From Desulfuromonadales bacterium (GTDB taxonomy: Bacteria > Desulfobacterota > Desulfuromonadia > Desulfuromonadales > JACZKF01): a stretch of 64,000 nt of DNA. Shown here one piece after another: positions 1-64,000 of this stretch. The stretch lies in contig JARFUG010000005.1 in the NCBI GenBank assembly GCA_029289095.1, positions 11,914-75,913 on the forward strand. Direction: 5' to 3'. The notes below the pieces were generated by a model. That model was not told the DNA's origin, ran no database searches, and saw only the letters and a list, made by a program, of their open reading frames with translations. Position 1 is the stretch's first letter. Each line of letters starts with the position of its first letter. The translations under genes and the position numbers were made by a program.

Positions 1-452
1 GGGGGAGGAGAAGAAAGTTGCCGCAGAGCCTCTAAAAGATTGAGAGTCCCCCGCGCGTTGATTTCGAAATCTTCCACAGGCCGACTGACGCTGGTGGTCA
101 CAGCAACCTGCGCCGCGAAATGATAGACCTCCGAGGCGCGGGCGGCGGCCTGGCCCACCGCCTCCGCATCCCGGATGTCGGCGATCTGGACTGCGATCCG
201 ATCGCCGAAGCGCTTTCTGAGCGCCCTCAGATTCTCTTCGACCCCTGGACGACTCAGGTTGTCGAAGACGAGAACCTCGTGCCCCCTTTCCGCCAGGCGC
301 GCTGCGAGGTTGGCGCCGATGAAACCCGCGCCGCCCGTAATAAGAGGGATCCTCTTCGCGTCGGAGGCGTTTTTTCTCCTGCGGCGCACTCTGCCGCTTT
401 CGGGCGCGCTCTCGTTCTGCGGGGGGCGCTCCTTTCCCTGCGCCTTATTCAT
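1..452 (-). CDS. NAD-dependent epimerase/dehydratase (extended SDR), N-terminal part; 3' end runs off the window
   Basis: Manual reverse translation from ATG at 452: MNKAQGKERPP...RIPLITGGAGFIGANLAARLAERGHEVLVFDNLSRPG...VYHFAAQVAVTTSV. Rossmann TGGAGFIG motif. No stop before position 1. ATGA start/stop overlap with the upstream gene at 449-452. Absent from the ORF track because it is open at the window edge. Confidence 0.75.
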   Translation of the reverse strand, partial: MNKAQGKERPPQNESAPESGRVRRRRKNASDAKRIPLITGGAGFIGANLAARLAERGHEVLVFDNLSRPGVEENLRALRKRFGDRIAVQIADIRDAEAVGQAAARASEVYHFAAQVAVTTSVSRPVEDFEINARGTLNLLEALRQLSSPP

Positions 453-1564
453 ACCGTCAGCCCCCTACTTGCCAGCTCGTAGCCTGCCATCTCCACCCTG
501 TCGACGGCGATCTGGCCTTCAAGCCACTCGGTCAGTTCCGCCAGTCCGTTTTCGAAGCGGATCCTCGGGCGGTATCCGAGAACCTCCTGAGCCAGAAGGA
601 TGTCGGCGAAACAGTGACGGATATCCCCCATTCGGAAGCGCCGGGTGATTTCGGGCGCGATCTGCTCCTTTCCCATCACGGCGGCGAGCCTGAGCGCCAC
701 CTCGCGCACGGTAGTCCGGGTGCCGCTGCCGATGTTGTAGACCTGCCCCCCGGAATCGCCGGCCTCCAGTGCCAGACGGCAGGCCGCAGCGACATCGGAG
801 ACGTGAACGAAATCGCGAAGTTGCAGGCCGTCTTCAAAAATCCGTGGAGGTTTGTCATTGAGCAGCCGAGAGGCGAAGATGGCCAGAACCCCCGTGTAGG
901 GGTTTGAAAGCGCCTGGCGCGTTCCGTAGACGTTGAAGAAGCGCAATGCCACCGTTGGAATTCCGTAGGCCTGCCCGACCATGAGGCACTGGCGCTCCTG
1001 AACGTACTTGTTGAGAGCGTAAATCGAGGAGAGTGCGGGGCGCTTGTTCTCAGGTGTCGGGATCGGACGCAGACGCCGCCCCCGCTCGTCGCTCAGTTCC
1101 CATACCGACTGTTGGAGCTGCTCGAGTTCCCGACTCTTCTCCTCCACCAGGCTCCCGTCGGGATCGAGATAGAGTCCCTCGCCGTAGATGCTCATGGACG
1201 AGGCGACGATCAGGCGCTTGACGGGGTGCTCTGTCAGCGCCTGCAGAAGGACTGCGGTGCCGTTCTCGTTGACGTCGACGTAGTCGCGTATCTGGTACAT
1301 GCTCTGGCCGACGCCTACTTTGGCGGCAAAATGAAAAACAGCGTCGATCCCCTGCAGCGCGCGCACGACGGCCTGCTCATCGCGCACATCTCCGATCTGC
1401 AGCTCGACCTGCGGATCGAGATAGGAAGGGGGGCGGCGATCGGGGTGTATCTGCTCGCAGAGGTTGTCCAGGACGCGGACGCGGTAACCGGCCGCCAGGA
1501 GCTCGTCTGCAAGGTGAGAGCCGATGAAGCCGGCCCCCCCGGTGATTAGGACATGATCAGACAT
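449..1564 (-). CDS. NAD-dependent epimerase/dehydratase (extended SDR, UDP-sugar 4-epimerase/dehydratase-like)
   Basis: 371-aa ORF. N-terminal ITGGAGFIGSHL Rossmann motif and catalytic YALNK (YxxxK). Divergent from the main cluster. Confidence 0.9.
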   Translation of the reverse strand: MSDHVLITGGAGFIGSHLADELLAAGYRVRVLDNLCEQIHPDRRPPSYLDPQVELQIGDVRDEQAVVRALQGIDAVFHFAAKVGVGQSMYQIRDYVDVNENGTAVLLQALTEHPVKRLIVASSMSIYGEGLYLDPDGSLVEEKSRELEQLQQSVWELSDERGRRLRPIPTPENKRPALSSIYALNKYVQERQCLMVGQAYGIPTVALRFFNVYGTRQALSNPYTGVLAIFASRLLNDKPPRIFEDGLQLRDFVHVSDVAAACRLALEAGDSGGQVYNIGSGTRTTVREVALRLAAVMGKEQIAPEITRRFRMGDIRHCFADILLAQEVLGYRPRIRFENGLAELTEWLEGQIAVDRVEMAGYELASRGLTV

Positions 1565-1810
1565 GCGAAGACCTCACAGTTAGCTTTAACTAATGATAGC
1601 CAGTAAATATCTAGCACCTCATCGCCTGAGCGCAAGCATTGGGGGGCAAAAACATCTTTCTGCCGTCTTTTCGTCGTCTGCTCCCGATCCCTACGACCAG
1701 AAAAGCGCCGACAGGGGGCGCAGGAAGGTCGCCCCGGGAGCGAGAAATTTAAACCTTGGATCCAATTGCATTCGAGTTGGGATTTGATAAAACCCTTTAA
1801 TAATAATTTA

Positions 1811-1840
1811 TTGAAATTGCGACCTTTCCGCAGATGAAAT
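1811..1840 (+). promoter_or_regulatory. candidate sigma-70-type promoter for the + strand cluster
   Basis: TTGAAA (1811-1816), 18-nt spacer, TGAAAT (1835-1840), inside the only AT-rich stretch of the 448-nt divergent spacer. Motif match only. Confidence 0.2.
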
Positions 1841-2012
1841 CCGACGGTTTCAGCAATTTCCTTCTCTGAACGGCTTAATGTGACCATGACAGACCGCTGC
1901 CTCGGACTCGCAGCCACGCTGCTCGATAATCCCGCGTTTCGATGGGAGAAGTGGATCCGGAAAAGGATGCAGGAGACCTGCGTGTGCGTCTTCGTCTCCT
2001 GGAGAGACATCG

Positions 2013-3371
2013 ATGAATAAAGCCCTGCTGGTTCTGATGATTGGAGACCTGGGAGCCGCCATGGCCGCCCACTCCCTCGGGCCGGTTTTCCTGCAGGGCG
2101 CTCTGCTCGAGGGGAACGCTCCCCATTCGACCATTTACCAAACCGTCATCTTTGCGGCGGCGCTCATGCTCACGAGCTATCTTGCCGAACTCTACAGTTG
2201 GGACCACAACAACGGGCGCATGGAAATCGTGATGCGCATCGGGGCCTCTGTTCTACTGGCTTTCTTCCTGCTGTCGGGGATCTACTATCTCATTCCCGAC
2301 GTCACGCCGGAGCGCATCTCCCTGGTGGCTTCGCTGGCGCTTTTCGGATTCGTTCAACTCATCTGGCACATCGGCTTCTTCATCTTTCTGCGCATGCCCG
2401 GGATTGCGCAGAAAATCCTGATCTTCGGCGTCGGACCTCTGGCCGACCAGATCGAGAGGGTGCTGGCGTCCCATCCCCATAACTACATTCTGGCCGGCTC
2501 GATCCGACCGCCCGGCATGGCGGTCAGTCCGGGCTCGATCGACACCTTGGGAAGCCGTGATGGGCTTGCGGTCACGGCCATGCGGGAGAAGGTCAACACC
2601 ATCGTCATCTCCGTCTCCGAAAGACGCGGCGTTCTGCCGGTGCGCGAAATTCTCGGCTGCAAACTCAACGGCATTGAGATCGTCGACGACCTGTCGTTCT
2701 ACGAGAGGATCACCGGAAAGTTGCTGGTCGAAAGGATGCATCCGAGTTCCCTGATCTTTTCCAACGGCTCACGTCTGACCGCCTTCGTGCGTTTTTACAA
2801 AAGGGTGTTCGATCTGATGTTCGCATCGATCGGGATCGTCTTCGCTTCGCCCCTTTTTCCGCTGATCGCACTGGCCATACGGCTCGATTCGCCCGGGCCG
2901 GTCTTCTTCCGCCAGAGCCGGGTGGGTAGAGGCGAAGAGGTATTCACCCTCTACAAGTTCCGAACGATGCGCCAGGATGCGGAAAAGGGGACCGGCGCGG
3001 TGTGGGCCAGGGAAAACGACCCCCGTATCACCCGGGTCGGCAGGATTCTGCGCAAATCGCGCCTGGACGAGATTCCCCAGCTTTTCAATGTCCTGAAGGG
3101 GGAGATGAGTTTCGTCGGCCCGCGCCCCGAGCGCCCCGAGTTTGTCGAAACACTCAAGGAGAAGATCCCTTATTACTCCAATCGTCACTACGTCAAGCCG
3201 GGCGCCACCGGCTGGGCGCAGGTGAAATATCCCTACGGCGCCTCGGTCGAAGACGCCGTCGAAAAGCTCTGCTACGACCTGTACTACATCAAGAACTATT
3301 CGCTCCTGCTCGATTTCCTGATCATTCTCGAGACCGTCAAGGTCGTCCTCTTCGGGCGGGGAGCGCGCTAA
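2013..3371 (+). CDS. priming polyprenyl-phosphate sugar-phosphate transferase (bacterial sugar transferase family, EpsB/WbaP-like)
   Basis: 452 aa. N-terminal TM segments. C-terminal domain [54 protein letters not shown]...[26 protein letters not shown] is the canonical bacterial sugar transferase signature. Confidence 0.9.
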
Positions 3372-3384
3372 CTTCTTCAAGGAG

Positions 3385-4197
3385 GTGGAAATGAAGTCTC
3401 GATTCGTCATTGCAGCTCTCATCCTGGCCCTGATCGCGCCGCTGAGCGCCGTCGCCTCGGACTACGTCATCGGCGACGGGGATGTCCTGGAGGTCGCCGT
3501 CTGGGGAGTGAGCGAGCTGAGCTTCACCGCACGGGTGCGCCCCGACGGCAAAGTGACCGTGCCGGGGCTCGGCGAGGTCATCGCCACAGGCAAGACCCCG
3601 ACCGAACTGCAAAGAGAGCTCGAAACCGGACTGCGCAGACTCGTCAAGAGCCCCATCGTGACCGTTTCGCTGCTGGAGATCACCAATAACCAGGTGCACA
3701 TCTTCGGCGGCGGGGTCGCTTCAGGCGTCTACGATCTGAACCGTCGCACCACACTTCTGCAGCTTCTGTGTCAGATTTCCGATTTCGCGCAGGCCGACCT
3801 CAGCCGCGCCTACCTGATGCGTTCAGGGGAGATGATCAAGGAGGGGTTCTCCGAGCTCTTCCTCAGGGGGATCGCCAGAGAGGACATCGTGCTGCAGGCC
3901 GGAGACGTGATCTTCATCCCCCTGGCCGAAGAGCAGAACGTCTACGTCCTTGGGGCGGTCATGGCGCCGCGGTTCGTCGTCTATCGCGAGGGGCTCACGG
4001 TCATGGAAGCAATTCTGGAGGCCGGAGGGTTCAACCGCTTCGCCCGACCCAACTCCACGGTCATTCTGCGAAAAGTGGAGGGTCGTGAAGAAAGGATCGA
4101 AGTCCGGATGAACGACCTCATCAAAAAAGGCGACCTGCGGCAGAATTTCCGCCTCAATGTCGGGGACTACGTCATTGTCAGAGAAGGTCTTTTCTAG
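3385..4197 (+). CDS. periplasmic/OM polysaccharide export protein (Wza/EpsE-like)
   Basis: 270 aa. Signal peptide MEMKSRFVIAALILALIAPLSAVA. YVIGDGDVLEVAVWG poly-export motif followed by SLBB-like repeats. RBS GGAGG upstream. Confidence 0.9.
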   Translation: MEMKSRFVIAALILALIAPLSAVASDYVIGDGDVLEVAVWGVSELSFTARVRPDGKVTVPGLGEVIATGKTPTELQRELETGLRRLVKSPIVTVSLLEITNNQVHIFGGGVASGVYDLNRRTTLLQLLCQISDFAQADLSRAYLMRSGEMIKEGFSELFLRGIAREDIVLQAGDVIFIPLAEEQNVYVLGAVMAPRFVVYREGLTVMEAILEAGGFNRFARPNSTVILRKVEGREERIEVRMNDLIKKGDLRQNFRLNVGDYVIVREGLF

Positions 4198-4302
4198 TTA
4201 TCGCACCGAAGATTTCCGCGCCCCCCGGGGCTGAGGATGTCTTTGTTTTTCGGTGCGGGATCCAGCAGGTGTCCTGACGGACGCCATCTATGGAGAACAG
4301 AC

Positions 4303-5796
4303 ATGTCTTCCCCTGAATTCGATTACAGGAAGTATCTCGCCCTGATCATGAAGCGGCGATATCTCTTTACGGCGGTCGCCATTCTAGTGGCCAGCGCCGG
4401 AATCGCCTTCACCTATCTCAAACCGGAGAGGTACGAGGCGAAATCGACGGTCTTCATCGAGCGCAGCGTTCTCACCGAGCTCTTCCAGGGGCTCGCCGTG
4501 ACGCATTCGATCGAAGAGAGGCTCCGGGTGCTCAGCTATGCCCTGAACACCCGGGCCCTTCTGGCCAAGGTGGTCGAGGAACTCGATCCGATCTACCACG
4601 GCGGAGACGAGGGAAAAAAGAAAGGGCTCATCGCGAAGTTCCAGACCAACACCGAGATCACCATCCAGGGGCAGGATCTCTTCACCATCGTCTATCGCGA
4701 TGCGGATCCTGTCCTGGCGCGAGATTATGTCAACACTCTGATTCGAACCTACATCGACGAAAATCTCTCGACAGTGCGCCAGGGCTCTTTCGGAGCGAAC
4801 CGTTTTCTCATGGAGCAGATGGAGCACTTCCGGCGCAGTCTCCAGGAGGCCGAAGCGCGTCTGGCCGAGTTCAGGCAGAACGAGCACTATCTCGTCTCGG
4901 CCGACGAATCGATTCTGCTGGCCGCCATCGAGGCCGATCGAAGCGCCCTTGAAGAGATCCTGATCCGCAAGGACGAACTCATGGCCCGGCGCCAGATCCT
5001 CAACCGCGGAAGCGTTCCAGGAGGATCGGCCGTCGAGTACCTCGCCGCGCTGCAGCGCCGACGCGACCAGTTGCTTCTGACCTATACCGAGCACTACCCG
5101 GAGGTGAAACTCGTTGACGCGGAGATCGCGCAGATCCGGGAGGCGATGAAAAACGGAACTCTCGACGGAACAACGGAGATCGAGGACGGCTCTCTGGAGA
5201 GCAGCCTTATTTCGGTGGAACTTCGGGCCGTCAGCCAGAGAGAAGCGCAGTTGCGCCAGGCGCTGGAGGAAAAGAGGGCGATCCTGGCCGCCCTGCCGGA
5301 GAAGAGACAGATCCTGAACAACCTGGAGCGCGACCGCAACACCTACTTCGAAGCATATCAGCAGCTTGTCGCCCGCTACGGTCGCTCGGAAGTCTCCAAG
5401 CAGATCGACCTTCAGGACAAGGCAGATACCTTCCGCATCGTCGATGCGGCCATGCTGCCGACCTCGCCGGTCGACCCCAAGAGGATCCCCTTCATTTTGC
5501 TGAGTCTCGTTGCGGGGCTCGGGGTTGCCTACGGTCTGGTTTTCGCCACCGATTATCTCGACAATTCCCTGCGAGGCGTCGACGAAATCCAGACTCTCGG
5601 GCTCCCGGTGCTGGCGATTCTGCCGCGCTTCACCACGGCCGAGGAACGAATGCGCGAGCGAAAGAAAAATGTCGCCCTGGCGACCTTCGCGGGGCTCTAT
5701 CTGCTTGGGGTGTTGGGGCTGCTGGTTTTCGAAGTCATCGAAATCCAGGAAGCGGAGACGGTCGCGAGCGTGCTGCTGCTGGTGGTGGCCGCTTGA
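4303..5796 (+). CDS. polysaccharide chain-length determinant (Wzz/PCP, EpsF-like)
   Basis: ORF 4237-5796. Start moved to ATG 4303 (GGAGA RBS at 4292). N-terminal TM (YLFTAVAILVASAGIAF), long coiled-coil periplasmic region, C-terminal TM. PCP architecture. Confidence 0.85.
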   Translation: MSSPEFDYRKYLALIMKRRYLFTAVAILVASAGIAFTYLKPERYEAKSTVFIERSVLTELFQGLAVTHSIEERLRVLSYALNTRALLAKVVEELDPIYHGGDEGKKKGLIAKFQTNTEITIQGQDLFTIVYRDADPVLARDYVNTLIRTYIDENLSTVRQGSFGANRFLMEQMEHFRRSLQEAEARLAEFRQNEHYLVSADESILLAAIEADRSALEEILIRKDELMARRQILNRGSVPGGSAVEYLAALQRRRDQLLLTYTEHYPEVKLVDAEIAQIREAMKNGTLDGTTEIEDGSLESSLISVELRAVSQREAQLRQALEEKRAILAALPEKRQILNNLERDRNTYFEAYQQLVARYGRSEVSKQIDLQDKADTFRIVDAAMLPTSPVDPKRIPFILLSLVAGLGVAYGLVFATDYLDNSLRGVDEIQTLGLPVLAILPRFTTAEERMRERKKNVALATFAGLYLLGVLGLLVFEVIEIQEAETVASVLLLVVAA

Positions 5797-5854
5797 GACG
5801 CCTCGGTGTCGGCCAGGGGAATCGATTCCGGAAACAGAGCAAGGGGGTATCAAG

Positions 5855-6724
5855 GTGAGTCGAATCGAAAAAGCACTGGAAAAAGCGACGGGGCAGAGGG
5901 GAGGCTCCAGGGAAAAGGACGAGGCGGGGATCGTCGAGAAGAGCATCAGGAAAAGTCTGCCCGAAGACGCCGGCGTCGTTTCCTCGACCCCTTCCGGCTC
6001 TCATCGGCATGTTTGGCCGGCAGAGGGAGCGGTGGAGATGAAGATCGATCATCCGATGCTCATCACGTACCGCGACCCGCGCTCGCCGATCTCCGAAGAG
6101 TTCAGGAAGCTGAAGACCTCACTGGTGACGCTGGCCAGGGAGGGGGATGCGAGAAGGACTCTCATGATCACCAGTTGCCTGAGCGGAGAGGGCAAGAGCG
6201 TGACGGCCATCAACCTCGCCATCACCCTGGCGCGGGAGTACGACCATACCGTCCTGCTGGTCGATGCCGACCTGCGCAAGCCCTCGGTCCACAAATATTT
6301 CCGCCTCACTCCAAGGCTCGGGCTTGCCGACTGCCTCGCCGACGGCGCCGATATCGGGGCGGCCCTCATCAAGACCGGGATTGGCAGACTCTCCATCCTC
6401 CCTGCGGGGCGTGAGGTGGAAAATCCGGCAGAACTCATCGGGTCGCAACGAATGAAGACCCTGGTCCAGGAGATGAGGCGCCGCTATACCGACCGCATCG
6501 TCATCTTCGACTCCCCCCCGGTGCTTTCGGTAGCCGAGACCCGCGCGCTGAGCACGTTGGTCGACGGAATTCTCTTCGTCGTAAAAGAAGGAATGGTCAG
6601 CCGCACCCATGTCCTCGACGCCCTTGGAGCCATCCAGGACAAGAAGGTGCTCGGAATCGTCTACAACCACATCGAGAACGAAAGCCTCAAGGGGCGCTAC
6701 CACTATTACTATCATGGGTATTGA
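5855..6724 (+). CDS. BY-kinase-like ATPase / chain-length determinant tyrosine kinase (EpsG-like)
   Basis: In-frame GTG at 5855 with AAGGGGG RBS. N-terminus VSRIEKALEKA. Walker A SGEGKSV, A' VLLVDADLRKP, B IVIFDSPP. Tyr-rich C-terminus RYHYYYHGY. The 5' part of ORF 5510-6724 overlaps the previous gene and is rejected. Confidence 0.85.
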   Translation: MSRIEKALEKATGQRGGSREKDEAGIVEKSIRKSLPEDAGVVSSTPSGSHRHVWPAEGAVEMKIDHPMLITYRDPRSPISEEFRKLKTSLVTLAREGDARRTLMITSCLSGEGKSVTAINLAITLAREYDHTVLLVDADLRKPSVHKYFRLTPRLGLADCLADGADIGAALIKTGIGRLSILPAGREVENPAELIGSQRMKTLVQEMRRRYTDRIVIFDSPPVLSVAETRALSTLVDGILFVVKEGMVSRTHVLDALGAIQDKKVLGIVYNHIENESLKGRYHYYYHGY

Positions 6725-6741
6725 GGAGCAGGAGCCAGAAT

Positions 6742-6806
6742 CCAGGAGCCAGGAGCCAGAATAGGGTCTTTGGCTTTCCTCCTGGCTTCTGGCTTCTGGC
6801 TCCTGG
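6742..6806. repeat. heptamer-repeat inverted pair (CCAGGAG/CCAGAAG family) forming a long hairpin
   Basis: CCAGGAGCCAGGAGCCAGAA (6742-6761) pairs with TTCTGGCTTCTGGCTCCTGG (6787-6806), 19 of 20 bp, 25-nt loop. Lies between the kinase stop (6724) and the ATPase start (6828). No T-run. Confidence 0.9.
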
Positions 6807-6827
6807 ATGCTGCCCTCAGGAACCTCA

Positions 6828-7997
6828 ATGTACGAAGCTTTCTTCGGACTGAACAAAAAACCTTTCGAGCTGGTGCCGAATCCGGATTTCCTCTACCTGA
6901 GCCGCTCCCATTCCCGGGCCGGGACGTATCTTGATTACGCCATGAGGGAAAATACCGGATTCATCCTGTTGACGGGCGAAGTCGGCGCGGGGAAGACGAC
7001 CATCATCCGCAGGCTCCTGGGGACTCTCGGCCCTAACGTGCAGGTCTCCAAGGTCTTCAACACCAGGCTCGAGGCCGATCAGCTCATCGCCACCATCAAC
7101 GACGACTTCGGCATAGAGATCGAGGGGCGCAGCAAGGTTCAGATGCTCAGGGATCTGTACCAGTTTCTCATCGAACAGTACGGCAACCAGAGGCGCTCTG
7201 TGCTGATCATCGACGAGGCGCAGAACCTCTCCGTCGATTCACTCGAAGAGTTGCGGATGCTCTCTAACCTGGAGACCAACGATACCAAGCTGCTGCAGAT
7301 CCTCCTGGTCGGTCAGCCCGAGTTGAAGAAGATCCTCTCGGTCCCTGAACTGCGACAGCTTCGCCAGCGCATCAGCATCCATTGCCACATCAACCCCCTG
7401 AGTCCGGAGGAGACGGCGCAGTATGTCTTCCACCGCCTGGAGGTCGCCGGGAACCGTGACGCCGTCAGCTTCGACGAGGAGGCTCTTTCCCTCGTTCATG
7501 AATACAGCGGGGGGATCCCCCGCCTGATCAATGTACTGTGCGATTTTCTTCTCCTGTCGGCCTTTGCCGAAGAGACGCGCGCCATCACTGGGAATCTGGT
7601 CGACGAGGTTGCCTCCGACAGTCAGTTCGAGGGGCAGTTCCTCCCTCGAAAGACACCTCTAACACGTCGCCCCTCGGGCTCCGGGGAAAAAGGAGATAAC
7701 CAGCCCCGGGTCCGCGCTTCTTCGTCTGAGGGCGCGGCTCCGGATCGCGCGCCGCAAGCGCCGCTACGCAGCGGCGCCGCCGAAAAAGCGGCGGAAATCT
7801 ACCGCAAACTCGACGCTTTCGAGCAATCGATCCAGCAGGTCAGTCGCGGCCTTCTGGAGAACGAAGTGCGTCCGGCCCATCTGCGCATTCCGGAAAGCGA
7901 GTCCGAAGACGTCGTCATCGAAATGCCCGATTTCAAAAGAAGCGCTTCTGCCTCGGGGCGCTGGATCAGCGAGCTGAAAAAAATCTTTACGCGTTGA
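6828..7997 (+). CDS. AAA ATPase, ExeA/GspA-like (PEP-CTERM-locus secretion ATPase type)
   Basis: MYEAFFGLNKKPFELVPNPDFLYLSRSH... N-terminus typical of ExeA-like proteins. Walker A LTGEVGAGKTT and Walker B VLIIDEAQ. Disordered C-terminal tail. Confidence 0.85.
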   Translation: MYEAFFGLNKKPFELVPNPDFLYLSRSHSRAGTYLDYAMRENTGFILLTGEVGAGKTTIIRRLLGTLGPNVQVSKVFNTRLEADQLIATINDDFGIEIEGRSKVQMLRDLYQFLIEQYGNQRRSVLIIDEAQNLSVDSLEELRMLSNLETNDTKLLQILLVGQPELKKILSVPELRQLRQRISIHCHINPLSPEETAQYVFHRLEVAGNRDAVSFDEEALSLVHEYSGGIPRLINVLCDFLLLSAFAEETRAITGNLVDEVASDSQFEGQFLPRKTPLTRRPSGSGEKGDNQPRVRASSSEGAAPDRAPQAPLRSGAAEKAAEIYRKLDAFEQSIQQVSRGLLENEVRPAHLRIPESESEDVVIEMPDFKRSASASGRWISELKKIFTR

Positions 7998-8018
7998 ACT
8001 TCCGGAAGGACCCTGGTC

Positions 8019-9254
8019 ATGAAATGGCGATATTTCGCAGGAGGATTCGTTGCCGTGCTCGTGGTGCTGAGCTGCACCGTCTCACAAGTTTACGGCGAAC
8101 TCAAAATCTATCCGGCGCTGACGCTGAGCGAGACCTACAACGACAACATCTTCAACGCTCCGGACAACAGGGTCAGCGAGTACGTCACCCGTCTCATGCC
8201 CTCGGTCGCCGCGACCTACGATGCCGCGCGCCTGGAGGCGGCGCTTGGCTATACCCTCGATTACAGGTATTACCTGCGGGGGGAGGCCGACAACGAAACG
8301 GTCCACTTCCTCGAGGCGCGGGTCCTCGCGACCCTCTACCGCCAATCGGTCTTCCTGGAAGTGGAGAACGAGCTGTCGCGAGTCTCACTCGACCCGGCGC
8401 GCGACTTCAGGGACGAGAGTCTGTTTCTCAACCAGAGCGACCGCAACGCCTTCTCGATCAGCCCCTTCATCGAGATCGAGCCGACTCCCCGGACACGGCT
8501 GCGCAGTGGGTATCGCTACGTTAACATCAACTACTCCGGGGCGGCAGGGGTCGATCGCGACAACCACATCATCTTCGTCGAAGGGTCGCGCGAACTGAAC
8601 GAGCGTACGACCGCCACCCTCGCAGCCCAGCATCTCGAAGAGGACAGCGCCCGCATCGATTACAGCAAGAGCGAAGTGAGAGCGGGGCTGCGCCGCGCTC
8701 TGTCCGAAACGCTCTACATCGCGGGCTCGATCGGATACGCCTGGATCGATTTCGACAACGACGTGCAGCAAAGAGACCTCTTCTGGGATGCCTCGGTGAG
8801 CAAGGACTTCATCCACGTCTTTGCCTTTGCCGGAATCGGGCGCCGCTATACCGAGGATCCGGAAGGGACGATCTTTCGCGAGGAATATTACCGGTTTTCC
8901 CTGAGCCGCGACTGGGAGCGCACGCGGGTGGCGGCGACAGCGACCTATGCCGAGTATTTCGAAACGCAGACCGACGATCTCGACACCCGCCGCAGGGGGG
9001 GGAGTCTGAGCCTCCATCACGAACTGACCCCTCGCTGGACTCTCCTGTCCGCACTGGGCGCCGACTGGTTCGACGACGCCATCGAGCGCACCGAAACGAG
9101 GCGCCTGATCTACAGCATCGCCTTCGCCTACATGCTCAGAGAAAACATGACGGCCACCTTCACCTATTCCCACGTCGATTCCCACTCCCCCGAACTGCTG
9201 AGAGACCGTTATCGGACAAACCGGGTCATGCTCGAGCTGCACACGGTGTTTTGA
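8019..9254 (+). CDS. outer-membrane beta-barrel protein (PEP-CTERM system-associated type)
   Basis: 411 aa. Signal peptide ...VLVVLSCTVSQVYG. Alternating amphipathic beta-strand pattern rich in Y/R/D/T. C-terminal ...MLELHTVF with terminal Phe. Sits after the ATPase as in described PEP-CTERM loci. Confidence 0.7.
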   Translation: MKWRYFAGGFVAVLVVLSCTVSQVYGELKIYPALTLSETYNDNIFNAPDNRVSEYVTRLMPSVAATYDAARLEAALGYTLDYRYYLRGEADNETVHFLEARVLATLYRQSVFLEVENELSRVSLDPARDFRDESLFLNQSDRNAFSISPFIEIEPTPRTRLRSGYRYVNINYSGAAGVDRDNHIIFVEGSRELNERTTATLAAQHLEEDSARIDYSKSEVRAGLRRALSETLYIAGSIGYAWIDFDNDVQQRDLFWDASVSKDFIHVFAFAGIGRRYTEDPEGTIFREEYYRFSLSRDWERTRVAATATYAEYFETQTDDLDTRRRGGSLSLHHELTPRWTLLSALGADWFDDAIERTETRRLIYSIAFAYMLRENMTATFTYSHVDSHSPELLRDRYRTNRVMLELHTVF

Positions 9255-9256
9255 GG

Positions 9257-9467
9257 GGCAGAATCCAGGAGCCAGGAGCCAGGCGTAGGGGCGGCCCCCT
9301 GTGGCCGCCCTGGACAGGCGTAGGGGCATTGGACCTATTGGACCTCTGGGACCTCTGGGCAGGCACGGGTGCCTGCCCCTACGTTGCCTTGTCCTCCGTC
9401 TTCTGCCCTCCGTCTTCCGTCCTCAGTCCTCAGTCCTTTGTCCGTCTTCCGTCTTCCGGCTTCCTCC
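9257..9467. repeat. composite repeat spacer: CCAGGAG heptamers, CAGGCGTAGGGG direct repeat, 9-mer repeats, GC palindromes, eleven GTCYTCN heptamers
   Basis: CCAGGAG x2.7 at 9265-9283. CAGGCGTAGGGG at 9280-9291 and 9315-9326, with CCCCTACG at 9376-9383. Hairpin GGGCGGCC/GGCCGCCC at 9289-9310. ATTGGACCT/CTGGGACCT 9-mers at 9328-9363. Palindrome GGGCAGGCAC-GG-GTGCCTGCCC at 9357-9378. 7-nt periodic GTCCTCC GTCTTCT GCCCTCC GTCTTCC GTCCTCA GTCCTCA... at 9391-9467. Confidence 0.9.
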
Positions 9468-9602
9468 CTTTGTATTGATTCACGCTCCCCCTGTTCCAAC
9501 ACCTTGGATTGATTTTGGCCGATGCAACGGATTGGGGATTGATTCGATGCGGAAGCGAGATAATCTCGCAAATATGAAAGAAAATTTAGGTTTGGAGGAT
9601 CC

Positions 9603-10451
9603 ATGCGAAACGCTCTGACCGTCGATGTGGAGGATTACTTCCAGGTCGCCGCGTTCCGAAACGATATCCGGGTGGAAGACTGGGAATATTACCCCTTGCG
9701 CGTTGTTGACAACACCCTGCGAGTTCTCGATCTGCTGGACGAGTTCGAGGTCAAGGCGACTTTCTTCGTTCTGGGATGGGTCGCCATGCGGAGGCCGGCC
9801 CTGGTGGGAGAAATCCGGCGTCGGGGCCACGAAATCGCCAGCCACGGTTTCGGCCATCAGCTCATCTACGAGATCGGGCCGGATGAGTTCCGTGAGGATG
9901 TGCGGCGCAGCAAGGCGCTGCTGGAAGATCTGTGCGGAGAAGCGGTGCACGGCTACCGCGCTCCGAGCTATTCGATCACCGGGCGCAACATGTGGGCCAT
10001 CGATATCCTCATCGAAGAAGGGTTTACCTACGATTCGAGCATCTATCCCATTCACCACGACCTCTACGGGATGCCGGACGCTCAGCGCTTCCCCCATGTC
10101 ATCCATCGTGCCGGCGGCTCGATCCGGGAATTTCCAATCTCGACCCTGCAGTTCGGTCTGGGCGAAGCGCTTCAGTTCAGGCTCCCCGTAGGCGGTGGAG
10201 GGTATCTGCGCCTGTTTCCCGTCTCCCTCATGCGCTACGCCTTCAACCACATCAACGAAAAAGAAATGCAACCGGCGGTCCTGTACTTCCACCCCTGGGA
10301 GATCGACCCGGGCCAGCCCCGCATCCGCTCTGGATGGAAATCGCGATTTCGCCACTACGTCAATCTGGAGACGACCTTCAGCAAGCTGACATGCCTGGTC
10401 AAAGACCTGCACTTCGTCCCGATGAAGGAGGTTTTTGCCGATGAAGGGTGA
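9603..10451 (+). CDS. polysaccharide deacetylase (CE4/NodB-like, PEP-CTERM-locus subtype)
   Basis: 282 aa. MRNALTVDVEDYFQVAAF... KATFFVLGWVA...GHEIASHGFGH motifs. GGAGG RBS. Confidence 0.9.
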   Translation: MRNALTVDVEDYFQVAAFRNDIRVEDWEYYPLRVVDNTLRVLDLLDEFEVKATFFVLGWVAMRRPALVGEIRRRGHEIASHGFGHQLIYEIGPDEFREDVRRSKALLEDLCGEAVHGYRAPSYSITGRNMWAIDILIEEGFTYDSSIYPIHHDLYGMPDAQRFPHVIHRAGGSIREFPISTLQFGLGEALQFRLPVGGGGYLRLFPVSLMRYAFNHINEKEMQPAVLYFHPWEIDPGQPRIRSGWKSRFRHYVNLETTFSKLTCLVKDLHFVPMKEVFADEG

Positions 10452-11820
10452 AATTTTCCAAGGAGACTTCTATGCCCCGATCGTGCGCAGCATCGTGGCC
10501 CCTTTGTGGGCCTTCCGGGAGCGCAGTCCCTACCTTCGCCACCTGCGGCGCCTGGAGCATTCCCCACGACGCCCTCTGGAGGTGGTGCGCGCCAATCAGT
10601 GGCGCCGCCTCCAGGCTCTGCTGCACCATGCCGTCGATCACGTCCCGTATTACCGCAATAGGCTGTACGAAGAAGGGATCGACGTACGCGAGGTGCGCTC
10701 CTGGGACGATTTCAGCGCCCTGCCTCTTTTGACAAAGGACGACATCCGGGTCCATCGCACCGGGATGATGGCCGGCAACATCCCTGCCGAGGCGCACCAT
10801 CGCAAGAAGACTTCCGGGTCGACCGGCATCTCTCTCGATTTCGTCGTCGACGATCAGAGCATGCAGTGGAAGCGCGCCTGCACCGTTCGTCACGACCAGT
10901 GGACGGGGTGGCGTCTCGGCGAGCGGGTCGGCGCCCTCTGGGGAAATCCCGAGTACAAAAAGAGCTGGCGCGGATACGTGCGCAACGCCCTGCTGGAGCG
11001 CACCGCATACCTGGACACCCTGAAGATGGACGAAGTGGCGATGGCCAGGTTTTACTACCGCCTCCGGCGCCTCAGGCCGACCCTGCTCTACGGTCACGCA
11101 CACTCTCTTTACCTCTTCGCGCGCTACCTCAAGAAGACGGGGAAGCTCGACCTGCGCCCACGGGGAATCATCTCCACCGCCATGACGCTGCACGATTTCG
11201 AGCGGCGCCTCATCGAGGAAGTCTTCGCCGTCCCGGTGACCAACCGGTACGGCTGCGAAGAGGTGAGCCTGATCGCCTGCGAATGCCGTGCGCACAACGG
11301 CCTGCACCTGAACCTCGATACCGTCGTGGTGGAGTTCATCAGGGACGGGCGCTCCGCCGCCCCCGGCGAACCCGGCGCCATTGTCGTCACCGACCTGACC
11401 AACAGGGCGATGCCCTTTATCCGCTACAAGGTCGGCGACGTGGGGGTCCCCTCGGCACGCACCTGCTGCTGCGGTTGCACCTATCCGCTGATGGAGTCGG
11501 TCCAGGGGCGCATCGCCGATTACGTCGTGACCCCGGAAGGGGAGTTCGTCAGCGGCATCTCGCTCACCGAGAACTTCGCCATGCACCTTGACGGCGTGAA
11601 GCAGGTGCAGATCGTTCAGGAGCGCCTCGACCATCTCCTCGTACGCCTTGTGCGGGGAGACGATTACACCGACGGCGTTCTGGAGCGTCTTTCTGAACTC
11701 GTCAGTGTAAGGTTCGGGCCGCGAATGGGTCACGCCGTCGAATTCGTCAAGGCGATCGAGCCCGAGAGTTCGGGGAAGTACCGTTTCTGCATCTCGAGAC
11801 TACAGGAGCATCCCTTTTGA
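10435..11820 (+). CDS. adenylate-forming enzyme, phenylacetate-CoA ligase-like (PaaK/CapK/F390-synthetase family)
   Basis: 461 aa. KKTSGSTGISLDF AMP-binding loop, NRYGCEEV, and family-typical length and layout. Overlaps the upstream stop by 17 nt, so the start could instead be ATG 10441. Confidence 0.8.
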   Translation: MPMKGEIFQGDFYAPIVRSIVAPLWAFRERSPYLRHLRRLEHSPRRPLEVVRANQWRRLQALLHHAVDHVPYYRNRLYEEGIDVREVRSWDDFSALPLLTKDDIRVHRTGMMAGNIPAEAHHRKKTSGSTGISLDFVVDDQSMQWKRACTVRHDQWTGWRLGERVGALWGNPEYKKSWRGYVRNALLERTAYLDTLKMDEVAMARFYYRLRRLRPTLLYGHAHSLYLFARYLKKTGKLDLRPRGIISTAMTLHDFERRLIEEVFAVPVTNRYGCEEVSLIACECRAHNGLHLNLDTVVVEFIRDGRSAAPGEPGAIVVTDLTNRAMPFIRYKVGDVGVPSARTCCCGCTYPLMESVQGRIADYVVTPEGEFVSGISLTENFAMHLDGVKQVQIVQERLDHLLVRLVRGDDYTDGVLERLSELVSVRFGPRMGHAVEFVKAIEPESSGKYRFCISRLQEHPF

Positions 11821-13007
11821 GCCTCGTTGCGATCTTCATGATTCTGTTCGGGTTGGTGCTGACGACTGCCGCCGTTTACCTGGTCTTCTGGGCCTTCGTC
11901 TTTCTGAGCAACCGGGCAGACCCTGTGGTCCTGCCAGCACCGCCGCGGTTGCGTTTCGCCGTCGTCGTCCCTGCGCACAATGAAGAGGAAGGGATCGCGC
12001 ATACCCTGGAGAACCTCAAGGGAATCGATTATCCGAGCGATCTTTACGAGATCGTCGTGATCGCAGACAACTGCAGCGATGCAACGGCGGGCATCGCCCG
12101 ACGCTGCGCAGTCCGTACGCTGCGACGAAGCAATCCGGTGCTGCTCGGGAAGGGGTATGCCCTGAACTTCGCCTTTTCCCGCCTTCTGAAGGAAAATTTC
12201 GACGCTTTCGTCGTCGTCGATGCCGATTCGGTGCTCGATGCCGATTTTTTGCGGGTGATGAACGATCGGCTCCTTCGCGGCGAAAAGGTCGTGCAGGCGT
12301 GCTACGGCATTTCGAATCCCGACAGCAATCCCCTGACCTACATGATGCAGGTCGGCAACGTCATGGAAAACCTTCTCTTCTACGCGGCGAAGTCGCGTCT
12401 GGGTCTGCCGGCATTGCTGCGCGGCAACGGGATGTGTTTCGCCCGCCAAGTCCTCGAAGCGCACCCCTGGGATTGTTATTCCGTCGTCGAAGATACCGAA
12501 TACACTCTTCGCCTGGTGCGCGCAGGGTTCGCCATCCCCTTCGCGGACGAGACGCGCGTTCTGGCGCGGCAGCCCGAAACGCTGCGGCAGGCTCACACGC
12601 AGCGGGTGCGCTGGGCCTCGGGGAACCTGAAGCTGACGCGGGCGAACGCTCTGGCGCTGATCCGTGAAGGGATCGAAAGACGAAGCGGCGCGCTGATCGA
12701 TATGGGGGTGAGCTTTCTGGTGATGAGCAAGCCGCTGCTGCTTCTGGCGGCGCTCCTGCTAGCCGCGGCGGTTTTGGCGGCCGGGGCTCTAGGGCCCCTG
12801 AGCGCGCTTGCCATCGTCCTGGGCCTTCTGCCCTCGATCCTGCTCATGCTCTATATCGCCCTCGGGATCGCTGTGGCAGGAATCAGCTTGCGGCGCATGG
12901 CCTACCTGTTGTGCACCCCATGGTATCTGGGATGGTTCTTTCTCGTTTCGCTGCTCGGCGTCTTGGGATACCGGGCCAATATCTGGCTGAGAACGGGGCG
13001 GACATGA
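11817..13007 (+). CDS. membrane-bound family 2 glycosyltransferase
   Basis: FAVVVPAHNEEEGI, IVVIADNCSDAT and VVVDADSVL (DxD) motifs. N- and C-terminal TM helices. TTG at 11817 overlaps the upstream TGA; alternative ATG at 11838. Confidence 0.85.
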   Translation: MSLVAIFMILFGLVLTTAAVYLVFWAFVFLSNRADPVVLPAPPRLRFAVVVPAHNEEEGIAHTLENLKGIDYPSDLYEIVVIADNCSDATAGIARRCAVRTLRRSNPVLLGKGYALNFAFSRLLKENFDAFVVVDADSVLDADFLRVMNDRLLRGEKVVQACYGISNPDSNPLTYMMQVGNVMENLLFYAAKSRLGLPALLRGNGMCFARQVLEAHPWDCYSVVEDTEYTLRLVRAGFAIPFADETRVLARQPETLRQAHTQRVRWASGNLKLTRANALALIREGIERRSGALIDMGVSFLVMSKPLLLLAALLLAAAVLAAGALGPLSALAIVLGLLPSILLMLYIALGIAVAGISLRRMAYLLCTPWYLGWFFLVSLLGVLGYRANIWLRTGRT

Positions 13008-14173
13008 AACGATTGAGGATCGCCCACCTGATCGCCAGCAATTTCTTCGGGGGTCCGGAGAAGCAGATTCTGGAGCACGCGCGGCGTCTGCGGGAGAGTC
13101 CCTTCGAGGTATGCCTGATCTCGTATCACGAGGGGACGAAGAATGAATTCCTGGAACAGGCGCGCCGCGAAGGGCTCAGCACCCTGGCGCTGCCGGCGCG
13201 TATCCCCTTCGATCCGCGGGCGATCATCGATCTGAGCGCCGCTCTTCGAAGGGAGAATGTGGGGCTGCTGGTCACCCATCACTACAAGGCAAACGTTCTT
13301 GGAACCCTTGCAGCCACTCGCGTGGGGATACCGAAGGTGAGCGTCTCCCGGGGGTGGACAGGGGAGAACCGCAAGGTGCGTTTCTATGAATGGCTCGACA
13401 AGCGCTTTCTTCGCTTCGCCGATGAGATCGTCGCCGTATCGGAAGGGCAGCGCGCAAAGATTCTGGCCCTGGGAGTCGACCCACGGCGCGTTCGGGTCAT
13501 CCACAACTGCATCGACCTGGAGAATTCTCCTCCCCGGGCGGAGATTCCCCTGCGATGGGAACTCAGACTGTGCCCGGAGACCCTTCTGATCGCATCTGCC
13601 GGGCGCCTGAGTCCCGAGAAGAATATTGAAGGGTTGATCAGGGTGGCCGCGCGGGTCATGGCCTGCTCGCCGCGCGCCGTTTTTGTCGTCTTCGGCGAGG
13701 GGGTGCTTCGCAGGCGTCTTGAGGAGGCCGTCCGCAAAGCCGGTCTGCAGGGGAGCTTTCTTCTGCCGGGATTTCGCGAAGACTTCGCCGCCGTGCTGCC
13801 GCAGATCGACATCTTCGTCCTCCCCTCTCTGACCGAGGGGCTCCCCAATGTCATCCTGGAAGCCTTTGCCGCCCGAAAGCCGGTGGTGGCAACGGCCGTC
13901 GGAGGGACTCCCGAAGTCGTCGTCGATGGGGAAGGGGGATACCTGGTGCGTCCCGGCGATGAGGAAAAAATGGCGGAACGCATTCTGGAGCTCATGCATG
14001 ACTCCGAACTCCGGCGGCAGATGGGGGAGATGGGGCAGCGGCGCGTCTGCGAGACCTTCAGCCCCAGGAAACAGGCCGAAGCCTATTTCGCCCTCTATGA
14101 GGCCATGGTCCGCCGCAGGACGGAGCGCTACGGGCGCGGCGACCTTCCGGCACAGAAGGGCTGGAAGGTCTGA
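13004..14173 (+). CDS. family 4 (GT-B) glycosyltransferase
   Basis: ATG 13004 overlaps the upstream TGA (ATGA). MKRLRIAHLIASNFFGGPEKQ N-terminus. C-terminal FVLPSLTEGLPNVILEAFAARKPVVATAVGG (E-x7-E). The 5' extension to 12911 is rejected. Confidence 0.85.
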   Translation: MKRLRIAHLIASNFFGGPEKQILEHARRLRESPFEVCLISYHEGTKNEFLEQARREGLSTLALPARIPFDPRAIIDLSAALRRENVGLLVTHHYKANVLGTLAATRVGIPKVSVSRGWTGENRKVRFYEWLDKRFLRFADEIVAVSEGQRAKILALGVDPRRVRVIHNCIDLENSPPRAEIPLRWELRLCPETLLIASAGRLSPEKNIEGLIRVAARVMACSPRAVFVVFGEGVLRRRLEEAVRKAGLQGSFLLPGFREDFAAVLPQIDIFVLPSLTEGLPNVILEAFAARKPVVATAVGGTPEVVVDGEGGYLVRPGDEEKMAERILELMHDSELRRQMGEMGQRRVCETFSPRKQAEAYFALYEAMVRRRTERYGRGDLPAQKGWKV

Positions 14174-14212
14174 AGAGGGGGATATGAGTGAGCGGAAGGA
14201 AAATTTTCTCGT

Positions 14213-15337
14213 ATGGACCCATTTCTGACCATCGTCATGCCTGTGCGCAACGAGAGGCGCTTTATCTCCGATACGATCCGGATGCTCCTGAGCCAGGATT
14301 ATCCCGAAGACCGCTACGAGATCATCGTCGCCGACGGGCATTCCGACGACGGTACGGCGGAGCTCGTCCAGGAACTGGCCGCCCGCCACCCACAGATCCG
14401 CCTCGTCATCAACGACAAGCGGCGATCGAGCGCCGGGCGCAACCTCGGTTTTCGCCTCGGAAGAGGCGAGTATTTTCTCGTCGTCGACGGCCACTGCCAT
14501 ATCGACAACGATCGCCTCTTGCGCAGCGTCGTCGACTGCTTCGAGCGCAGCGGCGCCGACTGCCTGGGGCGCCCTCAGCCCCTCGACCCCCCGGGGCTCA
14601 CGCCTTTCCAGGAGGCGGTCGCCCTTGCCCGCGCTTCGTTCATCGGGCACAGCAGCCAGTCTCTGATCTACGATCGCCACGAAGGGTATGCCAGCATCGT
14701 GAGCAACGGCGCGGCCTACAGGCGCGAGGTCTTCGAGAAGGTCGGCTATGTCGATGAGCGCATGGACGCCTGCGAAGACGTCGAATTTCACTACCGGATC
14801 GAAAAAGCGGGACTGCGCGGCTACACCAGCCCCGATCTGACCGTGCGCTACTATCCCCGCGAAGACCTCGCCGCCCTCTATCGCCAGATGCACAGGTACG
14901 GGAAGGGGCGCTACCGTTTTTTGCAGCGCCACCCTGAAAGCTTCCATTGGGAAACGCTGATCCCCCCTCTTTTCGTCCTCGGCCTGTATCTGCTGGCCGC
15001 AAGCGTTCTGGGGGTCTTCGCGATCTATCTGAGGACGAACCCGGGTGAAGAAGTCGCTATGGCTTCATCGACTTTGGCGCTCCTGGTCTGCGCAGGGGGG
15101 CTTTTCGGTCTCTATCTCTCCTATCTCTGCGTCATCGGGGGAACCTCGGTTCTGATCGCACTCGAACAGGGGCCAAGACACCTGCGCTATCTCCCCGGCA
15201 TCTTTTTCACCATCCACCTCGGAATGGGGCGCGGTTTTCTGGCAGCGCTCTGGAACGCCGCGCAGGACGACACAGACATCGACAGAGCCGACATTCCTCC
15301 GCGAATGCGCAAGCCTGCGGGAAAGAGTCCGTCATGA
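14213..15337 (+). CDS. family 2 glycosyltransferase with C-terminal TM region
   Basis: LTIVMPVRNERRFI, IIVADGHSDDGT and LVVDGHCHI motifs. Four C-terminal hydrophobic helices. Confidence 0.85.
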   Translation: MDPFLTIVMPVRNERRFISDTIRMLLSQDYPEDRYEIIVADGHSDDGTAELVQELAARHPQIRLVINDKRRSSAGRNLGFRLGRGEYFLVVDGHCHIDNDRLLRSVVDCFERSGADCLGRPQPLDPPGLTPFQEAVALARASFIGHSSQSLIYDRHEGYASIVSNGAAYRREVFEKVGYVDERMDACEDVEFHYRIEKAGLRGYTSPDLTVRYYPREDLAALYRQMHRYGKGRYRFLQRHPESFHWETLIPPLFVLGLYLLAASVLGVFAIYLRTNPGEEVAMASSTLALLVCAGGLFGLYLSYLCVIGGTSVLIALEQGPRHLRYLPGIFFTIHLGMGRGFLAALWNAAQDDTDIDRADIPPRMRKPAGKSPS

Positions 15338-16296
15338 CGCCGCCCTTCAACGTCCTGATCCTGACCGGCGACGACCCCGAGCGCTATCGCACCCTTCAGG
15401 ACGAGGGAATCGAAATTCATGTGCGCGCCCCGTCAGAAACGATCCCCGAGATCGAGCGCGTCGATGCCGTTATCGGGGGGTGGTTCAGTCGCGAGCTCCT
15501 GGAAAGCGCCGGGCGGCTCAAGTATTTTCTCGTCCCGTTTGCAGGCCTCCCGCCGGATCTGGGCAACCTCCTGCGGAACCGTCCCGGGCTGCACGTGGCC
15601 AACTGCCATTACAGCGCGCCCTTCGTCGCCGAACATGTCTTTGCCATGATCTTTCACCTGTGGCGCAACCTGCAGTCGATGGACCGCTTCATGCGCCGCT
15701 CGCGCATCGTTCGCCGGCGCCGTCCCGCCGTCGACTTCGTCACCCTTCAGGGCAAGACGATGGGGATACTGGGGCGCGGCCACATCGGCCGCGAAGTGCA
15801 GCGTCGCGCGCTCGCCTTCGGAATGGACACCCTCATCTACAGTCGCGGCGACTATCTGCAGGATCCGGACAGGCGCAGGCTTCACGATCTTCTCGGGTGC
15901 AGCCGCATCGTCGTGCTGGCCCTTCCGCTCACCCAGGAGACGCGGGAGATGATAGCGCAGGAGGAATTCGCCCATATGGGGGGGGAATCGATTTTCATCA
16001 ACGTCTCGCGGGGCGAGATCGTCAAGGAGCAGGCTCTCTTCGACGCCCTGCACGGCGACAGGATTCAGGGGGCGGGGGTCGATGCCTGGTACAACTACGT
16101 CGAGGGGTTTTTCTCGGCCGAGCGGCCCTACACCTGCCCCTTCCACCGTCTGGCGAATATTGTCATGACTCCGCATGTGGCCTACCAGGCCGACGTTCTG
16201 GAGGCAGAAAAGCTCAGAAGCATACGGACCTTCATCCGCGAGGCCGCAGGGGGGAAATCTCTTTCGGGACGCATCGATCCGTCGCGAGGGTATTGA
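15334..16296 (+). CDS. D-isomer-specific 2-hydroxyacid dehydrogenase family protein
   Basis: ATGA overlap at 15334. NAD-binding GKTMGILGRGHIGREV. LPLTQETREMI, INVSRGEIV and VMTPHVA catalytic-region motifs. Confidence 0.8.
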   Translation: MTPPFNVLILTGDDPERYRTLQDEGIEIHVRAPSETIPEIERVDAVIGGWFSRELLESAGRLKYFLVPFAGLPPDLGNLLRNRPGLHVANCHYSAPFVAEHVFAMIFHLWRNLQSMDRFMRRSRIVRRRRPAVDFVTLQGKTMGILGRGHIGREVQRRALAFGMDTLIYSRGDYLQDPDRRRLHDLLGCSRIVVLALPLTQETREMIAQEEFAHMGGESIFINVSRGEIVKEQALFDALHGDRIQGAGVDAWYNYVEGFFSAERPYTCPFHRLANIVMTPHVAYQADVLEAEKLRSIRTFIREAAGGKSLSGRIDPSRGY

Positions 16297-16301
16297 GAAC
16301 A

Positions 16302-16382
16302 GGAGTCGGGAGTCGGGAGTCGGGAGTCGGGGCCAAAGCAAGAGCCAAGAACCAGGACCAAAAGCCGGGAGTCGGGAGCTCG
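16302..16382. repeat. heptamer array GGAGTCG x4 plus degenerate units
   Basis: GGAGTCG at 16302, 16309, 16316 and 16323. Degenerate CCAAAGC/AAGAGCC/AAGAACC units follow. GGGAGTCGGGAGCTCG at 16367-16382 ends 2 nt before ATG 16385. Confidence 0.9.
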
Positions 16383-16384
16383 TT

Positions 16385-17533
16385 ATGACCGACAAAGTCA
16401 AAATCGCTTTCGTCATCAACACCATCGCTTCCCCCTCTGGCGGGACGGAAAAGCAGCTCCTTTTCCTTCTCGAGGGGATGAACCGTGAGGTCTTCGAGCC
16501 GCATCTTTTCTGCCTTTATTCAAATGCCTGGCTCGATGAGCATTTCAGCCTCTGCCCCCTGCACGTTCTGGGGATCAACTCGTTCAAGAACCCCCTGATC
16601 CTGCAGCATCTCGCCTCCTTTGCCGCGACTCTGCGCAAAGAAAGCTTCTCCATCGTCCAGACCCATTTCTCGGACGCTAACATGGTGGGGACCCTCGCAG
16701 GGCGGCTCGCCGGCGTGCCGGTCATCATCTCGACCCGACGCGGCGTCCCCTACTACAGCAGCCGCGCGGGGCTCTCGATCCTGCGCCTGCTCAATGCCCG
16801 GGCGAGCTTCTTCATCGCCAACTCCCCCGCGACCCGCCAGTGGGCGTCCGAGGCCGAAGGGATCCCCCTGGAGAAGATCGGGGTGGTCCCCAACGGGATC
16901 GATCCCGCCGTCTGCGTACGGCGCGGGAGGCAGAGAAGCAGCTACCGGCGCGCGCTCAATCTGCCGCTGCGCGCTTCGGTCGTCGGCATCGTCGCCAACC
17001 TTCGCCCGGTCAAGGGGATCGAGATCTTCCTGCGTGCCGCCGCTCTGGTTCTGCTCGAGCTTCCGCAGAGTTACTTTCTGGTGGTCGGCGAAGGGGAGGA
17101 GGAGTCTTCGCTGCGCTCTCTGGCCCGGGAACTCGGGATCGCGCAAAACGTCCTTTTCCTCGGCAAACGAAGCGACGTCCCGGCCCTGCTCGACACCCTG
17201 GACGTGGGAGTTCTCTCCTCTCACTGGGAGAGCTTCTCCAACGCCATACTCGAATACCTCGCCGCCGGGATTCCCGTCGTGTGCACCGACGTGGGAGGGT
17301 GCAGGGATGTCGTCGTCGAGGGGATCAACGGCTACATCGTCCCTCCCGCAGACCCCAGGGCGATGGCCGAGAAGATCGTTCTGCTTCTGCATCGCCATTT
17401 CAGCCAGGGGGAGTGCCAGCGTCTTCGCCGCCGGGTGATGAAGAAATACTCCGTCGAGGCGATGGTGGAGGGGCATCAGAGCCTCTATCGACGGCTTTTG
17501 CAGGGAACCCTCGTGCCGCAGCAGGAAGGGTGA
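16385..17533 (+). CDS. family 4 (GT-B) glycosyltransferase
   Basis: MTDKVKIAFVINTIASPSGGTEKQ N-terminus. VLSSHWESFSNAILEYLAAGIPVVCTDVGG (E-x7-E). The 5' extension to 16175 runs through the repeat array and is rejected. Confidence 0.85.
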   Translation: MTDKVKIAFVINTIASPSGGTEKQLLFLLEGMNREVFEPHLFCLYSNAWLDEHFSLCPLHVLGINSFKNPLILQHLASFAATLRKESFSIVQTHFSDANMVGTLAGRLAGVPVIISTRRGVPYYSSRAGLSILRLLNARASFFIANSPATRQWASEAEGIPLEKIGVVPNGIDPAVCVRRGRQRSSYRRALNLPLRASVVGIVANLRPVKGIEIFLRAAALVLLELPQSYFLVVGEGEEESSLRSLARELGIAQNVLFLGKRSDVPALLDTLDVGVLSSHWESFSNAILEYLAAGIPVVCTDVGGCRDVVVEGINGYIVPPADPRAMAEKIVLLLHRHFSQGECQRLRRRVMKKYSVEAMVEGHQSLYRRLLQGTLVPQQEG

Positions 17534-17574
17534 CGGATGCGCAAAAGGTTGCGGGTGCGATTGGAAGAGACCGT

Positions 17575-18615
17575 ATGCTGAAACAATTCATCAAGAACTG
17601 CCTCTACGTGATCAGCCACGACGTTCAAAGGACGCTGGGCCTCGGACCGGTCTTCTGCAGGGGAATCCATATCCTGATGTATCACCGCATCTGCCCCCGG
17701 CGCGATGAGCTCGGAATCGCCATCAGCCCGGAATTTTTTGAGGCACAGATCCGGTATCTCCAGAACCATTTCACCATTATCTCTCTCGATGAGGCGCTTG
17801 AGGCCATCCCTCGCGGAACGAGTGAACCGCTTTTCGCCATCACCTTCGACGACGGGTACAGGGACAATTTCACCGACGCATATCCGGTCCTGCGCCGTTA
17901 CGGCGTCCCCGCCACCATCTTCATCACCTGCAACGACGTCCAGAGCGGGGTGACGGATTGGCATCGGATGGACTGCGCCCTTCGCGAAACCGCCCTCGAG
18001 GAGCTCGATCTGGAAATCTTCGGCCTCGGCATCATCTCCCTTCGCACCCTGGAGGAACGCATCAGGGCGATCCGCACCCTTCACCGTCGCCTGAAGGAGA
18101 TCGACAACGAGCTGCGCCTCGAGATCCTCTCCTTCATCCTGGAGCGCTGCGGCGCGAGGGAACTGGAGAGAATCATGCTGACCTGGCAGGACGTGCGTCG
18201 TATGTCCGACGAAGGGCTCGTCACCATCGGGTCCCACACCCTCAGCCACCCGATTCTGACGAGCGTCGGCGCGGCCGCCGCGAAAAGGGAGATCGAGCAG
18301 AGTCGCCTGCGCATCGAAGAGGTGATCGAGCGTCCCGTCAGGCATTTCGCCTACCCGAACGGAGATTTCGACGCCAAGATCGCCGATCTGGTGAGACAGG
18401 GCGGATATGCCAGCGCCTGCACCACCGTCGCGGGGTGCAACGAGAGGAGGGCCGATCTCTTCGCTCTTCGGCGAATCGATGTGACCTATCAGATGTGCGA
18501 GACCATCAGCGGACACTTCTCTGCGCGCATGTTCGCCATGAGCATGGCGACCGAGGCGAATGCCAAAGAGGGGTGGCCACCCCGGCAGAACATCAAGCCG
18601 GCAGCGGGAGTCTGA
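17575..18615 (+). CDS. polysaccharide deacetylase (CE4/NodB-like)
   Basis: MLKQFIKN... ILMYHRI, FAITFDDGYRDNFTDAYPVLRRYGVPATIF, IGSHTLSHP and FAYPNG motifs. The long Arg/Gly-rich 5' extension of ORF 16840-18615 overlaps the previous GT and is rejected. Confidence 0.85.
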   Translation: MLKQFIKNCLYVISHDVQRTLGLGPVFCRGIHILMYHRICPRRDELGIAISPEFFEAQIRYLQNHFTIISLDEALEAIPRGTSEPLFAITFDDGYRDNFTDAYPVLRRYGVPATIFITCNDVQSGVTDWHRMDCALRETALEELDLEIFGLGIISLRTLEERIRAIRTLHRRLKEIDNELRLEILSFILERCGARELERIMLTWQDVRRMSDEGLVTIGSHTLSHPILTSVGAAAAKREIEQSRLRIEEVIERPVRHFAYPNGDFDAKIADLVRQGGYASACTTVAGCNERRADLFALRRIDVTYQMCETISGHFSARMFAMSMATEANAKEGWPPRQNIKPAAGV

Positions 18616-18624
18616 GAGAGCGTC

Positions 18625-19794
18625 ATGAAGATCGAGATCGTCTCCAGTCAGGAATCGTTCGCCTCCCTGAGAGAGCCCTGGAGCGAACTGCTCGAAAAAA
18701 ATCCGGCGGTAGACTTCTTCCTCTCCCACCCCTGGCTCTACTCGTGGTGGGAAGTCTTCGCACGGGGGCGTGAGCTCTCGATCTTCGTGTGCCGCCACGG
18801 GAGCGACGGAAGGGTCGTCGGAATCCTCCCGGCCTTTATGGAAAACGGTGGAGGTCTCTCGTCGCGACGCATGCGGCTGCTGGGGAGCGAGTTCGTCAGT
18901 TCGGATTTTCTCGGCATTCTCGTCGATCCGCACAGCAAAGAAGAGACCCTGAAGGCGCTTCTCGATGCTCTCCATCACGGCGAGCAGCTCTGGGATCTGC
19001 TCGATTTCGAGGCGCTCGATTCACAGGGAGACCTGCCGGCGCTCCTGCATGAAACGGTTGCGAAAGGGGAGGGGCGCCGGATTCTCATCGAGCCCGGCGA
19101 AACGTGCCCGGCGCTGGTTCTTCCGGGCGACTGGGAGACGTACCTGCGTGCGCTGACGAAAAAGATGCGCTCCAACGTCCGGTATTTCCGCAAGGTGCTG
19201 GAGCGCCGCGGCGCCGTGGAGTACGAAATGATTGAATCGCCGGAGCAGTTCGAAGGGGCGCTGAGTGATGTGATGCGTCTTCGCCGTCGCTGGATCGAGG
19301 CGCGCGGGTACTCGAGCCCGTGCCCTTTTCCCCTCTACGCCGATTTTCACCGCCGCCTGTGGAGGCGCTCGATTCCCGAAGGGGGTGTCCACATCCGCTT
19401 CCTGCGCTACAACGGGCGTCGCATCGCTTTCGCCTATCTTCTGCGCCTGGGAGCGAGCGTTTACTACTACCAGACCGCCTTCGAGCAGGAATTCGCCAGT
19501 CGCAGCGTCGGTTCCGTCCTTCTCGGCCACCTTATCGAAGAGGCGATCGCCTGGGGGTGCACCCGCTTCGAGTTCCTGCGCGGGGATGAACAGTACAAAT
19601 TCAAATGGGGAGAGGTGCGAGAGCGCAGGCTCGCAAGGGTGAAGGTCTACAACGCCACCGGCGCCGGGCGCTGGAGCTACGGCATCGACACGGCTCTGGG
19701 GAGCGCGCGGAGGATGGTGAAGGGACTGGCGCCGGGAAGGACGGAGGACAGAGGACGGAGGACGGAGGACAGCAAACTCCCCCTCCTTGATTAG
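18625..19794 (+). CDS. FemAB-fold GNAT acyltransferase (CelD/BioF2-like, Acetyltransf_6 type)
   Basis: 389 aa. C-terminal signature FEFLRGDEQYKFKWG. Length and layout match four other paralogs in the window. The last ~19 aa (GRTEDRGRRTEDSKLPLLD) are encoded by the heptamer array. Confidence 0.7.
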   Translation: MKIEIVSSQESFASLREPWSELLEKNPAVDFFLSHPWLYSWWEVFARGRELSIFVCRHGSDGRVVGILPAFMENGGGLSSRRMRLLGSEFVSSDFLGILVDPHSKEETLKALLDALHHGEQLWDLLDFEALDSQGDLPALLHETVAKGEGRRILIEPGETCPALVLPGDWETYLRALTKKMRSNVRYFRKVLERRGAVEYEMIESPEQFEGALSDVMRLRRRWIEARGYSSPCPFPLYADFHRRLWRRSIPEGGVHIRFLRYNGRRIAFAYLLRLGASVYYYQTAFEQEFASRSVGSVLLGHLIEEAIAWGCTRFEFLRGDEQYKFKWGEVRERRLARVKVYNATGAGRWSYGIDTALGSARRMVKGLAPGRTEDRGRRTEDSKLPLLD

Positions 19795-19801
19795 GAGGGG
19801 G
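19739..19801. repeat. heptamer array GGACGGA/GGACAGA x5 followed by an 8-bp hairpin spanning the stop codon
   Basis: Units at 19739, 19746, 19753, 19760 and 19767. CCCCCTCC (19779-19786) pairs with GGAGGGGG (19794-19801). The loop TTGATTA contains the TAG stop. Confidence 0.9.
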
Positions 19802-19854
19802 TTGGGGGGTGGTGGAGATCGTGACAAGACGCCGCGAAGCGGCCCGGAGCTCAA

Positions 19855-21048
19855 ATGAATATTCCCCCACAGGAAAACACCTATTCGCTGGCCCACAGCG
19901 CCGAGGGGTACGTCGTCATCGATTCGCTGCGGTGGGGAACGAGTGCCGGGGGGGTGAGGATATCGGGGGACATGACCCTGGCCGAGGTGCGGGCTCTCGC
20001 GCGGGAGATGAGCTGCAAGTTCGGATTCTTCGACCTTCCGCGCGGCGGGGCCAAGAGCGGCATCCGCATGCCGGGAGTTCTCGGTGTCAAGGAGCGGCGG
20101 GACGTTCTCGAGGACTTTGGGAGCAGGCTCAAACCGCTCATCGTCTCGGGGCGATACTACCCCGGGATGGACATGAACTGCGGCCCCGGCGATCTGCAGG
20201 CGATCTATCGCGGGGCCGGCCAAGAGGTCGACGGTTTTACCGACACCTCCTTCTACACCTCCTTATCGGTCGCGCACGCCCTGATGGCGTGCCGCCGGAT
20301 ATCGTTTCCACCCGATCGCCCCCTCACCCTGGCGGTGGAGGGGTTCGGAAGGGTCGGCGCGCACCTCGCCCGCCGACTCCCCCCGCAAGCGTTTCGCATC
20401 ACGGCACTTTCGACTCTTGCCGGAGGGGTGAGCAGCGAGAGCGGATTCGACCCTGAAGACCTCGCACGTCTGCGCGACAAACACGGCGACTCCCTGGTGG
20501 AGCATCTTCCGGGAAAGAGGATCGAGAAGCGCGAGATCCTGAGCTCTTTGGTCGATATCCTCGTCCCTTCGGCGCGCACCTGGAGTATCGACATCGAAAC
20601 CGCCTCGAAGCTTCGCGCCGCCTGCGTCGTGCCGGTCGCCAACGTCCCCTACGCCGAAGGGGTCTCCGAACTCCTACATCGGCGGGGAGTCCTCTGCCTT
20701 CCGGGGTTCGTCTGCAATGGGGGTGGGGTCTTCGCCTCGTCCCTGGCCGACAGCGCGGTGGAGGGGGAGCGCATCGAGGCGATCTGTCGGGACTTCTATC
20801 AGCCGATGGTCGAAGAGCTGATCCGACGCAGTCGCTCCCTTGGCATCTCGCCCGTCGAACTTGCGCAGCAGGTTGCCTTGCGGCGACTCGAAAGAGGGGA
20901 AGGGGGGAGGGTCGGTCCCATTCTGAAGCGGGTCTATCGCCGCGGGTTGTTCCCGCCGCAGCTCTACGGGTATTTGGTGCAACACCTCTTCGGGCGCAAT
21001 CTGACGGCCCTCGAGAGAATGATTCGGGGTCAACCCGTGAAGGGATAG
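19855..21048 (+). CDS. Glu/Leu/Phe/Val amino-acid dehydrogenase family protein
   Basis: 397 aa. SAGGVRI...LPRGGAKSGI (substrate/Lys region), NAD fold VEGFGRVGAHLARRL, and VPVANVPY. Confidence 0.65.
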   Translation: MNIPPQENTYSLAHSAEGYVVIDSLRWGTSAGGVRISGDMTLAEVRALAREMSCKFGFFDLPRGGAKSGIRMPGVLGVKERRDVLEDFGSRLKPLIVSGRYYPGMDMNCGPGDLQAIYRGAGQEVDGFTDTSFYTSLSVAHALMACRRISFPPDRPLTLAVEGFGRVGAHLARRLPPQAFRITALSTLAGGVSSESGFDPEDLARLRDKHGDSLVEHLPGKRIEKREILSSLVDILVPSARTWSIDIETASKLRAACVVPVANVPYAEGVSELLHRRGVLCLPGFVCNGGGVFASSLADSAVEGERIEAICRDFYQPMVEELIRRSRSLGISPVELAQQVALRRLERGEGGRVGPILKRVYRRGLFPPQLYGYLVQHLFGRNLTALERMIRGQPVKG

Positions 21049-21051
21049 ACG

Positions 21052-22332
21052 ATGATTTACCTCGTAGCGATCTACATGTTCTTCTTCATTTTCCGTCCTT
21101 TCGAGTACTGGCCGATCCTGGGGGAATACCGCATCGAGCGGGTCTACATGCTTTTTTTGCTGAGCGCTCTGTGTTTCTGGCAGGGGAAAAAGTATTTCCC
21201 CCACACGATCAACCGGCTGGTCCTCCTCTTCTTTGCCGTCATGGCCGCCTCGACAGCGTGGGCGCTGCACGTCGACGTCGCCTATGAGGCCACCTTCGAG
21301 TTCTTCAAGCTCATGGTCTTCTTCTTCGTTCTCGTGCTGACGTTGCGGGACGAAAGGGACCTCAAGTTCTTCATCCTGGCGTACCTGGGGATCATGAGCA
21401 TCTATGTGGGGAAATCGGCGTGGGAGTTCTTCGTCCATGACCGCCACGTTTTTCGCATGGGAATCCGCAGGATGGTAGGGGTCGACACCACCTACGGCGA
21501 TCCCAACTCCTTTGCCGCCTCCATCGCCTACAGCCTGCCGTTCCTCTGGGCGATGCTGCGTCTTTACTGGCGGGACAACCCGTGGATACGCACAGCTCTC
21601 ATCGGCTACGGCGTGCTCGCTGCGGTTGCCGTCGTCTTTACCGGGTCGCGCAGCGGCATGCTCATCTGCCTTCTCTTCCTGGTGCTGGCCTGGTGGGAAT
21701 CGGCCAGGAGATTCGCGGGACTCATTGTCCTGGCGGGGGCTCTCGTCCTGGGCTGGCATTACACCCCGGAAGATCTCAAGTACCGGTTTCTCTCCACCTT
21801 CTACAAAGGGGTCGCTCCGGCGGCGGCCGCCGCCGACACCTCTGCAGAGGGGCGGCTGGACGGTCTTTTTCACGGGATACAAATTTTTTTCGAGAATCCT
21901 GTGATGGGCGTCGGTCCCGGCAACTTCCCTTATACGTGGGAGAGAGCCATGAGCTCGCACAATCTGTACGGGCAGCTTCTCGGCGAACTCGGCGCCGTCG
22001 GCTTCATCGCCTTTTTCCTGCTGGTCTGGACGATCTACCGCACGCATCGGCGCAACCGCCTGCGCATCGACGAACTGCAGGGCGGGGATTCCATGGCGGG
22101 CTACGACCCGGGCTTGCGGCTCATGCGCCTGCTCTCGGTCGCCTCGGTGCAGACCCTCATCCTCCTTCTGTTCAACGGCAACTTCGGCCACAACCTTTAC
22201 CGCTACAACTGGCTCTGGATCGGCGTCATCGCCATCGTGACGGCGCATGTGCTGGGAGGCAGAATTCAGAATCCAGGAGCCAGGAGCCGAAAGCTGTATC
22301 CAGGAGCCAGGAGCCAGAATTCCGAAACCTGA
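21052..22332 (+). CDS. O-antigen ligase/polymerase-like membrane protein (Wzy-type, exosortase-locus type)
   Basis: 426 aa, about 10 TM segments. FTGSRSGMLICLLFLVLAWW Wzy_C-like loop. HNLYGQLLGELG. C-terminal ~24 aa (IQNPGARSRKLYPGARSQNSET) encoded by heptamer arrays. Confidence 0.8.
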   Translation: MIYLVAIYMFFFIFRPFEYWPILGEYRIERVYMLFLLSALCFWQGKKYFPHTINRLVLLFFAVMAASTAWALHVDVAYEATFEFFKLMVFFFVLVLTLRDERDLKFFILAYLGIMSIYVGKSAWEFFVHDRHVFRMGIRRMVGVDTTYGDPNSFAASIAYSLPFLWAMLRLYWRDNPWIRTALIGYGVLAAVAVVFTGSRSGMLICLLFLVLAWWESARRFAGLIVLAGALVLGWHYTPEDLKYRFLSTFYKGVAPAAAAADTSAEGRLDGLFHGIQIFFENPVMGVGPGNFPYTWERAMSSHNLYGQLLGELGAVGFIAFFLLVWTIYRTHRRNRLRIDELQGGDSMAGYDPGLRLMRLLSVASVQTLILLLFNGNFGHNLYRYNWLWIGVIAIVTAHVLGGRIQNPGARSRKLYPGARSQNSET

Positions 22333-22351
22333 AACCTGAAACCTGAAACCT
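22273..22351. repeat. heptamer arrays CCAGGAG (x2, x2.5) and GAAACCT x4
   Basis: CCAGGAG at 22273, 22280, 22300 and 22307. CCAGAAT at 22314. GAAACCT at 22324, 22331, 22338 and 22345, giving TGA in all three frames (22330, 22337, 22344). Confidence 0.95.
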
Positions 22352-22365
22352 TATCGGAGTTCTTC

Positions 22366-23667
22366 ATGCAGATACTTGCGATCCTCTACATCTACCCCCC
22401 GCTCCTTTTCCCGGCCACCATGCGCAATCTCAAGGTGGTCAAGGGGCTTTCGGAGTGCGGCGCAGGCGTCGAGGTGGTGAGTGTCGATCCTGAGAGTTTC
22501 GTCTTTTCCGGGCATCACATCGACCCTGCACTGGAGGAACTCGCCCCGCCTTCAATCGTCAATCACCGGATCCGATCGTGGGAGGTTCATCCCCTGGTGA
22601 AGGGGCTCAAGGCCTTTGCCTTCACCCGCTCCCTTCTCTACCGGCTCTTCGAGCCGCGCAAGAAGGAGTGGACCTATTCAGCGCTACGATATCTTAAAAA
22701 GCTCGGCTCAGATCGGTTCGACCTGATCCTGAGTTGCTCGCAGCCCCACTGCAACCATCTGCTCGGCTACAGGCTCAAGCAGATGACGGGAAAACCATGG
22801 GTCGCCTATTTCAGCGACCCATGGACCGACAACGTCTATGCCGATTACAGCGATGAAAAGATCCGGCGCTACCATCTCGAGCTCGAAAAACGAGTCCTTC
22901 ACGGCGCCGATCGGATCTGCTTCACCTGCAAAGAAGCGGCCGATCTGGTGCTTCGGAAGCACCCGCCGGCGTTTGCCCGCAAATGCGTCATCCTCCCCCA
23001 CAGCTTCGTGCCGCAATGGTACGGGCTGCGTCCGGCCTGCGCAGCGGCGCCGGAGAAGATCCGCATCGTTCAGACCGGGCATTTCTATGGCCCCCGCACC
23101 CCCATGCCGCTCTTCGAGGCGTTGGCCGAAGCGGCGAAGAGGCGCCCCCTCGAAGAGCGGCTGGAGTTTCATTTCTACGGGAGCATGGATGACAGATACC
23201 ACAAATACATGCGGGAACACGGACTCGATCGTTTCGTGCACCTCAAGGGGACCGTCCCCTACCTGCAGAGCCTGTCCGTGCTCAAAGACGCCGATTTTCT
23301 CCTCCTCATCGACGCTCCCCTGACGGATCAGGCCGAGAGCGCCTTTCTCCCCTCCAAGCTCATCGATTATTTCGGGAGCGGGAAACCGGTCCTCGGCATC
23401 ACTCCGGCCGCCGGGACGAGCGCGCGGGTGCTGCGCGAGACGGGGAATCTGGTGTGCGACGTCGCCGACAAGACAGCCATCATGCAGATGCTCGAAAAAC
23501 TCGCCGAGGGCTCTCTCGATATCGATCCCGACACAGAGGCTCTCGGACGCTACGAAAACACCGAAGTCTCTCGGCGCTTCTACGCCGACCTGCAACATCT
23601 GGTACTTACCGATCCTCTCCCCCTCCTGGATCAGGAGGGGAGTGAAACCAGTGGCTGCCGCAGATGA
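22366..23667 (+). CDS. GT-B fold glycosyltransferase (GT4-like, divergent)
   Basis: 433 aa. Two-Rossmann layout. YFSDPWTDN, IVQTGHFYG and FLPSKLIDYFGSGKPVLG motifs. Similar architecture to 50307-51683. Confidence 0.6.
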   Translation: MQILAILYIYPPLLFPATMRNLKVVKGLSECGAGVEVVSVDPESFVFSGHHIDPALEELAPPSIVNHRIRSWEVHPLVKGLKAFAFTRSLLYRLFEPRKKEWTYSALRYLKKLGSDRFDLILSCSQPHCNHLLGYRLKQMTGKPWVAYFSDPWTDNVYADYSDEKIRRYHLELEKRVLHGADRICFTCKEAADLVLRKHPPAFARKCVILPHSFVPQWYGLRPACAAAPEKIRIVQTGHFYGPRTPMPLFEALAEAAKRRPLEERLEFHFYGSMDDRYHKYMREHGLDRFVHLKGTVPYLQSLSVLKDADFLLLIDAPLTDQAESAFLPSKLIDYFGSGKPVLGITPAAGTSARVLRETGNLVCDVADKTAIMQMLEKLAEGSLDIDPDTEALGRYENTEVSRRFYADLQHLVLTDPLPLLDQEGSETSGCRR

Positions 23668-23731
23668 ACGCAGATAAGCGCAGATGGACGAAGACCAGGT
23701 TTCCATCTGCGGAAATCTGTGCAATCTGCGG
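23659..23731. repeat. 10-nt periodic CGCAGAT array, three direct plus three inverted units
   Basis: CGCAGATGAA, CGCAGATAAG, CGCAGATGGA (23659-23688), then CCATCTGCGG, AAATCTGTGC, AATCTGCGG (23703-23731). The inner arms GCGCAGATGG/CCATCTGCG form a hairpin. The GT stop (23665-23667) lies in the first unit. Confidence 0.9.
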
Positions 23732-23745
23732 ATGAAAGATCTGGA

Positions 23746-25293
23746 ATGAAGATCAAGTCGGTCAACCGCCGCATCGCACTGAACGCCTCGACCAATTTCG
23801 TCCGGTTCGGGTCGCAGGTGGTCATCGTCTTCCTCATGACGCCCTTCATCATCGGAAGCGTGGGGGATGCGTCCTATGGGGTGTGGGTGGTGATCCTGTC
23901 GTTCGCCGGCTATGCGGCGATTCTCGAGTTCGGTGTTCACGAATCTCTGATCAAGCTCGTCTCCAAGTACGAGACGCTCGGCGACGCAGCAAAAATCAAC
24001 CAGGTCTTTTCCATCGCCTTTCTCTTCATGGCGTCTCTGGCGCTTCTCTCCTTCACTATACTGTTCTGGATCGTCCCCGGCGCCCTGCCGCGCCTTCTCG
24101 GAGAAGGAGCGGATCTGCAAACTGCCACGCTTCTGCTGAAAATCGTCGCCTTCGATGCGGTCCTGATGCTGATGAATTTCTCCTTCTCCGGCATGATCTA
24201 CGGTTTCCAGCTCTATCACATCAAGAACACCCTCGACATTTTCATCGGTCTGGTCAGCCCCCTGGTCGTCTACATCCTGATTCGCCTCGATTACGGGGTC
24301 CTCTCGCTGGCGTACGGCACGATTCTCTTCAATGCGCTCAACCTGCTCATCTTCTCCAGCCTGTGCAAGTACCACTTTCGCCCCCTGCGCCTTGTCTACG
24401 GCAGCGGCAGCTTCACCGCTGTGCGGGAAATCCTTGCCGTCAGCTCGCGCCTTTTCACCTCGGCCACTGCCCTCAGGCTCGCCCGCAATTCGCAGCCGCT
24501 GGTGATCGCCTGGTTTCTCCCCCCGGCCTGGAACGCCTTCTACGCCGTTCCGGCGCGTCTGGCCGATTACGGCAACGAACTGCTGTACGTCCTCTCGAGG
24601 GGGTTCATGCCGATCTTCAGCGAATACCACTCCCGCGGCGATCGCGCGGCGATTCGCGAGCTCTATTTTCGCTTCACGCGCTTCATCGTCGCCGGCTTCT
24701 TCCCCCTGATCCTCTCGCTGCTCGTTTTCGGGGAGAGCTTTCTGTCGATCTGGATGTCGGCGGAATACGCCGAAAAAGGGAAATGGGTTCTGCTGTTTCT
24801 GACCCTTTCGATCTTCGTGCAGAGCTGCCAGCCACTTTGGGCCAAACTTCTCATCGGTGTCGAGCGTCTGGGCGTGATTGTCTCCGTCAACGTCTCGGTC
24901 TCGATTCTCCAGATCGTCCTCGGGATCGTTCTGGTTGCGGCGTACGGGATCGACGGCATGGCGCTGAGCATTCTGTGCGCCATGTTCGTCAGTCAGTTCA
25001 TCTATTTCCGCTACGTCGCCCGTTATCTGGAGACGACTCCCTGGGATTACATTCGCGGCTGCCATGTCCGGGCGCTCCTCGCATCGGCGGTCTTCTTCGC
25101 GCTCATCTCTACACTCAGGGGAACGTTCCCTCCGCAGAGCTACTTCGCGATCCTCTGGCAGCTCGCTTTCGGTTTTGCCGTCTATATTCCCCTGGCCTGG
25201 TTCCTTGTGCTGAGCCGGAACGAGCGCCGCGTTCTCAACGAGAAGGTCGCCGGGCGTTTCGGAGCCGGAGCGGCCAAGGAGCTCGAGCCATGA
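23746..25293 (+). CDS. oligosaccharide-unit flippase (Wzx, MOP superfamily)
   Basis: Start at ATG 23746. About 12-14 TM helices. N-terminus NASTNFVRFGSQVVIVFLMTPFIIGSVGDASYGVW is typical of polysaccharide biosynthesis (Wzx) proteins. Confidence 0.8.
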   Translation: MKIKSVNRRIALNASTNFVRFGSQVVIVFLMTPFIIGSVGDASYGVWVVILSFAGYAAILEFGVHESLIKLVSKYETLGDAAKINQVFSIAFLFMASLALLSFTILFWIVPGALPRLLGEGADLQTATLLLKIVAFDAVLMLMNFSFSGMIYGFQLYHIKNTLDIFIGLVSPLVVYILIRLDYGVLSLAYGTILFNALNLLIFSSLCKYHFRPLRLVYGSGSFTAVREILAVSSRLFTSATALRLARNSQPLVIAWFLPPAWNAFYAVPARLADYGNELLYVLSRGFMPIFSEYHSRGDRAAIRELYFRFTRFIVAGFFPLILSLLVFGESFLSIWMSAEYAEKGKWVLLFLTLSIFVQSCQPLWAKLLIGVERLGVIVSVNVSVSILQIVLGIVLVAAYGIDGMALSILCAMFVSQFIYFRYVARYLETTPWDYIRGCHVRALLASAVFFALISTLRGTFPPQSYFAILWQLAFGFAVYIPLAWFLVLSRNERRVLNEKVAGRFGAGAAKELEP

Positions 25294-26930
25294 TGAGACC
25301 AACTTCCCTGATCGCCTTTGTTCTGCTCTTTCTCTGGACGGCGCCAGCCGCTGCGGGAGAGCGCCTAATAGACGGTCCGGCGATCCTCGACCAGGAAAAC
25401 GCCAGCTACCGGCTGACGGTCGATATCGAGGCGAACTCCACCCCCTTCGTCATCCGCGCTTCGGGGGTGACCCTCGATCTCGGCGGGCGCGCCATCACCG
25501 TGCGATGCCGCGAGGGGGAAGAGGGGGCGATCCACGCCGTCGCCGTCGAAGGGCATCATCTGAAACAGATCCGGATTCTGAACGGCTCCCTGAGCCAGCG
25601 CGGCCAGTGCCGCGAGAGCCATCCGGTCCATATGCCTTCCGGGGTGCACGGCGCCGAAATCGCCCACCTCGCCATCGACTACGAGTCGCCGGACGCCTCG
25701 GCCATTCGCATGCACTGGGGGGAGCATTCGCGCATCCATCACAACGTGATCGACGATCGCGGTCAGGTCGTTTCCAATCGTCACCAGGGGGTGGCGGCTA
25801 TCGATGCAGGGCGGGGGGAGGGGATGCGCATCCACGACAACACCATCCGTCGCACCCGGCATATCGGGATTCGGACGGCGGAAGGGGCCGAAATCCGCAA
25901 CAACGCGGTGCATATCGACAGCGTCGCCACGAACTCGACGGGGATCTTCGCCGCAGGAGGCGTCGTGGCGCACAACCGGGTGACGGGGGAGGGGGTTCAC
26001 CCCATCGGCATCTGGCCGGGAAACGATATCCGGGTCTTCGGGAACTACGTCCGGGTGGGAAACACCCGCTTCGGCGAAGAGTACGGCAACACCGGCGCCG
26101 CCTGCCTGCGCATGACCTGGGGAAACGACGCCGTGGAGGTGACCGACAACATCTTCATTCTCGATGCCGAAGGGGCTGCAGCGGAACCGGATTTGGAAAG
26201 CTGGGGGAGGGCGCTTTGGGTGGGGCTCCCCGAGCCGGGCCAGAGAGCGCTCTTCGCCCGCAACCTCATCGTCGCCAGCAGCCGCGAAGGGCGCGCCAAA
26301 GCGGCCGCTATCGCCGTGGTGTGCGACAACGCCTCTTCAGGGCTCGTCTTTCTGGAGAACACCGTCATCAGCAACTGGGGGGCGGTGCTGCTCGCCGACG
26401 ATTACGGGCACGCTGACGGCTACGCGCGTTTTGTCGAGAACACCTTCGTGCGCCAGGGGGATTCTCCGGAGTTTCGCACTGTGCGCAGCGATTATCCCGA
26501 ATACCCGAGTACGGGGATCTTCATCGACAACCTCTGCCTGGGGGGCGCTTCCTGCACGGAGGCCGACCTGGAGTGGGGGGGGGCGGGTCTGAAGGAGGTC
26601 GGCTTCGGCCGCCGAGTCGTCTTTGTGCTGACGGACGCTTCGGGACGCCCCCTTGCCGATGTCTCCGTGGAGATCGTCGACGCAGAGAGTCTCTCTCGTT
26701 TCGAGGGGCGAACCGATGAGAACGGGGAGATTCCGGCAGAACTCGTCGATTACTTTCTCACCAACCAGGTCGCGATGCTCATGGCATCCGGCGAGAGGGA
26801 ATTCCCGGTGCGCCGCCGCGCAACGTCCGCCCTCACGATGCGTCGGGGAGAAATGGAAAGCCGAAAATCCGTCCACACCGGAACGGAAGAGCTGCCGCGC
26901 ACGATCCGGTTAAAATTCGTCGTCGATTAG
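25290..26930 (+). CDS. secreted right-handed beta-helix (PbH1/CASH-like) protein, paralog 1
   Basis: ATGA overlap with wzx (25290-25293). Signal peptide MMRPTSLIAFVLLFLWTAPAAAG. Repeated xNxI/V beta-helix rungs (HHNVIDD, IHDNTI, IRNNAV, AHNRV, FGNYV, TDNIF). C-terminal CarboxypepD_reg-like beta-sandwich (VVFVLTDASGRPLADVSVEIVD...TDENGEI). Shares blocks with 28076 and 30316. Confidence 0.7.
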   Translation: MMRPTSLIAFVLLFLWTAPAAAGERLIDGPAILDQENASYRLTVDIEANSTPFVIRASGVTLDLGGRAITVRCREGEEGAIHAVAVEGHHLKQIRILNGSLSQRGQCRESHPVHMPSGVHGAEIAHLAIDYESPDASAIRMHWGEHSRIHHNVIDDRGQVVSNRHQGVAAIDAGRGEGMRIHDNTIRRTRHIGIRTAEGAEIRNNAVHIDSVATNSTGIFAAGGVVAHNRVTGEGVHPIGIWPGNDIRVFGNYVRVGNTRFGEEYGNTGAACLRMTWGNDAVEVTDNIFILDAEGAAAEPDLESWGRALWVGLPEPGQRALFARNLIVASSREGRAKAAAIAVVCDNASSGLVFLENTVISNWGAVLLADDYGHADGYARFVENTFVRQGDSPEFRTVRSDYPEYPSTGIFIDNLCLGGASCTEADLEWGGAGLKEVGFGRRVVFVLTDASGRPLADVSVEIVDAESLSRFEGRTDENGEIPAELVDYFLTNQVAMLMASGEREFPVRRRATSALTMRRGEMESRKSVHTGTEELPRTIRLKFVVD

Positions 26931-26992
26931 TGCAACCCGTACGGCGCAGGCGAACGCCACTGACGACATTGAGCACGAGATATCGAGACCAA

Positions 26993-27697
26993 ATGAAACT
27001 TTCCGAACTGAGAAGAAAGGTGCTGACGATAGAGAAGGTTGTTTTCTACTCTCTCGATTTGCGGCAGTGGCAGACGCCGTCTTTGCCCCGAATGCGGCTG
27101 CCGGTCAGATTTGCCTTCGGGAGAGAAGAAGACATCGAATGCATGGCGGCCGACGACAGACTCAATCTCGGAGGGCGCAGCGATTTCTATCTGCAGAAGC
27201 TGCAGATGGGACACAAGCTGCTGCTCGGAACACGGAACGAGGAGATCCTCTTTTATCTCTGGGTCGTTTCGGGGGAGAAGATCCTGATGAACAAAGTGTT
27301 GGCGCTCGAGCCGCAGCAGATCGCCATCGAGAGGGCCTTCGTCCGCAAGGACGTGCGCGGACACGGCCTCTTCGTCCACGGTCTCAATTACCTTCTCCCA
27401 CTGGAAAAGGAGGAGGGAGCGGCGAACTGCCTGACGGAGGTGAGCTGCAAGAACAGGCCGATGACCCACACCGTGCTGAAATACGGTTTCGAGCGCCTCG
27501 ACTCCTCCTACTACTGGATCTCCCATCCGCTGCGTCATCACGCCATCGTCCTCGGTCCGCTGCGAAAGCGCAGCCGCCCCAACACCATCATCTCGCCGAT
27601 GGCAGGCGCGCAGGGGAGGTATCTATGGAAGGCAGAAGCCAGAAGCCAGAAGCCAGGAGCCAGGAGCCAGGAGCCAGGAGTAAGGAATAAGGAATAA
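26993..27697 (+). CDS. small GNAT-like N-acetyltransferase (tentative)
   Basis: Start at ATG 26993. ERAFVRKDVRGHGLFVHGLNYL resembles GNAT motif A (R-x-x-G-x-G/A). The C-terminal ~20 aa are encoded by heptamer arrays, and the stop is the third TAA of TAAGGAA x3. Confidence 0.45.
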   Translation: MKLSELRRKVLTIEKVVFYSLDLRQWQTPSLPRMRLPVRFAFGREEDIECMAADDRLNLGGRSDFYLQKLQMGHKLLLGTRNEEILFYLWVVSGEKILMNKVLALEPQQIAIERAFVRKDVRGHGLFVHGLNYLLPLEKEEGAANCLTEVSCKNRPMTHTVLKYGFERLDSSYYWISHPLRHHAIVLGPLRKRSRPNTIISPMAGAQGRYLWKAEARSQKPGARSQEPGVRNKE

Positions 27698-27876
27698 GGA
27701 CCAGGAGCCAGGAGTCAGGAGCCAGGAGCCAGAGCCGGCTCGTTCTTTTCCGTTTAACTCGCCCTCCTCCCTCCTCCCTTCTTGGCCCTTCGTCCTCTGT
27801 CCTCTGTCCTCCGTCCTCCGTCCTCCGTCCTCCGTCCTCCGTCCTCTCCAACTCCCAACTCCCAGCTCCCAACTCC
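27632..27876. repeat. largest heptamer-repeat block: ~15 sense units then ~12 antisense-type units
   Basis: 27632-27735: GCAGAAG, CCAGAAG x2, CCAGGAG x4, TAAGGAA x3, CCAGGAG x2, TCAGGAG, CCAGGAG, CCAGAGC. 27793-27876: TCCTCTG x2, TCCTCCG x5, TCCTCTC, CAACTCC x2, CAGCTCC, CAACTCC. Confidence 0.95.
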
Positions 27877-27989
27877 CGCCATATCACCACAGCCTCCGAC
27901 ACAAATGGTCAACGCCTTCGCTCGAGGGTGTGAACTTTCGTTCTCCTGGCTTTTAAGATAAGTGACTGAAATTGCGTAGAAAACAAAGT

Positions 27990-28005
27990 TGGTACATGCA
28001 TTGCT
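27990..28005 (+). promoter_or_regulatory. sigma-54 (-24/-12) promoter candidate for beta-helix lipoprotein paralog 2
   Basis: TGGTAC-ATGCA-TTGCT against the consensus TGGCAC-N5-TTGCW, with exact GG-N10-GC spacing. Lies 71 nt upstream of ATG 28076. Confidence 0.6.
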
Positions 28006-28075
28006 CCTTTGAGCTCCCGGCCGACGCATAAGCCGTCGGAACCGGGCTTTTCAAATGAACAAGGAGATCACGAGA

Positions 28076-29983
28076 ATGAAGGTCAGATTTGCTGCCTTCC
28101 CTCTGCTTGCGGCTGCCCTCATGCTGATCCTGGTCGGGTGCGGCACAGACGGAGGTAAAGCGTCGTGGGACATTTCGGGAGAGGACTTCTTTGCTCCTGC
28201 CGAGAATAACGATTTCATCAGCGAGTTCCCTCAAATCGGGAACGAACCCTCCAACCCTCGGACCGAAACGCCATCTCCCGGCGAGCCTTCTCCCACCGTC
28301 GGGGCTCACGGCGCCATCGGCGCCGCCTCTGCCGGGGTCGCCTTCTGGGACGCAGAGATCCCGCACCGCAGCCGAACGGTGATGCTGAGCGCCCCTGCGG
28401 TTCTCGATCAGCCCGATACCGAATACATCCTGGCGCAGGACATCGTCGTCGCCGGAAGCGCATTCATTATCACGGCCGCGAACGTGACGCTGAACCTCAA
28501 CGGCCGTACCGTCACCTACGCGCAGAGCGCATCTTCCGGCCCAGTCTACGGCATCAACCTCATCGAACGGGGACTGTCCGATGTGGCGATCGTGAACGGC
28601 AAGATCCGCCAGGGCAATGGCGCCTCCGAGAGCGATGCGACGCAAAGAGGGTGGCACCCGGTCAACATCCTGCGCGATGTCCCCGGTCTGAAGATCGCAG
28701 GGCTCAAGGTCGAATACCGCACCCCTGAGACCTTCGCCATCAATGTCCCCTGGGGGAGGAACGGCGAAATCGCCCATAACGATCTACACGATACGGGCTC
28801 TTTCATCATCGACCGCCATCAACTTGTCGCTGTCGTCAAGGCAAACCGGGCGCCGGGAATGACGATCCGCCACAACCGCATCCTCCGCGCGCGCCAGGCC
28901 GGGATCGACGCCGGCCCCGGGGCTGTGGTGCACGATAACGAGATCGTGATCGACAGCCACAGCACCAATTCGTACGGCATCGTCCTGTACAACGTCGACG
29001 GCTTCACCGTTCACAACAACACCATCAAGGGGGCAGGGGAGCATCCCATCGGGATCGGGATGGTTTCGGGAACAAGAAATGGCGAGGTCTACAGCAATCG
29101 CGTTGAGGTGCAGAACACTCGGGGGAGCGCCGAGTACGGAGCTACGGGCTCGGCCGGGATGCGAATGACGTGGGGGACCGACAAGGTCGAGGTCCGCAAC
29201 AACCACATCACGGTGAAGGCCCAGGCGAATCTGGTCGGTCCGGGGCTCGACAGTTGGGGACGCGGGCTCTGGCTCGGGCTCCCCGATGCTGGTGCCGCCG
29301 TTCTCTTTCGCGACAACACCATCATCGCCGTGAACAAAGACGGGCGCGCCAAGGCCGCAGGGATCGCGGTGGTGTGCGGCAACAGGGCGCCCGGCCTCGT
29401 TTTCCGCAACAACCTGGTGACGAGCAACTGGGCCAACGTGCTGCTGACAGACGATTACGGAGACGCACAAGGCTTTCCCCGCTTCATCGGGAACACCTTC
29501 CGAAAGCAGGACGATCATTCCACCTATCGCACGGTTCGCAGCCAGTATGCGGGCCGCATATCAACCGGCAACTTCTTCAGCAACGTCTATGAGAACGGCG
29601 CCGCCGCCGACAGCATGGAGATGGAATTCCACGGCTCCGGACTCAAAGAAATCGGTTTCGGCTGGAGGGTGCGCCTGACGGTGCGCGATGCCGCGAACCA
29701 CCCCGTGAGCGGAGCGACGGTGCGGATCGCAGACAACAGCGGAGACGTGGTTTTCAGCGGGAGCACCGATGCCGATGGTCATGCGTTCACCGAACTGGTC
29801 GAGTTCCAGGCGACCAACCGCAGCAGCTACGTCGTCGCAGGCCAGCTCACCAAAGATGTCTTCGGCCTCTACGGCAACCGCATCCGCAAGAATCCCTACA
29901 CAGTCACCGTCGAAAAGAACGGCGTCAGGGTCTCGGAAGTGATCGAGATCAAGGCAGACAGAGAGGTGGAGATAGGACTTTAG
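28076..29983 (+). CDS. beta-helix (PbH1/CASH-like) lipoprotein, paralog 2
   Basis: ATG 28076 has an AAGGAGA RBS at 28061. Lipoprotein signal MKVRFAAFPLLAAALMLILVGC. Beta-helix rungs and a C-terminal beta-sandwich. Long identical blocks with paralog 3 (GEHPIGIGMVS, GSAEYGATGSAGMRMTWGTD, ANLVGPGLDSWGRGLW, DGRAKAAGIAVVCGN). Confidence 0.75.
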   Translation: MKVRFAAFPLLAAALMLILVGCGTDGGKASWDISGEDFFAPAENNDFISEFPQIGNEPSNPRTETPSPGEPSPTVGAHGAIGAASAGVAFWDAEIPHRSRTVMLSAPAVLDQPDTEYILAQDIVVAGSAFIITAANVTLNLNGRTVTYAQSASSGPVYGINLIERGLSDVAIVNGKIRQGNGASESDATQRGWHPVNILRDVPGLKIAGLKVEYRTPETFAINVPWGRNGEIAHNDLHDTGSFIIDRHQLVAVVKANRAPGMTIRHNRILRARQAGIDAGPGAVVHDNEIVIDSHSTNSYGIVLYNVDGFTVHNNTIKGAGEHPIGIGMVSGTRNGEVYSNRVEVQNTRGSAEYGATGSAGMRMTWGTDKVEVRNNHITVKAQANLVGPGLDSWGRGLWLGLPDAGAAVLFRDNTIIAVNKDGRAKAAGIAVVCGNRAPGLVFRNNLVTSNWANVLLTDDYGDAQGFPRFIGNTFRKQDDHSTYRTVRSQYAGRISTGNFFSNVYENGAAADSMEMEFHGSGLKEIGFGWRVRLTVRDAANHPVSGATVRIADNSGDVVFSGSTDADGHAFTELVEFQATNRSSYVVAGQLTKDVFGLYGNRIRKNPYTVTVEKNGVRVSEVIEIKADREVEIGL

Positions 29984-29987
29984 AATC

Positions 29988-30095
29988 GTGAGGAGTGAGG
30001 AGTCAGGAGTCAGGAGTCAATAGATTGAGTGCAATGCAATCGGCGGGACCCTTCGGGTTCCGCCTTTTTTTTATCCCAGCTCCCAACTCCCAACC
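29988..30095. repeat. heptamer arrays flanking a terminator: GTGAGGA/GTCAGGA x5 and CAGCTCC/CAACTCC x2.7
   Basis: Units at 29988-30022 (sense GGAGTGA/GGAGTCA family). The complement family is at 30077-30095. The two blocks bracket the hairpin at 30042-30072. Confidence 0.9.
30042..30072 (+). terminator. Rho-independent terminator after paralog 2
   Basis: GGCGGGACC (30042-30050) pairs with GGTTCCGCC (30056-30064), including one G-U pair. Loop CTTCG, followed by T8 (30065-30072). Confidence 0.8.
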
Positions 30096-30120
30096 TTCGG
30101 CTGAGGATGATTTTCACATG

Positions 30121-30140
30121 TTGTTGCATCTGCGCAACAA
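30121..30140. promoter_or_regulatory. inverted repeat TTGTTGC-N6-GCAACAA, candidate enhancer-binding-protein site
   Basis: Perfect 7-bp arms at 30121-30127 and 30134-30140, about 80-100 nt upstream of the sigma-54 -24 element at 30220. An IHF-consensus match AATCAACATCTTA (WATCAANNNNTTR) lies at 30199-30211 between them. Confidence 0.3.
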
Positions 30141-30219
30141 ACCGCCGCGCTGAGCCGCAGAGAACGAAAGTCCCAGGAAATCCTCAAAATGGTCTGAAAA
30201 TCAACATCTTACATCCTTT

Positions 30220-30235
30220 CGGCACGGCCATTGCT
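30220..30235 (+). promoter_or_regulatory. sigma-54 (-24/-12) promoter candidate for beta-helix lipoprotein paralog 3
   Basis: CGGCAC-GGCCA-TTGCT with exact GG-N10-GC spacing. Lies 81 nt upstream of TTG 30316. Confidence 0.6.
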
Positions 30236-30315
30236 GTATGGGCCTGCGTTGCACACGCGTGAGGAACCTGGGTTCCGATTGAATCCTCACCCTAAAAAGC
30301 CGATAGGAGATACCC

Positions 30316-32169
30316 TTGAGCAGACGTTTTCTTGTACTTTTTTCCCTCATTCCCTTCCTCCTTCTTGCCTGTGGCGGCGGCGAATCTGATGCTCAGGCTT
30401 TTGATCATGATCTCCCCTCCGCGAACGGCGGAGGCGGCGATTTTGTCTCAGATGAATTTCCCGGCGTCAGTCCGGGCTCTGTCGGCGCCCCTTCAGCGGG
30501 AATCGGCGCGGACGGCAAGGTCGGAGCCGATTCCTGGGATCGTCAGACACCCGCCCGCACCAACCGGGTGATGATCAGCGCACCGGGGGAGCTGACCCAG
30601 GCCGATACGGTCTATATCCTGGCTCAGGATATCTTCGCTCCCGGCACCGCCTTCACCGTCAAGGCCGCCAACGTCACCCTGGATCTCAACGGTCGCACCA
30701 TCACGTATGCCAACGGCGGCGCTTCGGAGCGGGCCTACGGGGTAAGCGTCGATCGCGGCCTGCGTGATGTGGCCATCGTCAACGGAAGCATCCGACAAGG
30801 GGGAGGAGCGCAGGAGAACAATCCCGACCAAGCGGGGTGGCATCCGGTTCATTTCGTCTCCGACACTCCGGGCTTCAAGGTTGCCGGCCTGAACATCGAG
30901 TACCGTACGCCCGAGACGTCGGCCATTCATGCCCAGTGGGGGAAGCAGGGTGAGATTCACCACAACGATCTCAACGATACCGGCTCCTTCATCATCAATC
31001 GTCACCAACTCGTCTCGGTCATCAAGAACAACCGCGGCTCCGGCACCCGGATTCACCACAATCGCATCGTCAGGGCGCGCCAGGGGGGGATCGACATCGG
31101 CAACGCTTCCGAGACAAGCCACAACGAGATCGTCGTCGAGAGCCGGAGCACCAACTCCTACGGCATCTCGTCTTACGGGATCGACGGTTTTACGATCAGC
31201 AACAATATGATCAAAGGGAGCGGCGAGCATCCCATCGGCATAGGCATGGTCTCCAAGTCGCGAAACGGCAAGGTCCACGGCAACCGCATCGAGGTTCAGA
31301 ATACCGAGGGGAGCGCAGAGTACGGCGCCACCGGCTCGGCCGGTATGCGCATGACGTGGGGGACCGACCAGGTCGAGGTCTGGAACAACCACGTCACCGT
31401 CAGGGCACAGGCCAATCTCGTCGGTCCCGGCCTCGACAGTTGGGGGCGCGGGCTGTGGGTCGGACTTCCCGATCCGCAGGCGAAGGTCCTTTTCCGCAAC
31501 AACACCATCATCGCAAAAAACAACGACGGTCGCGCCAAAGCGGCAGGGATCGCGGTGGTGTGCGGCAACGAGTCGCCGGGGCTCGTCTTTCGCGACAACC
31601 TGGTGGTGAGCAACTGGGGGCACGTCGTTCTGGCCGATGATTACGGCAAGGGGGACGGTTATCCCCAGTTCTTCGGAAACACCTTCCGCAAAGAAGACGA
31701 TCACGAAAATTACCGCACGGTAAAAAGCGATTACCGCGGCTACGTCGCCACCGGCGTCTTTATCGGCAACCGCTATGAAGGAGGATCCTCCCGCGATTCG
31801 ATCGAGGGAGAGTTCGAGTCCAGAGAGCTCAAGGATATCGCTTTCGGATGGGAATACGGCCTCACCGTGAAATCGGGCGGACGGACACTTCCCGGCGCTT
31901 CGGTGAAGATCTATGATAATACCGGCGCCGAGATCTTCAGCGGCATGACCGACGAATCCGGGCGCATCGACGCCGTTCTCATCGAGTACTGGGCGACCAA
32001 CAACAGCGACAATCCCGGACCGCCCGAGGCGCTCCGCCGGGATGTCTTCGGCGCCTACGGCAACCGCATCGACAAGAACCCCTACCGCGTCCGCATCAGT
32101 TCCGCTGGTGTGACGAAGGAGCAGCCGGTCACGGCGACCGGGAACATCAACGCCGAGGTCGAGCTGTAA
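30316..32169 (+). CDS. beta-helix (PbH1/CASH-like) lipoprotein, paralog 3
   Basis: TTG start with an AGGAGA RBS at 30305-30310. Lipoprotein signal ...FSLIPFLLLAC. Collinear with paralog 2 over nearly its full length. Confidence 0.75.
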   Translation: MSRRFLVLFSLIPFLLLACGGGESDAQAFDHDLPSANGGGGDFVSDEFPGVSPGSVGAPSAGIGADGKVGADSWDRQTPARTNRVMISAPGELTQADTVYILAQDIFAPGTAFTVKAANVTLDLNGRTITYANGGASERAYGVSVDRGLRDVAIVNGSIRQGGGAQENNPDQAGWHPVHFVSDTPGFKVAGLNIEYRTPETSAIHAQWGKQGEIHHNDLNDTGSFIINRHQLVSVIKNNRGSGTRIHHNRIVRARQGGIDIGNASETSHNEIVVESRSTNSYGISSYGIDGFTISNNMIKGSGEHPIGIGMVSKSRNGKVHGNRIEVQNTEGSAEYGATGSAGMRMTWGTDQVEVWNNHVTVRAQANLVGPGLDSWGRGLWVGLPDPQAKVLFRNNTIIAKNNDGRAKAAGIAVVCGNESPGLVFRDNLVVSNWGHVVLADDYGKGDGYPQFFGNTFRKEDDHENYRTVKSDYRGYVATGVFIGNRYEGGSSRDSIEGEFESRELKDIAFGWEYGLTVKSGGRTLPGASVKIYDNTGAEIFSGMTDESGRIDAVLIEYWATNNSDNPGPPEALRRDVFGAYGNRIDKNPYRVRISSAGVTKEQPVTATGNINAEVEL

Positions 32170-32194
32170 ACCGGAACGACATCGCTGCACAGAC

Positions 32195-32236
32195 GAAAAA
32201 AAGGTGGGATCCCTCGGGCTCCCACCTTTTTTTCGT
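32195..32236. terminator. Rho-independent, potentially bidirectional terminator after paralog 3
   Basis: An A7 run, then GGTGGGATCCC (32203-32213) pairing with GGGCTCCCACC (32216-32226) with one mismatch, then T7 (32227-32233). Confidence 0.75.
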
Positions 32237-32334
32237 CTGGGGCCGGGTGGGTGGGAGGCTTCATTAAATGTAGGAAAACTTTACAATGAAGCCTTCTCGC
32301 CTAATTTCTGTTGTATTTTCAGATAGATACGATC

Positions 32335-32350
32335 TGGCCCGGAGTTTGCT
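32335..32350 (+). promoter_or_regulatory. sigma-54 (-24/-12) promoter candidate for the PEP-CTERM cargo gene
   Basis: TGGCCC-GGAGT-TTGCT with exact spacing, 47 nt upstream of ATG 32397. A perfect 10-bp inverted repeat AGGCTTCATT (32256-32265) / AATGAAGCCT (32285-32294) lies 41-79 nt upstream. Confidence 0.6.
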
Positions 32351-32396
32351 ATTCAATGAGAACAAACCCCAACCACCCCTTTCCAAAGGAGGGAAC

Positions 32397-33023
32397 ATGA
32401 AAAAATGGATAAGTATTTTGTCGATCGGAATTCTCCTGTGCTTTTCTTCATCAGCATTGGCGCTCACGTATTATTTCGACGTCTCCAACGAATTCGGCAC
32501 ATGGCAGGGGACAGTGCCGCCGGGCTACGGCTCTGTTGAGATCGAAAAGGGAGCCGATGGCTTCATCTATTTCACCGTGACCGCGAACGACAATTTCTTC
32601 ACCCCCAGCGGTCCAGGGCTCACCTGGGACAAGTTCTACTACAATTTCAACGACCAGAAGACCCTCGACACCAGCCTGATCGTCGTCACGGCTCCCGGCA
32701 ACTGGAACGTCGACATCACGAACAGGAACGTCTCGATGTTCGGCCGCTTCGACTATGGCACGCATGGCAGCGCCATCGGGAGCGAGTTTCTCAATCCTCT
32801 TACCTTCTACATCGCCGATCCGAGCCTGGTGGAAACCGATTTCGCATTCGCCAATGCCGACGGCTACCTCTTTGCCGCGCACCTGAGAAGATTCGCTTCG
32901 ATCGACGGCAGGGACAGCACCTTCCTTGCCGTGCGCACCGAACCGATCCCCGAGCCGGCGACAATTCTCCTTCTCGGCTCCGGTCTTCTCGGCCTTTACG
33001 GCGTCCGCAAACGCCGCAGTTGA
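32397..33023 (+). CDS. PEP-CTERM sorting-domain protein (exosortase cargo)
   Basis: ATG 32397 with an AAAGGAGGG RBS. Sec signal MKKWISILSIGILLCFSSSALA. C-terminus EPIPEPATILLLGSGLLGLYGVRKRRS has the PEP motif, a TM helix and a basic cluster, the canonical PEP-CTERM tripartite signal. Confidence 0.9.
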   Translation: MKKWISILSIGILLCFSSSALALTYYFDVSNEFGTWQGTVPPGYGSVEIEKGADGFIYFTVTANDNFFTPSGPGLTWDKFYYNFNDQKTLDTSLIVVTAPGNWNVDITNRNVSMFGRFDYGTHGSAIGSEFLNPLTFYIADPSLVETDFAFANADGYLFAAHLRRFASIDGRDSTFLAVRTEPIPEPATILLLGSGLLGLYGVRKRRS

Positions 33024-33030
33024 AAAGACG

Positions 33031-33060
33031 AGCGCAGCAGGGGATTTCCCCTGCTGCGCT
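33031..33060 (+). terminator. 13-bp perfect hairpin after the PEP-CTERM gene (terminator or RNA stabiliser)
   Basis: AGCGCAGCAGGGG (33031-33043), loop ATTT, CCCCTGCTGCGCT (33048-33060). No clear T-run follows. Confidence 0.45.
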
Positions 33061-33216
33061 TCACGTCCGACACCGCGCGCCGCCCACGCGGTAATATGAA
33101 CCTTGGATCACCGGCTTTGAACCAAAGGCCTTCCCGCCACGGGTGTACCTTCCAAATAGCTGTAAACCTGTTGTTTTTTCCAAAACAAAATCGTCGAATA
33201 TTTTTTCCGGAAGCGG

Positions 33217-33244
33217 TTTACATCGGGACCTCTCTTACTATAAT
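33217..33244 (+). promoter_or_regulatory. candidate sigma-70-type promoter
   Basis: TTTACA (33217-33222), 16-nt spacer, TATAAT (33239-33244), in an AT-rich spacer. Motif match only. Confidence 0.3.
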
Positions 33245-33310
33245 TAGCCTGAAATAATTACATCTATTTTAATTAATTGATTTGTCAGAAACCTTTACAC
33301 AGGCACTCTT

Positions 33311-33326
33311 ATCGCCTTTCGACTCA
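33311..33326 (+). promoter_or_regulatory. weaker sigma-54 (-24/-12) promoter candidate for the TPR lipoprotein gene
   Basis: AGGCAC-TCTTA-TCGCC. The GG-N10-GC spacing is exact and -24 GGCAC is intact, but the -12 reads TCGC instead of TTGC. Lies 81 nt upstream of ATG 33407. Confidence 0.4.
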
Positions 33327-33406
33327 ACATCCCGTTACGAGTGAACGATGGCGGTCCTCCTTCGAAAGCGGGAATCCGGCCGACCATGCAAGGGAGAAGA
33401 ACCGCA

Positions 33407-36055
33407 ATGAAACTGCTCAAAGTATTGACCTTTGTGATGCTCGTGATCTGTCTGCTTCCCGGGTGCCGCACCCAGACCCGCGAGGCGTTGCTCGAGAAGG
33501 GGGTCGCGCTCGCTCAGGCCGGCGATTTCGATGGTGCGATCGTGTGCTTTCGAAGCGCCCTGGACAGGGATGCCAACTTCTCCGAAGCCCGGTACGAGCT
33601 GGCTCACGCCTATCTGCGGACAGGCCGGTTCGATCGGGCGGAAAACGAACTCGAGAAAGTTCTTCGCCAGGACGCCTCTTTTCCCAGGCTCCCCCTGCTG
33701 CTCGCCGAGGTCTACCTTCACAGCTCCCGCGTCGGGCAGGCGCGCGAAATAATCGAGGAATGGCTCATCGCTCACGGTCACGATGCCGATGCCTATGATC
33801 TTCTCGGGCGCGTGCATATCGCAGCGAACGATTTCATGGCGGCGGAGGAGGCGTTAAGAAAAGCGGTGCGTTTCCAGCCCGAGCACATTTCGGCCCGTAT
33901 CAATCTGGCCGCCCTGCACCTTACCCAGGGGCGCGTCGAAGCGGGGCGGACGATCCTGGAGGAGATCCTCACGGAGGCTCCCGACAACATTCCCGCGCGA
34001 AACATGCTGGCAGGCCTGGAGATCGAAGCCGGAAGGGCGGAGTCGGCTCTGGAGCAGTTCGAGGCGCTGGCGCGAGTCGATCAAAGCAGTCCCGACGCCC
34101 TTTACATGAGCGCTCTGCTGCATCTGCAGATGGGAAACATCGAGGAGGTGAAAAAAATCTCGGCAGTTCTCGATGAGCGTTTTCGCGACCATTCCCTTCC
34201 CCCCCTGCTGAGGGGGCTGATCCTCTATCGCGAGGGGAAATTTACCGAGGCGAGCATCGCTTTTCAGGCGGCCAACCGTATCCGTTCCGATTTGACGGCA
34301 TTCTATTTTCTCGGTCTGAGCTATTACCACCTCGGAAATTTCGAACTCGCCCTCAGCGAAATGCAGCGCATTCTCGATTATCGCCCCTCTTCGGTGCAGC
34401 CCCGCCTCATGAGCGCCGTCATCCTGCTGCAGCAGCAAAGGAGCGGCGACGCCATCCGGGAGGCTGAAATCGCCCTGCGCCACGATCCCCAAAGCGGCGT
34501 CGCGCACAACATTCTCGGCAGCGCCTATCTGGCCCAGGGAAAATACGATCTGGGGATGACGCACCTCGCCCGCGCCACGGCGCTCGATCCAAATCTCGCC
34601 GATGCACATCTTAAAAAAGGGATCTTCAACCTGACGAGAGGGAATTCGGAGTCGGGTGAGAGGGAAATCGTGCAGGCGCTTGCGATCGCACCCGAGGTCC
34701 TCGATACGCGGCTGATCCTGGCGAATCATCACCTGCGCCGGCAGAACTACCCCGCGGCCCTCGGCATACTGGAAGAAGGGCTCCGCGGCCGCCCGCAGGA
34801 TGCCGTCCTGTACAACGTCATGGCCGGCGCCTATTTCTCGATGAACCGGCCCCAAAAAGCACTCGAAGCTCTTCATGCCGCGAGGCGGGCCGACCCCGGA
34901 TACCTGACCCCGGTGTTCAACCTGGCTGCTTACTACGCCGCCGCGGGGGAAGCCGAAACGGCGGCCGCGGAATACCGGAAGATTCTGCAGAAAGACCCGG
35001 CGAACGTGCGCGCTCTTGTCGCCGCCGGAAGGCTTGCAGAGGCGATGGGGAAGGGCAACCAAGCGCTCGGCCATTTCCAGAGAGCCAGAGAGACCGGCGC
35101 CCCCGAGGGCTTCCTCGCCCTGGCGCAATACCAGCTCAGAAGCGGAAACGAAACAGAGGCGGCCTCTCTTCTGGACGAGGGTCTGCGCAGACATCGAAAC
35201 GCTCCGGCGCTTCTCGATGCCAAAGGACGGCTTCTGCTGCGGCAGGGGCGCGCGGAAGAGGCGATCCCCGTCTTCCAGGCCCTGGAGGCGGCAAGTCCCG
35301 GACGCGGTTATCCGGTGTTGGTGCAGATCTATCTGCAGGGCGAGCAGAGGGAAAAGGCCGAAGAGACAGCCCGCAGGGCGACTCGTGAAAACCCCGACCG
35401 CGCGTACGGGTATGGTCTGCAGGCCGCCATCCACGAGGCTGTGGGAGAACATCGGCAGGCGCTGCGGATCCTCGAAGAGGCGCGACGAAGGGTCAGAGAG
35501 CCTCAGCTCGAGATGCAGATCGGACAGCTTCACGAAAGGGCGGGCAATCATCAGAGGGCAAAGGAGAGCTACGTCCGTGTTCTGGAGAGCGCTCCCCGGT
35601 TTCATCCGGCTCTTTTCGCTCTCGCATCCCTCCAGGACCGGGCCGGCAACAAGGCAGAGGCGATGCGCCTCTACCGCCAGGTCCTGGAAATCGAGAGCGA
35701 CTTTACCCCTGCCCTCAACAACCTCGCCTATCTCCAGGCCGAAAATTTCGGCGATCCGGAAGAGGGGCTGAGACTGGCTTTTCAGGCCTATCGAAACGAA
35801 CCGGAACAGCCCGTCGTCATGGATACCCTCGGATATCTTCTGGTGCGCAACGGAAGGGCGACGGAGGCCGTCCCCCTGCTCGAGCAGGCTGCCGCCCTGC
35901 TCCCTGACACGCCCACAGTCCTGTACCACCTCGGGCTCGCCTACAAGGAGAGCGGCCAGAAGGAGAAGGCGCGAGGGGCGCTGCACCGCGCCCTCGAAAT
36001 GGGGGAGTTTCCCGAGTCCCGGCAATCGAGGAAGATTCTGGCGCAGTTGGAATAG
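33407..36055 (+). CDS. TPR-repeat lipoprotein, PEP-CTERM system type (PrsT-like)
   Basis: ATG 33407 with an AGGGAGAAG RBS. Lipoprotein signal MKLLKVLTFVMLVICLLPGC. About 880 aa of consecutive TPR units (A-x3-Y/L-x-G-x3-A periodicity throughout). Confidence 0.85.
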   Translation: MKLLKVLTFVMLVICLLPGCRTQTREALLEKGVALAQAGDFDGAIVCFRSALDRDANFSEARYELAHAYLRTGRFDRAENELEKVLRQDASFPRLPLLLAEVYLHSSRVGQAREIIEEWLIAHGHDADAYDLLGRVHIAANDFMAAEEALRKAVRFQPEHISARINLAALHLTQGRVEAGRTILEEILTEAPDNIPARNMLAGLEIEAGRAESALEQFEALARVDQSSPDALYMSALLHLQMGNIEEVKKISAVLDERFRDHSLPPLLRGLILYREGKFTEASIAFQAANRIRSDLTAFYFLGLSYYHLGNFELALSEMQRILDYRPSSVQPRLMSAVILLQQQRSGDAIREAEIALRHDPQSGVAHNILGSAYLAQGKYDLGMTHLARATALDPNLADAHLKKGIFNLTRGNSESGEREIVQALAIAPEVLDTRLILANHHLRRQNYPAALGILEEGLRGRPQDAVLYNVMAGAYFSMNRPQKALEALHAARRADPGYLTPVFNLAAYYAAAGEAETAAAEYRKILQKDPANVRALVAAGRLAEAMGKGNQALGHFQRARETGAPEGFLALAQYQLRSGNETEAASLLDEGLRRHRNAPALLDAKGRLLLRQGRAEEAIPVFQALEAASPGRGYPVLVQIYLQGEQREKAEETARRATRENPDRAYGYGLQAAIHEAVGEHRQALRILEEARRRVREPQLEMQIGQLHERAGNHQRAKESYVRVLESAPRFHPALFALASLQDRAGNKAEAMRLYRQVLEIESDFTPALNNLAYLQAENFGDPEEGLRLAFQAYRNEPEQPVVMDTLGYLLVRNGRATEAVPLLEQAAALLPDTPTVLYHLGLAYKESGQKEKARGALHRALEMGEFPESRQSRKILAQLE

Positions 36056-36060
36056 GAGGG

Positions 36061-36166
36061 CAGAATCCAGAATCCAGAAACCAGGAGCCAGAAAAGAACC
36101 CTGCACCCTGAATTTTGAACCTATGGGCAAGTCTTTCTCCTGGCTCCTGGATTCTGGCTCCTGGCT
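36061..36166. repeat. heptamer inverted pair (CAGAATC/CAGGAGC family and complement)
   Basis: CAGAATC x2, CAGAAAC, CAGGAGC, CAGAAAA at 36061-36095. The complement block TTCTCCTGGCTCCTGGATTCTGGCTCCTGGCT is at 36135-36166. CCAGGAGCCAG (36081-36091) pairs with CTGGCTCCTGG (36140-36150). Confidence 0.9.
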
Positions 36167-36186
36167 ACTGTTTTAGGAGATATTCA

Positions 36187-37215
36187 ATGCACATTCTGCG
36201 TGTCTACAACCGCGACCCGCTCTGGGACGCTTATGTCGATTCTCATCCCGAGGCGACCAATTATCACCGGCTTGGCTGGAAACGCGTGGTCGAAAGGAGT
36301 TTCGGGCACCAGGGGATCTACCTCGCGGCCCGCGACAATGAAGGGAAGATGCAGGGAATACTCCCCCTCGTCTATCTCAGGAGTCCTCTCTTCGGGAACG
36401 TCATCGTATCGGTTCCCTTTTTCAATTACGGCGGGCTTCTATGCAGTTGCACAGAGGCGGAGCACGCTCTGCTGTCCGAGGCCGAAAAGATCAAAGAGAA
36501 CCTGCGCGTCGGTCACCTCGAGCTTCGGCACATGGGTCGAAGCTCGCCGGGGCTCGTCACAAAGAACCACAAAGTGACGATGATCCTCGATCTGCTTCCG
36601 GACGAGGAGAGCCAGTGGCAGGGGTTCAGCGCAAAGGTTCGCAATCAGGTGAGAAAGGCGCAGAAGGCGGGGCTCGAGACAAAGCTCGGCGGCCTCAGTC
36701 TTCTCGACGGCTTCTACGACGTCTTCTGCAGGAACATGCGCGATCTCGGCACACCAGTGTACGCAAAGGCATTTTTCCGCAACATCCTGCGGGTCTTTCC
36801 CGAGCACACCCGGATTCTGTCGGTTTATCTCAACGGGAAGGTCATCGCTTCGGCTCTCCTCACCTGGTACCGCGACAGTCTCGAAGTCCCATGGGCTTCG
36901 TCGAACCGCGATTACCGCGATCTGTGTCCGAACAATCTGCTGTACTGGGAAGCGATCCGCTTCGCCGTCGGCATGGGGGTGAAGAGCTTTGATTTCGGCC
37001 GCTCCACGCCGGACCACGGGACGTTCCGGTTCAAGAAACAGTGGGGCGCCAGGCCGGTGCAGCTCTACTGGCAATACCTTCTCGGAAGTGAAAAAGAAGT
37101 CCCCGATCTGAGCCCGGCCAACCCCAAGTTCCGCCTGGCGATCAAGGTGTGGCAGAACCTCCCGGTAGGGGTGACAAAGCTTCTGGGACCGTCGATCGTG
37201 CGGAGTATTCCTTGA
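36187..37215 (+). CDS. FemAB-related protein, PEP-CTERM system-associated type
   Basis: ATG 36187 with a TAGGAGA RBS. MHILRVYNRDPLWDAYVDSHPEATNYHRLGWKRVVERSFGH..., FFNYGGLL, and FDFGRSTPDHGTFRFKKQWGA FemAB-fold C-terminus. Confidence 0.85.
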   Translation: MHILRVYNRDPLWDAYVDSHPEATNYHRLGWKRVVERSFGHQGIYLAARDNEGKMQGILPLVYLRSPLFGNVIVSVPFFNYGGLLCSCTEAEHALLSEAEKIKENLRVGHLELRHMGRSSPGLVTKNHKVTMILDLLPDEESQWQGFSAKVRNQVRKAQKAGLETKLGGLSLLDGFYDVFCRNMRDLGTPVYAKAFFRNILRVFPEHTRILSVYLNGKVIASALLTWYRDSLEVPWASSNRDYRDLCPNNLLYWEAIRFAVGMGVKSFDFGRSTPDHGTFRFKKQWGARPVQLYWQYLLGSEKEVPDLSPANPKFRLAIKVWQNLPVGVTKLLGPSIVRSIP

Positions 37216-37221
37216 GAGGCA

Positions 37222-37319
37222 GGAGTTGGGAGTTGGGAGTGAGGAGGCAGAAGGCGGAAGACAGAGGACAGAAGACAGAAGACAAGCCAGGAGCTATGAG
37301 CCAGGAACTATGAGCAATG
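37222..37319. repeat. heptamer array (GGAGTTG, GGAGTGA, GAAGACA, GAGGACA families) merging into a 14-mer AGCCAGGARCTATG duplication at the start codon
   Basis: Fourteen consecutive 7-nt units from 37222. AGCCAGGAGCTATG (37285-37298) and AGCCAGGAACTATG (37299-37312). The second ATG (37310) is the aminotransferase-like gene start. Confidence 0.9.
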
Positions 37320-38545
37320 AGCACAAAAGACGCTTCCGCATAGGACGCACTCTCCCGCCTGCGGCGGCTCCGATTGAGCTTCGCGACATCGTGTGCGGCC
37401 TTCGAGGGTGGTTTCGGGGGGAGAGGGCCGTGCGGGAGATGGAAGAGAGTTTCCGCTCGTTTTTCGGCGTGCGGCACTGCTTTGCCGTTTCCTCGGGCAC
37501 GGCGGCGCTCACCCTCATCCTCGCCGCGCTCAAGGAGAAGCGTCCGCGACGGACCGAGGTCCTCATTCCGGCCTACACTTGTTATTCGGTCCCCTCGGCC
37601 ATCGTGCGGGCCGGATTGAAGGTGGCCCTGTGCGACATCGATCCGAAGACTCTCGATTTCGACTACGGCGAGCTAAAGAGAAAACTCGAGAACCCGCGTC
37701 TGCTGGCCGTCGTGCCGACGCACCTGTTTGGCCTGCCGGCCGATGTGCCCCGACTTCGGGAGATGTTGCGCGACCGCGAAACGACCATCATCGAGGATGC
37801 GGCGCAGGCTATGGGGGGGCAGTTTGGAGGGAGAAAGCTCGGCACCCTGGGAGACGTCGGCTTCTTCAGCCTTGGTCGAGGAAAAGCGCTTTCCACCGTC
37901 GAAGGGGGGATCATTCTCACCAACTGTGACGAGATTGCCGCGAAAATCGCAAGAGAGCAGCGCCGCCTCTACGAGTATGGCGCTCTGGAGATGGGCTCTC
38001 TTGTGCTGTATGCCCTCGTGCTGACGGTTTTCCTGCGCCCCTCCCTCTTCTGGCTGCCGAGTTCCCTGCCTTTTCTGAACCTGGGGAAGACCGTCTTCGA
38101 TCCGACGTTCAGGATGCGAAGGATGAGCGGTTTTCAGGCAGGCCTGGCTCTGCACTGGCGGGAAAAGCTTGAAGCTCTGCAGGCTGCGCGCAGGGGGAGC
38201 GTCCGGCAGTGGTTCGGAGCCCTTATGCCGGCTCAGGCGGCACTCCTGAACGACCCGCCTCCTCTGCTTCGGCTGCCGGGGAGGGCGAAAACGGCGCACG
38301 GTGCATCGAGGCTGCTGTCGGGGGGGGCGAAAAAGGGGCTCGGAGTGTCGGCGGCCTATCCCGACGCCGTCAGCGCCATTCCAGAACTCGCCGGAGACTT
38401 CGCCGGTGAAGATTTTCCGGCAGCCAGGGACCTGGCTCGGCGGATCGTGACCCTGCCGGTCCATACCTACGTCAACAGTGAAGACCGCAGAAAAATTCTC
38501 GGTCTCTTGTCTCAAGTGGAGATGCAATGGCCGCTGTCAGCCTGA
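37310..38545 (+). CDS. DegT/DnrJ/EryC1/StrS-family PLP-dependent enzyme (sugar aminotransferase-like)
   Basis: FAVSSGTAALTLILAAL, VLIPAYTCYSV, IIEDAAQAMGG, FFSLGRGKALS (candidate PLP Lys), and C-terminal VTLPVHTYV. Confidence 0.75.
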   Translation: MSNEHKRRFRIGRTLPPAAAPIELRDIVCGLRGWFRGERAVREMEESFRSFFGVRHCFAVSSGTAALTLILAALKEKRPRRTEVLIPAYTCYSVPSAIVRAGLKVALCDIDPKTLDFDYGELKRKLENPRLLAVVPTHLFGLPADVPRLREMLRDRETTIIEDAAQAMGGQFGGRKLGTLGDVGFFSLGRGKALSTVEGGIILTNCDEIAAKIAREQRRLYEYGALEMGSLVLYALVLTVFLRPSLFWLPSSLPFLNLGKTVFDPTFRMRRMSGFQAGLALHWREKLEALQAARRGSVRQWFGALMPAQAALLNDPPPLLRLPGRAKTAHGASRLLSGGAKKGLGVSAAYPDAVSAIPELAGDFAGEDFPAARDLARRIVTLPVHTYVNSEDRRKILGLLSQVEMQWPLSA

Positions 38546-39369
38546 GCGATAAATGGAAAATAACCGTCCTGCTGGCGGGATGGGCGCTCCTGTTCTACCC
38601 CGTCGTTCCGCCGATGGTGGAGACGTGGCTCAATCACTCGGACAACTCCCACGCCCTACTGGTCCCCCTGATCTCCCTCTATTTCTTCTGGAAAAAGCGC
38701 GACACTCTGGGCGAGATCGGCATTTCAGGCTCCATGGCAGGGTGGATGATCCTGGCCGCGAGCCTTGCCGTTTATCTCGTGAGTTTCGCCGGCGGAATCG
38801 CTTTTTTCGCCCGGCTGATGATGATCACCTCCCTTGCGGGGCTGCTGTGGTGCTGCCTCGGTGCGCAGATGGTGCGGCATCTGGCGTTCCCGCTGGCCTT
38901 TCTGTGCTTCATGGTGCCGGTCCCCGATTCGATCCTCACGATGGTGTCCTTTCCGTTGCAACTGATGGCGAGCAAGATCTCCGCTGACCTGATCAGCCTC
39001 TGCGCGATCCCGGTGTACCGGGAGGGGAACATGCTCCATTTTCTGCAGACCCGTCTCGAGGTCGCCGAGGCCTGCAGCGGCATACGCTCCATCATGTCCC
39101 TGGCAATGCTGAGTGTCCTGTTCGCCTACGTGTCCGAGTCGGGCCGCTGGCAGAAGATCGTCCTCGTTCTCTCGGCTCTGCCCATTGCGCTGGCGGCCAA
39201 CATCGTGCGCGTCACCGGTACGGGGATACTGGCCCACTTCTATGGCGACCGGGCCGCGCAGGGCTTTCTCCACGATTTTTCCGGCATGGCCGTCTTCGCC
39301 CTGGGGATGGCGATGCTCTACTTCGAATACCAACTGCTCAACCGAATCGGCAAAAGGAACAGACGATGA
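38527..39369 (+). CDS. xrtA: exosortase (EpsH family; XrtA-like by locus context)
   Basis: 280 aa, about 8 TM segments. NSHALLVPLISLYFFW (YSHGxLVP-like). Catalytic Cys motif EVAEACSGIRSIMSL. Arg motif ALAANIVRVTGTGILA. His in FLHDFSGMAVF. The XrtA subtype is inferred from neighbouring marker genes and was not tested. Confidence 0.88.
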   Translation: MAAVSLSDKWKITVLLAGWALLFYPVVPPMVETWLNHSDNSHALLVPLISLYFFWKKRDTLGEIGISGSMAGWMILAASLAVYLVSFAGGIAFFARLMMITSLAGLLWCCLGAQMVRHLAFPLAFLCFMVPVPDSILTMVSFPLQLMASKISADLISLCAIPVYREGNMLHFLQTRLEVAEACSGIRSIMSLAMLSVLFAYVSESGRWQKIVLVLSALPIALAANIVRVTGTGILAHFYGDRAAQGFLHDFSGMAVFALGMAMLYFEYQLLNRIGKRNRR

Positions 39370-40022
39370 TCGAGAACCGCAGATTTTTTCTCGCACTGTG
39401 CACGCTGGCGGCCGCCCTCATAATCGTCTTGAGCCTCTCTCAGCGCGGTGTGCCGGTCGTGCTCAACACCAATCTCGAAAACATCCCCATGGAGATCTCC
39501 GGCTATCGGGGAGTCGAGGATGTTTTCCCACCGTGGGTCTACGAGACGCTCAATGCCGATAAACATGTCTATCGCCACTACCGCTCGCCCGAAGGTGCGC
39601 AGGTGAGTTTGTACATCGGCTATTACGGAACGGCCAAGGGGGGGCGCACAAGTCACAACCCTTATGGTTGTCTTCCGAGCGTCGGCTGGACCATCGTGGA
39701 GCGGGGAATCGTGCAGGTCAGTCCCAGCTACCAGCCGCAGGGGGTTCGCGTCAACTACGTCGTCGCCAGCAAGGACGATATAAAGAACGTCATGCTCCAT
39801 TGGTACCAGAGCGCCGGAACCCGTGTTCTGGCCAGCGGAATCCAGCAGAACCTGCAGCGCTTTACCGGCAGGGTCCTTTACAACCGCAATGACGGGGCCT
39901 ACGTGCAGGTCAACGCATTCGTCCGAGAACAGGATGTCCCAAAGGCCAGGGAAGTCGTCACCGAGTTTGCCGGCGATATTCTGGAATTTCTCCCCAGACA
40001 TTGGCCAGACGAAGCGATCTGA
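39366..40022 (+). CDS. epsI: EpsI-family exosortase-associated protein
   Basis: ATGA overlap with the exosortase gene. N-terminal TM anchor FFLALCTLAAALIIVL. About 200-aa periplasmic domain with YIGYYGTAKGGRTSHNPYGCLPSVGW. Size and position are as described for EpsI. Confidence 0.75.
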   Translation: MIENRRFFLALCTLAAALIIVLSLSQRGVPVVLNTNLENIPMEISGYRGVEDVFPPWVYETLNADKHVYRHYRSPEGAQVSLYIGYYGTAKGGRTSHNPYGCLPSVGWTIVERGIVQVSPSYQPQGVRVNYVVASKDDIKNVMLHWYQSAGTRVLASGIQQNLQRFTGRVLYNRNDGAYVQVNAFVREQDVPKAREVVTEFAGDILEFLPRHWPDEAI

Positions 40023-40058
40023 TCGCATCGAAGCCATCACGCGCAAGGAATCGATGAA

Positions 40059-41228
40059 ATGAGAATTGCCGGAAAAGTGCAAAAGGCGGGGGCGCTGCTG
40101 TGGTCGGATCTCAAAGGCCTGGCGAAAAGAGAGATTGATTTTCACCGGGCGCGGCCACGAACCGCGATTTTGATTCTGACCTACCGATGTGATTCGAGAT
40201 GCAAAACCTGCTCCATGTGGCGCAGGGATGCCGGCGGCGAAATGGAGAAGGAACTCGAGCTGTCTCAATGGAAAGCGATCGTAGACAAACTGAGCAATGA
40301 AGGAATCCGGGTCTTCGAACTCTTCGGCGGGAACATCCTGCTGAGGAAAGAACTAGTGATGGAGCTTACGAGATATCTGTTCGGCAAGGGTGCGATCATT
40401 CACATCCCCACCAATCAACTGGGACTCGACGACGAAATCGCAGAGGCGATGGTGAATTACGTCGACACCGTCTATCTCTCCACGGACGGGACGGGAAACA
40501 CGCAGGACGCGATCAGGGGTATCGACGGTTCGGAGCGTATCGGCAGAGACGCCGTCGACAGGCTGCTTATGAAGCGCAGGGCTGCCCGAAGGCAGAGAGG
40601 GCGACTGAGAATCGTATGCAACTGCACCGTGTCGAAATATAACTTCGATCGCCTCGAAAGAATCGTCGAATACGCCGAGAGCAAATGTTTCGACGAAGTG
40701 CATTTTGAATACGCGGGGGAATTTCGGAGACCCACCGTCGAGAACTCCAGAATACTCGATATCACCCCGGAGCCTCACTACCTGAATGAGGGCGAATCGA
40801 TTCTGGTCAACCGGGAACAGGCTGTCGTCATCAAGGAAACCCTGCGAAAGATACGTCGAAAATACGCAAGCGGCCCTTTAAAGATCACGACGCTGAATAT
40901 CGATTCCATGTCGCTCGCAAACCTGTATAAGGGGAGCATACCCCACAAAAAATGCTATCTGGAGCGTTGTGAAGTCACCGTGGACCCTTACGGGAACATG
41001 GTTGCCTGTCCCTTCATCACCAACTTCATACTGGGAAATTGTCTCGAGGGAGAATTCACCAAAGTATGGAACGGCCCAAGACACAAGGTGTTCAGAAAGG
41101 CCCAGAACTCCGGTCGTCTCCCCATGTGCAGGAACTGCATTCTCGGAGTCCAGTGGAATCACGGAATCGCCAAGTCCCTGCATCGGATCTATCTCACCCG
41201 ATTCAGACCCGCCATTACAGGGACGTAG
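40059..41228 (+). CDS. radical SAM enzyme with C-terminal SPASM/twitch-like Cys-rich domain
   Basis: ILTYRCDSRCKTCSMW (CX3CX2C). The C-terminal segment CYLERCEVTVDPYGNMVACP...GNC...MCRNC includes CX12C with GX4C, plus CX2C. AAGGAA RBS. Confidence 0.85.
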   Translation: MRIAGKVQKAGALLWSDLKGLAKREIDFHRARPRTAILILTYRCDSRCKTCSMWRRDAGGEMEKELELSQWKAIVDKLSNEGIRVFELFGGNILLRKELVMELTRYLFGKGAIIHIPTNQLGLDDEIAEAMVNYVDTVYLSTDGTGNTQDAIRGIDGSERIGRDAVDRLLMKRRAARRQRGRLRIVCNCTVSKYNFDRLERIVEYAESKCFDEVHFEYAGEFRRPTVENSRILDITPEPHYLNEGESILVNREQAVVIKETLRKIRRKYASGPLKITTLNIDSMSLANLYKGSIPHKKCYLERCEVTVDPYGNMVACPFITNFILGNCLEGEFTKVWNGPRHKVFRKAQNSGRLPMCRNCILGVQWNHGIAKSLHRIYLTRFRPAITGT

Positions 41229-41233
41229 CTGTC

Positions 41234-42361
41234 ATGAAGTTGCGAGGGAGCGTAGAGACAAAAACGAGTCTGAAACTTGGGCGCCTGGCATCGGTCGAGG
41301 AGCTGACAGGCGTCGCCGGCGCCTGGGACGATCTGTGGGAGAGAAGCGAGGTCTGTTCGCCCAGAGCCAGGGCATCCCTTCTTGCCCTGTGGATCAAGAC
41401 ATTTTCCAAGGACGGCGATTTCCAGGCGCTGACCGTAGAAGCCGACGGGAAACTCGTAGCGGCACTCCCGCTGATCCTCCAAAAATATAAGGGGTTCCTC
41501 AAGGTGGGAACGGTCGCCTCGAATCTGATCGCCGCAGGAGGAGACTTCCTTCTCGATCCGGAGTGCGATGTCGGACAAGTGCTGAAGCTGACGGCGTCGG
41601 CTCTGTCGAGGCTTCCAGTGGCTTTCCTGCATTTCGACGGCATCCCCGTGGAGGAGCAGAGGTGGAGGGGGCTTCTGGGGGCGATGGCCGCGGATGGGCA
41701 GCTCATCGACGTGTCCGAGCAGTACAGGGTAGGGCGGGTGTCGATTGAAGGACGATGGGCGGATTACGAGGCAGGGCTTTCGCGAAATCATCGCCGAAAT
41801 CGGCGTCGCCAGGCAAAACTCCTCGATGAATGCGGAGGGGCGACCTTGAGGGTCTTCTCCCGAATCTCCGCCGATGAGCTCGAGCCCCTTCTCCGAAGAG
41901 GCTTCGAGGTCGAAGACCGCAGTTGGAAGGGGAAAGAAGGAACTTCGGTACTGAAGTCAGCCGGGATGTTCCAGTTCTTCTGCCGCGAGGGAGCCTGCCT
42001 GTCCGAGCGGGGGGAGCTCGAACTGGTTTTTCTCGAGCACGGCGCAACGCCGATGGCCTTTCTGTACGGATGGAACTCCAAGGGGATGCGCTTCGCTCCC
42101 AAAGTTGGTTATGACGAGTCCTTCGAGAGATATGGACCGGGGCAACTGCTGATGATGAATTTCATCCAACGCCTTCATGAGGAGCCGCTCCCTCTCAAAC
42201 TCGATTTTCACGGGCCGCTGATGCCCTGGACGCAGAGCTGGGCGACGGAATCCTATCCCCTGGGGCGGATTGTCGCAACAACGCATCACCCCTTGAGCAG
42301 GTCTCTTTTCCGTCTCAACTTCAATGTCAAGCCTCTTCTCAAGGGGAGCCGAAGGGGTTGA
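41234..42361 (+). CDS. FemAB-fold GNAT acyltransferase (CelD/BioF2-like)
   Basis: Start at ATG 41234. FEVEDRSWKGKEGTSV and PKVGYDESFERYGPGQLLM motifs shared with the other paralogs. Confidence 0.7.
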   Translation: MKLRGSVETKTSLKLGRLASVEELTGVAGAWDDLWERSEVCSPRARASLLALWIKTFSKDGDFQALTVEADGKLVAALPLILQKYKGFLKVGTVASNLIAAGGDFLLDPECDVGQVLKLTASALSRLPVAFLHFDGIPVEEQRWRGLLGAMAADGQLIDVSEQYRVGRVSIEGRWADYEAGLSRNHRRNRRRQAKLLDECGGATLRVFSRISADELEPLLRRGFEVEDRSWKGKEGTSVLKSAGMFQFFCREGACLSERGELELVFLEHGATPMAFLYGWNSKGMRFAPKVGYDESFERYGPGQLLMMNFIQRLHEEPLPLKLDFHGPLMPWTQSWATESYPLGRIVATTHHPLSRSLFRLNFNVKPLLKGSRRG

Positions 42362-42388
42362 TTGACTCGTTGTGAATCGAGGTCGACG

Positions 42389-43600
42389 ATGAATCAAGCA
42401 GAAGTCCAGATCCTTAACGTTCCAGACGTGCAGATTGTCGAGAGCGACCGGAAACTCATGACGATCAGGGTGGTTGTCGGATTGGATGGGATGGACGAAA
42501 TCAGAAACGAATGGATGAACCTGACGAAGCTGCAGGGCAATCGCGGGATTCATCAGGCCTTTGGATGGGTCCGGGCCGCCTACGAGACGCTTTCGAGAGG
42601 CGATAAGCCGTATATCGTCGTTCTGAGGACCGACCGTGGGAAAATCGTTGCCATAGCTCCATTGGCGCTTGGATACGGAAAATACAGGGGAATCACGATC
42701 CGGAAGCTGGGGTTCGTCAGGAACGACCAGAGCCCGTGCAACGACTTCATTCTCCATCCCGGGTTCGAAAAAGATGCGATGTTCGTTCTGCTGGAGCACC
42801 TGAACACATTCATGGATTGGGAGATGGTCGACCTGCACCAGGTGGACATCGACGGCCACACGGGGAAGGCCATCAAGAGCCTCATGGAAAGATTCCCTTA
42901 CTGCTCGTACGAGAAAAAGAACAGACAGAGCCCCTATCTCGTCTTCGAGAAAGGCTGGAACGAATTCTGGGGTGGAAAATCGAGGAGACTCAAAAAGTCG
43001 ATCAACAACAAGCTGAACCGGCTGGGGATGGACTACCAGGTCGAGAAGCGAAGGATTTCCGACGCCACGGCGCAGGAATTGGCAGAAATCGTCCGGATTT
43101 CGCAAAAGAGCTGGAAGCGGCGCATCGGCGCAGAACTCGCGGTCTGCAGCGACAACTGGAAATTCTACACGGAGATCTGCAACCATTTCGGCCCCGAGGG
43201 GTGTATCCATGTCTGGATCCTGAGAATCGAAGGGATTCCCGTCGCCTTCGAGTTCCATGTCGAGTACGGAGGAGTCCAGTATCCGATAAAAGCCGACTAT
43301 GACGACGACTTCAAAAAGCTCTCTCCCGGCTCCATTCTCGAATACGAAATCATCAGGAGATCTTTTAACGATCCAGGGTTGTCAGCCTACCATTCATGCG
43401 CACATAGCTATGATTATCTTCTCAAATGGACCCAAACAATCAGGGATCATCGGAACTATGAATTTTTTGCGCCAAAGATCAAGACGATAATATTGTATAA
43501 ATTCGAATACGAATTGATGAAGCTTGTGCGAAAAAGTCGATTGTACAGGTGGTACAAGGAAAGACAGTGCAGGGAGGGATTGCAAGGGGAAGCGCTATGA
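42389..43600 (+). CDS. FemAB-fold GNAT acyltransferase (CelD/BioF2-like)
   Basis: ATG 42389 (GAGG RBS), or TTG 42362. ISQKSWKRRIG and IKADYDDDFKKLSPGSILEYEII motifs. The 3' third is visibly AT-richer than the rest of the locus. Confidence 0.7.
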   Translation: MNQAEVQILNVPDVQIVESDRKLMTIRVVVGLDGMDEIRNEWMNLTKLQGNRGIHQAFGWVRAAYETLSRGDKPYIVVLRTDRGKIVAIAPLALGYGKYRGITIRKLGFVRNDQSPCNDFILHPGFEKDAMFVLLEHLNTFMDWEMVDLHQVDIDGHTGKAIKSLMERFPYCSYEKKNRQSPYLVFEKGWNEFWGGKSRRLKKSINNKLNRLGMDYQVEKRRISDATAQELAEIVRISQKSWKRRIGAELAVCSDNWKFYTEICNHFGPEGCIHVWILRIEGIPVAFEFHVEYGGVQYPIKADYDDDFKKLSPGSILEYEIIRRSFNDPGLSAYHSCAHSYDYLLKWTQTIRDHRNYEFFAPKIKTIILYKFEYELMKLVRKSRLYRWYKERQCREGLQGEAL

Positions 43601-44286
43601 AAGCCGAAATGGGTATTTTGGCTAAAACAATGGGTGAATACAGTAAAAAAGGTTTGAAAGGAGTTCTACATAAAGTTCTATTAAAGACACGGAAGTATGT
43701 TTTTTACACGACTAAATCGACATGGTACCAATTCGATATGGCCGACAGCTTGACAAGAATAGACAATATGTTTGGATTGGATTGCGAATTTCTTGTCTCT
43801 GACAAATCCACTTTAATAGAATGGCTCAAAGTCAATCATAGTATTTACCCGTGGATCTATTTTGAAAAAGAAATTGAATCGGCAATAAGAAATGACCATG
43901 TTTTTGCTGTTGTCAGTCATAAGAAATCATTTGTAGGGTATATAAAAGTTGGAATCGGTTCAACTTATATTCACGATTTTGATGTAAACATTGTTTTTCC
44001 GCCTCGAACAGCATTCGTTTACGACACATTTGTTCTGCCCGAGTGGCGCGGGAAGAATGTGGCTGTTTATGCTCTCCTCACCCTGGCCGATTACCTGAAG
44101 CACAGGGGATTCGAGAGAATTCTCTGCCACATCGAAGACTGGAATCAGTCTTCTGTGCGTACATTCAGTAAAGCGTACTTCTATCCCAGAAATACGGTCA
44201 GGTTCATTCGAATTGCAGAGATGGGATTCTATGTCCTGGACAGGCGCCGCCTCTACAGAAAACTCGAACCTTATGTCGCTGGATGA
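43597..44286 (+). CDS. GNAT-family N-acetyltransferase (tentative), in an AT-rich patch
   Basis: ATGA overlap at 43597-43600. YDTFVLPEWRGKNVAVYALLTLADYLKHRGFERILCHIEDWNQSSVRTFSKAYF fits GNAT motifs A and B. The 5' two-thirds of the gene has a markedly AT-rich composition. Confidence 0.55.
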   Translation: MKAEMGILAKTMGEYSKKGLKGVLHKVLLKTRKYVFYTTKSTWYQFDMADSLTRIDNMFGLDCEFLVSDKSTLIEWLKVNHSIYPWIYFEKEIESAIRNDHVFAVVSHKKSFVGYIKVGIGSTYIHDFDVNIVFPPRTAFVYDTFVLPEWRGKNVAVYALLTLADYLKHRGFERILCHIEDWNQSSVRTFSKAYFYPRNTVRFIRIAEMGFYVLDRRRLYRKLEPYVAG

Positions 44287-44316
44287 GATCTCACGGGACT
44301 GCATGGGAGTGGACGC

Positions 44317-45354
44317 ATGTATCTTATCGTCAGTATCGATGTTGAGGAGGATAATTGGGGCGAGTACGACCCCCTCGACTATTCCGTCGAAAACCTCAGG
44401 AAGGTGCCGGGTCTTCAGGATATTTTCGATCGCTTCGAGATCACGCCGACCTATCTCGTCAACTATCCCGTGGCGAGCGATCCCTGGGCCGTCGAGATGT
44501 TTTCCCGTTACGCCGAACTCGGCAGGTGCGAGATCGGGATGCACTGCCATCCCTGGAACACCCCGCCGTTCTCCGACACAGCACATCAAGGCGACAGCAT
44601 GCTGTGCAACCTGCCTGCCGGGGTGCAGTTCGAGAAGCTAAACTTCCTGCACGAGACGATCCGGAAGAACATCGGCGTCGCTCCGGTCTCCTTCCGGGCG
44701 GGTCGCTGGGGGTTCGGTCCTGAAACTGCCGCAGTCCTCGATCGTCTCGGATACAAGGTAGACACTTCGGTTACCCCTTTCGTGAGCTGGAAAGGATTGG
44801 GAGGTCCCGACTATACCGATTTCGGACTGGCGCCTTTCCGTTTCCGCTGCGACGACATCGCGCAGGCAAACGAAAAGGGTCCCCTCCTGCAGGTGCCTGC
44901 GACGGTCGGCTTTCTTCAGTCCAGCTACTCTCTTTGCCGTCTGATGAAAAAGATGGCCGAGAACCGTATCGGAAGGATGATTCACCTCAAGGGAATCCTG
45001 TATCGCTGCGGATTTTTGAACCAGGCCTGGCTCTCTCCGGAGCTCTCGGATGTGCGAACCATGATCAGGCTGGCCCAGAGGATCGAAAAGCTGAATTACC
45101 CCTGCCTGAACATGACCTTCCATTCAAGCAGCCTGAAAGAGGGGCTCAGCCCCTTCGTCGGGATCGGCGAAGAAGCTCGTTTCCTCGAGAAGATAAAGGC
45201 GTTCCTGTCGTTTGCACGGCAGTCCGGATATGCCTCGGTGAGCCTGAAGGAGTTTGCGCAGCGCTATTCATGTGCAATCGAGATCGATCGGTCCGGCGCT
45301 GCGCGGAGCGGGGCCGGAGGACGCAATGCTCACCCGCAGGCCGCGAATGAATGA
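44317..45354 (+). CDS. polysaccharide deacetylase-like protein (WalW-type, divergent CE4)
   Basis: MYLIVSIDVEEDNWGEYD parallels the TVDVEDYF start of the 9603 deacetylase. CEIGMHCHPWNTPPF and VSFRAGRWGFG motifs. Confidence 0.55.
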   Translation: MYLIVSIDVEEDNWGEYDPLDYSVENLRKVPGLQDIFDRFEITPTYLVNYPVASDPWAVEMFSRYAELGRCEIGMHCHPWNTPPFSDTAHQGDSMLCNLPAGVQFEKLNFLHETIRKNIGVAPVSFRAGRWGFGPETAAVLDRLGYKVDTSVTPFVSWKGLGGPDYTDFGLAPFRFRCDDIAQANEKGPLLQVPATVGFLQSSYSLCRLMKKMAENRIGRMIHLKGILYRCGFLNQAWLSPELSDVRTMIRLAQRIEKLNYPCLNMTFHSSSLKEGLSPFVGIGEEARFLEKIKAFLSFARQSGYASVSLKEFAQRYSCAIEIDRSGAARSGAGGRNAHPQAANE

Positions 45355-45429
45355 ATCCATCTCCGCCGATTCTGCCCTGAACCGGCCGTGACCATAAGAG
45401 CCGAAGCGCATCGCCGAAGGGGGTGATCT

Positions 45430-46575
45430 TTGAGCAGGTCAGTGAAACTGGAAGTCCTTGCCGAATGCTGTGATCACGAGTCGCTGATCCATCAGTGGGA
45501 TGAGATCCTGGCGCAGAGCGTTTCGGCCCGGCTCTTCGAAAGCCCTCTATGGGTGCTGAACTACTGGAGGTATCGCTGCGGAGCAAAGAATGCGCTCAGC
45601 TTCATCACCGGGAGAGACGAAGATGGCAGAATGGTCGCAATCCTCCCCTTCGTCAAGAAGCCGCAGCCCGGGGCGCCGTTCCTTTCCACCTGGGAATGCG
45701 CGCATTCCACCGGTGAGTATGAATCGAACTGGACCTGTCATCCCGATTATGCCGGACGATTCGCATCGGCCCTCCTGGATCACCTGAACAGTCACCGGCA
45801 TCTCTGGTACCAGATGAAGATGACGGTCGTGCGGGAAGACTCCTCGGCGCTGACGGCTCTGCTGCCCGCATGCAGACAAAGCGGCTTCTCGATCATCTCG
45901 GCACCCGGCCGGGAGGTGCCTTTTATTCCCATCACCGATTCAGCATCCCTCGAGGACGTGGTCGACGGCAAGTACAGGCGGGAAATGAGGAGACGTCAGA
46001 ACAAGCTGGAGAAGGTGAACCCCTTGAAATTCGAGCTTTACTGTGATCAGGAGGGGCTCGATCCGGCCCTTGACGAATTCTTCGCGGTGGAGGCTTCCGG
46101 GTGGAAGGGGCGTGGAGGGAGCGCCATTCGCGACGACGACTCGGCGGAGCGGTTCTGGAGACAACTTTCGCATGATGCGGCCCGCCGCAGGCAATTGAGG
46201 CTGCATCTTCTGCGTTCGGGAGATGGGGTCATCGCAGGGCAGCTCGGGATCGTCTTCGCAAAGACCTACTATTGTCTGAAGATCGGCTATGACGACAGAT
46301 ACGGGGAATTCGGCCCGGGAGCCCTGACGACCCGCGAGGCGGTCCGGCACTGCCTCGAAGATCCGCAGATCGATGTCTATGACTTTGCAGGCGCGGCGCT
46401 GCCTTACATGAGGAATTGGACGGACCGGACCTACAGGACTTGGAGCATTCAGATCGGCTCTACCCATGCGGCGCTGGGGGGCGTTTTCGATCTTGTCCGA
46501 CACGGCCGGGGGACGCTGCGCTCCCTTCGGCGGGCGATCACAGGGAGGAATGACAATGTCTCCGAAAACACCTGA
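45430..46575 (+). CDS. FemAB-fold GNAT acyltransferase (CelD/BioF2-like)
   Basis: FFAVEASGWKGRGGSAI and LKIGYDDRYGEFGPGALTT motifs. Start uncertain (TTG 45430 or GTG 45442). Confidence 0.7.
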   Translation: MSRSVKLEVLAECCDHESLIHQWDEILAQSVSARLFESPLWVLNYWRYRCGAKNALSFITGRDEDGRMVAILPFVKKPQPGAPFLSTWECAHSTGEYESNWTCHPDYAGRFASALLDHLNSHRHLWYQMKMTVVREDSSALTALLPACRQSGFSIISAPGREVPFIPITDSASLEDVVDGKYRREMRRRQNKLEKVNPLKFELYCDQEGLDPALDEFFAVEASGWKGRGGSAIRDDDSAERFWRQLSHDAARRRQLRLHLLRSGDGVIAGQLGIVFAKTYYCLKIGYDDRYGEFGPGALTTREAVRHCLEDPQIDVYDFAGAALPYMRNWTDRTYRTWSIQIGSTHAALGGVFDLVRHGRGTLRSLRRAITGRNDNVSENT

Positions 46576-46619
46576 AGGACCGGTGCGCCCCGGCAGGTGC
46601 GCGAAAGAGAGGCGATCGC

Positions 46620-47912
46620 GTGGGCGGCTTGCATGATTTCCAGGACAAACGCAGGGCTGCTGTTGAACCGGGACCCGCCGGGCGCTATGAATGGAAGGCC
46701 TCCGATGTGCCGGGCATCCGTCCGGGGATGCTCCTTCCGCGGATCGGGGTTCGAGGATCGGTCTTCCCCTTCAGCGCCAGGGGAATCGGCTATTACTACT
46801 ATGCGCGAAACGGAATTTTCGCCCTGTGCAGACACTGGCGTCTGGAAGGGCGCGAGGTCCTGTTTCCGTCTTATTTTCACGGTGTCGAACTCGAGGCGCT
46901 CCTGGCTGCCGGAGTTCGTCCGAAATTCTATCCGGTCAACGCTGAGATGCAGATCGATATCGACGCACTGACGGCGCGGATCACTCCTGAAACGCAGGCC
47001 GTCTACATGATTCACTATCTCGGGTTTCCAGGTCCCGTCGAGGCTCTTCGCGAGATCTGCCGTGAGCGCAAGCTCAAGCTGATCGAGGATTGCGCTCTTG
47101 CTCTGCTGTCGAAAAAGGGGAGCCGACCTCTGGGGTCGTTCGGTGACGCGGCCGTATTCTGCCTGTACAAGTCGCTCCCTCTGCCGACGGGAGGCGCCCT
47201 GGTGCTCGGCAGCAAAGAGAGCGCTTCCTTTGCGACCAGGCGCGCGCCGTGGCGGGCAGCATGGAGCAATCTGGGTTCCTCACTGGTGCAGCACTTCGAG
47301 CGCCGCGGAAACCGGCTGGCCCAGAGCGCTCTGAACGGGACCCGCCTCGTGATGAAGACGGCGGCTCGTCTAACGGGTACGGAATGGGTCGGGGTGGGGG
47401 GGCAGCATTTCGAAATCGATAGAGCGCATCTCGGAATGAACAGCCTCAACCACGTTCTCGTGGCCGGGCAGAATTACAGACAGATCGTCAAGACGCGTCG
47501 ACGCAACTACCTCTTTCTCCTGCGCCATCTCTCGCCTTTGTCCCGACCGGTATTTGCCGATCTGCCCAAAGGGGTGTGCCCTCTTTTCTACCCGTTGAGG
47601 GCGCCCTTTGAAAAACAGGAATTCATCGATCGCCTGCATGCCCGCAGGGTCATGGCCGTCAACTTCTGGCTGCAGGGGCATCCGTCCGTAACGCCGGAGG
47701 CGTTTCCCGAATCGGATCGGCTGCGTCGCACGATTCTTGAGATCCCCTGTCATCAGGATCTGGACGAATCCGACATGCTCAGGATTACTGATATTGTCAA
47801 GGAGGAATGGGGGCGGATGCTCCAGAACTGCTGCATGCGCGGCAGCGGTCCCGGCGTGCCGGTGCACGATGAGCCGCTTCTGCACATGACAGACAAGACG
47901 CAGGGGCGCTGA
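46620..47912 (+). CDS. DegT/DnrJ-like PLP-dependent enzyme (divergent)
   Basis: VLFPSYFHGVE, LIEDCALALLS, AVFCLYKSLPLPTGG (candidate Lys), and TILEIPCHQDLDESDM C-terminus. Start uncertain (GTG 46620 or ATG 46728). Confidence 0.6.
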   Translation: MGGLHDFQDKRRAAVEPGPAGRYEWKASDVPGIRPGMLLPRIGVRGSVFPFSARGIGYYYYARNGIFALCRHWRLEGREVLFPSYFHGVELEALLAAGVRPKFYPVNAEMQIDIDALTARITPETQAVYMIHYLGFPGPVEALREICRERKLKLIEDCALALLSKKGSRPLGSFGDAAVFCLYKSLPLPTGGALVLGSKESASFATRRAPWRAAWSNLGSSLVQHFERRGNRLAQSALNGTRLVMKTAARLTGTEWVGVGGQHFEIDRAHLGMNSLNHVLVAGQNYRQIVKTRRRNYLFLLRHLSPLSRPVFADLPKGVCPLFYPLRAPFEKQEFIDRLHARRVMAVNFWLQGHPSVTPEAFPESDRLRRTILEIPCHQDLDESDMLRITDIVKEEWGRMLQNCCMRGSGPGVPVHDEPLLHMTDKTQGR

Positions 47913-49000
47913 TGTCCGATCTGTCGATCACCGTTATTGAATCTCTCGACGAGTGGAACAATCTGGCTCAGGAGTGGCGAACGCTCCTTTCGGACTCCAG
48001 GTCGGAATCCTTTTTTCTGCGGTGGGAGTGGCTCTCGGCCTGGGTCGATTGCTGCCTCGGTGACGACCGACAGCTCTTCGTGCTGGCTTTCCGTGAAAAG
48101 GAGGCCCTTGTGGGGATCGCTCCCCTCTATATCAGCCTGAAGAAATACGGCCCCTTTCCCATACGGGAAGTGCGTCTGCTCGGTTCTCCCGACGGCGGCT
48201 CCGACTATCTCGACGTCATCTCCAGGCGTGGGAGGGAAAGGGTTGTCGCCGATGCGCTTTACGACTATCTGATGGGGGAGGGCGCGAAAAGATGGGACAT
48301 CCTTTACCTGCAGGATATCCCCGCCGATGCCCTCTTCATTCTGTACTTTATGAAAAGGATTCAGGCCGAAGGCAAGTACGCCGAACTGGTGCAGGGTTCC
48401 TACTGCCCGATCGTCGAACTTCCCGAATGTGAGAACACCCTGCTCAAAGAGCTGTCGCAGTGGAGAAGAAAGAAGTTCAAGCAGGACATCCGGGTGCTCC
48501 ATCGCGAGCAAAATGTTGTCCACTCGGTTCTCGTGGGAGATGACGTCGCCGCCGGCCTCGAAACTTTCTTCCGGCTCTATGAGGAAAAAGGAGGGTGGCC
48601 CGCGGAGGGACTCAGAAGTCTCATCCGAAGCTTTCTCGCAAGATGTGGTGACGACAAGCCGCTTCAGCTCGATCTGCTCTCGGTCGACAACCGGGCTGTG
48701 GCAGGGCTTCTCCATCTGAAGCACAACGATACGATAGCGATGTACCTGATGGCGGTCGACAAGGAGTTCAATCCCAAGATAAGTCTGGGCAACCTGCTGG
48801 TAGGGCTGTGCCTGAAAAACTCCATCGCAGCAGGACACGCCTTCTACGATTTTCTGAAAGGGGACGAGAGCTACAAGTTCCATTGGGCGACGGGAGGAAA
48901 GAGCAGCATGAATCTGCTCTTCTGGCAGAAGCGTCCGGCCGCGACGATAGTCGCTCTCAACAGGCTCCTGCGGCACGCAGGGAAGCTTATCCTGAGATGA
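47912..49000 (+). CDS. FemAB-fold GNAT acyltransferase (CelD/BioF2-like)
   Basis: TGATG overlap at 47910-47914. C-terminal FYDFLKGDESYKFHW signature, compare FLRGDEQYKFKWG in 18625-19794. Confidence 0.7.
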   Translation: MSDLSITVIESLDEWNNLAQEWRTLLSDSRSESFFLRWEWLSAWVDCCLGDDRQLFVLAFREKEALVGIAPLYISLKKYGPFPIREVRLLGSPDGGSDYLDVISRRGRERVVADALYDYLMGEGAKRWDILYLQDIPADALFILYFMKRIQAEGKYAELVQGSYCPIVELPECENTLLKELSQWRRKKFKQDIRVLHREQNVVHSVLVGDDVAAGLETFFRLYEEKGGWPAEGLRSLIRSFLARCGDDKPLQLDLLSVDNRAVAGLLHLKHNDTIAMYLMAVDKEFNPKISLGNLLVGLCLKNSIAAGHAFYDFLKGDESYKFHWATGGKSSMNLLFWQKRPAATIVALNRLLRHAGKLILR

Positions 49001-49037
49001 GCGCGGGACGTGAACGATTCGACTGGAAGGACCCGTG

Positions 49038-50285
49038 ATGGTCATCCATGTGCTGATCGATGTATACCCGCATCCCTTCAAACCGTACTTCGATGTGCAG
49101 TTCGAAGAATGGGAAAAAGCGGGCCATCAGGTTACGGTTTTTTCAACCTCCTGCATACCGGGTATTGCGAGCCCTGTGGAGGTCAGGCCAGTCAGAACTC
49201 TGAGGGATCACCCCCTCAGGAGGATCGGACAGGTTCTCGAAGCCTTCATCAGGTCGCCTTCCCGGACCTTTTCAGTCATGAAGAGCGGGGCAGGGCTCAG
49301 GGAAAAAATCAAGCTCCTCGTGACGGACAGTCAGCTCGACAGGGAGATGCCGGACCTTTTCTTCGTGCACAACCTTGCAGCTTGCCTGAGATTTGCTTAT
49401 CTGAAGCATGTACTCCCGGGTATCCCACTGGCCCTATATTTCCACGGAGGGGAGATTCCAGGGGTCCCCTCCATACCTGTGGCCCGATCACGACCGGCGC
49501 TGGAGGCTCCCGACATCATTTTCACGAATACCCGCTACTCGAAATCCGATGCCGTAAGGCGCGGCGCACACCCCGGGAAAATCCGATGCATACCCGTCGG
49601 ATTCAGGGTTCAAGACTATGCACTCCCTGCGTCCAGGTCCTATCTCGAAGGCGGGAAGGTTTCGTTGGCGAGTGTCGGGCGGTTTTCAGTGGAGAAAGGT
49701 TTCGACATCGCGCTGCGGGCGCTGTCGGAGTTCAAAAAGAAGAACCCATGGGACTTCAGGTACACGATGATCGGCAACGGTCCCGAGATGGAGAATCTGA
49801 AAAAACTTGTCGAAACGCTCGATCTCGCAGAGCACGTGGAGTTCACTGGATACCTCGATGCCGCCGAAGTTGCGCGACACCTGTCCCGGACCGACGTTCT
49901 GATTTTGCCCAGCGTTCCGGCAGGAAACTGCGAGGAGAACCAGGCGTGCGTGATGCAGGAAGCGATGCTGATGGGGGCCGTGGTCATCGCCTCGGACCTC
50001 GGCGGCGTCGCCGAGTCGATTCCCGATGCCATGAAGCCGTATCTTTTCAGGCCGGGGGACGTAGATCAACTCTGCCGGAAGATGGCCGAGCTTTTGTCTT
50101 GCGGTGCAGAAACGATCGGAAAACTTGGGACCGTCGGGCGGGAGTTCGTCCTGTCGAATTATGATTCCCGTATCGTCAATGCGAAACTGCTCGCAGAGGC
50201 GAAAGAGATCGGGCAAGGGGCTTCGTTCGATGGGGCGTCTCCAGAGGAGGGGGATCAACAGATCGGGAATCATCACGCCTTTTGA
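49038..50285 (+). CDS. family 4 (GT-B) glycosyltransferase
   Basis: ATG 49038 with a GGAAGGA RBS. LILPSVPAGNCEENQACVMQEAMLMGAVVIASDLGG (E-x7-E). Confidence 0.8.
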   Translation: MVIHVLIDVYPHPFKPYFDVQFEEWEKAGHQVTVFSTSCIPGIASPVEVRPVRTLRDHPLRRIGQVLEAFIRSPSRTFSVMKSGAGLREKIKLLVTDSQLDREMPDLFFVHNLAACLRFAYLKHVLPGIPLALYFHGGEIPGVPSIPVARSRPALEAPDIIFTNTRYSKSDAVRRGAHPGKIRCIPVGFRVQDYALPASRSYLEGGKVSLASVGRFSVEKGFDIALRALSEFKKKNPWDFRYTMIGNGPEMENLKKLVETLDLAEHVEFTGYLDAAEVARHLSRTDVLILPSVPAGNCEENQACVMQEAMLMGAVVIASDLGGVAESIPDAMKPYLFRPGDVDQLCRKMAELLSCGAETIGKLGTVGREFVLSNYDSRIVNAKLLAEAKEIGQGASFDGASPEEGDQQIGNHHAF

Positions 50286-50306
50286 GGTGATGAAGGATGA
50301 TAAGGG

Positions 50307-51683
50307 ATGAGCGATACCAGGAAAACAAAGATCCTGTGGGTGACGCACGATTTCCCCCCCAGGCGAAGCAGCGGTATCTACAGGCCGATCAAGATCAACA
50401 AGTATCTCGATGGAGACCGATACGCGATCGAGTTCCTGACGCAGTCCATGTTCAATGAGAACATTTCACTCGACGAGAATCTCCTGTACGAACTCGAGCC
50501 CACTCCTCCGATCCACAGGGTGCCCAACATCGTCCTGGACAATTACATCGGCAAAATGCTGAAACGCCGACACCGGGACCACATCGCTGACAAAGGGGCA
50601 AGTGAGGCGGAACCGAAGGCGGAGCGTCCGAAAGCCGATGAAGGAGGAGGGCTGATGCGACGCCTGTACAAACTCTGGATGATGGCTGTTTACTTTCCCG
50701 ATCAATATTTTCTCTGGGGATGGATGGCTGCGTTCAGGGCCGCGCTCCTTCACCTGAAGAACAGGTACGACATCGTGTACACGACATCGCATCCGCAATC
50801 GGGGCACATGCCGGGGTTCCTGCTCAAGGCAATGGGGGTGAAGTGGGTCGCCGACTACCGGGACGCAGGAATCCTTTCACATTATTTTCTGTTTTCCGAT
50901 CTGTACACGAAGGGGTGGATTCGATTGAAGATCGAACGTCTGTACCAGAAGCTGGTCCTGCACGCCTGCGATCACGTGATCACGCACAGCTCCATCATGA
51001 AAGAATCCTTCAGTAAAGAGTTCTCCGTTCGTTCGAGCAAGATGACGGAAATATCGAACGGATATGACGAAAGCGACTTCGCGCGCCAACGGTTGCCGGT
51101 GACGGTCGCGGCGGCATCGAGAGGCGAGTTGCACATGCTCCACATGGGGATCTGGTACCTGACCGAGTCGGAGCAGCGCAAAGTCACCGAGCGGATCGAG
51201 CGCCTCGCCGTCGATCTCGCCGCCGGCGGGGTAAGGCTCATCGTGAATGCACTCGGGCACGATCTCTTCTCTGCGGATTCTGCAGCCCGATCGACGATCT
51301 GCTTCGACTATCGTTTTTATCCTTCCGTGGCGCACCACGAGGTCATTCCGCACCTGCTGGGCGCCGATGTTTATTTAATGGCCAATACCATGAGCATCGA
51401 CATGTCCGGATTTCTCCCCGGGAAATTATGGGAATATCTCAGGGGGGGAAAGCCGATCGTCTATTTTGGGGAAAAAGGAGAGGCCTGGGAGATCATACAG
51501 GAGTGCGCAACCGGCATTTTCGTCGATTTCGACGACGCTCTGCCGATCGATGCGGCACGACTGATCGAGGCCTGCCGCCGTGCTGAAGAAAATCCGAGGC
51601 GTTCGGAAAAACACAACTGGAAATCGAGAGCGATGGATTTCGATAAGATCTTTTCCAACATCAGGTTGGAAGCAAGTCTCTGA
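50307..51683 (+). CDS. GT-B fold glycosyltransferase-like protein (divergent)
   Basis: KILWVTHDFPPRRSSGIYRP N-terminus. WVADYRDAG. FLPGKLWEYLRGGKPIVYFG parallels the motif in 22366-23667. Confidence 0.5.
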   Translation: MSDTRKTKILWVTHDFPPRRSSGIYRPIKINKYLDGDRYAIEFLTQSMFNENISLDENLLYELEPTPPIHRVPNIVLDNYIGKMLKRRHRDHIADKGASEAEPKAERPKADEGGGLMRRLYKLWMMAVYFPDQYFLWGWMAAFRAALLHLKNRYDIVYTTSHPQSGHMPGFLLKAMGVKWVADYRDAGILSHYFLFSDLYTKGWIRLKIERLYQKLVLHACDHVITHSSIMKESFSKEFSVRSSKMTEISNGYDESDFARQRLPVTVAAASRGELHMLHMGIWYLTESEQRKVTERIERLAVDLAAGGVRLIVNALGHDLFSADSAARSTICFDYRFYPSVAHHEVIPHLLGADVYLMANTMSIDMSGFLPGKLWEYLRGGKPIVYFGEKGEAWEIIQECATGIFVDFDDALPIDAARLIEACRRAEENPRRSEKHNWKSRAMDFDKIFSNIRLEASL

Positions 51684-51713
51684 GCAATCATCTCAGGTTT
51701 AAACGAGGAACGA

Positions 51714-53534
51714 ATGGTTCAGCTATTTAAAAAAATATCTTCACTGCTGACATCGAAGGACAAACGGCAACTGCTTTTTCTTACGTTTGTCATCTTCATC
51801 GTCGCCCTTGTCGAGGTTTGCGGCATAGCTTCGATCATGCCGTTCATGGCAGTGGTGGCCAATCCGGAGGTCATCGAAAGCAATCGCTATATTGCGCTCG
51901 TCTACCATCGTCTCGGGTTTTCATCGACGAACCAGTTTCTCGTCTTTCTGGGGATCGTCGTCTTTTTCATCATCCTTATGAGCAATGCGCTCAAGGCTCT
52001 CTGCCTCTGGCTGGAGCTGCGGTTCATACATTTTCGGCTGTATGAGATTTCACGAAGACTGCTGTTCAGCTATCTCAGCCGCCCCTATGTCTATTTCCTG
52101 AACCAGAACACCTCTATTCTGGGAAAGAACATTCTGCAGGAGGTATCTCTCTTCACCCATAACATCCTGCGGCCATGCACCCAGATCCTCTCCAGGCTCG
52201 TGGTCGTCTTCTTCATTCTGGCCCTTCTTGTGGTGGTCGATCCACTGCTCGCCGTCGTCATCGCTTCGACTCTCGGCGGGTCATACATCCTTTTGTACTA
52301 TCTCGTCCAGCGCAAACTGGCCCGGCTGGGAGAAGAGCGCTTCGAAGCCAACTCGCTGCGCTCCAAAGCCGCCGCAGAGGCGTTCGGCGGGGTGAAGGAT
52401 TTGAAAGTCCTCGGACGAGAGCGCCTTTTTCTCGACCAGTTCTCTCGCCATGCCTACAGGATGGAAGGGAATTTGGTCAAGAACGGTCTGATCTCTCAAC
52501 TCCCCAGCTACATCATGGAGGTGCTCGCGTTCGGGGGGATCCTCATCATCGTCCTTTACTTCCTCATGATTCGGCAGGACATCGCGCAGACACTCCCTGT
52601 TATGGCGCTTTACGCCTTTGCCGGCTATCGGCTCATGCCGGCGCTGCAGGGGATCTTCTCGTCGGTGACCCTGCTGCGTTTCAATCTCCCCGTCCTGGAC
52701 ACTCTCTACAGGGACCTGGCCGGGATCGCCGGCATCCCAGCCGCCTGGCAGACATCGACGGCAGCGCCGCTGGCGTTTCGCTCCAGAATCGATCTCGACG
52801 ACATCACATTCACCTATCCCGGAGCGGATGCTCCCGTCGTCCAGGGGCTGACTCTCTCCATCGAAAAGAACACGAGCGTAGGCTTCATGGGGCCGACGGG
52901 GTCGGGCAAGACGACCACCATCGATATCCTTCTCGGGCTCCTGCCGCCTCAGCACGGCTCGCTTCGCATCGACGGCGTCGCGCTCACCCCTGATACGCTT
53001 CAGGCATGGCAGAAAAACATCGGCTATGTGCCGCAGGCCATTTTTCTCTCCGACGACTCCATGGCGGCCAACATCGCCTTCGGAGTCCCGCCGCAGGAGA
53101 TCGACCTCGCCGCCGTGGAGCGCGCCGCCCGCATCGCCAACCTCCACGATTTCGTCATGCGAGATCTCCCCGACGGCTATGCGACACCCATCGGAGAAAA
53201 GGGAGTGAGGCTCAGCGGCGGGCAGCGCCAGCGTATCGGCATCGCCCGGGCGCTGTATCACGATCCCGAAGTTCTGATCATGGACGAGGCGACGAGCGCC
53301 CTCGACGGCGTTACGGAGGAGGCGGTCATCCAGGCGATACGAAGACTCTCGGGGAAGAAGACGATCATCACCATCGCCCATCGGCTGAGCACCCTGAAGG
53401 ACTGCGATCTCATCTACTTGATGGAGAAGGGAAAAGTGGTGCGCCAGGAGCCTTATGAGGCCCTTGGCGGTTTTTCGGAGAATCTCAGGGCGGTAGCGGC
53501 CGCAAGCCCCGTCCGTCGACCGAAGGAGGTCTGA
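51714..53534 (+). CDS. ABC exporter, fused permease and ATPase (MsbA/type-1 exporter-like)
   Basis: Six N-terminal TM helices. Walker A GPTGSGKTT, signature LSGGQRQRIGIARAL, Walker B VLIMDEATSALD. Confidence 0.9.
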   Translation: MVQLFKKISSLLTSKDKRQLLFLTFVIFIVALVEVCGIASIMPFMAVVANPEVIESNRYIALVYHRLGFSSTNQFLVFLGIVVFFIILMSNALKALCLWLELRFIHFRLYEISRRLLFSYLSRPYVYFLNQNTSILGKNILQEVSLFTHNILRPCTQILSRLVVVFFILALLVVVDPLLAVVIASTLGGSYILLYYLVQRKLARLGEERFEANSLRSKAAAEAFGGVKDLKVLGRERLFLDQFSRHAYRMEGNLVKNGLISQLPSYIMEVLAFGGILIIVLYFLMIRQDIAQTLPVMALYAFAGYRLMPALQGIFSSVTLLRFNLPVLDTLYRDLAGIAGIPAAWQTSTAAPLAFRSRIDLDDITFTYPGADAPVVQGLTLSIEKNTSVGFMGPTGSGKTTTIDILLGLLPPQHGSLRIDGVALTPDTLQAWQKNIGYVPQAIFLSDDSMAANIAFGVPPQEIDLAAVERAARIANLHDFVMRDLPDGYATPIGEKGVRLSGGQRQRIGIARALYHDPEVLIMDEATSALDGVTEEAVIQAIRRLSGKKTIITIAHRLSTLKDCDLIYLMEKGKVVRQEPYEALGGFSENLRAVAAASPVRRPKEV

Positions 53535-54109
53535 TGCCCGTCTCTGTGGGGAGGCTTCCTTCGGTCAAAAAGACGCTCAAGTGGTCTCTGATGAATGTGA
53601 GGGACTCCGTCGCCTATCGCTCCCGCCGCAACGAGCGTGCCCCCGAAGAGGTGCATCACCTCATCTTCGTCTGCAAGGGAAATATCTGCAGGAGCGTTTT
53701 TGCCGAACACTACCTGCGATCGAAGACCCACGATCCGCGTCTGCGGATCGAATCGTGCGGTCTCGATGTGGATCAGAACTGCGCCTCTCCGAAGGAAGCG
53801 ATCGTTGTGGGTGGGGAGTTCGGGCTCGATCTCGCCGGGCACCTCTCGAGAAGTTACCGGAGGTGTGATTTTGCGAAAGCCGATCTGATCCTGGCAATGG
53901 AATACCACCATTATCTTCGACTCTCGGCCCTCTTTCCCGAGTCCGGAGGCAGAATCAGGCTGTTGCGGGAGTTCGCACCCTGGCCGGAACGTTATCTATG
54001 CAATATCAATGATCCTTACGGCCTGGGGCCTGAAGAGTTCAGGCGATGCTTCAGAGCGATGCAGCGTGCTCTGGAAGGGTTGAGATCACATATGACGAGA
54101 GCGATATGA
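53534..54109 (+). CDS. low-molecular-weight protein-tyrosine phosphatase (Wzb-like)
   Basis: GAAGGAGG RBS at 53522. Active site LIFVCKGNICRSVFAE (CX5RS) and DPYG loop. Confidence 0.9.
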   Translation: MPVSVGRLPSVKKTLKWSLMNVRDSVAYRSRRNERAPEEVHHLIFVCKGNICRSVFAEHYLRSKTHDPRLRIESCGLDVDQNCASPKEAIVVGGEFGLDLAGHLSRSYRRCDFAKADLILAMEYHHYLRLSALFPESGGRIRLLREFAPWPERYLCNINDPYGLGPEEFRRCFRAMQRALEGLRSHMTRAI

Positions 54110-55440
54110 GCGCCAAATTCGATGTGCAGATCTACTCATTGAAGCCGAAGGCTATCTGGAATGCTTTCGCGACGGACAATTTCGCCTTCTGGATGTCGTG
54201 CGCCTATCTGTTTTTCGAGTACGTCAGGCCCCAGGCGATCTGGTCGGTGTTCGAGATCTACCCCTACTGGGCAAGAACCTTCATCATCCTTGCCTTCCTG
54301 GGGTGGACCCTCGACCAGAAACGCCAGTTCATCTGGACCCGGATCACGACGATGGTTTTCACCCTGCTCGTCCTGATCATCCTTTCCTCGCTCTCCGCCT
54401 ACTGGCCTGCCATCTCCTGGTCACACTTCATGGATTATTTCAACTGGGTCGTCGTCTTTTTCGTTCTTACCCAGACCGTCACGACCCGCAAGAGGCTGCT
54501 CATTCTCCTTCTCGTCTTTTTGCTTGCGAGTTTCAAGCTCTCCCTGTACGGGGCACGGCGATGGGCGACGCTCGGTTTCACCTATGCGGACTGGGGGGTC
54601 GCCGGTCCGAGAGGTTTTTTCAACAATCCTGGCGAACTGGCGATCCAGATGCTCATGTTCGCGCCGATCGCCGTTTTCTTCCTCATGGGGATCAGGAAGT
54701 CTTTGAAACACTGGCAGACGGGGCTCCTGTTCCTCATGCCGGTTACGGCTGCCCTGACGGTCCTCGCGACAAATACCCGCGGCGGGCAGGTGGCTCTGGC
54801 CGCCCAGCTTACGGCCCTGCTCCTCATGACCAAGCATCGTGTCAAAGCCCTCGTCGTCATAGGAGTCGTTCTCGCTGTCGGGTTCAGCTTCCTCCCGGAA
54901 GAGCAGAAAACCCGTTTCAGTTCCGCCGGGCAGGATGCCACATCGGTTCAGAGGATCCTGTATTGGCAGAACGGGTGGCAGATGATCAAGGATCACCCCT
55001 TCCTTGGCGTCGGTTACTTCAATTTTGCCCAGTACTACAACGTCAAGCACGCTGAAGATCTTGTGAGAGGCGTAGGAAAACCGGCGGAATTGCCGCACAA
55101 CATATTCATCCAGGTCGGGACCGATACGGGATTCACCGGTCTGCTCCTCTTCATCGCCATCCTTTCGACGGCATTTGTGAGCATGCATCGGCTGCGAAAA
55201 GAAGCCGAAGCTGCCAATGACCCGTTCATGGCGAACATCTCGAAGGGGATGAATCTTTCGCTGGTCGGCTTTGTGATCGCCGGGCAGTTCGTTACGGTCG
55301 CTTACTACCCGTTTCTATGGATTCACCTGGTTTTCGTCACCGCCCTGATGACGGTGTGGAGAAATGAAAGGTATCTCAGCACCGTTGAGGAACCGCAGGC
55401 ATGGCGGTCGCGTCCCGGGTATGCACGACAAAACGTCTGA
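54106..55440 (+). CDS. O-antigen ligase/polymerase-like membrane protein (second Wzy-type)
   Basis: ATGA overlap at 54106. About 10-12 TM segments. TNTRGGQVALAAQL loop and HNIFIQVGTDTGFTGLLLF Wzy_C-like region. Confidence 0.8.
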   Translation: MSAKFDVQIYSLKPKAIWNAFATDNFAFWMSCAYLFFEYVRPQAIWSVFEIYPYWARTFIILAFLGWTLDQKRQFIWTRITTMVFTLLVLIILSSLSAYWPAISWSHFMDYFNWVVVFFVLTQTVTTRKRLLILLLVFLLASFKLSLYGARRWATLGFTYADWGVAGPRGFFNNPGELAIQMLMFAPIAVFFLMGIRKSLKHWQTGLLFLMPVTAALTVLATNTRGGQVALAAQLTALLLMTKHRVKALVVIGVVLAVGFSFLPEEQKTRFSSAGQDATSVQRILYWQNGWQMIKDHPFLGVGYFNFAQYYNVKHAEDLVRGVGKPAELPHNIFIQVGTDTGFTGLLLFIAILSTAFVSMHRLRKEAEAANDPFMANISKGMNLSLVGFVIAGQFVTVAYYPFLWIHLVFVTALMTVWRNERYLSTVEEPQAWRSRPGYARQNV

Positions 55441-55477
55441 TGGCGAACAAAAGCCCATCCGCCGGAGAGAACCGTCC

Positions 55478-56659
55478 ATGAAACAGGAAAAGCCGGGGAA
55501 CGTGCTGATGGTGGCCAACTACCCCTCCGATACCGGGTATGCCTGGTGGCTCATGGAGCATTTCTGGAAGATCCTCGCAGAGCGCGCTGACGGCGCCGGA
55601 TGTGCGGCCTATCTGGCCTATCCCCGGATTTCGACCCTGTCCGATTGCATTGAAAAGGCTCCCATCACACCCGTCGAGCTGTCGATCCCCTGGAATTCGA
55701 TGCAGCAGGCCGCCTCGGTCGCACGGTTTCTGAAAGAGAAGAAGATCAAGTATGTTTACCTGACCGATCAGAAATATTTTCACCTCCAATACCCGGTTAT
55801 GCGCTCTTGCGGCGTCGAGCACATCGTCGTCCACGATCACTCCCCCGGCGACCGGCCGCGGGTTATCGGGGTGAAAGGATTCGTCAAGGCATTGAGGAAC
55901 AGCCTCCCTTTTTTCAGCGCCGATCACGTCTTCTGCGTGTCCGATTTCATTCGGCGGCGCAACATGGAAAACGCCCGTATCCCTGCGCGAAAATGCGTCG
56001 TCGTCCAGAACGGGATCACTTCTGTGACGAGCGACCCCGGGCTAAGGCGTCGGCTGCGCGGCGAGATGGGGTTCGATGAGACGACCCTTCTGGTGATCGC
56101 CACGGGCAGAGCGCATCCCTACAAACGTTTCGACTTCATTATCGACTGTGCGGGGCTCGTCACATCCAGGGCGCCGGAGCTCGATATCCGTTTCCTGATT
56201 GCGGGCGACGGGCCTGCTATGCCCGATCTTAGAGAGCGGGTCGGGCGCCTCGGGCTTGGCGAAACGGTTCAGCTTCTCGGCTTCAGGAGCGATGTGCGGG
56301 AACTGCTGGGCGTCTGCGATGTTGCGATGCATGCCGCTCTAGGCGAGGCCTTCTCGCTCTCCATCATCGAATACATGAGCGCCGGGCTTCCGGTTCTGGT
56401 TCCCGATATCCCCTCGGTAAAGCAGGCGGTCAGAGATGGAGAAACGGGATTCGTCTATGCAGCCGACGATCGGGAAGGCGCGGCGGCGCGTCTCATCGAG
56501 TTGGCCCGGGGGCGCGAAAAGAGGCTTGCGATGGGAAGGGCGGCCAGGAGGGATGCCGACACCTGTTACAACATCGAAAGGTGCACCAGTGACTTTCACC
56601 GGGCCCTTGATCTGAGCGGATTTCCGCGTCAGCCGAGAAGGGCGGAGAAGAGCGAATGA
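55478..56659 (+). CDS. family 4 (GT-B) glycosyltransferase
   Basis: ATG 55478 with a GGAGAGA RBS. VAMHAALGEAFSLSIIEYMSAGLPVLVPDIPS (E-x7-E). Confidence 0.85.
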   Translation: MKQEKPGNVLMVANYPSDTGYAWWLMEHFWKILAERADGAGCAAYLAYPRISTLSDCIEKAPITPVELSIPWNSMQQAASVARFLKEKKIKYVYLTDQKYFHLQYPVMRSCGVEHIVVHDHSPGDRPRVIGVKGFVKALRNSLPFFSADHVFCVSDFIRRRNMENARIPARKCVVVQNGITSVTSDPGLRRRLRGEMGFDETTLLVIATGRAHPYKRFDFIIDCAGLVTSRAPELDIRFLIAGDGPAMPDLRERVGRLGLGETVQLLGFRSDVRELLGVCDVAMHAALGEAFSLSIIEYMSAGLPVLVPDIPSVKQAVRDGETGFVYAADDREGAAARLIELARGREKRLAMGRAARRDADTCYNIERCTSDFHRALDLSGFPRQPRRAEKSE

Positions 56660-57663
56660 CTCCCAAATCCTGGGTGAAGACTCTCGCCGCCGAAATCGTG
56701 AGCTTCGGCGGAGGATTCGAACTGCTTGCCCGGTACGCCCTGCGCAATCGCTCCTTCATTCTGATGTATCACAGGGTCCTTTCATCGCGGGTTGCAGGCG
56801 ATGCGTTCGTCCAGCCAGGGATGTACGTGTCGACGGAAGCCTTTCGGAGTCAGGCTGCGTTTCTCAAGCGGAAGTTCACCGTCCTGCCTCTCCATGAGCT
56901 GCTCGGGAGGGTTGCCCGAGGCAGGGCCGTGGGACGCTGCTGTGCCCTGACCTTCGACGACGGCTGGCACGACAATTTTCTGAACGCTTTTCCCGTTCTG
57001 GAGGAAAAAAATCTTCCGGCGACAATTTTCCTGCCGACCGCTCTTGTAGGCACCGACCGACGTTTCTGGCCGGAGGATGTCACCGCCTGCCTGATGCGGC
57101 CGGAAGTGAGAACCGCCGCCGGAGCGCATCCCCTTCTTGCGCGGTTCCTGAGCACCATCCCGCACAGGGCCGGATCGGATGCGTATTACGAGGCCGCCAT
57201 TCTCGCGCTGAAGAGCCGTCCCCCCGAGGAGCGCGACACGATTGTCGAAGCGCTCCGCCGACTGAGTCCGGCCCCTCCTGCCGGGCGGGTGCTCATGAAC
57301 TGGGAGGAGGCCGCAGTGATGCGAGCGAGCGGGTTGATACGTTTCGAGTCCCATACGTCCAGCCATGTCATCCTCGACCAGGTCCCGCTGCGACAGGCCG
57401 AGGACGAGATCGTGCGCTCGCGGCATGAACTGGAGCAGAATCTTGGTGTCGCGCCTGAATTCTTCGCTTATCCCAACGGCAACTTTAACGGAGAGCTGCA
57501 ATCGATTCTCAGGCGCCACGGGTTCAAAGGGGCGGTCACCACGCGCAAGGGGCTGGTCGAACCGGGAGCCTCGCTTTTCGAAATCCCGCGGATCGGTGTG
57601 CACGAGGATGTCAGCCGCCGTCTGTCGCTGTTTCAGGGAAGAATCCTTCTGAAGAGGTTCTGA
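56656..57663 (+). CDS. polysaccharide deacetylase (CE4/NodB-like)
   Basis: ATGA overlap. FILMYHRV, CALTFDDGWHDNFLNAFPVLEEKNLPATIFL, FESHTSSH and FAYPNG motifs. Confidence 0.85.
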   Translation: MTPKSWVKTLAAEIVSFGGGFELLARYALRNRSFILMYHRVLSSRVAGDAFVQPGMYVSTEAFRSQAAFLKRKFTVLPLHELLGRVARGRAVGRCCALTFDDGWHDNFLNAFPVLEEKNLPATIFLPTALVGTDRRFWPEDVTACLMRPEVRTAAGAHPLLARFLSTIPHRAGSDAYYEAAILALKSRPPEERDTIVEALRRLSPAPPAGRVLMNWEEAAVMRASGLIRFESHTSSHVILDQVPLRQAEDEIVRSRHELEQNLGVAPEFFAYPNGNFNGELQSILRRHGFKGAVTTRKGLVEPGASLFEIPRIGVHEDVSRRLSLFQGRILLKRF

Positions 57664-57669
57664 ATTGCG

Positions 57670-58872
57670 ATGAACGTCCTCGTCACCGATGGTGAAAACC
57701 GCTCTGCCCTTGCCGTCACCCGCTCGCTGGGAAAGAGAGGGTGCCGCGTCGTCGTTACCGGGCGAGATGTGCGTACCCTTGCATCCTCCTCCCGGCACTG
57801 CAGTCTGGGCCTCGGTGCTCCCGATCCGATGCGCCACGGCAGCGAATATGTTTCAGCCATCGGGGATGCTGTCGTTCGGGAATCGATCGACATCGTCTTT
57901 CCGCTGACGGAGCAGTCGATCAGCCTGCTCAACGAGGCCCGGGAGCGCTTTCCGCGCGGGACGCTTCTTGCCTGTCCCTCGGCCGAGAAGATGCGCGCGA
58001 TCTCGGACAAATCGGCGCTCTTCCGTCTTGCCGGCGCCCTGGGGGTCGCGATTCCCGAAACGCTCCATCTCGATGGCCCTGACGATCTCGCCTCTGTGCT
58101 CGGACAAATCGACCGGTACCCGGTGGTGGTCAAGCCGTCCCTGTCCAAGATCCCCATTTCCGACGGGTTCATCTGCGCCGGAGTCGGTTACGCCGGCTCC
58201 CGCGAAGAACTCGAGCGCCTGTACGAAACGAGCCCGGCTCTGCGTTATCCGTCGATGATCCAGGAGAGGATCGTCGGCGAGGGGACGGGGCTCTTTACTC
58301 TGTACGGGGGGAACGCTCACCTTGCACTCTTTTCGCACAGGCGCCTGCGCGAAAAGCCCCCTTCTGGCGGGGTGAGCGTCGTCTCCGAGAGTGTTCCCCT
58401 CGACAGGGAGATGGTGGAGGCGTCGGACCGGCTCCTGTCGGCGGTGGAGTGGGACGGAGTGGCGATGGTCGAGTTCAAAAGAGATCGGCGCGACGGAAAG
58501 GCGAAACTGATGGAGATCAACGGACGTTTCTGGGGATCGCTGCAGTTGGCCATCGCCTGCGGCGTCGATTTCCCCTCCCTGCTTCTCGATCACATCACGG
58601 GGAAAGCGCCGTCGGCCGTGGTCGGGTCCTATCGTGTGGGGCATCGGTTGAAGTGGCTTCTGGGGAGCCTCGACCACCTGTTGATCCGCCTGGCGAACAG
58701 CGACCTCGCCCTGAACCTGCCTCCCGGCTCACCCCCCCGGTGGCGCGCCGTCCTGGAGTTTCTCAAGATCCGGGAAAAGAACATGTCGTTCGATGTCTTC
58801 GACAGCAAGGACCCGGGGCCGTTCTGGTTCGAGGGGCGCTCCTACCTGAAACAGGCGTGGAGAACGAAATGA
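57670..58872 (+). CDS. ATP-grasp domain carboxylate-amine ligase-like protein
   Basis: MNVLVTDGENRSALAVTRSLGKRG pre-ATP-grasp. YPVVVKPS. WDGVAMVEFKRDRRDGKAKLMEINGRFWGSLQLAI. Confidence 0.85.
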   Translation: MNVLVTDGENRSALAVTRSLGKRGCRVVVTGRDVRTLASSSRHCSLGLGAPDPMRHGSEYVSAIGDAVVRESIDIVFPLTEQSISLLNEARERFPRGTLLACPSAEKMRAISDKSALFRLAGALGVAIPETLHLDGPDDLASVLGQIDRYPVVVKPSLSKIPISDGFICAGVGYAGSREELERLYETSPALRYPSMIQERIVGEGTGLFTLYGGNAHLALFSHRRLREKPPSGGVSVVSESVPLDREMVEASDRLLSAVEWDGVAMVEFKRDRRDGKAKLMEINGRFWGSLQLAIACGVDFPSLLLDHITGKAPSAVVGSYRVGHRLKWLLGSLDHLLIRLANSDLALNLPPGSPPRWRAVLEFLKIREKNMSFDVFDSKDPGPFWFEGRSYLKQAWRTK

Positions 58873-59969
58873 CCAGGATCCTTCACACCATCGACACCAC
58901 CGGGCCGGGGGGGGCCGAAACGGTCTTCGTGAACCTGGTGAAAAAGCTCGATCCAGCGCTTTTCCAGTCCTTTGCCGCCATCGCCGGAACCGGATGGGTC
59001 TGCGATCAGCTTCGCAGCAGTGGTGTCGAGCCGATCTTCGTGCGGTCCAAAGGAGGGTTCAACACCAGGTACCTGATGGAGATCGTGAGGATCATCATGG
59101 ATTACGAAATCGATATCGTGCAGTCTCATCTGCTCGGTGCAAACGTCTACTCCTGCCTGGCCGGAATGCTGTGCAGGGTTCCGGTCGTCTCGACCTTCCA
59201 CGGCTTTGTCGACAGCAGCCGCCGCGACCGCCTGATGCCTGTGAAGCGAGCCATCGTCAATCTCGGATCGAGAAGGGTCGTCTTCGTTTCCGAGCGCCTG
59301 CGCCAGCATTTCATCGCCGAGTACGGCTTTTCGGCAGGCAAATCGAGCGTCATCCACAACGGCATCGATGCCGGCAGATTCCGCTTCGAGAAGGACGATT
59401 CGCTGCGACGAGAGCTCGGTCTGAGCGCCGACCATATCCTCATCGGGGCGCTCGGCAACATCAGGCCCGCCAAAGGATACGATCTCTTCCTGAGAGCGGC
59501 GAGGATCGTCCATGATGCGCATCCGCAGACCCGGTTCGTTGTCTCGGGGCAGGGGGCAGGAGCGCTGTACGATTCCCTGCTCAAGCTCAGAGGCGAGCTC
59601 GATCTGGAAGGGATCTTCCACTTCATAGGGTTCCGGGACGATGCCGCCCGGATCCTCAACAACCTCGATCTCTTCGTCCTGCCGTCGACCACGGAGGGGT
59701 TTTCGATATCGACGATCGAAGCTATGTTCTGCCGGGTTCCCGTGGTGGTAACACGCAGCGGGGGGCCGGAAGAAATCGTCGCCTCCGGCTTCAACGGCCT
59801 TTGCGTCGATTGCACGCATGAAGACATTGCGCAGGGAATCATCCAATTGCTCGATTCGCGGGATCTCGGCCGCACCTTTCTGTCGAACGCCTATGAAGCT
59901 GCGATCTCGACATTCAGCCTGTCCAAAATGACCGAAGCCTACGCGCAGATCTATGCAGCACGAAAGTGA
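58869..59969 (+). CDS. family 4 (GT-B) glycosyltransferase
   Basis: ATGA overlap. MTRILHTIDTTGPGGAE N-terminus. FVLPSTTEGFSISTIEAMFCRVPVVVTRSGG (E-x7-E). Confidence 0.85.
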   Translation: MTRILHTIDTTGPGGAETVFVNLVKKLDPALFQSFAAIAGTGWVCDQLRSSGVEPIFVRSKGGFNTRYLMEIVRIIMDYEIDIVQSHLLGANVYSCLAGMLCRVPVVSTFHGFVDSSRRDRLMPVKRAIVNLGSRRVVFVSERLRQHFIAEYGFSAGKSSVIHNGIDAGRFRFEKDDSLRRELGLSADHILIGALGNIRPAKGYDLFLRAARIVHDAHPQTRFVVSGQGAGALYDSLLKLRGELDLEGIFHFIGFRDDAARILNNLDLFVLPSTTEGFSISTIEAMFCRVPVVVTRSGGPEEIVASGFNGLCVDCTHEDIAQGIIQLLDSRDLGRTFLSNAYEAAISTFSLSKMTEAYAQIYAARK

Positions 59970-60898
59970 GACCAATGGCTCTGGATATCTCGGTAATCAT
60001 CCCCTGTCTGAACGAGAGAAAGACGATTGCCGAGGTCGTAACCTCGGTTACGCGTGAGCTCACGGCATCCCGCTTCTCCTTCGAGGTGCTCGTCATGGAC
60101 AACGGTTCGTCCGACGGAAGCGATGCCGTCGCGGAAGAGCTCGGGGCGAAGGTGATCCGGAGTCCGGCCCGTACGGTGGCGGGAGTGCGCAACAGCGGCG
60201 CGGCCCTGGCGAAAGGACGCCTGTATGTCTTTATCGACGCCGATGTGGTCGTGACGTCCCAGTGGGGGCGGACGCTCAGGGAGATGTACGGCGCTCTGCT
60301 CGATGCAAACGACGCGATCACCGGGTCGCACTGTCTCGTTCCGCCCGATATGAGGCCGCTTCTCGGTGCATGGTACCGGGCAATTTCGGAGAATTTCAGA
60401 AACTCCTATCTCGGGACGGGGCACATGATCATGTCCGCCACCGTGTTCGAAACCGTCGGCGGCTTCGACGAGACTCTCGTGACCGGTGAAGACTACGACT
60501 TCTGCGTCCGGGCCAGGCAGCAGGGGATCCGCATCGTCAAGAATCCTCAACTGGCCGTCTACCACCTGGGGTATCCTGAGAGCCTGAAGGGCTTTGCGAA
60601 GCGGGAAATCTGGCACGGAAAAGGAGACTGTCAGAGCCTCAGACGTGTCCTGTCATCGAAGATCGCCCTGTGCGGAGTCGCATTTCTGCTCATCAATCTC
60701 AGCATGATTTTGCTGTTTTTCGTCGATACTGCGATCTTTCTGGCCCTGTTCGCCCTGGCCGTCCTCCTCTCGACCGCTTTCAATCTGCTGAAATTTCGAT
60801 TCGGCGGATGGCGGGACTTCCTCTCTCGAATCGTCGTCTCCTATCTCTATCTGCTGTGCCGGGGGCTCTCCCTGCCCTTCTATCTTCTCGGAAAATAG
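59966..60898 (+). CDS. family 2 glycosyltransferase with C-terminal TM helices
   Basis: ISVIIPCLNERKTI, VLVMDNGSSDGS and VFIDADVVV (DxD) motifs. GTG 59966 overlaps the upstream TGA; alternative ATG at 59975. Confidence 0.85.
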   Translation: MRPMALDISVIIPCLNERKTIAEVVTSVTRELTASRFSFEVLVMDNGSSDGSDAVAEELGAKVIRSPARTVAGVRNSGAALAKGRLYVFIDADVVVTSQWGRTLREMYGALLDANDAITGSHCLVPPDMRPLLGAWYRAISENFRNSYLGTGHMIMSATVFETVGGFDETLVTGEDYDFCVRARQQGIRIVKNPQLAVYHLGYPESLKGFAKREIWHGKGDCQSLRRVLSSKIALCGVAFLLINLSMILLFFVDTAIFLALFALAVLLSTAFNLLKFRFGGWRDFLSRIVVSYLYLLCRGLSLPFYLLGK

Positions 60899-60908
60899 TC
60901 GATCAGGC

Positions 60909-60961
60909 AAAAAAATCCGGCCGGGCGCCGCTGCGCGAAAAGCGCTGCAACACCCGGCCGG
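60909..60961 (-). terminator. candidate Rho-independent terminator for the convergent - strand gene
   Basis: On the - strand, CCCGGCCGG (60953-60961) pairs with CCGGCCGGG (60917-60925) across a 27-nt loop, followed by a U7 run (A7 at 60909-15 on +). The long loop lowers confidence. Confidence 0.4.
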
Positions 60962-60987
60962 GTGCGGTTCAGAGGTGCCGCTGAAGA

Positions 60988-62496
60988 TCAGTTGACAATC
61001 TTCAGCCCGCTGGGTGCCCTGGGTGCCGAAATGATCGGCTCGCTCGGAGCAGGTTCGCTCGGAGCCGTGCTGAAATTGACCTGATGGCCGTGAGTCCCCA
61101 AGTAGGAACTGAAAGCCGCCGTCAGATTGCCGGAAGCGTCGACGACATTTCCGGTGAGCGAACCAGTCACATTGTTTCTGTAACTGACGCAGGAACGGTT
61201 CAGTCCGTTCGTGGAGTGAATGAGCACGTTGTCGTAGAAGTTGAAGGGACCTTTCCCGCAGGGGTCGGAACGGAAGTCGTGGATCGCTCCGACCGCCGTA
61301 TTGCGGTAATAGTTCAGCCTTCCCTGGCTGCCGTGGGGATTCCAGCGGTGGACGGCGCCCCCGGAGCCGCTCTGCCTGAAGTAGTTGAAGGAGACATCGA
61401 CGTGATGAGTGTCGACGAAGCTGCTGTTCAGATACCAGGCAAGGGGGGTCCCCGAGCTCATAATGACGTGGTTGCCTCGGATGAAGAGATAGTCGGTGTA
61501 GTATTTCGGGGCGATGCCGTTGTTGATGCCGGTCGAGCCTCCGCCGAGGGTGGTGTGGATGTAGTTGTTCTCGATGAGGACCCGCTTGGTGTTGTAAAGG
61601 CTTCCGATGGCCGACCCCCCGCGCCAGTGGCTGAATTCGTTGTCCTGAATGACAAGGTAGAACCCCGCACCGGCGTTCTCAGTGAAGATGAAGCCCTGGT
61701 TGTGGTTGACCGAGGTGCTGGTGTCGAGGTCTCTGAAGGAGCAGCGGCGGATCGTCATGTAGTTCCGGTTGCTGCGCACGTACAGACCCCAGTCCCTGAA
61801 ATTGCGCAGGTGCAGACTGTCGAAGTAGATGCCCGCTCCGGCGCCGATGTGGCGACCCTGAGCATCCATGGTGACACGCTCTCCGGGGAAGCCGATCCAG
61901 GTGAAGGGACGCCCCTCGATTCGAACCTGGGTTGCGGAATGCGCGGGCAGGACATAGTTCCCACCCCTGAAGTAAACGATATTGGTCGTATTGCTTGCGG
62001 CAGAGCTGGAAAAGAAGCTTCCCACGGACCTGAACGGCTGGGTGATGCTCCCGGTCTCGGCGCCGGTGTGCTTGGAATCGACGAAAACAAATCCGTTCGT
62101 CGTCACGTTGATGGCCCACGAGGTGGTCGCCGTCCTGTTCTCGGCGTCGGTGACGGTAAGGGTGATCGTCCCTGAACTCGCCTGGGGATTGGGCCAACGG
62201 ATCTCACCGGTGGAGGCGTTGATGGTCATTCCCGGGGGAGCGTTGGTGAGTCTGAAGGTGAAGGGATAGAGTCCTCCGGTCACCGCCGCACGGATGTTGT
62301 ATTCGATTCCCGGATAGGCCCGGAAGATGCGGTTGCTGGCAGGGATAGCCGGATTCCCGGTCCCCGCGGGTCGGATGTTGATGATCTCCAGCGGATAGTT
62401 GGCGGAATACGCCGGCGTCGAAAAAAGCATGAGCACCAGCATGACCGGCACGATTCCGAGAATGTAAAAAGGTTTGAACAGATTCCTTGCGGACAT
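60988..62496 (-). CDS. secreted protein with an Ig/cadherin-like N-terminal domain and a right-handed beta-helix (pectate-lyase-fold) domain
   Basis: Start at ATG 62496 (GAGAGG RBS). Signal/anchor FYILGIVPVMLVLMLFSTPAYSA. YPFTFRLTNAPPGMTINASTGEIRWPNP (putative Ig domain). Beta-helix rungs (IENNYIH, IRGNHV, YRNTAV, YDNVLI). Confidence 0.7.
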   Translation of the reverse strand: MSARNLFKPFYILGIVPVMLVLMLFSTPAYSANYPLEIINIRPAGTGNPAIPASNRIFRAYPGIEYNIRAAVTGGLYPFTFRLTNAPPGMTINASTGEIRWPNPQASSGTITLTVTDAENRTATTSWAINVTTNGFVFVDSKHTGAETGSITQPFRSVGSFFSSSAASNTTNIVYFRGGNYVLPAHSATQVRIEGRPFTWIGFPGERVTMDAQGRHIGAGAGIYFDSLHLRNFRDWGLYVRSNRNYMTIRRCSFRDLDTSTSVNHNQGFIFTENAGAGFYLVIQDNEFSHWRGGSAIGSLYNTKRVLIENNYIHTTLGGGSTGINNGIAPKYYTDYLFIRGNHVIMSSGTPLAWYLNSSFVDTHHVDVSFNYFRQSGSGGAVHRWNPHGSQGRLNYYRNTAVGAIHDFRSDPCGKGPFNFYDNVLIHSTNGLNRSCVSYRNNVTGSLTGNVVDASGNLTAAFSSYLGTHGHQVNFSTAPSEPAPSEPIISAPRAPSGLKIVN

Positions 62497-62618
62497 GGTT
62501 TCCTCTCTATTTCGAACGGGAGCTCTCATTGTAGTGTTCCTGCAGGAGACTGCCGCGTTCAGCTTAATGATACAGAACTTTCGAGCAAATTGGTCAACGC
62601 TAATTTGATTTGATGGAC

Positions 62619-63026
62619 TTATTTGACCCGCTTGACCTTAGGCGGTTTCAACTGGCCGGGGGGGGTCGGCCGATCGTCTCCCGGGTTCGTATTGCCGGGC
62701 CCGGCAACGGTGCAAACTTCGCCCGAAAGGGGGCTGTCGAGCCCTGAAGTGTTGTAGGCCGAGACGGCGAAACACCAGGTCCTGTTTTCGTCAAGCCCCA
62801 TGATCTGGATCGAGGTGAGATTGCCCACCGTGACGGGAGAGGGCCCCTGGATGGCTCCGGCGCCGTTGAAGGAGGAGCTGTCCGCAGGCCTGTAGTGGAC
62901 CTTGTAGCCGGCGAGATCGCTTTCCGAGTTGGGATCCCATGCCAGGGAGATGTCTTTGGCGAGGGCGGGGGCGCTTGCCATAAGAAGGCAGGCGACAGTC
63001 ATTGCAAAAATTCTTGAGCGTTTCAT
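62619..63026 (-). CDS. small secreted fibronectin type III-like protein
   Basis: ATG 63026 (GGAAGGA RBS). Signal MKRSRIFAMTVACLLMASAPALA. KDISLAWDPNSESDLAGYKVHYR...WCFAVSAYNTSGLDS is the FN3 pattern. Paralogous to the N-terminal domain of 63088-63933. Confidence 0.65.
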   Translation of the reverse strand: MKRSRIFAMTVACLLMASAPALAKDISLAWDPNSESDLAGYKVHYRPADSSSFNGAGAIQGPSPVTVGNLTSIQIMGLDENRTWCFAVSAYNTSGLDSPLSGEVCTVAGPGNTNPGDDRPTPPGQLKPPKVKRVK

Positions 63027-63087
63027 ATTCTGATTCCTTCCATATTCATTTAGGTGCCGGCGTTCGAAGCGCAAGGAGCGATCGGCC

Positions 63088-63933
63088 TCAGAATGCCTCG
63101 GTGGTGAAGCTGTAGACAGGGCTCCCCAGTTCGACGCCGTCGGCGTGAACGGCCACAACCTGCCAGTAATACGTGGTGGAGGGTTCCAGGTTGTGGACCG
63201 TATGGGAGGTCTGGACGATATCGCTCAAAACCTCGACTTTGCTGGTATCCCACTCGAATTCGCTGCCGATCTGACCGAGGTCGATTCCGGTGTAGTCGCT
63301 GCCGTCGCCGCAGCCGCTTGCCAGGAAGATGAACGATGCAAGCAGCAGCGGAGCGATGAATTTCATCCGCCGGCGTGATTTCATGCCGAAGCCGGCCAGG
63401 GCGAGAACGGACATTCCGGCGAGCAGGGCGCCTCCCTGGTGAGCCTGGGCGACGGAGGTCTTTTCGAGTGCGGAGGCATCGGTGGTGTAGGCGAGCTTGT
63501 AGTAAATGACTTCGTCGACGGCGGGAGGCGTTTCCCAGCCGAAGGCGACTTCCCTCGGTGAGTGGAGGCTCTGGTCGGCAGGGAAGGTGACGTTCGGCGT
63601 CCAGTGGCTGGCGATGATGTTGGAGAACTCGCTCTCAACGCCCCAGGCGTCGTAAGCGGTGACGGCGAAGTAGTAGACCTGCCCATTGAGTCCGGTGATC
63701 GTCGACTCGAGGGAGAGGCCGATGTCGATGGGAGAGCGCCCCTGGTCGGCGCCGGCGCCGTCAAACGGCCCGTCGGGGTTGGCGGCTCGGTAGTAAACGC
63801 GGTAGCCGGCAATGTTCGGATCGTCGTCGGCCTCGAGCTGCAGGCGGATGTCCTTTGCCCATGCGCCGGCGCAGAGGGTCAGGATCAGCAGGGGCAGTGC
63901 AATCAGATGAAAGAACAGGCGGTTTTTTTTCAC
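63088..63933 (-). CDS. FN3-like secreted protein ORF with an internal anchor-like segment plus a lipoprotein signal (possible two-gene fusion)
   Basis: GTG 63933 (AAAGGAG RBS). Signal MKKNRLFFHLIALPLLILTLCAGAWA. FN3 block KDIRLQLEADDDPNIAGYRVYYR...YYFAVTAYDAWGVES. Internal GGALLAGMSVLALAGFGMKSRRR is followed directly by MKFIAPLLLASFIFLASGC and a second FN3-like block (EPSTTYYWQVVAV). Confidence 0.6.
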   Translation of the reverse strand: MKKNRLFFHLIALPLLILTLCAGAWAKDIRLQLEADDDPNIAGYRVYYRAANPDGPFDGAGADQGRSPIDIGLSLESTITGLNGQVYYFAVTAYDAWGVESEFSNIIASHWTPNVTFPADQSLHSPREVAFGWETPPAVDEVIYYKLAYTTDASALEKTSVAQAHQGGALLAGMSVLALAGFGMKSRRRMKFIAPLLLASFIFLASGCGDGSDYTGIDLGQIGSEFEWDTSKVEVLSDIVQTSHTVHNLEPSTTYYWQVVAVHADGVELGSPVYSFTTEAF

Positions 63934-64000
63934 GGTGAAACTCCTTTTCCATTTAGGTGATGTCCCTCCAGGAGCGAAGGTTCATTGCAGATCGACAGCA

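Follow-up and report, generated by a model that had tools for sequence, protein, structure and literature searches.

What do three paralogous secreted beta-helix proteins do in one EPS locus, and what does their different control say about it? Exosortase/PEP-CTERM systems are common among bacteria of sediments, sludge and biofilms, and floc formation rests on them. The chemistry of their polymers and the steps that process these are largely obscure. We followed up the question in a 64,000-nucleotide stretch of a Desulfuromonadales genome (contig JARFUG010000005.1), here called the window, whose first letter is position 1.

Three paralogs in an exosortase locus

All three genes are present on the + strand where the initial annotation had placed them: P1 (25290..26930, 546 aa), P2 (28076..29983, 635 aa) and P3 (30316..32169, 617 aa, TTG start). 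P2 has an AGGAG ribosome-binding site 9 nt 5' of its ATG at 28076, and the P3 sequence is identical to P0003 (NCBI GCA_030604755.1). The claimed paralogy was borne out, with identities of 57% for P2 and P3 (633 residues, E=0), 40% for P1 and P2, and 43% for P1 and P3. We observed the block GRAKAAxIAVVC in all three proteins, and GSAEYGATGSAGMRMTWGTD and ANLVGPGLDSWGRGLW in both P2 and P3, as described before. A further block, quoted as ESWGRxLWVGLP for all three, is common to them in the relaxed form SWGRxLW[VL]GLP but not as quoted: ESWGR occurs in P1 only, P2 and P3 have DSWGR, and P2 has LWLGLP.

P1 is the operon-embedded 'core' copy. Its start overlaps the stop of a wzx-like flippase ORF (23719..25293, +; Pfam Polysacc_synt_3, 4.3e-11) in an ATGA at 25290-25293, which agrees with the coupling to wzx that had been proposed. 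The small ORF after P1 (26993..27697, +) shows a GNAT-like motif by eye only and no Pfam or family match. It is 69% identical to an ORF beside the P1 orthologue of another locus (L032), where the orthologue itself is 71% identical and the Wzy-GT-wzx-P1-ORF context is the same. Beyond P3 lie a PEP-CTERM protein gene (32398..33023, +; TIGR02595, 1.4e-5, above cutoff; gene call in L001), the gene for the TPR lipoprotein PrsT (33341..36055, +; TIGR02917, 8e-163), a marker that identifies the locus as XrtA/PEP-CTERM, and the genes for exosortase XrtA and EpsI (38527..40022, +; TIGR03109, 4e-66, and TIGR02914, 2.5e-28). The window contains neither PrsK nor PrsR. Genes of the FemAB/GNAT, ATP-grasp, aminotransferase and amino-acid dehydrogenase kinds abound in the locus. 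The window ORFs that were scanned yielded no gene for a UDP-sugar dehydrogenase, as a source of uronic acid for a lyase; a gene of this kind is present in one related locus.

The export signals also agree with the initial annotation. P1 begins with a Sec-type signal (aa 1-22, cleavage AAA|GE). P2 and P3 are predicted bacterial lipoproteins, each with a signal peptide that closes with a lipobox and its invariant Cys (in P2, LVGC at residues 19-22 with Cys22; in P3, LLAC at 16-19 with Cys19). Relatives P0001, P0002 and P0004-P0007 have kept both the Cys and the Gly-rich linker after it, as has P3, and the disordered linkers of P2 (aa 21-82) and P3 span about 60 residues. Unlike PEP-CTERM proteins, P1-P3 have no sorting signal (no TIGR02595 match; the C-termini end in a beta-sandwich) and are therefore not exosortase substrates.

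A fourth protein is encoded on the minus strand (60988-62529, or with its start at 62496). It had been called an unrelated beta-helix protein; it is unrelated to the P1-P3 family, but its PbH1-like repeats were seen by eye only and its sole Pfam match is He_PIG.

Sigma-54-type promoters and terminators of P2 and P3

P2 and P3 each have their own sigma-54-type promoter and terminator, as had been claimed. The P2 promoter, TGGTACatgcaTTGCT (27990..28005, +; TGGTAC-N5-TTGCT), is conserved upstream of orthologues, and the P3 promoter, CGGCACggccaTTGCT (30220..30235, +; CGGCAC-N5-TTGCT), has orthologous sites in L008 and L033. Both are intergenic, with a -24 GG and a -12 GC at exact spacing, and the same promoter type precedes stand-alone relatives elsewhere. 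The strict motif was found before 7 of 9 stand-alone copies in other genomes vs 0 of 11 operon copies, against a background of 35 matches per 1.02 Mb. An intrinsic terminator follows P2 (30042..30072, +; -22.1 kcal/mol, z=-3.2) and a strong A-tract/U-tract hairpin follows P3 (32190..32239, +; -41.1 kcal/mol, z=-6.2); for both, none of 200 shuffles folded as well.

In P2 and P3 alike, a palindrome precedes the -24 GG by 59 bp (GAACTTTCGTTC, 27932..27943, +, in P2; GAACGAAAGTCC, 30162..30173, +, in P3). It is a candidate enhancer (activator) site. It was present at -59/-58 in all four Desulfuromonadales-type copies (P2, P3, L008a and L008b), and L033 carries a less strict version, AAACCAAAGCTT, at this offset. 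The upstream region of the PEP-CTERM gene (32269..32350, +) contains TGTAGGAAAACTTTACA, 17 nt ending in TTTACA, followed after 49 nt by a sigma-54-type promoter, TGGCCC-N5-TTGCT. This region matches the motif 1/spacer/motif 2 layout described for PEP-CTERM genes (PMC1569441), which are associated with RpoN and PrsK/PrsR (PMC1569441, PMC9850573). The PEP-CTERM gene is likely co-regulated with P2 and P3.

Fold, conserved residues and distribution of the family

The proposed architecture of a beta-helix and a C-terminal sandwich is clear in the AlphaFold model of full-length P2 (pLDDT 88, pTM 0.84; helix alone, pLDDT 94, pTM 0.93), with three-strand rungs, a helix at about aa 95-515 and a confident sandwich at aa 524-635. 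P3 has the same architecture, and P1 likewise combines a helix with a sandwich. The three-strand rungs, a conserved Asn ladder stacked at the T2 turn (N267/288/315/341/376/414/446) and the similarity to solved members place the family in the pectate-lyase-like right-handed beta-helix superfamily. The earlier domain calls stood in part. Pfam Beta_helix (PF13229) matched P2 (51.5 bits, cutoff 25.9), but P1 fell below the cutoff (21.6 bits) and P3 had no match; CarboxypepD_reg, bMG3 and Big_1 matches in the C-terminal region were all sub-threshold (e.g. 23.8 vs 32.3). Because only 6 of 27 close relatives match Beta_helix, we regard the family as a divergent branch of the superfamily. In the C-terminal domain the family profile matches the CnaB-like repeats of a TIE protein (PDB 6fwv, E 3.6e-9), and HMM searches of PDB sequences gave no match for the helix region.

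Most Foldseek matches at a probability of about 1.0 were beta-helix enzymes that act on glycans (HK620 and Dettilon tailspikes, AlgE4/AlgG, the RbmB lyase 9ozl, GH28, GH87, GH91 and PL6), and NosD scored at that level too. The likeness is generic, with TM-scores of 0.3-0.5 and 9-14% sequence identity. The lyases, hydrolases, epimerases (AlgG included) and phage depolymerases suggested for comparison thus all matched, but none was singled out.

Residue conservation was computed across 149 divergent family representatives with an overall identity of 24-40%. D239, R247, R273, N298, R363 and Y461 were conserved in at least 92%, and H248, E353, Y354 and R396 in 81-85%. P1, P2 and P3 each retain all of these residues. 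In the AlphaFold model, R247/H248, R273, N298, E353/Y354, R363 and R396 map to the junction between T3 turn and PB1 in successive rungs, a placement taken from the secondary-structure register and not from 3D distances. The conserved Asp, Arg, His, Glu and Tyr residues are thus predicted to line the PB1/T3 groove, the usual substrate groove in pectate-lyase-fold enzymes. Beta-helix lyases (PL1/3/6/9, RbmB-type) use a Lys/Arg Brønsted base beside a carboxylate-neutralising Ca2+ or Arg in the PB1 groove and act on uronic-acid substrates. R247, R273, R363, R396, E353, D239 and K426, the sole invariant Lys of the close subfamily (conserved in 41% of the wider family), fit such chemistry, with no residue equivalence to known lyases established. 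The PL1 WiDH motif was found in none of P1-P3. P1-P3 do not carry the motif set of GH28 polygalacturonases (NTD, G[DH]G and RIK): no paralog has NTD or RIK, and the single GDG, in P3, is outside the conserved set.

A profile search recovered 482 cluster representatives at E<1e-30. Neither Pfam nor NCBIfam has a model dedicated to the family, and no relative has a solved structure. Its position outside the canonical marker set was upheld, with no XrtA/PEP-CTERM NCBIfam match for P1 or P3 and a weak NosD match only for P2. What is new here is that the family, though outside the curated set, recurrently neighbours exosortase genes across phyla. Exosortase/EPS loci hold 14 of its 21 genomic copies: XrtA and EpsI lie within 10 kb in 10 of the 21 loci, and four more copies adjoin Wzy, GT, wzx or PrsT. 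The taxa include Desulfuromonadales, Nitrospirota, Acidobacteriota and Desulfovibrionales, and the usual gene order is Wzy_C-GT4-[helix]-XrtA(EpsH)-EpsI-PrsK-PrsR. Three other assemblies also contain the P1/P2/P3 trio or the P2-P3 tandem that is part of it. We regard the family as an un-named accessory component that recurs in the exosortase (XrtA/EpsH-EpsI) EPS loci of several phyla. Domain fusions in the wider family include fn3, CHB_HEX_C_1, dockerin and Big modules, partners typical of secreted carbohydrate-active enzymes. Overall, these data support the initial annotation of P1-P3 as sound, the corrections to a quoted block, to the domain calls and to the strand of the fourth protein being minor.

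Proposed function and comparison with known systems

Because the helix gene stands directly before xrtA in several phyla and the stand-alone copies share the PEP-CTERM-type sigma-54 layout, the family offers a concrete candidate for the EPS-processing enzyme still missing from the picture of exosortase systems. We propose that P1-P3 may be endo-lyases or endo-hydrolases acting on the EPS of their own locus, the anchored copies being co-regulated with PEP-CTERM proteins; we rate the chances of this as about even. Each paralog would bind the polymer along the PB1/T3 groove and then cleave it, much as RbmB does with Vibrio VPS, or as AlgL, PelA and PslG do elsewhere. The CnaB/transthyretin-like sandwich could be an accessory or binding module. 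P1 would be a soluble periplasmic or secreted copy, made with Wzy, the glycosyltransferase and Wzx, that processes chains during polymerisation. P2 and P3 would sit on their flexible linkers as lipid-anchored copies, presumably at the outer membrane or surface. Their transcription would require the firing of a sigma-54 activator, probably PrsR, and would go along with that of the neighbouring PEP-CTERM gene; through this control, cell-bound EPS may be remodelled, trimmed or released in a regulated way. Tentatively, and with some doubt, a new carbohydrate-active enzyme family and the PEP-CTERM proteins might form one PrsK/PrsR-sigma-54 regulon, in which the anchored copies switch EPS between cell-bound and trimmed or released states and a constitutive periplasmic copy does the housekeeping. 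The conserved groove residues are targets for mutation, and the -59 palindrome a candidate activator site. If P1-P3 are depolymerases, they are potential tools to disperse exosortase-type flocs.

The paralogs could instead be non-catalytic matrix proteins, with a beta-helix lectin or scaffold whose lipid anchor (SLH in relatives) tethers EPS to the outer membrane and which, together with PEP-CTERM proteins, holds the polymer on the cell. Tethering is a known theme, because overexpression of the PEP-CTERM protein PepA lowers soluble EPS (PMC9850573). The anchors of P2 and P3, their apparent co-regulation with a PEP-CTERM structural protein and the SLH anchors of relatives P0018 and P0019 fit such a role; P1, however, has no anchor. 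The C-terminal domain does resemble CnaB-type adhesin domains, but near-invariant charged and polar residues at such low overall identity are more active-site-like than adhesin-like, pertactin-type Foldseek matches had the lowest probability (0.5-0.7), and the fusion partners in the wider family are enzyme-type accessory modules. We therefore consider a purely structural role unlikely. A NosD-like periplasmic chaperone working with an ABC transporter, with no polysaccharide role, is barely credible. P2 passes the Pfam NosD cutoff (PF05048, 25.8 bits vs 23.6), but over about 80 residues of generic PbH1 repeats, and it scores 18.2 bits against the 300 required by TIGR04247. NosD of the NosDFYL complex is among the Foldseek matches (E 6e-4); near P1-P3 there are no NosF/NosY/NosZ neighbours, and the consistent neighbourhood of the family is EPS and exosortase genes. 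The TIGR04247 score, the short match and the missing nos neighbours bring this identity close to refuted.

Polymer modification of the C5-epimerase kind, on uronic-acid residues of nascent EPS (cf. periplasmic AlgG and surface AlgE), would replace depolymerisation altogether. A regular-expression search found the epimerase-defining DPH[DE] motif of AlgG/AlgE in none of P1, P2 and P3, although conserved His and Tyr residues (H248, H323, Y354 and Y461) could serve epimerase chemistry. AlgE4 is the top match of the helix-only model (E 9.5e-5), with AlgG and AlgE6 also listed, yet TM-scores against AlgE4/AlgG are only 0.3-0.4, no better than against lyases or hydrolases. The operon position beside Wzy and Wzx recalls that of AlgG, but the scanned window ORFs showed no gene for uronic-acid synthesis. 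Epimerisation thus appears quite improbable.

The paralogs can be set beside four known systems. Tailspike depolymerases (HK620, Dettilon, P22 and the Klebsiella K1 lyase) are the best full-length structural matches (E 4e-6 to 1e-4) and share the beta-helix, a long glycan groove and a C-terminal beta domain. They are trimeric virion proteins with particle-binding N-termini, whereas P1-P3 are chromosomal EPS-locus genes with signal peptides; PHROGs gave weak matches only, for P1 (E 2.8e-4). The mannuronan C5-epimerases AlgG/AlgE are likewise beta-helix enzymes of an EPS pathway, AlgG being periplasmic and operon-encoded, but alginate is made by a synthase-dependent pathway and the P1-P3 locus is of the Wzx/Wzy type.

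RbmB of Vibrio cholerae is a VPS alpha-1,4-polysaccharide lyase (PDB 9ozl; PMC11637428, PMC12993940). The enzyme is a beta-helix lyase of the periplasm whose gene neighbours those of matrix proteins; it employs a Lys base and a Glu, along with several Arg residues that hold the carboxylates of an amino-acid-decorated sugar (PMC12993940). RbmB comes third among the matches of the helix-only model (E 2.9e-4, TM 0.40-0.46), at only 9% identity and with no sequence-level relationship. It lacks the C-terminal sandwich, lipid anchor and sigma-54 satellite paralogs of P1-P3, and no counterpart of its catalytic Lys227 was mapped in the family. RbmB resembles the family in its right-handed beta-helix, its Sec signal and its gene's place within a matrix/EPS region. 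Its groove combines Arg residues with a Lys/Glu pair; that of the P1-P3 family is Arg-rich with Glu, Asp and His. Periplasmic chain processing has been proposed for RbmB (PMC12993940), and we infer the same for P1.

The regulatory parallel is the PEP-CTERM regulon (Haft et al. 2006, PMC1569441; PMC9850573). The P2/P3 palindrome, RAAC-N4-GTY, is unlike the TGTAGGAAAACTTTACA found before the PEP-CTERM gene. Each of P2 and P3 forms a unit of one gene with a motif, a spacer and a -24/-12 promoter, and their promoters lie 70-80 nt from the start codon, the layout of PEP-CTERM genes, including the adjacent one.

Paralogous beta-helix proteins

We observed three open reading frames on the + strand encoding the secreted beta-helix proteins P1 (25290-26930, 546 aa), P2 (28076-29983, 635 aa) and P3 (30316-32169, 617 aa, TTG start), at the positions the initial annotation had assigned. 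Their paralogy was clear, with identities of 40% (P1 vs P2), 43% (P1 vs P3) and 57% (P2 vs P3, over 633 residues). The sequence blocks said to be shared were present as quoted, except that ESWGR occurs only in P1 (DSWGR in P2 and P3) and P2 reads LWLGLP. The differences proposed in export and coupling also held. P1 has a Sec-type signal ending between AAA and GE, and its start overlaps a wzx-like ORF (23719-25293) through ATGA; P2 and P3 have the lipoboxes LVGC and LLAC. A Gly/Pro/Ser-rich stretch follows the lipobox in P2 and P3 and is disordered in AlphaFold (P2 residues 21-82). Lipobox and Gly-rich linker are kept in the closest relatives (P0001, P0002 and P0004-P0007), and P3 is a 100% match to a protein of NCBI assembly GCA_030604755.1. 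A small ORF 3' of P1 (26993-27697) had no Pfam or NCBIfam match. Its counterpart (69% identity) lies in the same place after the P1 orthologue in the Desulfuromonadales MAG SF2967 (L032), and in the window ORF an R-G-H-G-L stretch, seen by eye, hints at a GNAT fold.

The claimed architecture of beta-helix rungs and a C-terminal sandwich was evident in the AlphaFold models, with right-handed three-strand rungs at ~aa 95-515 and an 8-strand sandwich at aa 524-634. Confidence for P2 was high at full length (pLDDT 88, pTM 0.84) and for the helix alone (94, 0.93). By Pfam, Beta_helix was above threshold in P2 only, and the C-terminal matches to CarboxypepD_reg, bMG3 and Big_1 were all sub-threshold. 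In the sandwich region, the family profile matched the CnaB-like repeats of PDB 6fwv (E 3.6e-9). The helix region had no sequence match among PDB chains, whether searched with P2 alone or with a 27-sequence or 111-sequence profile, and PHROGs returned just two weak tail-spike matches, for P1. Foldseek matches (E 1e-6 to 1e-3, TM 0.3-0.5) comprised phage tailspike depolymerases, GH87, GH91 and GH28, PL6 alginate lyases, the VPS lyase RbmB, AlgG/AlgE epimerases and NosD. These matches assign P2 at the level of fold only. NosD identity was rejected for the paralogs by score and gene context.

A fourth protein, previously described as an unrelated beta-helix, was indeed unrelated to P1-P3 (hhalign probability 0.15%); its putative beta-helix consists of PbH1-like repeats recognized by eye, with no Pfam Beta_helix match. 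The gene (60988-62529, - strand) encodes a signal or transmembrane segment and a He_PIG Ig domain (3.5e-9), and adjoins an fn3-domain ORF (62619-63158, - strand).

Locus context and distribution of the family

The window makes up a complete XrtA/PEP-CTERM EPS locus, with genes for an EpsB2-type priming transferase, exporter, chain-length determinant, ATPase and outer-membrane protein, together with the TPR lipoprotein marker PrsT (8e-163), a FemAB-family protein, the exosortase XrtA and EpsI. The locus also encodes many glycosyltransferases, FemAB/GNAT paralogs, aminotransferases, deacetylases, an ATP-grasp protein and amino-acid and 2-hydroxyacid dehydrogenases. PrsK and PrsR were not found within the window by tblastn. 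No curated system marker matched P1, P2 or P3, in line with the earlier view that the family lies outside the canonical PEP-CTERM marker set.

Six paralogous FemAB/Acetyltransf_6-type genes were present (18625-19794, 36115-37215, 41039-42361, 42362-43600, 45430-46575 and 47912-49000), accompanied by two aminotransferases, an ATP-grasp protein, an AMP-ligase, an ELFV-type amino-acid dehydrogenase, a 2-hydroxyacid dehydrogenase and a radical SAM/SPASM gene. This gene set suggests a polymer of amino sugars that is heavily amino-acyl- or acyl-decorated. The ELFV dehydrogenase was seen again in related loci L004, L006 and L009. Further downstream, a PglK/MsbA-like ABC flippase (51714-53534) and a second Wzy_C/PEP_O_lig_1-like gene (54046-55440) come on top of the Wzy_C gene at 21052 and wzx at 23719. 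This doubling may mean that glycans are assembled by two routes here, or that one branch of the locus serves protein O-glycosylation.

A word-indexed search recovered only 25 clusters, of which the named ones are labelled "carboxypeptidase-like regulatory domain-containing protein". At E<1e-3 the full profile search returned 3538 representatives, falling to 482 at E<1e-30. Many are multidomain; fusion partners in the wider family include fn3, CHB_HEX_C_1, dockerin, Big_7 and InlB B-repeats, and the source names recorded for its clusters carried no useful information. Scanning one genome per species gave 21 loci, from Desulfuromonadales/Geobacter, Thermodesulfovibrionales/Nitrospirota, Acidobacteriota, Planctomycetota, Desulfovibrio caledoniensis and Pseudodesulfovibrio karagichevae. 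The last two include cultured strains with an operon copy (lm2024 and 9FUS, respectively). By tblastn with the window proteins, XrtA and EpsI lay within 10 kb of the family gene in 10/21 loci, and Wzy, GT, wzx or PrsT adjoined it in 4/21 further loci; 7/21 were stand-alone satellites. The usual gene order was Wzy_C-GT4-[helix]-EpsH-EpsI-PrsK-PrsR. Several single genomes carry 3-4 family copies, and one Nitrospirota MAG has both a copy inside the EPS operon and an SLH-anchored satellite. A tblastn search of a plasmid collection (72,556 records) gave no family match.

The P1/P2/P3 arrangement was found again in three other assemblies. MAG SF2967 has Wzy-GT-wzx-P1(71%)-ORF(69%)-P2-like on L032 and a P3 orthologue (84%) beside PrsT on L012. 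Locus L008 has a P1-like fragment, XrtA, EpsI, PrsK and PrsR, then P2-like (65%) and P3-like (68%) genes, and L033 has tandem orthologues of P2 (73%) and P3 (77%). Judged from these identities, the P2/P3 duplication is older than the lineages carrying it, because the orthologues are closer than P2 is to P3 (57%).

In L011:3746-7975 (GCA_002634385.1), a satellite family member has C-terminal SLH domains, and shortly downstream are a 184-aa ORF and then a Peptidase_M10, InlB-B-repeat and SLH protein. This suggests cell-wall-anchored family variants in an organism labelled Nitrospira.

Promoters and upstream elements of the satellites

The sigma-54-type -24/-12 elements attributed to P2 and P3, 70-80 nt upstream of their start codons, were supported by cross-genome comparison, and strong terminators lie downstream of both genes, as proposed. 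A similar element lies 48 nt upstream of the PEP-CTERM gene. The relaxed sigma-54 pattern was not over-represented in the window (6 observed vs 7.7 expected); the argument is carried by placement and conservation. Among the first 11 loci retrieved, all five occurrences of TGGYAY-N5-TTGCT immediately preceded a family gene. Against a background of 35 per 1.02 Mb, the strict motif preceded 7/9 satellites and 0/11 clear operon copies; two EPS-adjacent copies (L021 and L022) also had it. Against Rfam, nothing in the window reached gathering score and matches in 27600-33400 were at chance level, so neither the P2 nor the P3 leader contains a riboswitch.

At P2, P3 and both L008 genes, the -24 GG is preceded at exactly 59 or 58 bp by a RAAC-N4-GTY palindrome; in L033 a looser variant, AAACCAAAGCTT, occupies the corresponding position. 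The 11-mer GAACGAAAGTY was not over-represented in the whole window (4 observed vs 2.2 expected); its significance comes from fixed position rather than count. The palindrome is a candidate enhancer site. Upstream of the PEP-CTERM gene (32269-32350) we observed TGTAGGAAAACTTTACA, 17 nt ending in TTTACA, at the same distance as the P2/P3 palindrome. It forms a TGTA-N9-TACA palindrome, with a sigma-54-type promoter 49 nt further on. This layout agrees with the box published by Haft et al., in which "motif 1" and a spacer precede a sigma-54 "motif 2" at PEP-CTERM genes (PMC1569441), here in a host genome that looks non-proteobacterial and Desulfuromonadales-like. RpoN dependence of a PEP-CTERM gene was shown by experiment in Aquincola (PMC9850573). 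Our inference is that one activator-dependent regulon includes P2, P3 and the PEP-CTERM proteins, with P1 expressed alongside the biosynthetic genes.

Nitrospirota satellites have another upstream motif in common, CTGTAGGRAATA, ~95 bp upstream of sigma-54 promoters (L003:9836-9850, L011:3578-3592 and the Nitrospirota MAG loci L014, L015 and L018). It is unlike the -59 palindrome of the Desulfuromonadales-type genes, yet has TGTAGGAA in common with the PEP-CTERM upstream motif of the window.

Tandem arrays of related heptamers were present at many gene boundaries (6724-6806, 9265-9473, 16302-16331, 19738-19770, 22273-22351, 27633-27877, 29991-30094, 36061-36170 and 37221-37322). Units include CCAGGAG, GGAGTCA, GGAGTTG, AGGACGG, CAGAATC and their complements. 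A G-rich array often precedes a C-rich one, two arrays flank the P2 terminator, and some ORF tails are artificially lengthened by them. The array pair between P1 and P2 (27625-27885) folded no better than shuffled sequence (z=-1.2). The arrays resemble STRR repeats known from cyanobacteria.

Predicted function and relation to known systems

Across 149 diverse family representatives, D239, R247, R273, N298, R363 and Y461 were conserved in at least 92% and H248, E353, Y354 and R396 in 81-85%; position D459 was Asp or Glu in 84%. In the AlphaFold strand register, R247/H248, R273, N298, E353/Y354, R363 and R396 sit at the T3/PB1 junction on successive rungs, and a structural Asn ladder occupies the T2 turn. 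Enzymes with this fold classically bind their substrate in a groove formed by the PB1/T3 surface. An Arg-rich groove bearing Asp, Glu, His and Tyr, conserved at such divergence, argues for a putative polysaccharide-binding active site. P1, P2 and P3 each retain every one of these residues, and none looks, from its sequence, like a pseudo-enzyme. That the proteins act as a non-catalytic tether seems unlikely to us.

The known motifs of AlgG/AlgE, GH28 and PL1 were absent from P1-P3. An epimerase-type modifier of the EPS, the other rival reading, is slightly less probable than the tether. RbmB offers the best analogue: this periplasmic lyase is encoded in a matrix locus, and its Arg residues grip the carboxylates of glycine-amidated sugars (PMC12993940); the window locus likewise appears built for amino-acyl-decorated sugars. 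Groove conservation, the RbmB analogy and the amino-acyl-sugar locus favour the prediction that P1-P3 would act as an endo-lyase or endo-hydrolase specific for the EPS, to which we give about an even chance.

Overall, the finding is solid and hypothesis-generating. A full-text search of the literature library for PEP-CTERM or exosortase with beta-helix found no paper linking them. The systematic association of the family with exosortase genes is new, as are the conserved split between a copy in the operon and anchored satellites driven by sigma-54, and the candidate enhancer site upstream of the satellites. That an EPS locus carries the gene for its own processing enzyme is an established principle, and P1-P3 form an uncharacterised family within a familiar class, the carbohydrate-active beta-helix proteins of EPS loci.

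Follow-up and report, generated by a model that had tools for sequence, protein, structure and literature searches.

What is raised by this locus is the question of why the DNA between the last gene of a wzx / beta-helix-1 unit and the sigma-54-type promoter region that follows it is made up almost entirely of heptamers, and whether these act on gene expression or are merely tolerated there. The window, i.e. the whole 64,000-nt stretch of DNA analysed here, covers an XrtA/PEP-CTERM polysaccharide locus with nine intergenic heptamer array sites, among which the block at 27632-27876 is the largest. With moderate confidence, we favour the explanation that the block is a compound heptanucleotide microsatellite, generated by slippage and tolerated in unconstrained DNA. 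It is one case of a widespread and poorly understood packing of bacterial intergenic DNA with heptamers, and no sign of a dedicated terminator or anti-Shine-Dalgarno device was seen.

Structure of the block and its flanks

The block measures 245 nt and consists of two adjoining 7-base microsatellites on the + strand (Table 1), namely a purine-rich block of 15 NCAGRAG/TAAGGAA units (P block, 27632-27735) and a pyrimidine-rich block of 12 TCCTCYG/CARCTCC units (Y block, 27793-27876). The initial annotation had listed about 15 sense and 12 complement-type units at these positions, and both claims were exact to the base when the sequence was read. TRF returned arrays at 27633-27736 (period 7, 15.1 copies, score 110), 27765-27846 (11.7 copies, score 101) and 27848-27877 (4.3 copies). 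As the second of these begins at 27765, the 57-nt spacer described earlier does exist as a gap between the blocks but is itself partly CCTCC-type period-7 sequence.

Period-7 self-identity amounted to 0.85 in the P block and 0.86 in the Y block, the remaining periods between 3 and 10 giving 0.15-0.43. When periods 3 to 15 were scanned across the window, the threshold was reached by period 7 and its multiple 14 alone, and the maximal period-7 identity in a 42-nt stretch was 0.98, compared to at most 0.60 in 100 Markov simulations. The 15 + 12 units are thus arranged head-to-tail and beyond chance length, as in heptanucleotide LSSRs, and runs of identical variant units, (CCAGAAG)2-3, (CCAGGAG)4, (TAAGGAA)3 and (TCCTCCG)5, are, judged from the sequence, the signature of local slippage. 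Identical 23-50-nt repeats with unique spacers, as in CRISPR, were not found in the block, the units being contiguous 7-mers without spacers.

Table 1. Positions of the heptamer units and neighbouring features in the window
Feature	Position	Strand	Description and basis
Upstream gene	26993-27697	+	last gene of the wzx / beta-helix-1 unit; gene call on identical MAG contig
P block units, 5' part	from 27632	+	GCAGAAG, CCAGAAG x2, CCAGGAG x4 (27653-27680)
P block units, middle	27681-27700	+	TAAGGAA x2 plus 6-nt TAAGGA
TAAGGAA sub-block	27681-27700	+	TAA at 27681, 27688, 27695 (sequence read)
P block units, 3' part	to 27735	+	CCAGGAG x2, TCAGGAG, CCAGGAG x2
Weak hairpin between blocks	27726-27755	+	GAGCC-AGAGCC-GGCTC, then GTTCTTTTCCGTTT; terminator-like scan
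Transition	27762-27792	+	CCCTCCTCCCTCCTCCC...; pyrimidine-rich, already period-7 (TRF from 27765)
Y block units	27793-27876	+	TCCTCTG x2, TCCTCCG x5, TCCTCTC, CAACTCC x2, CAGCTCC, CAACTCC
Conserved non-coding block	27893-27911	+	CCTCCGACACAAATGGTCA; first after array; 18/19 positions identical in L003
Sigma-54-type -24/-12 promoter (predicted)	27990-28005	+	TGGTACATGCATTGCT; pattern search and conservation
Beta-helix-2, secreted right-handed beta-helix protein	28076-29983	+	Pfam Beta_helix 1.2e-13

The array had been taken as wholly intergenic, yet the upstream ORF runs 66 nt into it, and these first 66 nt are translated as the last ~22 codons of the gene. The conserved part of the upstream protein ends near 27625 (...SPMAGAQGRYLW), and the array-encoded C-terminal tail was unconserved in the alignment of homologues; these codons should therefore be annotated as a repeat-encoded tail rather than conserved protein. 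The three TAA of the sub-block provide stop codons in all three frames, the ORF ending at the third, so that gain or loss of units 5' of the TAA-containing ones cannot remove the stop. As for the GNAT label given to this gene, two homologues did match GNAT at E about 0.01-0.03, whereas the window protein itself had no match in the Pfam / NCBIfam search; the family carries no family-level annotation and, at best, faint GNAT signals. The neighbouring genes around the array are all on the + strand.

Conserved regulatory DNA and the predicted sigma-54 promoter start right 3' of the array, which exactly fills the distance from the conserved coding end to the point where the conserved sigma-54 control region begins. 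In L003, a relative at 70% amino-acid identity, the counterpart of the conserved non-coding block follows the upstream gene almost directly. This block is a candidate activator (UAS) site, located ~80-95 nt upstream of the -24 element. The sigma-54 promoter reported near the array in the initial annotation is well supported as a predicted motif, with -24 GG and -12 GC in the pattern TGGCAC-N5-TTGCW, an intergenic position and a conserved counterpart, TGGTATATCGATTGCT, in L003. It is one of two sigma-54-type sites retrieved by pattern search in the 64 kb, both of them intergenic and upstream of secreted-protein genes.

Variation between relatives and occurrence in other phyla

Comparison of the window with GCA_030604755.1, a MAG of 59% GC with an XrtA/PEP-CTERM locus, revealed 6 SNPs and one indel in the 25.8 kb common to both. 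The indel is of 21 nt, exactly 3 units, and lies inside array 27632-27735; this length polymorphism is one event between two short-read assemblies. Copy-number variation between close relatives, another trait of LSSRs, is accordingly represented by one 3-unit event and by a vestige in L003. At the array site, the latter shows decayed sequence with period-7 identity of 0.50, about 45 nt separating the stop codon from the conserved block CCTCCGACACGAATGGTCA, and the orthologous tract contains 26 C and 8 G in 49 nt without a period-7 signal. L008 (68% identity) has no array. A scan of JGI metagenomes seeded with proteins found no strain variants.

A second species has arrays at orthologous positions, one following the Wzy_C gene and one, reduced to a vestige, at the site studied here; arrays are therefore long-lived. 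This longevity speaks against the neutral-repeat view, as does the C>G bias of the Y block, which is greater than in any other tract of the 64 kb. The beta-helix-2 gene is missing from L003, where the sigma-54 promoter is kept. Loss of the gene through recombination between the CAACTCC arrays at 27848-27877 and 30075-30094 was considered and rejected, because the promoter retained in L003 lies between them.

More than 114 genomes, together with at least 120 metagenome contigs, were found to carry CCAGRAG and TCCTCCG arrays, most commonly as a purine-rich block followed by a pyrimidine-rich one; many phyla are represented, including Acidobacteriota, Planctomycetota, Verrucomicrobiota and Nitrospirota. 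The special role of an insulator, formerly suggested for the block, finds little room where the array is the largest of a hypervariable family that fills many gaps in this locus and in other phyla. Of 276 arrays in the window and the fetched loci, about 84% lay outside genes as called by a rough gene caller; mainly intergenic arrays in large number per genome are likewise typical of LSSRs, and the nine sites in the window agree with this. Among periods of at least 5 nt, period 7 led in 234 loci of other organisms, with 292 and 331 arrays vs 22 and 30 for period 8, which fits the over-representation of heptanucleotide SSRs and the polymerase slippage proposed by Mrazek et al. (2007), as summarised in PMC4679880 and PMC4692102.

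Slippage alone fails to explain the frequent purine-then-pyrimidine order and the complementary arms of these arrays. In the genome set, 39 groups were P-then-Y and 7 Y-then-P (5 of the 39 came from the window), and in the TCCTCCG metagenome set P was upstream in ~23 cases and downstream in ~2, i.e. the purine arm came first at ~6:1 to 10:1; the arms were complementary within one mismatch per unit in 28 of the 39 P-then-Y pairs. To our knowledge, accounts of LSSRs in the literature do not include so strong a purine-then-pyrimidine pairing; the surveys consulted touch on such a preference in passing only. Unpaired arrays carried purines on the sense strand in 32 vs 15 cases (CCAGRAG set) and 7 vs 9 cases (TCCTCCG set), a bias which is not robust because the gene caller is crude.

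Under the microsatellite explanation, a purine-rich NCAGRAG/TAAGGAA array would have come to lie before an unrelated pyrimidine-rich TCCTCCG/CAACTCC array, with replication slippage of 7-nt units both creating the arrays and keeping them homogeneous. The arrays would persist at this site because length changes there are harmless, altering neither the conserved protein nor the distance from the putative activator site to the promoter. Effects on expression, if any, would be a by-product, such as a longer 3' untranslated region or a C-rich RNA tract, and the explanation would need no dedicated terminator, insulator or anti-SD mechanism.

The arrays share with the LSSRs of non-pathogenic bacteria (Mrazek, Guo and Shah 2007, as far as covered by the summaries named above) tandem 7-nt units, a mostly intergenic position, large numbers per genome, scattered phylogenetic distribution, length variation between close relatives, preference for period 7 and slippage as the proposed origin. 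A point of difference is that the NCAGRAG, TCCTCCG/GGACGGA and GGAGTYG families were not found by text search of a literature library, in which the repeat strings matched unrelated human sequences only and the assembly accessions had no match. The host phyla named above also differ from the most repeat-rich phyla of the 2007 survey, as these are given in PMC4679880.

RNA folding and functional alternatives

Folding of the + strand RNA of 27600-27900, a check proposed along with the terminator idea, yielded -97.9 kcal/mol vs -97.7 kcal/mol for shuffles (z = -0.05); therefore, a terminator surrogate of the hairpin type is not indicated. The second block had also been described as the complement of the adjacent sense block, but the P and Y consensus units are complementary at 4/7 positions and differ at 3/7, and pairing of the two blocks in cis was absent among the 25 longest inverted repeats listed. 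On fold and unit complementarity together, a hairpin terminator was rejected for the block. Complementarity of TCCTCCG to GGACGGA-type units was borne out at a distance, 27804-27838 being 97% complementary to the AGGACGG array at 19738-19772; CAACTCC units are complementary to GGAGTTG at 37218-37246. It was also correctly stated earlier that no canonical terminator is present here: the scan gave a weak hairpin alone, with a 5-bp stem (27726-27741), a mixed T-rich tail and -12.4 kcal/mol (z = -0.9), and no stable GC-rich stem-loop with a U-tract was found in the array. Canonical terminators occur elsewhere in the window, at 30042-30073 and 32190-32239. No sigma-70-like promoter was found on either strand of 27000-30400.

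Because the Y block is the most C-rich and G-poor stretch of the window, a Rho entry site is the main functional rival to the neutral microsatellite. The C-rich RNA of the Y block would then be a rut site that ends read-through from wzx / beta-helix-1 before the sigma-54 region, with ~115 nt of untranslated (UCCUCCG)n and (CAACUCC)n RNA exposed after the stop codon at 27697; we regard this as possible, although on the unlikely side. A rut site requires C-rich, G-poor and unstructured RNA. The 78 nt from 27814 contain 43 C and 6 G, the top C>G value of the whole + strand, and the runner-up is again a large Y block, at 9393. The resemblance extends to the length of untranslated RNA after the last stop of the unit (~80-115 nt, where at least ~70 nt are expected) and to the lack of a good intrinsic terminator at the array, canonical ones being present further along; however, rut sites are defined functionally, by Rho dependence, and need no repeats, and the likeness here is one of base composition. 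Since pairing between the P and Y blocks is poor, the C-rich tract may stay single-stranded, whereas the predicted MFE structure pairs GGAG with CUCC in 4-bp helices along it. In L003 the orthologous tract lacks the heptamer periodicity but is likewise rich in C and poor in G, as would be expected if Rho entry were conserved. On the other hand, the same unit families occur in many unrelated contexts, and a Y block of the same type (30074-30094) directly follows a canonical terminator, where Rho would be superfluous. Flanking of canonical terminators by arrays, true at 30042-30073, is weak as a general rule. The terminator surrogate originally conceived would, on this less likely reading, work through Rho instead of a hairpin.

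It may tentatively be considered, albeit with a rather low likelihood, that P-then-Y arrays form an undescribed, widespread intercistronic or 3'-end class of slippage-tuned hairpins or Rho entry sites, with matched-arm hairpins within operons and mismatched compounds at unit boundaries. Mismatched compounds that are G-rich and then extremely C-rich, such as the block at 27632-27876, may in that case mark boundaries before independently regulated genes, here a sigma-54 one. If the regularity is functional, in 3'-end formation, Rho entry or mRNA stability, it would offer a cheap and mutable setting of relative operon expression.

REP/BIME (REPIN) elements are known from enterobacteria and pseudomonads; in E. 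coli they are reported to make upstream mRNA more stable, to cause attenuation via Rho or, when located within ~15 nt of a stop codon, to hold up terminating ribosomes. By analogy, the P block would pair with the Y block, closing the upstream mRNA at its 3' end with a long, imperfect stem that would block 3' exonucleases, give an RNase III site or stall the terminating ribosome and so set the relative expression of the neighbours; for the present block, we judge this unlikely. At class level the analogy has substance, with dispersed, hairpin-forming intergenic elements at gene 3' ends or between cistrons, tolerated where harmless. Beyond the P-then-Y bias and the matched arms of most pairs, three smaller pairs in the window beat shuffles in folding (z = -6.1, -3.9 and -3.9), so that a hairpin role is probable for part of the class. 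Arrays start 0-11 nt 3' of stop codons or overlap them, those overlapping gene 3' ends are always of purine type (12 P, 0 Y), and arrays are commoner between convergent than between divergent genes. For the block itself, however, the poorly matched arms and the fold given above tell against such a stem, as does the fact that two-thirds of the P block lie within the ORF, where ribosomes would unwind it. The other large compound array, 9255-9480, behaves similarly (z = -0.5), with a REP-like palindrome, CGTAGGGGC..., between its arrays (9284-9383), and a terminator-like motif was present in only 6/39 pair spacers vs ~7% of control segments. REP/BIME (REPIN) elements are built on a fixed palindrome of 20-40 nt with a GTAG head and are associated with a RAYT transposase. 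In the arrays no such palindrome was found, and within this one window no RAYT link; their arms are tandem heptamers that gain and lose copies by slippage, and the block itself is built of 7-nt direct, non-palindromic repeats in adjacent blocks that are not complementary.

An element acting at the DNA level, either as an i-motif of the C-rich block with a G-quadruplex or as a hot spot of recombination or phase variation, would impede polymerases or rearrange the polysaccharide locus, and appears improbable. A regex search for (G3N1-7)x4 found eight motifs in the 64 kb, three of them inside heptamer arrays; those in the array under study, at 27762-27788 and 27854-27877, are both on the - (template) strand, while the bulk of the array, including CCAGGAG, CCAGAAG and TCCTCCG, has no G3 runs. 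The G-rich heptamers of Xanthomonas (GGGAATC) and Nostoc (GGGGAYT), studied as putative G-quadruplex formers, are intergenic arrays of 2-26 units, some of them arranged as inverted pairs that can fold into stem-loops (Rehm et al. 2015, PMC4692102). GGGAGTY at 16308-16332 (+) and 27854-27877 (-) fits the same G-quadruplex motif, in contrast to most units here, which lack a G3 run; PMC4692102 does not describe gaps in which two distinct unit families are paired. Between arrays separated by 8-9 kb, complementarity reaches 86-97% over 29-38 nt, and the array-flanked beta-helix-2 gene is absent from L003, but the boundaries of that indel miss the arrays. Classical phase variation is unlikely, as a change in array length would leave all reading frames and the promoter spacing intact.

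Titration, in which the GGA/AGGAG block would bind CsrA-like proteins or 30S and the CCUCC block would pair with SD sequences in cis or in trans, is very improbable. The SD or anti-SD mimicry envisaged in the initial annotation comes down to base composition. It is true that TCCTCCG contains the anti-SD core CCUCC, that CAGGAGC units resemble the CAGGAUG repeats of CsrB, and that in some unpaired arrays (16380, 37300) the terminal unit doubles as the SD for the following gene. However, GGA motifs lie outside hairpin loops, and GGA is absent from CCAGAAG, the unit of this family seen most often in other genomes. Rfam gave no meaningful family match, CsrB/RsmY/RsmZ-type sponges included, at gathering score for the whole window or at E <= 10 for the array region. 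Beta-helix-2 has its own predicted promoter 113 nt 3' of the array, so the array would be outside its 5' UTR, and the closest relative lost the array and kept the surrounding genes except beta-helix-2. S1, Csp and CsrA were proposed as candidate RNA-binding partners of the TAACTGA repeats of Beggiatoaceae, Cyanobacteria and Bacteroidetes, which form short direct arrays of 2-6 copies immediately before start codons (MacGregor 2015, PMC4679880). Like these and the cyanobacterial STRR heptamers, the present arrays are intergenic, with one family across distant phyla and no evident transfer mechanism; unlike TAACTGA, they adjoin stop codons, are longer and are commonly inverted pairs.

That an antisense RNA is the functional product is hardly credible: the - strand does fold at -145.3 kcal/mol vs -128 kcal/mol for shuffles (z = -3.0), G-U pairs giving a long hairpin with a 33-bp stem, and weak Rfam matches to long miRNA-precursor hairpins fall on it, but these are far under gathering scores, composition alone predicts G-U pairing of purine-rich with pyrimidine-rich repeats, and neither a promoter-like site in the region nor a neighbouring gene on that strand was seen.

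For annotation of the locus, the block is to be entered as a hypervariable repeat, and the arrays are ready-made strain markers. They also explain the breaks of short-read assemblies of the source organism, public contigs of the same strain stopping within arrays at 6727, 16331, 27818, 30007 and 36163. Exact-product look-ups for three window proteins returned no record; the exact beta-helix-2 product is present on two public contigs.

Composition and setting of the heptamer array

The heptamers that the initial annotation had listed in a purine-rich (P) and a pyrimidine-rich (Y) block match the sequence in make-up and position. The intervening 57 nt, taken there for a spacer, have the length given and are not a repeat-free gap: a TRF array starts at 27765, and the stretch is therefore partly CCTCC-type period-7 sequence already. 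Self-identity at period 7 was 0.85 (P block) and 0.86 (Y block) versus 0.15-0.43 at every other period between 3 and 10, and across the whole window (periods 3 to 15) the threshold was reached only by period 7 and its multiple 14. Markov simulations (n = 100) never exceeded 0.60 period-7 identity, the observed value being 0.98. The array was accurately observed and is far beyond chance; it is a compound, length-polymorphic heptanucleotide microsatellite, one of many in the locus and a member of a widespread class.

Features of the array and its surroundings (L003, related locus of GCA_050485365.1, 70% amino-acid identity)
Feature	Coordinates	Strand	Remarks
Upstream gene	26993..27697	+	gene call on identical public contig
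P block	27632-27735	+	15 units: GCAGAAG, CCAGAAG x2, CCAGGAG x4, TAAGGAA x2, 6-nt TAAGGA, CCAGGAG x2, TCAGGAG, CCAGGAG x2
Y block	27793-27876	+	12 units: TCCTCTG x2, TCCTCCG x5, TCCTCTC, CAACTCC x2, CAGCTCC, CAACTCC
TRF period-7 array	27633-27736		15.1 copies, score 110
TRF period-7 array	27765-27846		11.7 copies, score 101
TRF period-7 array	27848-27877
Weak hairpin	27726-27755		between P and Y blocks; mixed T-rich tail; -12.4 kcal/mol, z = -0.9
Conserved non-coding block	27893-27911		CCTCCGACACRAATGGTCA; ~80-95 nt upstream of -24 element; L003 counterpart CCTCCGACACGAATGGTCA, 10733-10751
Sigma-54-type promoter	27990-28005		one of two in 64 kb; L003: TGGTATATCGATTGCT
Leader stem-loop, then CUUUUC	28016-28046		between sigma-54 promoter and beta-helix-2 SD; -21.6 kcal/mol, z = -1.6
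Beta-helix-2, secreted	28076..29983		downstream of sigma-54-type promoter
Canonical intrinsic terminator	30042-30073
Second sigma-54-type promoter	30220-30235		CGGCACGGCCATTGCT; upstream of 617-aa protein of unknown family (30316..32169)
Canonical intrinsic terminator	32190-32239		near-perfect palindrome, 24-nt arms, A-tract and T-tract
Hairpin pair	6718-6812	+	z = -6.1
Hairpin pair	29985-30100	+	z = -3.9; encloses canonical terminator
Hairpin pair	36055-36175	+	z = -3.9
Heptamer-array gaps	6724-6806, 9265-9473, 16302-16380, 19738-19770, 22273-22351, 27632-27877, 29991-30094, 36061-36170, 37221-37322

The window holds an XrtA/PEP-CTERM exopolysaccharide locus with nearly all genes on the + strand, and arrays of this kind occupy nine intergenic gaps, the first near 6.7 kb and the last near 37.3 kb. 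They start either overlapping the upstream stop codon or 0-11 nt 3' of it, and the purine-rich block comes first in all five two-block gaps. The second half of the window, where genes are tightly packed, has no heptamer arrays.

Several other features of the locus were recorded. A 14-nt repeat, AGCCAGGA(G/A)CTATG (37285-37322), carries SD-like AGGAG and ATG in every copy; it lies at the start of a DegT-family aminotransferase gene and thereby provides more than one in-phase context for initiation, each an alternative start. Three copies of CGTAGGGGC (two +, one -; ~0.4 expected by chance) at 9284-9383 head GC-rich palindromes that have a CCAGGAG array on one side and a GTCCTCC/GTCTTCC array on the other, and look like a REP/REPIN-type element. 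G+C content falls to 0.43 at 43001-44000 (window ~0.59) around ORFs 42362..43600 and 43549..44286, which may represent a recently acquired gene within the polysaccharide cluster.

Flanking coding and control sequences and their conservation

Homologues of the upstream protein, a small family without family-level annotation, align as far as ...SPMAGAQ(G/S)RYLW (~27625), and its last 22 residues (KAEARSQKPGARSQEPGVRNKE) are array-encoded and not conserved among them. The ORF stops in the third of three TAAGGAA units, whose TAA triplets at 27681, 27688 and 27695 occupy all three frames. The Wzy_C ORF (21052..22332) also runs into an array, where it terminates among four consecutive GAAACCT units that contain TGA (22324-22351). 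Both ORFs entering stop-free CCAGGAG arrays end in at least three stop-bearing heptamers with a stop in every frame, so that units gained or lost 5' of these heptamers always leave a stop in place.

The Y block is followed by the conserved block, the sigma-54-type promoter, the leader hairpin and beta-helix-2; the promoter was thus correctly placed downstream of the array by the initial annotation, and its motif is kept in L003. The conserved block is a candidate enhancer-binding-protein site, and in L008, a relative with 68% identity, a sigma-54 activator gene lies beside the homologous gene. The leader stem-loop, a possible attenuator, is not conserved in L003. The second sigma-54-type promoter has the L003 counterpart GGGCACGGGCGTTGCT; as with the first promoter, a CAACTCC-type array lies ahead of it, ~125 nt upstream. 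At 10830-10925 L003 keeps the sigma-54 promoter as well as the segment downstream (AACCTTCGGCTGAGGA...) and misses the entire beta-helix-2, which amounts to gain or loss of a gene between two promoters.

The A-tract and T-tract around the 32190-32239 palindrome make it a bidirectional terminator, and the presence of this and the other canonical terminator means that the organism uses classical terminators at other unit ends. At the array itself there is no convincing one, as had been stated, only the weak hairpin.

A contig of the MAG GCA_030604755.1 is near-identical over 4213-30007, with 6 SNPs and one indel; the latter lies within the P block and is 21 nt long, the length of exactly three units (CCAGGAG twice, TAAGGAA once), and the remaining arrays covered are identical to the window. 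This contig ends within the array at 30007, and Logan contigs of run SRR14872665 (100% identical) start or end within arrays at 6727, 16331, 27818 and 36163. The arrays therefore fragment short-read assemblies, implying that the genome contains further, dispersed arrays related to them. In L003 the target site retains only a ~50-nt vestige (residual period-7 signal 0.50 versus ~0.3 for other periods), then 49 nt of C-rich, non-periodic sequence (26 C, 8 G) and, directly 3', the conserved block and promoter. Behind its Wzy_C gene, L003 also carries a CAGGAGC/CAGAAGC array with two GAAACCT units, orthologous to 22273-22351, so the arrays are old enough to be common to two species; L008 has none. 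The comparison with relatives indicates that arrays expand, contract and decay quickly, and that the target array, partly translated as a non-conserved tail, fills precisely the unconstrained stretch that separates conserved coding from conserved control sequence.

Origin of the array and rival readings

We consider it somewhat probable that the array was made and homogenised by slippage, and is tolerated because its length affects neither the conserved protein nor the spacing of the control region. Slippage would produce and homogenise the 7-nt units; length changes would spare the conserved protein, since stops are present in all frames, and would leave the distance from the conserved upstream block to the sigma-54 promoter unchanged. 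A 2007 survey, as summarised in PMC4679880 and PMC4692102, described heptanucleotide repeats as the commonest class of long SSR in many bacterial genomes and proposed polymerase slippage as their cause. GGGAATC arrays of Xanthomonas keep the same gene neighbours in related species, vary extensively in length and at times form inverted pairs (PMC4692102); TAACTGA arrays are common to distant phyla, without known mechanism or function (PMC4679880). Unit strings of the window arrays had no match in a literature text search, and no Rfam family matched.

The main functional rival, a Rho entry site in the Y block closing the upstream operon, seems unlikely. It would agree with the composition of the block (43 C versus 6 G in 78 nt, a C excess that no other such stretch of the entire + strand reaches), with the persistence of C-richness in L003 without repeats, and with the absence of a good intrinsic terminator here, though the organism uses them elsewhere.

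Still more doubtful is a REP-like hairpin role, which fits the array class and does not fit the target pair. Smaller array pairs beat shuffles significantly on both strands. The folding of 27600-27900 suggested in the initial annotation gave + strand RNA no advantage over dinucleotide shuffles (-97.9 versus -97.65 ± 4.8 kcal/mol, z = -0.05), and the other large compound array, 9255-9480, behaved likewise (z = -0.5); - strand RNA of the target region reached -145.3 kcal/mol (z = -3.0) via G-U pairs. Consensus units of the adjacent blocks deviate from perfect complementarity at 3 of 7 positions and pair only in the GGAG/CUCC core, and a local hairpin between them is not indicated by these predictions. 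Complementarity is higher at a distance: 27804-27838 in the Y block is 97% complementary to 19738-19772, an array 8 kb upstream, which makes the earlier remark on TCCTCCG as the complement of GGACGGA-type units correct, and the P block is 89-91% complementary to an array 8.4 kb downstream. Readings that invoke DNA structure, titration or antisense RNA are poorly supported.

The initial proposal of a special insulator, of a surrogate for a terminator or of an anti-SD device is mostly unsupported, the target being one member of a widespread heptamer-repeat class. The block itself is of modest interest and belongs to a known but poorly understood kind.

Spread and architecture of the class

Searching species-representative genomes for (CCAGRAG)3 returned at least 114 DNA stretches; those listed, complete genomes and long-read assemblies included, come from Acidobacteriota, Planctomycetota, Verrucomicrobiota, Nitrospirota, Nitrospinota, Desulfobacterota, Gemmatimonadota, Chloroflexota, Cyanobacteria, some Proteobacteria and others. 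At least 120 metagenomic contigs contained (TCCTCCG)3. Among the matches listed, period 7 was dominant over all periods from 5 nt upwards (292 and 331 arrays versus 22 and 30 at period 8), and many loci had several arrays with different units. With a rough codon-usage gene caller, ~84% of the arrays in the listed matches and the window lay outside called genes, and those overlapping a gene 3' end were of purine type in 12 cases and of pyrimidine type in 0.

Among paired arrays of the listed matches and the window, 39 groups had the purine-then-pyrimidine order, 5 of them belonging to the window, as against 7 with the opposite order. Among the TCCTCCG contigs listed, a purine array lay upstream in ~23 and downstream in ~2; as a rule it was built of true complement units, GGACGGA or GGACAGA. 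The arms were complementary within one mismatch per unit in 28 of the 39 pairs; the target falls in the mismatched minority, and one other contig (L217) shares its CCAGAAG-type/TCCTCCG combination. This purine-then-pyrimidine regularity is unexplained by slippage alone and is the most interesting loose end; the cross-phylum architecture is worth a proper survey. Unpaired arrays showed a strand preference with respect to genes in one family (32 versus 15); it was discarded, as it was not replicated in the second family (7 versus 9). Three Acidobacteriaceae loci (L032, L075, L090) have the reversed order, pyrimidine block first, with very short spacers, which suggests a lineage-specific preference.

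Follow-up and report, generated by a model that had tools for sequence, protein, structure and literature searches.

Putative sigma-54 promoters of three exported-protein genes at an XrtA/PEP-CTERM exopolysaccharide locus, and a probable sigma-70-type promoter of prsT

In the PEP-CTERM/exosortase loci described in 2006 (Haft 2006, BMC Biol 4:29, PMC1569441), a motif 1 that ends in TTTACA is separated by a spacer of 32-92 nt from a motif 2, which ends 23-221 nt upstream of the start codon. In Aquincola tertiaricarbonis RN12, pepA, whose transcription start has been mapped, is rpoN1 dependent, and a terminator precedes prsT, whose expression is independent of rpoN1 (PMC9850573). In a DAP-chip study of Desulfovibrio vulgaris Hildenborough, all five predicted PEP-CTERM targets of PrsR (DVUA0057) were enriched, together with other genes (PMC3333781). 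The RpoN consensus of Geobacter sulfurreducens is given as TTGGCACGGTTTTTGCT (PMC2725144).

We analysed a 64-kb stretch of DNA (the window, to which all positions refer unless a contig is named) from an uncultured Desulfuromonadales-like MAG. This window represents an XrtA/PEP-CTERM exopolysaccharide locus, in which EpsB_2, exporter, chain-length determinant, ATPase, outer-membrane protein, deacetylase, FemAB, PrsT, XrtA and EpsI all exceeded their NCBIfam cut-offs. Because the regulatory layout of such loci was described already in 2006 (PMC1569441), this is a routine further example. A previous sequence-only reading had described four separately driven exported-protein genes in the locus. 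The gene identities it named were confirmed by Pfam and NCBIfam profile scores and by the protein termini (for the PEP-CTERM cargo, TIGR02595 25.6 bits, cut-off 16, and PF07589 30.5 bits, cut-off 20.7); separate promoters stood up for the two beta-helix lipoprotein genes and the PEP-CTERM gene, but not for the fourth, prsT, which has a weak, non-conserved site. It is quite probable that the block consists of three single-gene transcription units, each with its own sigma-54 (-24/-12) promoter and terminator hairpin, and that prsT has a promoter of sigma-70 type (Table 1). The hairpin or terminator reported earlier at the end of each of the three genes is present, the last without a U tract.

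Table 1. Features of the block, with window coordinates (promoters and regulatory elements are predictions; a dot marks features without strand)
Feature	Position	Strand	Remarks
GAACGAAAGT element upstream of P1, candidate activator or architectural site	27934..27943	-	part of GAAC-N4-GTTC dyad; ~53 nt upstream of P1 GG
P1, putative sigma-54 -24/-12 promoter of beta-helix lipoprotein 2	27990..28005	+	TGGTAC-ATGCA-TTGCT; PWM 15.0; 3/2000 shuffles
Beta-helix lipoprotein 2 gene	28076..29983	+	635 aa; lipobox LVGC; Pfam Beta_helix 51.2 bits (cut-off 25.9)
Intrinsic terminator after lipoprotein 2	30042..30072	+	10-bp GC stem then U8; -20 kcal/mol; z = -5.0
18-bp dyad TGTTGC-N6-GCAACA, candidate enhancer	30122..30139	.	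80 nt upstream of P2
GAACGAAAGT element upstream of P2	30162..30171	+	exact 10-mer
IHF-consensus match AATCAACATCTTA	30199..30211	+	abuts P2 -24 element
P2, putative sigma-54 -24/-12 promoter of beta-helix lipoprotein 3	30220..30235	+	CGGCAC-GGCCA-TTGCT; PWM 14.4; 3/2000 shuffles
Beta-helix lipoprotein 3 gene	30316..32169	+	617 aa; TTG start; lipobox LLAC
Distal PEP-CTERM-box-like 17-mer TGTCGTTCCGGTTTACA	32165..32181	-	overlaps lipoprotein 3 stop codon; kept in L005 1427-1443
Bidirectional intrinsic terminator after lipoprotein 3	32190..32239	.	-30.6 kcal/mol; A7 + U7 flanks
PEP-CTERM box (motif 1 of Haft 2006) TGTAGGAAAACTTTACA, predicted PrsR binding site	32269..32285	+	17 nt; TTTACA end; 48 nt upstream of P3
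P3, putative sigma-54 -24/-12 promoter of PEP-CTERM gene	32335..32350	+	TGGCCC-GGAGT-TTGCT; PWM 15.8; 1/2000 shuffles
PEP-CTERM cargo protein gene	32397..33023	+	208 aa; signal peptide; C-terminal PEP motif, TM helix, RKRRS
Strong hairpin after PEP-CTERM gene	33031..33060	+	-33.2 kcal/mol; z = -7.4; no U tract
Sigma-70-like promoter TTTACA-16-TATAAT upstream of prsT	33217..33244	+	11/12 consensus positions
Box-like 17-mer TGTCAGAAACCTTTACA in prsT leader	33283..33299	+	partly conserved in L005 (CGTCACGAAAGTTGACA)
Site 4, AGGCAC-TCTTA-TCGCC	33301..33316	+	three mismatches; PWM 7.9
prsT, XrtA/PEP-CTERM system TPR lipoprotein	33407..36055	+	882 aa; TIGR02917 543.5 bits (cut-off 312.2)

The sequences and coordinates of P1, P2 and P3 agreed exactly with those of the sequence-only reading, and each site deviates once from the consensus in its -24 element (TGGTAC, CGGCAC and TGGCCC, respectively). 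Across both strands of the window, they are the only matches to TGGCACNNNNNTTGCW (TGGCAC-N5-TTGCW) with at most one mismatch. This count is not significant alone (shuffle mean 1.33; at least three matches in 16 of 100 shuffles), a point in favour of the alternative that the three arose by chance in intergenic DNA richer in AT and that read-through or sigma-70 promoters not recognised here account for transcription of the genes. We consider such an origin extremely improbable. Only 5.7% of the window is non-coding, yet the placement of the sites is unusual: each of the three falls within a non-coding gap and on the coding strand, at a proper distance from the start codon and 3' of a strong terminator. 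From motif end to start codon there are 70, 80 and 46 nt for P1, P2 and P3, and 90 nt for site 4; the range of 47-81 nt reported before thus fits sites 1-3 but not site 4. Scoring of the window with a sigma-54 PWM, a check that had been suggested earlier, ranked P1-P3 as the top three (the frequencies are approximations of those in the Barrios 1999 compilation, of which only the consensus string is documented) and left site 4 far lower; the next score, 12.7, is intragenic and on the wrong strand. When each gap was shuffled (2000 trials each), the scores of P1-P3 were reached at frequencies of 0.0005-0.0015, and apart from these gaps and that of site 4, the score never exceeded 5.6 in non-coding stretches of the window.

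At orthologous loci in several genomes the sigma-54 motif is the best-conserved intergenic block, which also argues against chance. Orthologues of P1 (TGGTAT-N5-TTGCT, with TGGTAT at -24 in all) occur in the related contigs L003 (6155), L020 (8407) and L042 (7528). P2, the best-conserved block in alignment A2, corresponds to GGGCAC-GGGCG-TTGCT in L020 (~8605) and TGGCAC-GGGGG-TTGCT in L003 (8414), and P3 to TGGTCC-GGGTT-TTGCT in L005 (1604). More distant Nitrospirota homologues of the lipoprotein genes (L006, L012 and L015) show sigma-54 scores of 16.8-17.1 just 5' of the gene. P1-P3 look like real sites that are kept in related genomes.

For the PEP-CTERM gene, the orthologue of its box in the closest relative, L005 (TGTCAGGCATCTTTACA), also has a spacer of 48 nt, the sequence of which has diverged, and the same dyad lies 51-59 nt 5' of the sigma-54 sites adjoining prsR in L019 and L044. 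The module of this gene would comprise one or two 17-nt boxes (TGT-N11-ACA, with a TTTACA end), the 48-nt spacer and the sigma-54 promoter. PrsR would be expected at the boxes; phosphorylated PrsR would contact the closed complex of RNA polymerase and sigma-54 through looping and use ATP to open it, and the cargo protein would be produced only upon a signal from the sensor kinase PrsK. As noted before, PrsK and PrsR were not found in the window, neither among the ~50 ORFs scanned nor by the motifs GAFTGA and ESELFGH in six frames.

The lipoprotein genes have putative promoters of the same type as the PEP-CTERM gene and so would be turned on and off separately from the biosynthetic operons around them. 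The call of the lipoprotein 2 gene is matched by a gene call in contig L002, and lipoprotein 3 is 57% identical to lipoprotein 2. The AlphaFold model of lipoprotein 3 (pLDDT 89.6) is a parallel beta-helix with a C-terminal beta-sandwich, whose fold matches are beta-helix enzymes cleaving or modifying glycans, and both lipoproteins are probably enzymes of this kind.

Upstream of P1 and P2, the canonical PEP-CTERM box is absent and other conserved elements are present instead. TGT-N10-12-ACA, which occurs only 12 times in the window, is absent within 160 nt of P1, and P2 has only the N12 variant; therefore, control of the lipoprotein genes by PrsR rests on neighbourhood and not on a recognised binding site. 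The 18-bp dyad at P2, which keeps its 80-nt spacing in L020, is a candidate enhancer and may be a variant of the PEP-CTERM box (N12, not N11). The exact GAACGAAAGT 10-mer has just two copies in the window, one at each promoter; it also lies 5' of the P2 orthologues in L003 (8285) and L020 (8547), and across four promoters in two genomes it keeps a fixed place (-56 to -59 relative to the -26 T). Exact matches to the IHF consensus WATCAANNNNTTR number only two in the window, including the one next to P2, and a similar site lies 5' of the promoter at L044 7615.

PrsR, bound at variant sites, is a probable activator of the lipoprotein genes; the alternative is a second enhancer-binding protein. 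If P1 and P2 were true sigma-54 promoters activated by a protein other than PrsR, the PrsR regulon would be confined to the PEP-CTERM gene. The shared, conserved GAACGAAAGT at about -57, the 18-bp rather than 17-bp dyad of P2 and the absence of the canonical 17-nt box at P1, at the orthologous lipoprotein promoters of L003, L020 and L042 and at the Nitrospirota homologues all fit this arrangement, which we nevertheless regard as somewhat unlikely. PrsK and PrsR were identified beside homologous lipoprotein genes in relatives (527.9 and 644.5 bits, respectively), and in L003 and L042 the gene order is XrtA-EpsI-PrsK-PrsR-[sigma-54 site]-lipoprotein, with the lipoprotein gene and its site directly 3' of prsR. 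Additionally, TGTAGGRAA repeats 5' of the Nitrospirota sigma-54 sites equal the left half of the PEP-CTERM box in the window, a conserved CCGACA half-site 5' of P1 is shared by the window and L020, and PrsR-type sites occur at some non-PEP-CTERM genes according to Haft 2006 (PMC1569441) and the D. vulgaris study (PMC3333781). The link to the PrsK/PrsR sigma-54 system proposed in the sequence-only reading holds, and at the PEP-CTERM gene it gains strength from the canonical box 48 nt 5' of P3; for the lipoprotein genes, which lack that box, dependence on PrsR is putative.

Site 4 was placed earlier at 33311, 10 nt from its true start at 33301, and is probably not a promoter. Its score is not significant (equalled in 207 of 2000 gap shuffles), and no GG is found at the aligned position of L005, whereas sites 1-3 are conserved. 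The enhancer geometry is also wrong, because the box-like 17-mer directly abuts the -24 element. An IHF-consensus match (33270-33282) in turn abuts this 17-mer. The earlier view that all four sites are working promoters could draw on the GG-N10-GC spacing, which site 4 keeps, and on a TTTACA-ending sequence (33206-33222) 77 nt 5' of it, with the IHF match between, resembling an enhancer-IHF-promoter layout. However, of the sequence 5' of prsT, the near-consensus sigma-70-like promoter is the part best conserved in L005, and Aquincola prsT is rpoN1 independent (PMC9850573), so that we consider four working sigma-54 promoters improbable. The sigma-70-like match is the sole one in positions 22000-38000, a search that found none upstream of the lipoprotein 2, lipoprotein 3 and PEP-CTERM genes. 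We propose that prsT is not sigma-54 dependent and would be transcribed from this conserved promoter.

Compared with the known systems, TTGGCACGGTTTTTGCT of G. sulfurreducens, from the same order-level lineage, fits P1-P3 closely, but EPS and PEP-CTERM targets are undiscussed in the text searched of that study (PMC2725144). In D. vulgaris (PMC3333781), a deltaproteobacterial PrsR orthologue likewise binds 5' of PEP-CTERM genes with predicted sigma-54 promoters and upstream of several further non-PEP-CTERM genes; that system is plasmid-borne, no binding motif was validated there, and in the text examined the beta-helix lipoprotein family is not among the targets. In Aquincola (PMC9850573), the PEP-CTERM gene also lies directly 5' of prsT with a stem-loop terminator between, and the pepA promoter (TGGCAC/CTGCTT at -24/-12) resembles that of the PEP-CTERM gene here. 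However, Aquincola is a betaproteobacterium, beta-helix lipoprotein genes are unreported at its locus, and the evidence is experimental there and from sequence alone here. The layout shares with the PrsK/PrsR/PrsT module of Haft 2006 (PMC1569441) a single-gene PEP-CTERM operon with a non-coding region of >200 nt upstream, a 17-nt TTTACA-ending motif with one repeat farther upstream, a spacer to P3 inside the 32-92 nt range, GG-N10-GC 46 nt before the start, and prsT and XrtA/EpsI at the same locus. The window differs from that module in that prsK/prsR are absent from the 64 kb and in that two non-PEP-CTERM neighbours, the beta-helix lipoprotein genes, have equally good putative sigma-54 promoters without the canonical box.

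When about 50 ORFs were scanned against NCBIfam and Pfam, the whole 64-kb window proved to be a single XrtA/PEP-CTERM exopolysaccharide locus, with nearly all genes on the forward strand. Exosortase A (XrtA), EpsI and the XrtA-associated marker genes all exceed their family cut-offs (scores in the table), as expected of such a locus. Further genes encode an outer-membrane protein, many glycosyltransferases, a Wzx-like flippase, an aminotransferase, a radical-SAM protein and more sugar-modifying functions, together with three beta-helix proteins, one PEP-CTERM protein and PrsT. MAG GCA_030604755.1 and a Logan assembly encode proteins identical to those of the window; among other genomes, a Desulfuromonadales MAG comes closest (lipoprotein 3, 84% identity). 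The sequence-only reading had placed prsK and prsR outside the window, and the family scans agree: neither is encoded here, GAFTGA and ESELFGH are missing from all six frames, and these searches detected no enhancer-binding protein of any kind. Both PrsK and PrsR are encoded in three related loci (L003, L004 and L042), and PrsR is strongly conserved, with about 65% identity across orders. Separately, GC content is 0.43 in one 1-kb stretch versus about 0.59 for the window; this stretch overlaps two ORFs, the second of which had no family match, and might have entered the exopolysaccharide cluster by horizontal transfer.

Positions of the features discussed, in window numbering, and family-scan scores
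Feature	Position (strand)	Score (bits)	Cut-off (bits)
XrtA (exosortase A)		223.1	208
EpsI		98.8	42.8
FemAB		403.3	260
EpsB_2 priming transferase		499.5	393
Exporter		215.9	180
Chain-length determinant		389.9	279
PEP-CTERM ATPase		389.7	324.5
Deacetylase		390.6	276
Flippase-coupled beta-helix gene	25290-26930		
Gene with heptamer-encoded tail	26993-27697		
Heptamer array interval, first	27633-27877		
P1, predicted sigma-54 promoter	27990		
Predicted leader hairpin	28006-28056		
Beta-helix lipoprotein 2 gene	28076-29983		
Heptamer array interval, second	29991-30019		
Heptamer array interval, third	30074-30094		
N12 dyad	30122-30139		
IHF match at P2	30199-30211 (+)		
P2, predicted sigma-54 promoter	30220		
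Beta-helix lipoprotein 3 gene (TTG start)	30316-32169		
Inverted repeat, left arm	32155-32173		
PEP-CTERM box, distal inverted copy	32165-32181		
PEP-CTERM box	32269-32285		
P3, predicted sigma-54 promoter	32335		
PEP-CTERM gene, TIGR02595	32397-33023	25.6	16
PEP-CTERM gene, PF07589	32397-33023	30.5	20.7
Inverted repeat, right arm	33214-33232		
Sigma-70-like block	33217-33244		
IHF match upstream of prsT	33270-33282 (-)		
Box-like 17-mer	33283-33299		
Site 4	33301		
prsT	33407-36055	543.5	
ORF in low-GC stretch, first	42362-43600		
Low-GC stretch	43001-44000		
ORF in low-GC stretch, second	43549-44286		

Sigma-54 sites were scored with a position weight matrix whose frequencies we approximated ourselves and whose consensus is that of Barrios (1999), cited through PMC2725144. 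In G. sulfurreducens rpoN is an essential gene (PMC2725144). Four sigma-54 sites had been proposed from the sequence alone; P1, P2 and P3 hold up in exact sequence and matrix rank, and the fourth, with three mismatches and a score of 7.9, does not. P1-P3 are the only matches to TGGCAC-N5-TTGCW with at most one mismatch in the window (each has one), and in all three GG and GC are exactly 10 nt apart in a YTGGCACG-N4-TTGCW context. The count of three is unremarkable alone (shuffle mean 1.33; at least three in 16 of 100 shuffles). In the matrix scoring, which the sequence-only reading had put forward as a check, the three rank first among about 128,000 positions (15.8, 15.0 and 14.4), and the next-best score, 12.7, falls within a gene on the wrong strand. 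Non-coding sequence makes up 5.7% of the window, yet all three sites lie in non-coding gaps on the coding strand; per-gap shuffles matched the observed scores in 3, 3 and 1 of 2000 cases, and none of the other non-coding stretches of the window scored above 5.6. The distances from motif end to start codon are 70, 80 and 46 nt. The hairpins or terminators reported after the three downstream genes were also recovered and are strong (-20, -30.6 and -33.2 kcal/mol, the third without a U tract).

The three promoter gaps were considered as copies of one repeat, and this was rejected, as they have no extended mutual similarity beyond heptamer arrays and terminators. The tandem heptamers, (CAGGAGC)x15, (TCCTCCG)x12, (CCAACTC)x4, (AGGAGTC)x4 and (TCCCAAC)x3, occupy three intervals flanking the terminator regions, purine-rich upstream and pyrimidine-rich downstream, and are missing from the orthologous region of the closest MAG. 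The gene upstream of P1 has its C-terminal tail encoded by the first array; 26993-27697 is its conserved frame, and an alternative ORF (27067-27690) was discarded as being in the wrong frame. Searching 26900-33500 against Rfam with a permissive E-value yielded sub-threshold chance matches only, none of them to a riboswitch or leader family. For lipoprotein 2, the predicted 5' leader folds as a stable hairpin (-21.6 kcal/mol, z = -3.2) with CUUUUC after it, and this might stabilise the mRNA or act in attenuation; a hairpin stands at the equivalent place in L003.

The gene downstream of P3 encodes a PEP-CTERM protein by both family models. Upstream of P3 by 48 nt lies TGTAGGAAAACTTTACA, which, judged by its length and its 3' TTTACA, is the 17-nt motif 1 of Haft 2006, the predicted PrsR site (PEP-CTERM box). 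The box recurs in inverted form across the stop codon of lipoprotein 3. The related contig L005 keeps both copies and the 48-nt spacing, with the spacer sequence diverged, and both the spacer and the distance from P3 to the ATG agree with the Haft 2006 module. A TGT-N11-ACA dyad also lies 51-59 nt upstream of the sigma-54 sites beside prsR in contigs L019 and L044. In L019 (12940-13045), a sigma-54 site scoring 19.4 downstream of a PrsR-like gene, with two TTTACA/CTTACA boxes upstream, precedes a GAF-domain gene, another non-PEP-CTERM target of the box.

The products of the P1 and P2 genes are lipoproteins without a PEP-CTERM domain and in this respect fall outside the Haft 2006 module. A search of the 160 nt next to each of these promoters found no TGT-N11-ACA. 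P2 has a conserved 18-bp dyad of the N12 type, TGTTGC-N6-GCAACA, 80 nt upstream, and P1 only a CCGACA half-site. Another element, GAACGAAAGT, is common to the lipoprotein promoters at a fixed position and conserved in the closest MAG and L003. Exact copies of it occur only twice in the window, each about 53 nt 5' of the GG, in opposite orientations. A k-mer search of nine lipoprotein promoters found no motif common to Desulfuromonadales and Nitrospirota, only this clade-specific element; the Nitrospirota promoters carry TGTAGGRAA repeats, a sequence that forms the left half of the PEP-CTERM box in the window. The IHF consensus WATCAANNNNTTR has only two exact matches in the window. The first adjoins the P2 -24 element and the second the box-like 17-mer ahead of prsT, and in L044 a similar IHF site stands ahead of the sigma-54 promoter adjoining prsR.

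In gap alignments with relatives, the -24/-12 element is the best-conserved block. The closest MAG retains P1 (TTGGTATATCGATTGCTG), P2 (GGGCAC-GGGCG-TTGCT) and P3 (TGGTCC-GGGTT-TTGCT). In L003 (64% identity) the gene order is XrtA-EpsI-PrsK-PrsR, with PrsK and PrsR exceeding their family cut-offs, and the two lipoprotein genes that come next both have a sigma-54 match ahead of them (16.6, TTGGTATGCACATTGCTA; 16.9, TTGGCACGGGGGTTGCTC). L042 has the same order, and ATGGTATGGATATTGCTG (17.2) precedes a lipoprotein gene. Three Nitrospirota homologues have sites scoring 16.8-17.1 immediately upstream. No sigma-54 site was found upstream of the operonic, flippase-coupled beta-helix copies, such as the one in the window. 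Sigma-54 dependence of the lipoprotein genes is therefore well supported at the sequence level; with the TGT-N11-ACA dyad missing at their promoters and other conserved elements there instead, their dependence on PrsR is plausible but unproven. In the closest MAG (contig L020, 8407-8620), about 60 nt separate a P1-type promoter from a T-run, to which the P2 upstream region is joined directly, so that the lipoprotein 2 gene seems to be absent. The arrangement may reflect a genuine deletion, a promoter that makes a short transcript, or paralogues collapsed during assembly, given that the contig breaks off within the following gene.

Site 4, AGGCAC-TCTTA-TCGCC, had been read as the promoter of prsT and placed at 33311, ten nucleotides from its actual position. 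Its score was reached by 207 of 2000 shuffles. We rejected it because it is not conserved (the aligned position in L005 lacks the GG), it immediately adjoins the box-like 17-mer, a sigma-70-like block lies upstream, and prsT of Aquincola is rpoN1 independent (PMC9850573); that it functions at all is improbable. The sigma-70-like block, TTTACA-16-TATAAT, agrees with the consensus at 11 of 12 positions, is the only such match in 22000-38000 and is the best-conserved block upstream of prsT. An inverted repeat (84% complementary, CGGTTTACA..GACCTC) pairs the distal PEP-CTERM box with the surroundings of the prsT -35 hexamer, and the TTTACA of this hexamer might double as a PrsR half-site, allowing autoregulation.

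The beta-helix family is small (33 clusters) and rare, has no curated family model, and was found in Desulfuromonadales, Nitrospirota and some others. Lipoproteins 2 and 3 carry lipoboxes. AlphaFold models lipoprotein 3 with confidence (pLDDT 89.6), as a right-handed beta-helix with a C-terminal beta-sandwich. Foldseek matched it to tailspike endoglycosidases, GH87 glucanases, alginate epimerases and lyases, the Vibrio cholerae matrix lyase RbmB and NosD; since these matches are fold-level only (TM 0.3-0.4), no specific enzyme activity is claimed. A PDB sequence search with the family profile matched only the C-terminal Ig-like domain. From the modelled fold, we infer that the lipoproteins may cut or modify exopolysaccharide. 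The third paralogue in the window (546 aa) has a signal peptide without a lipobox, and its ATG and the stop codon of the preceding Wzx-like flippase gene overlap; the same coupling, flippase to beta-helix to XrtA-EpsI-PrsK-PrsR, was observed in L004/L008 and L042.

Tentatively, and with some doubt, these proteins might form an undescribed accessory family of XrtA/PEP-CTERM systems deployed in two modes. In one, a single copy would be translationally coupled to the flippase/XrtA operon; in the other, one or two stand-alone copies would be expressed behind conserved sigma-54 promoters with their own upstream elements (GAAC-N4-GTYC at about -57, TGTTGC-N6-GCAACA at -80). As putative matrix-remodelling glycanases, lyases or epimerases, they could then be switched with the cargo or separately from it, either by PrsR acting at non-canonical sites or by a second enhancer-binding protein.

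The original interpretation is largely right, and the phenomenon itself is a published one. According to Haft 2006 (PMC1569441), PEP-CTERM genes mostly form operons of one gene each, preceded by long non-coding regions, where a 17-nt motif 1 ending in TTTACA is separated by 62.8 +/- 10.6 nt (range 32-92) from a 17-nt sigma-54 motif 2 that ends on average 71 nt before the start, a pattern phylogenetically tied to PrsK, PrsR and PrsT. This architecture is experimentally supported elsewhere: in Aquincola, pepA, upstream of prsT, depends on rpoN1 and has had its start mapped (PMC9850573), and DAP-chip data support it for PrsR of D. vulgaris (PMC3333781). What appears new is modest, namely the predicted, conserved sigma-54 control of a rare beta-helix lipoprotein family without the canonical box. 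It would extend the sigma-54-controlled gene set of XrtA loci to predicted glycan-active lipoproteins, and bears on the assembly and remodelling of the biofilm or floc matrix. The PEP-CTERM gene of the window fits the Haft 2006 module exactly, supplying a clear and conserved instance of PrsR-box/sigma-54 architecture from an uncultured Desulfuromonadales-type bacterium, and leaves unchanged the known picture in which sigma-54 and PrsR tightly gate PEP-CTERM genes and prsT is expressed separately.
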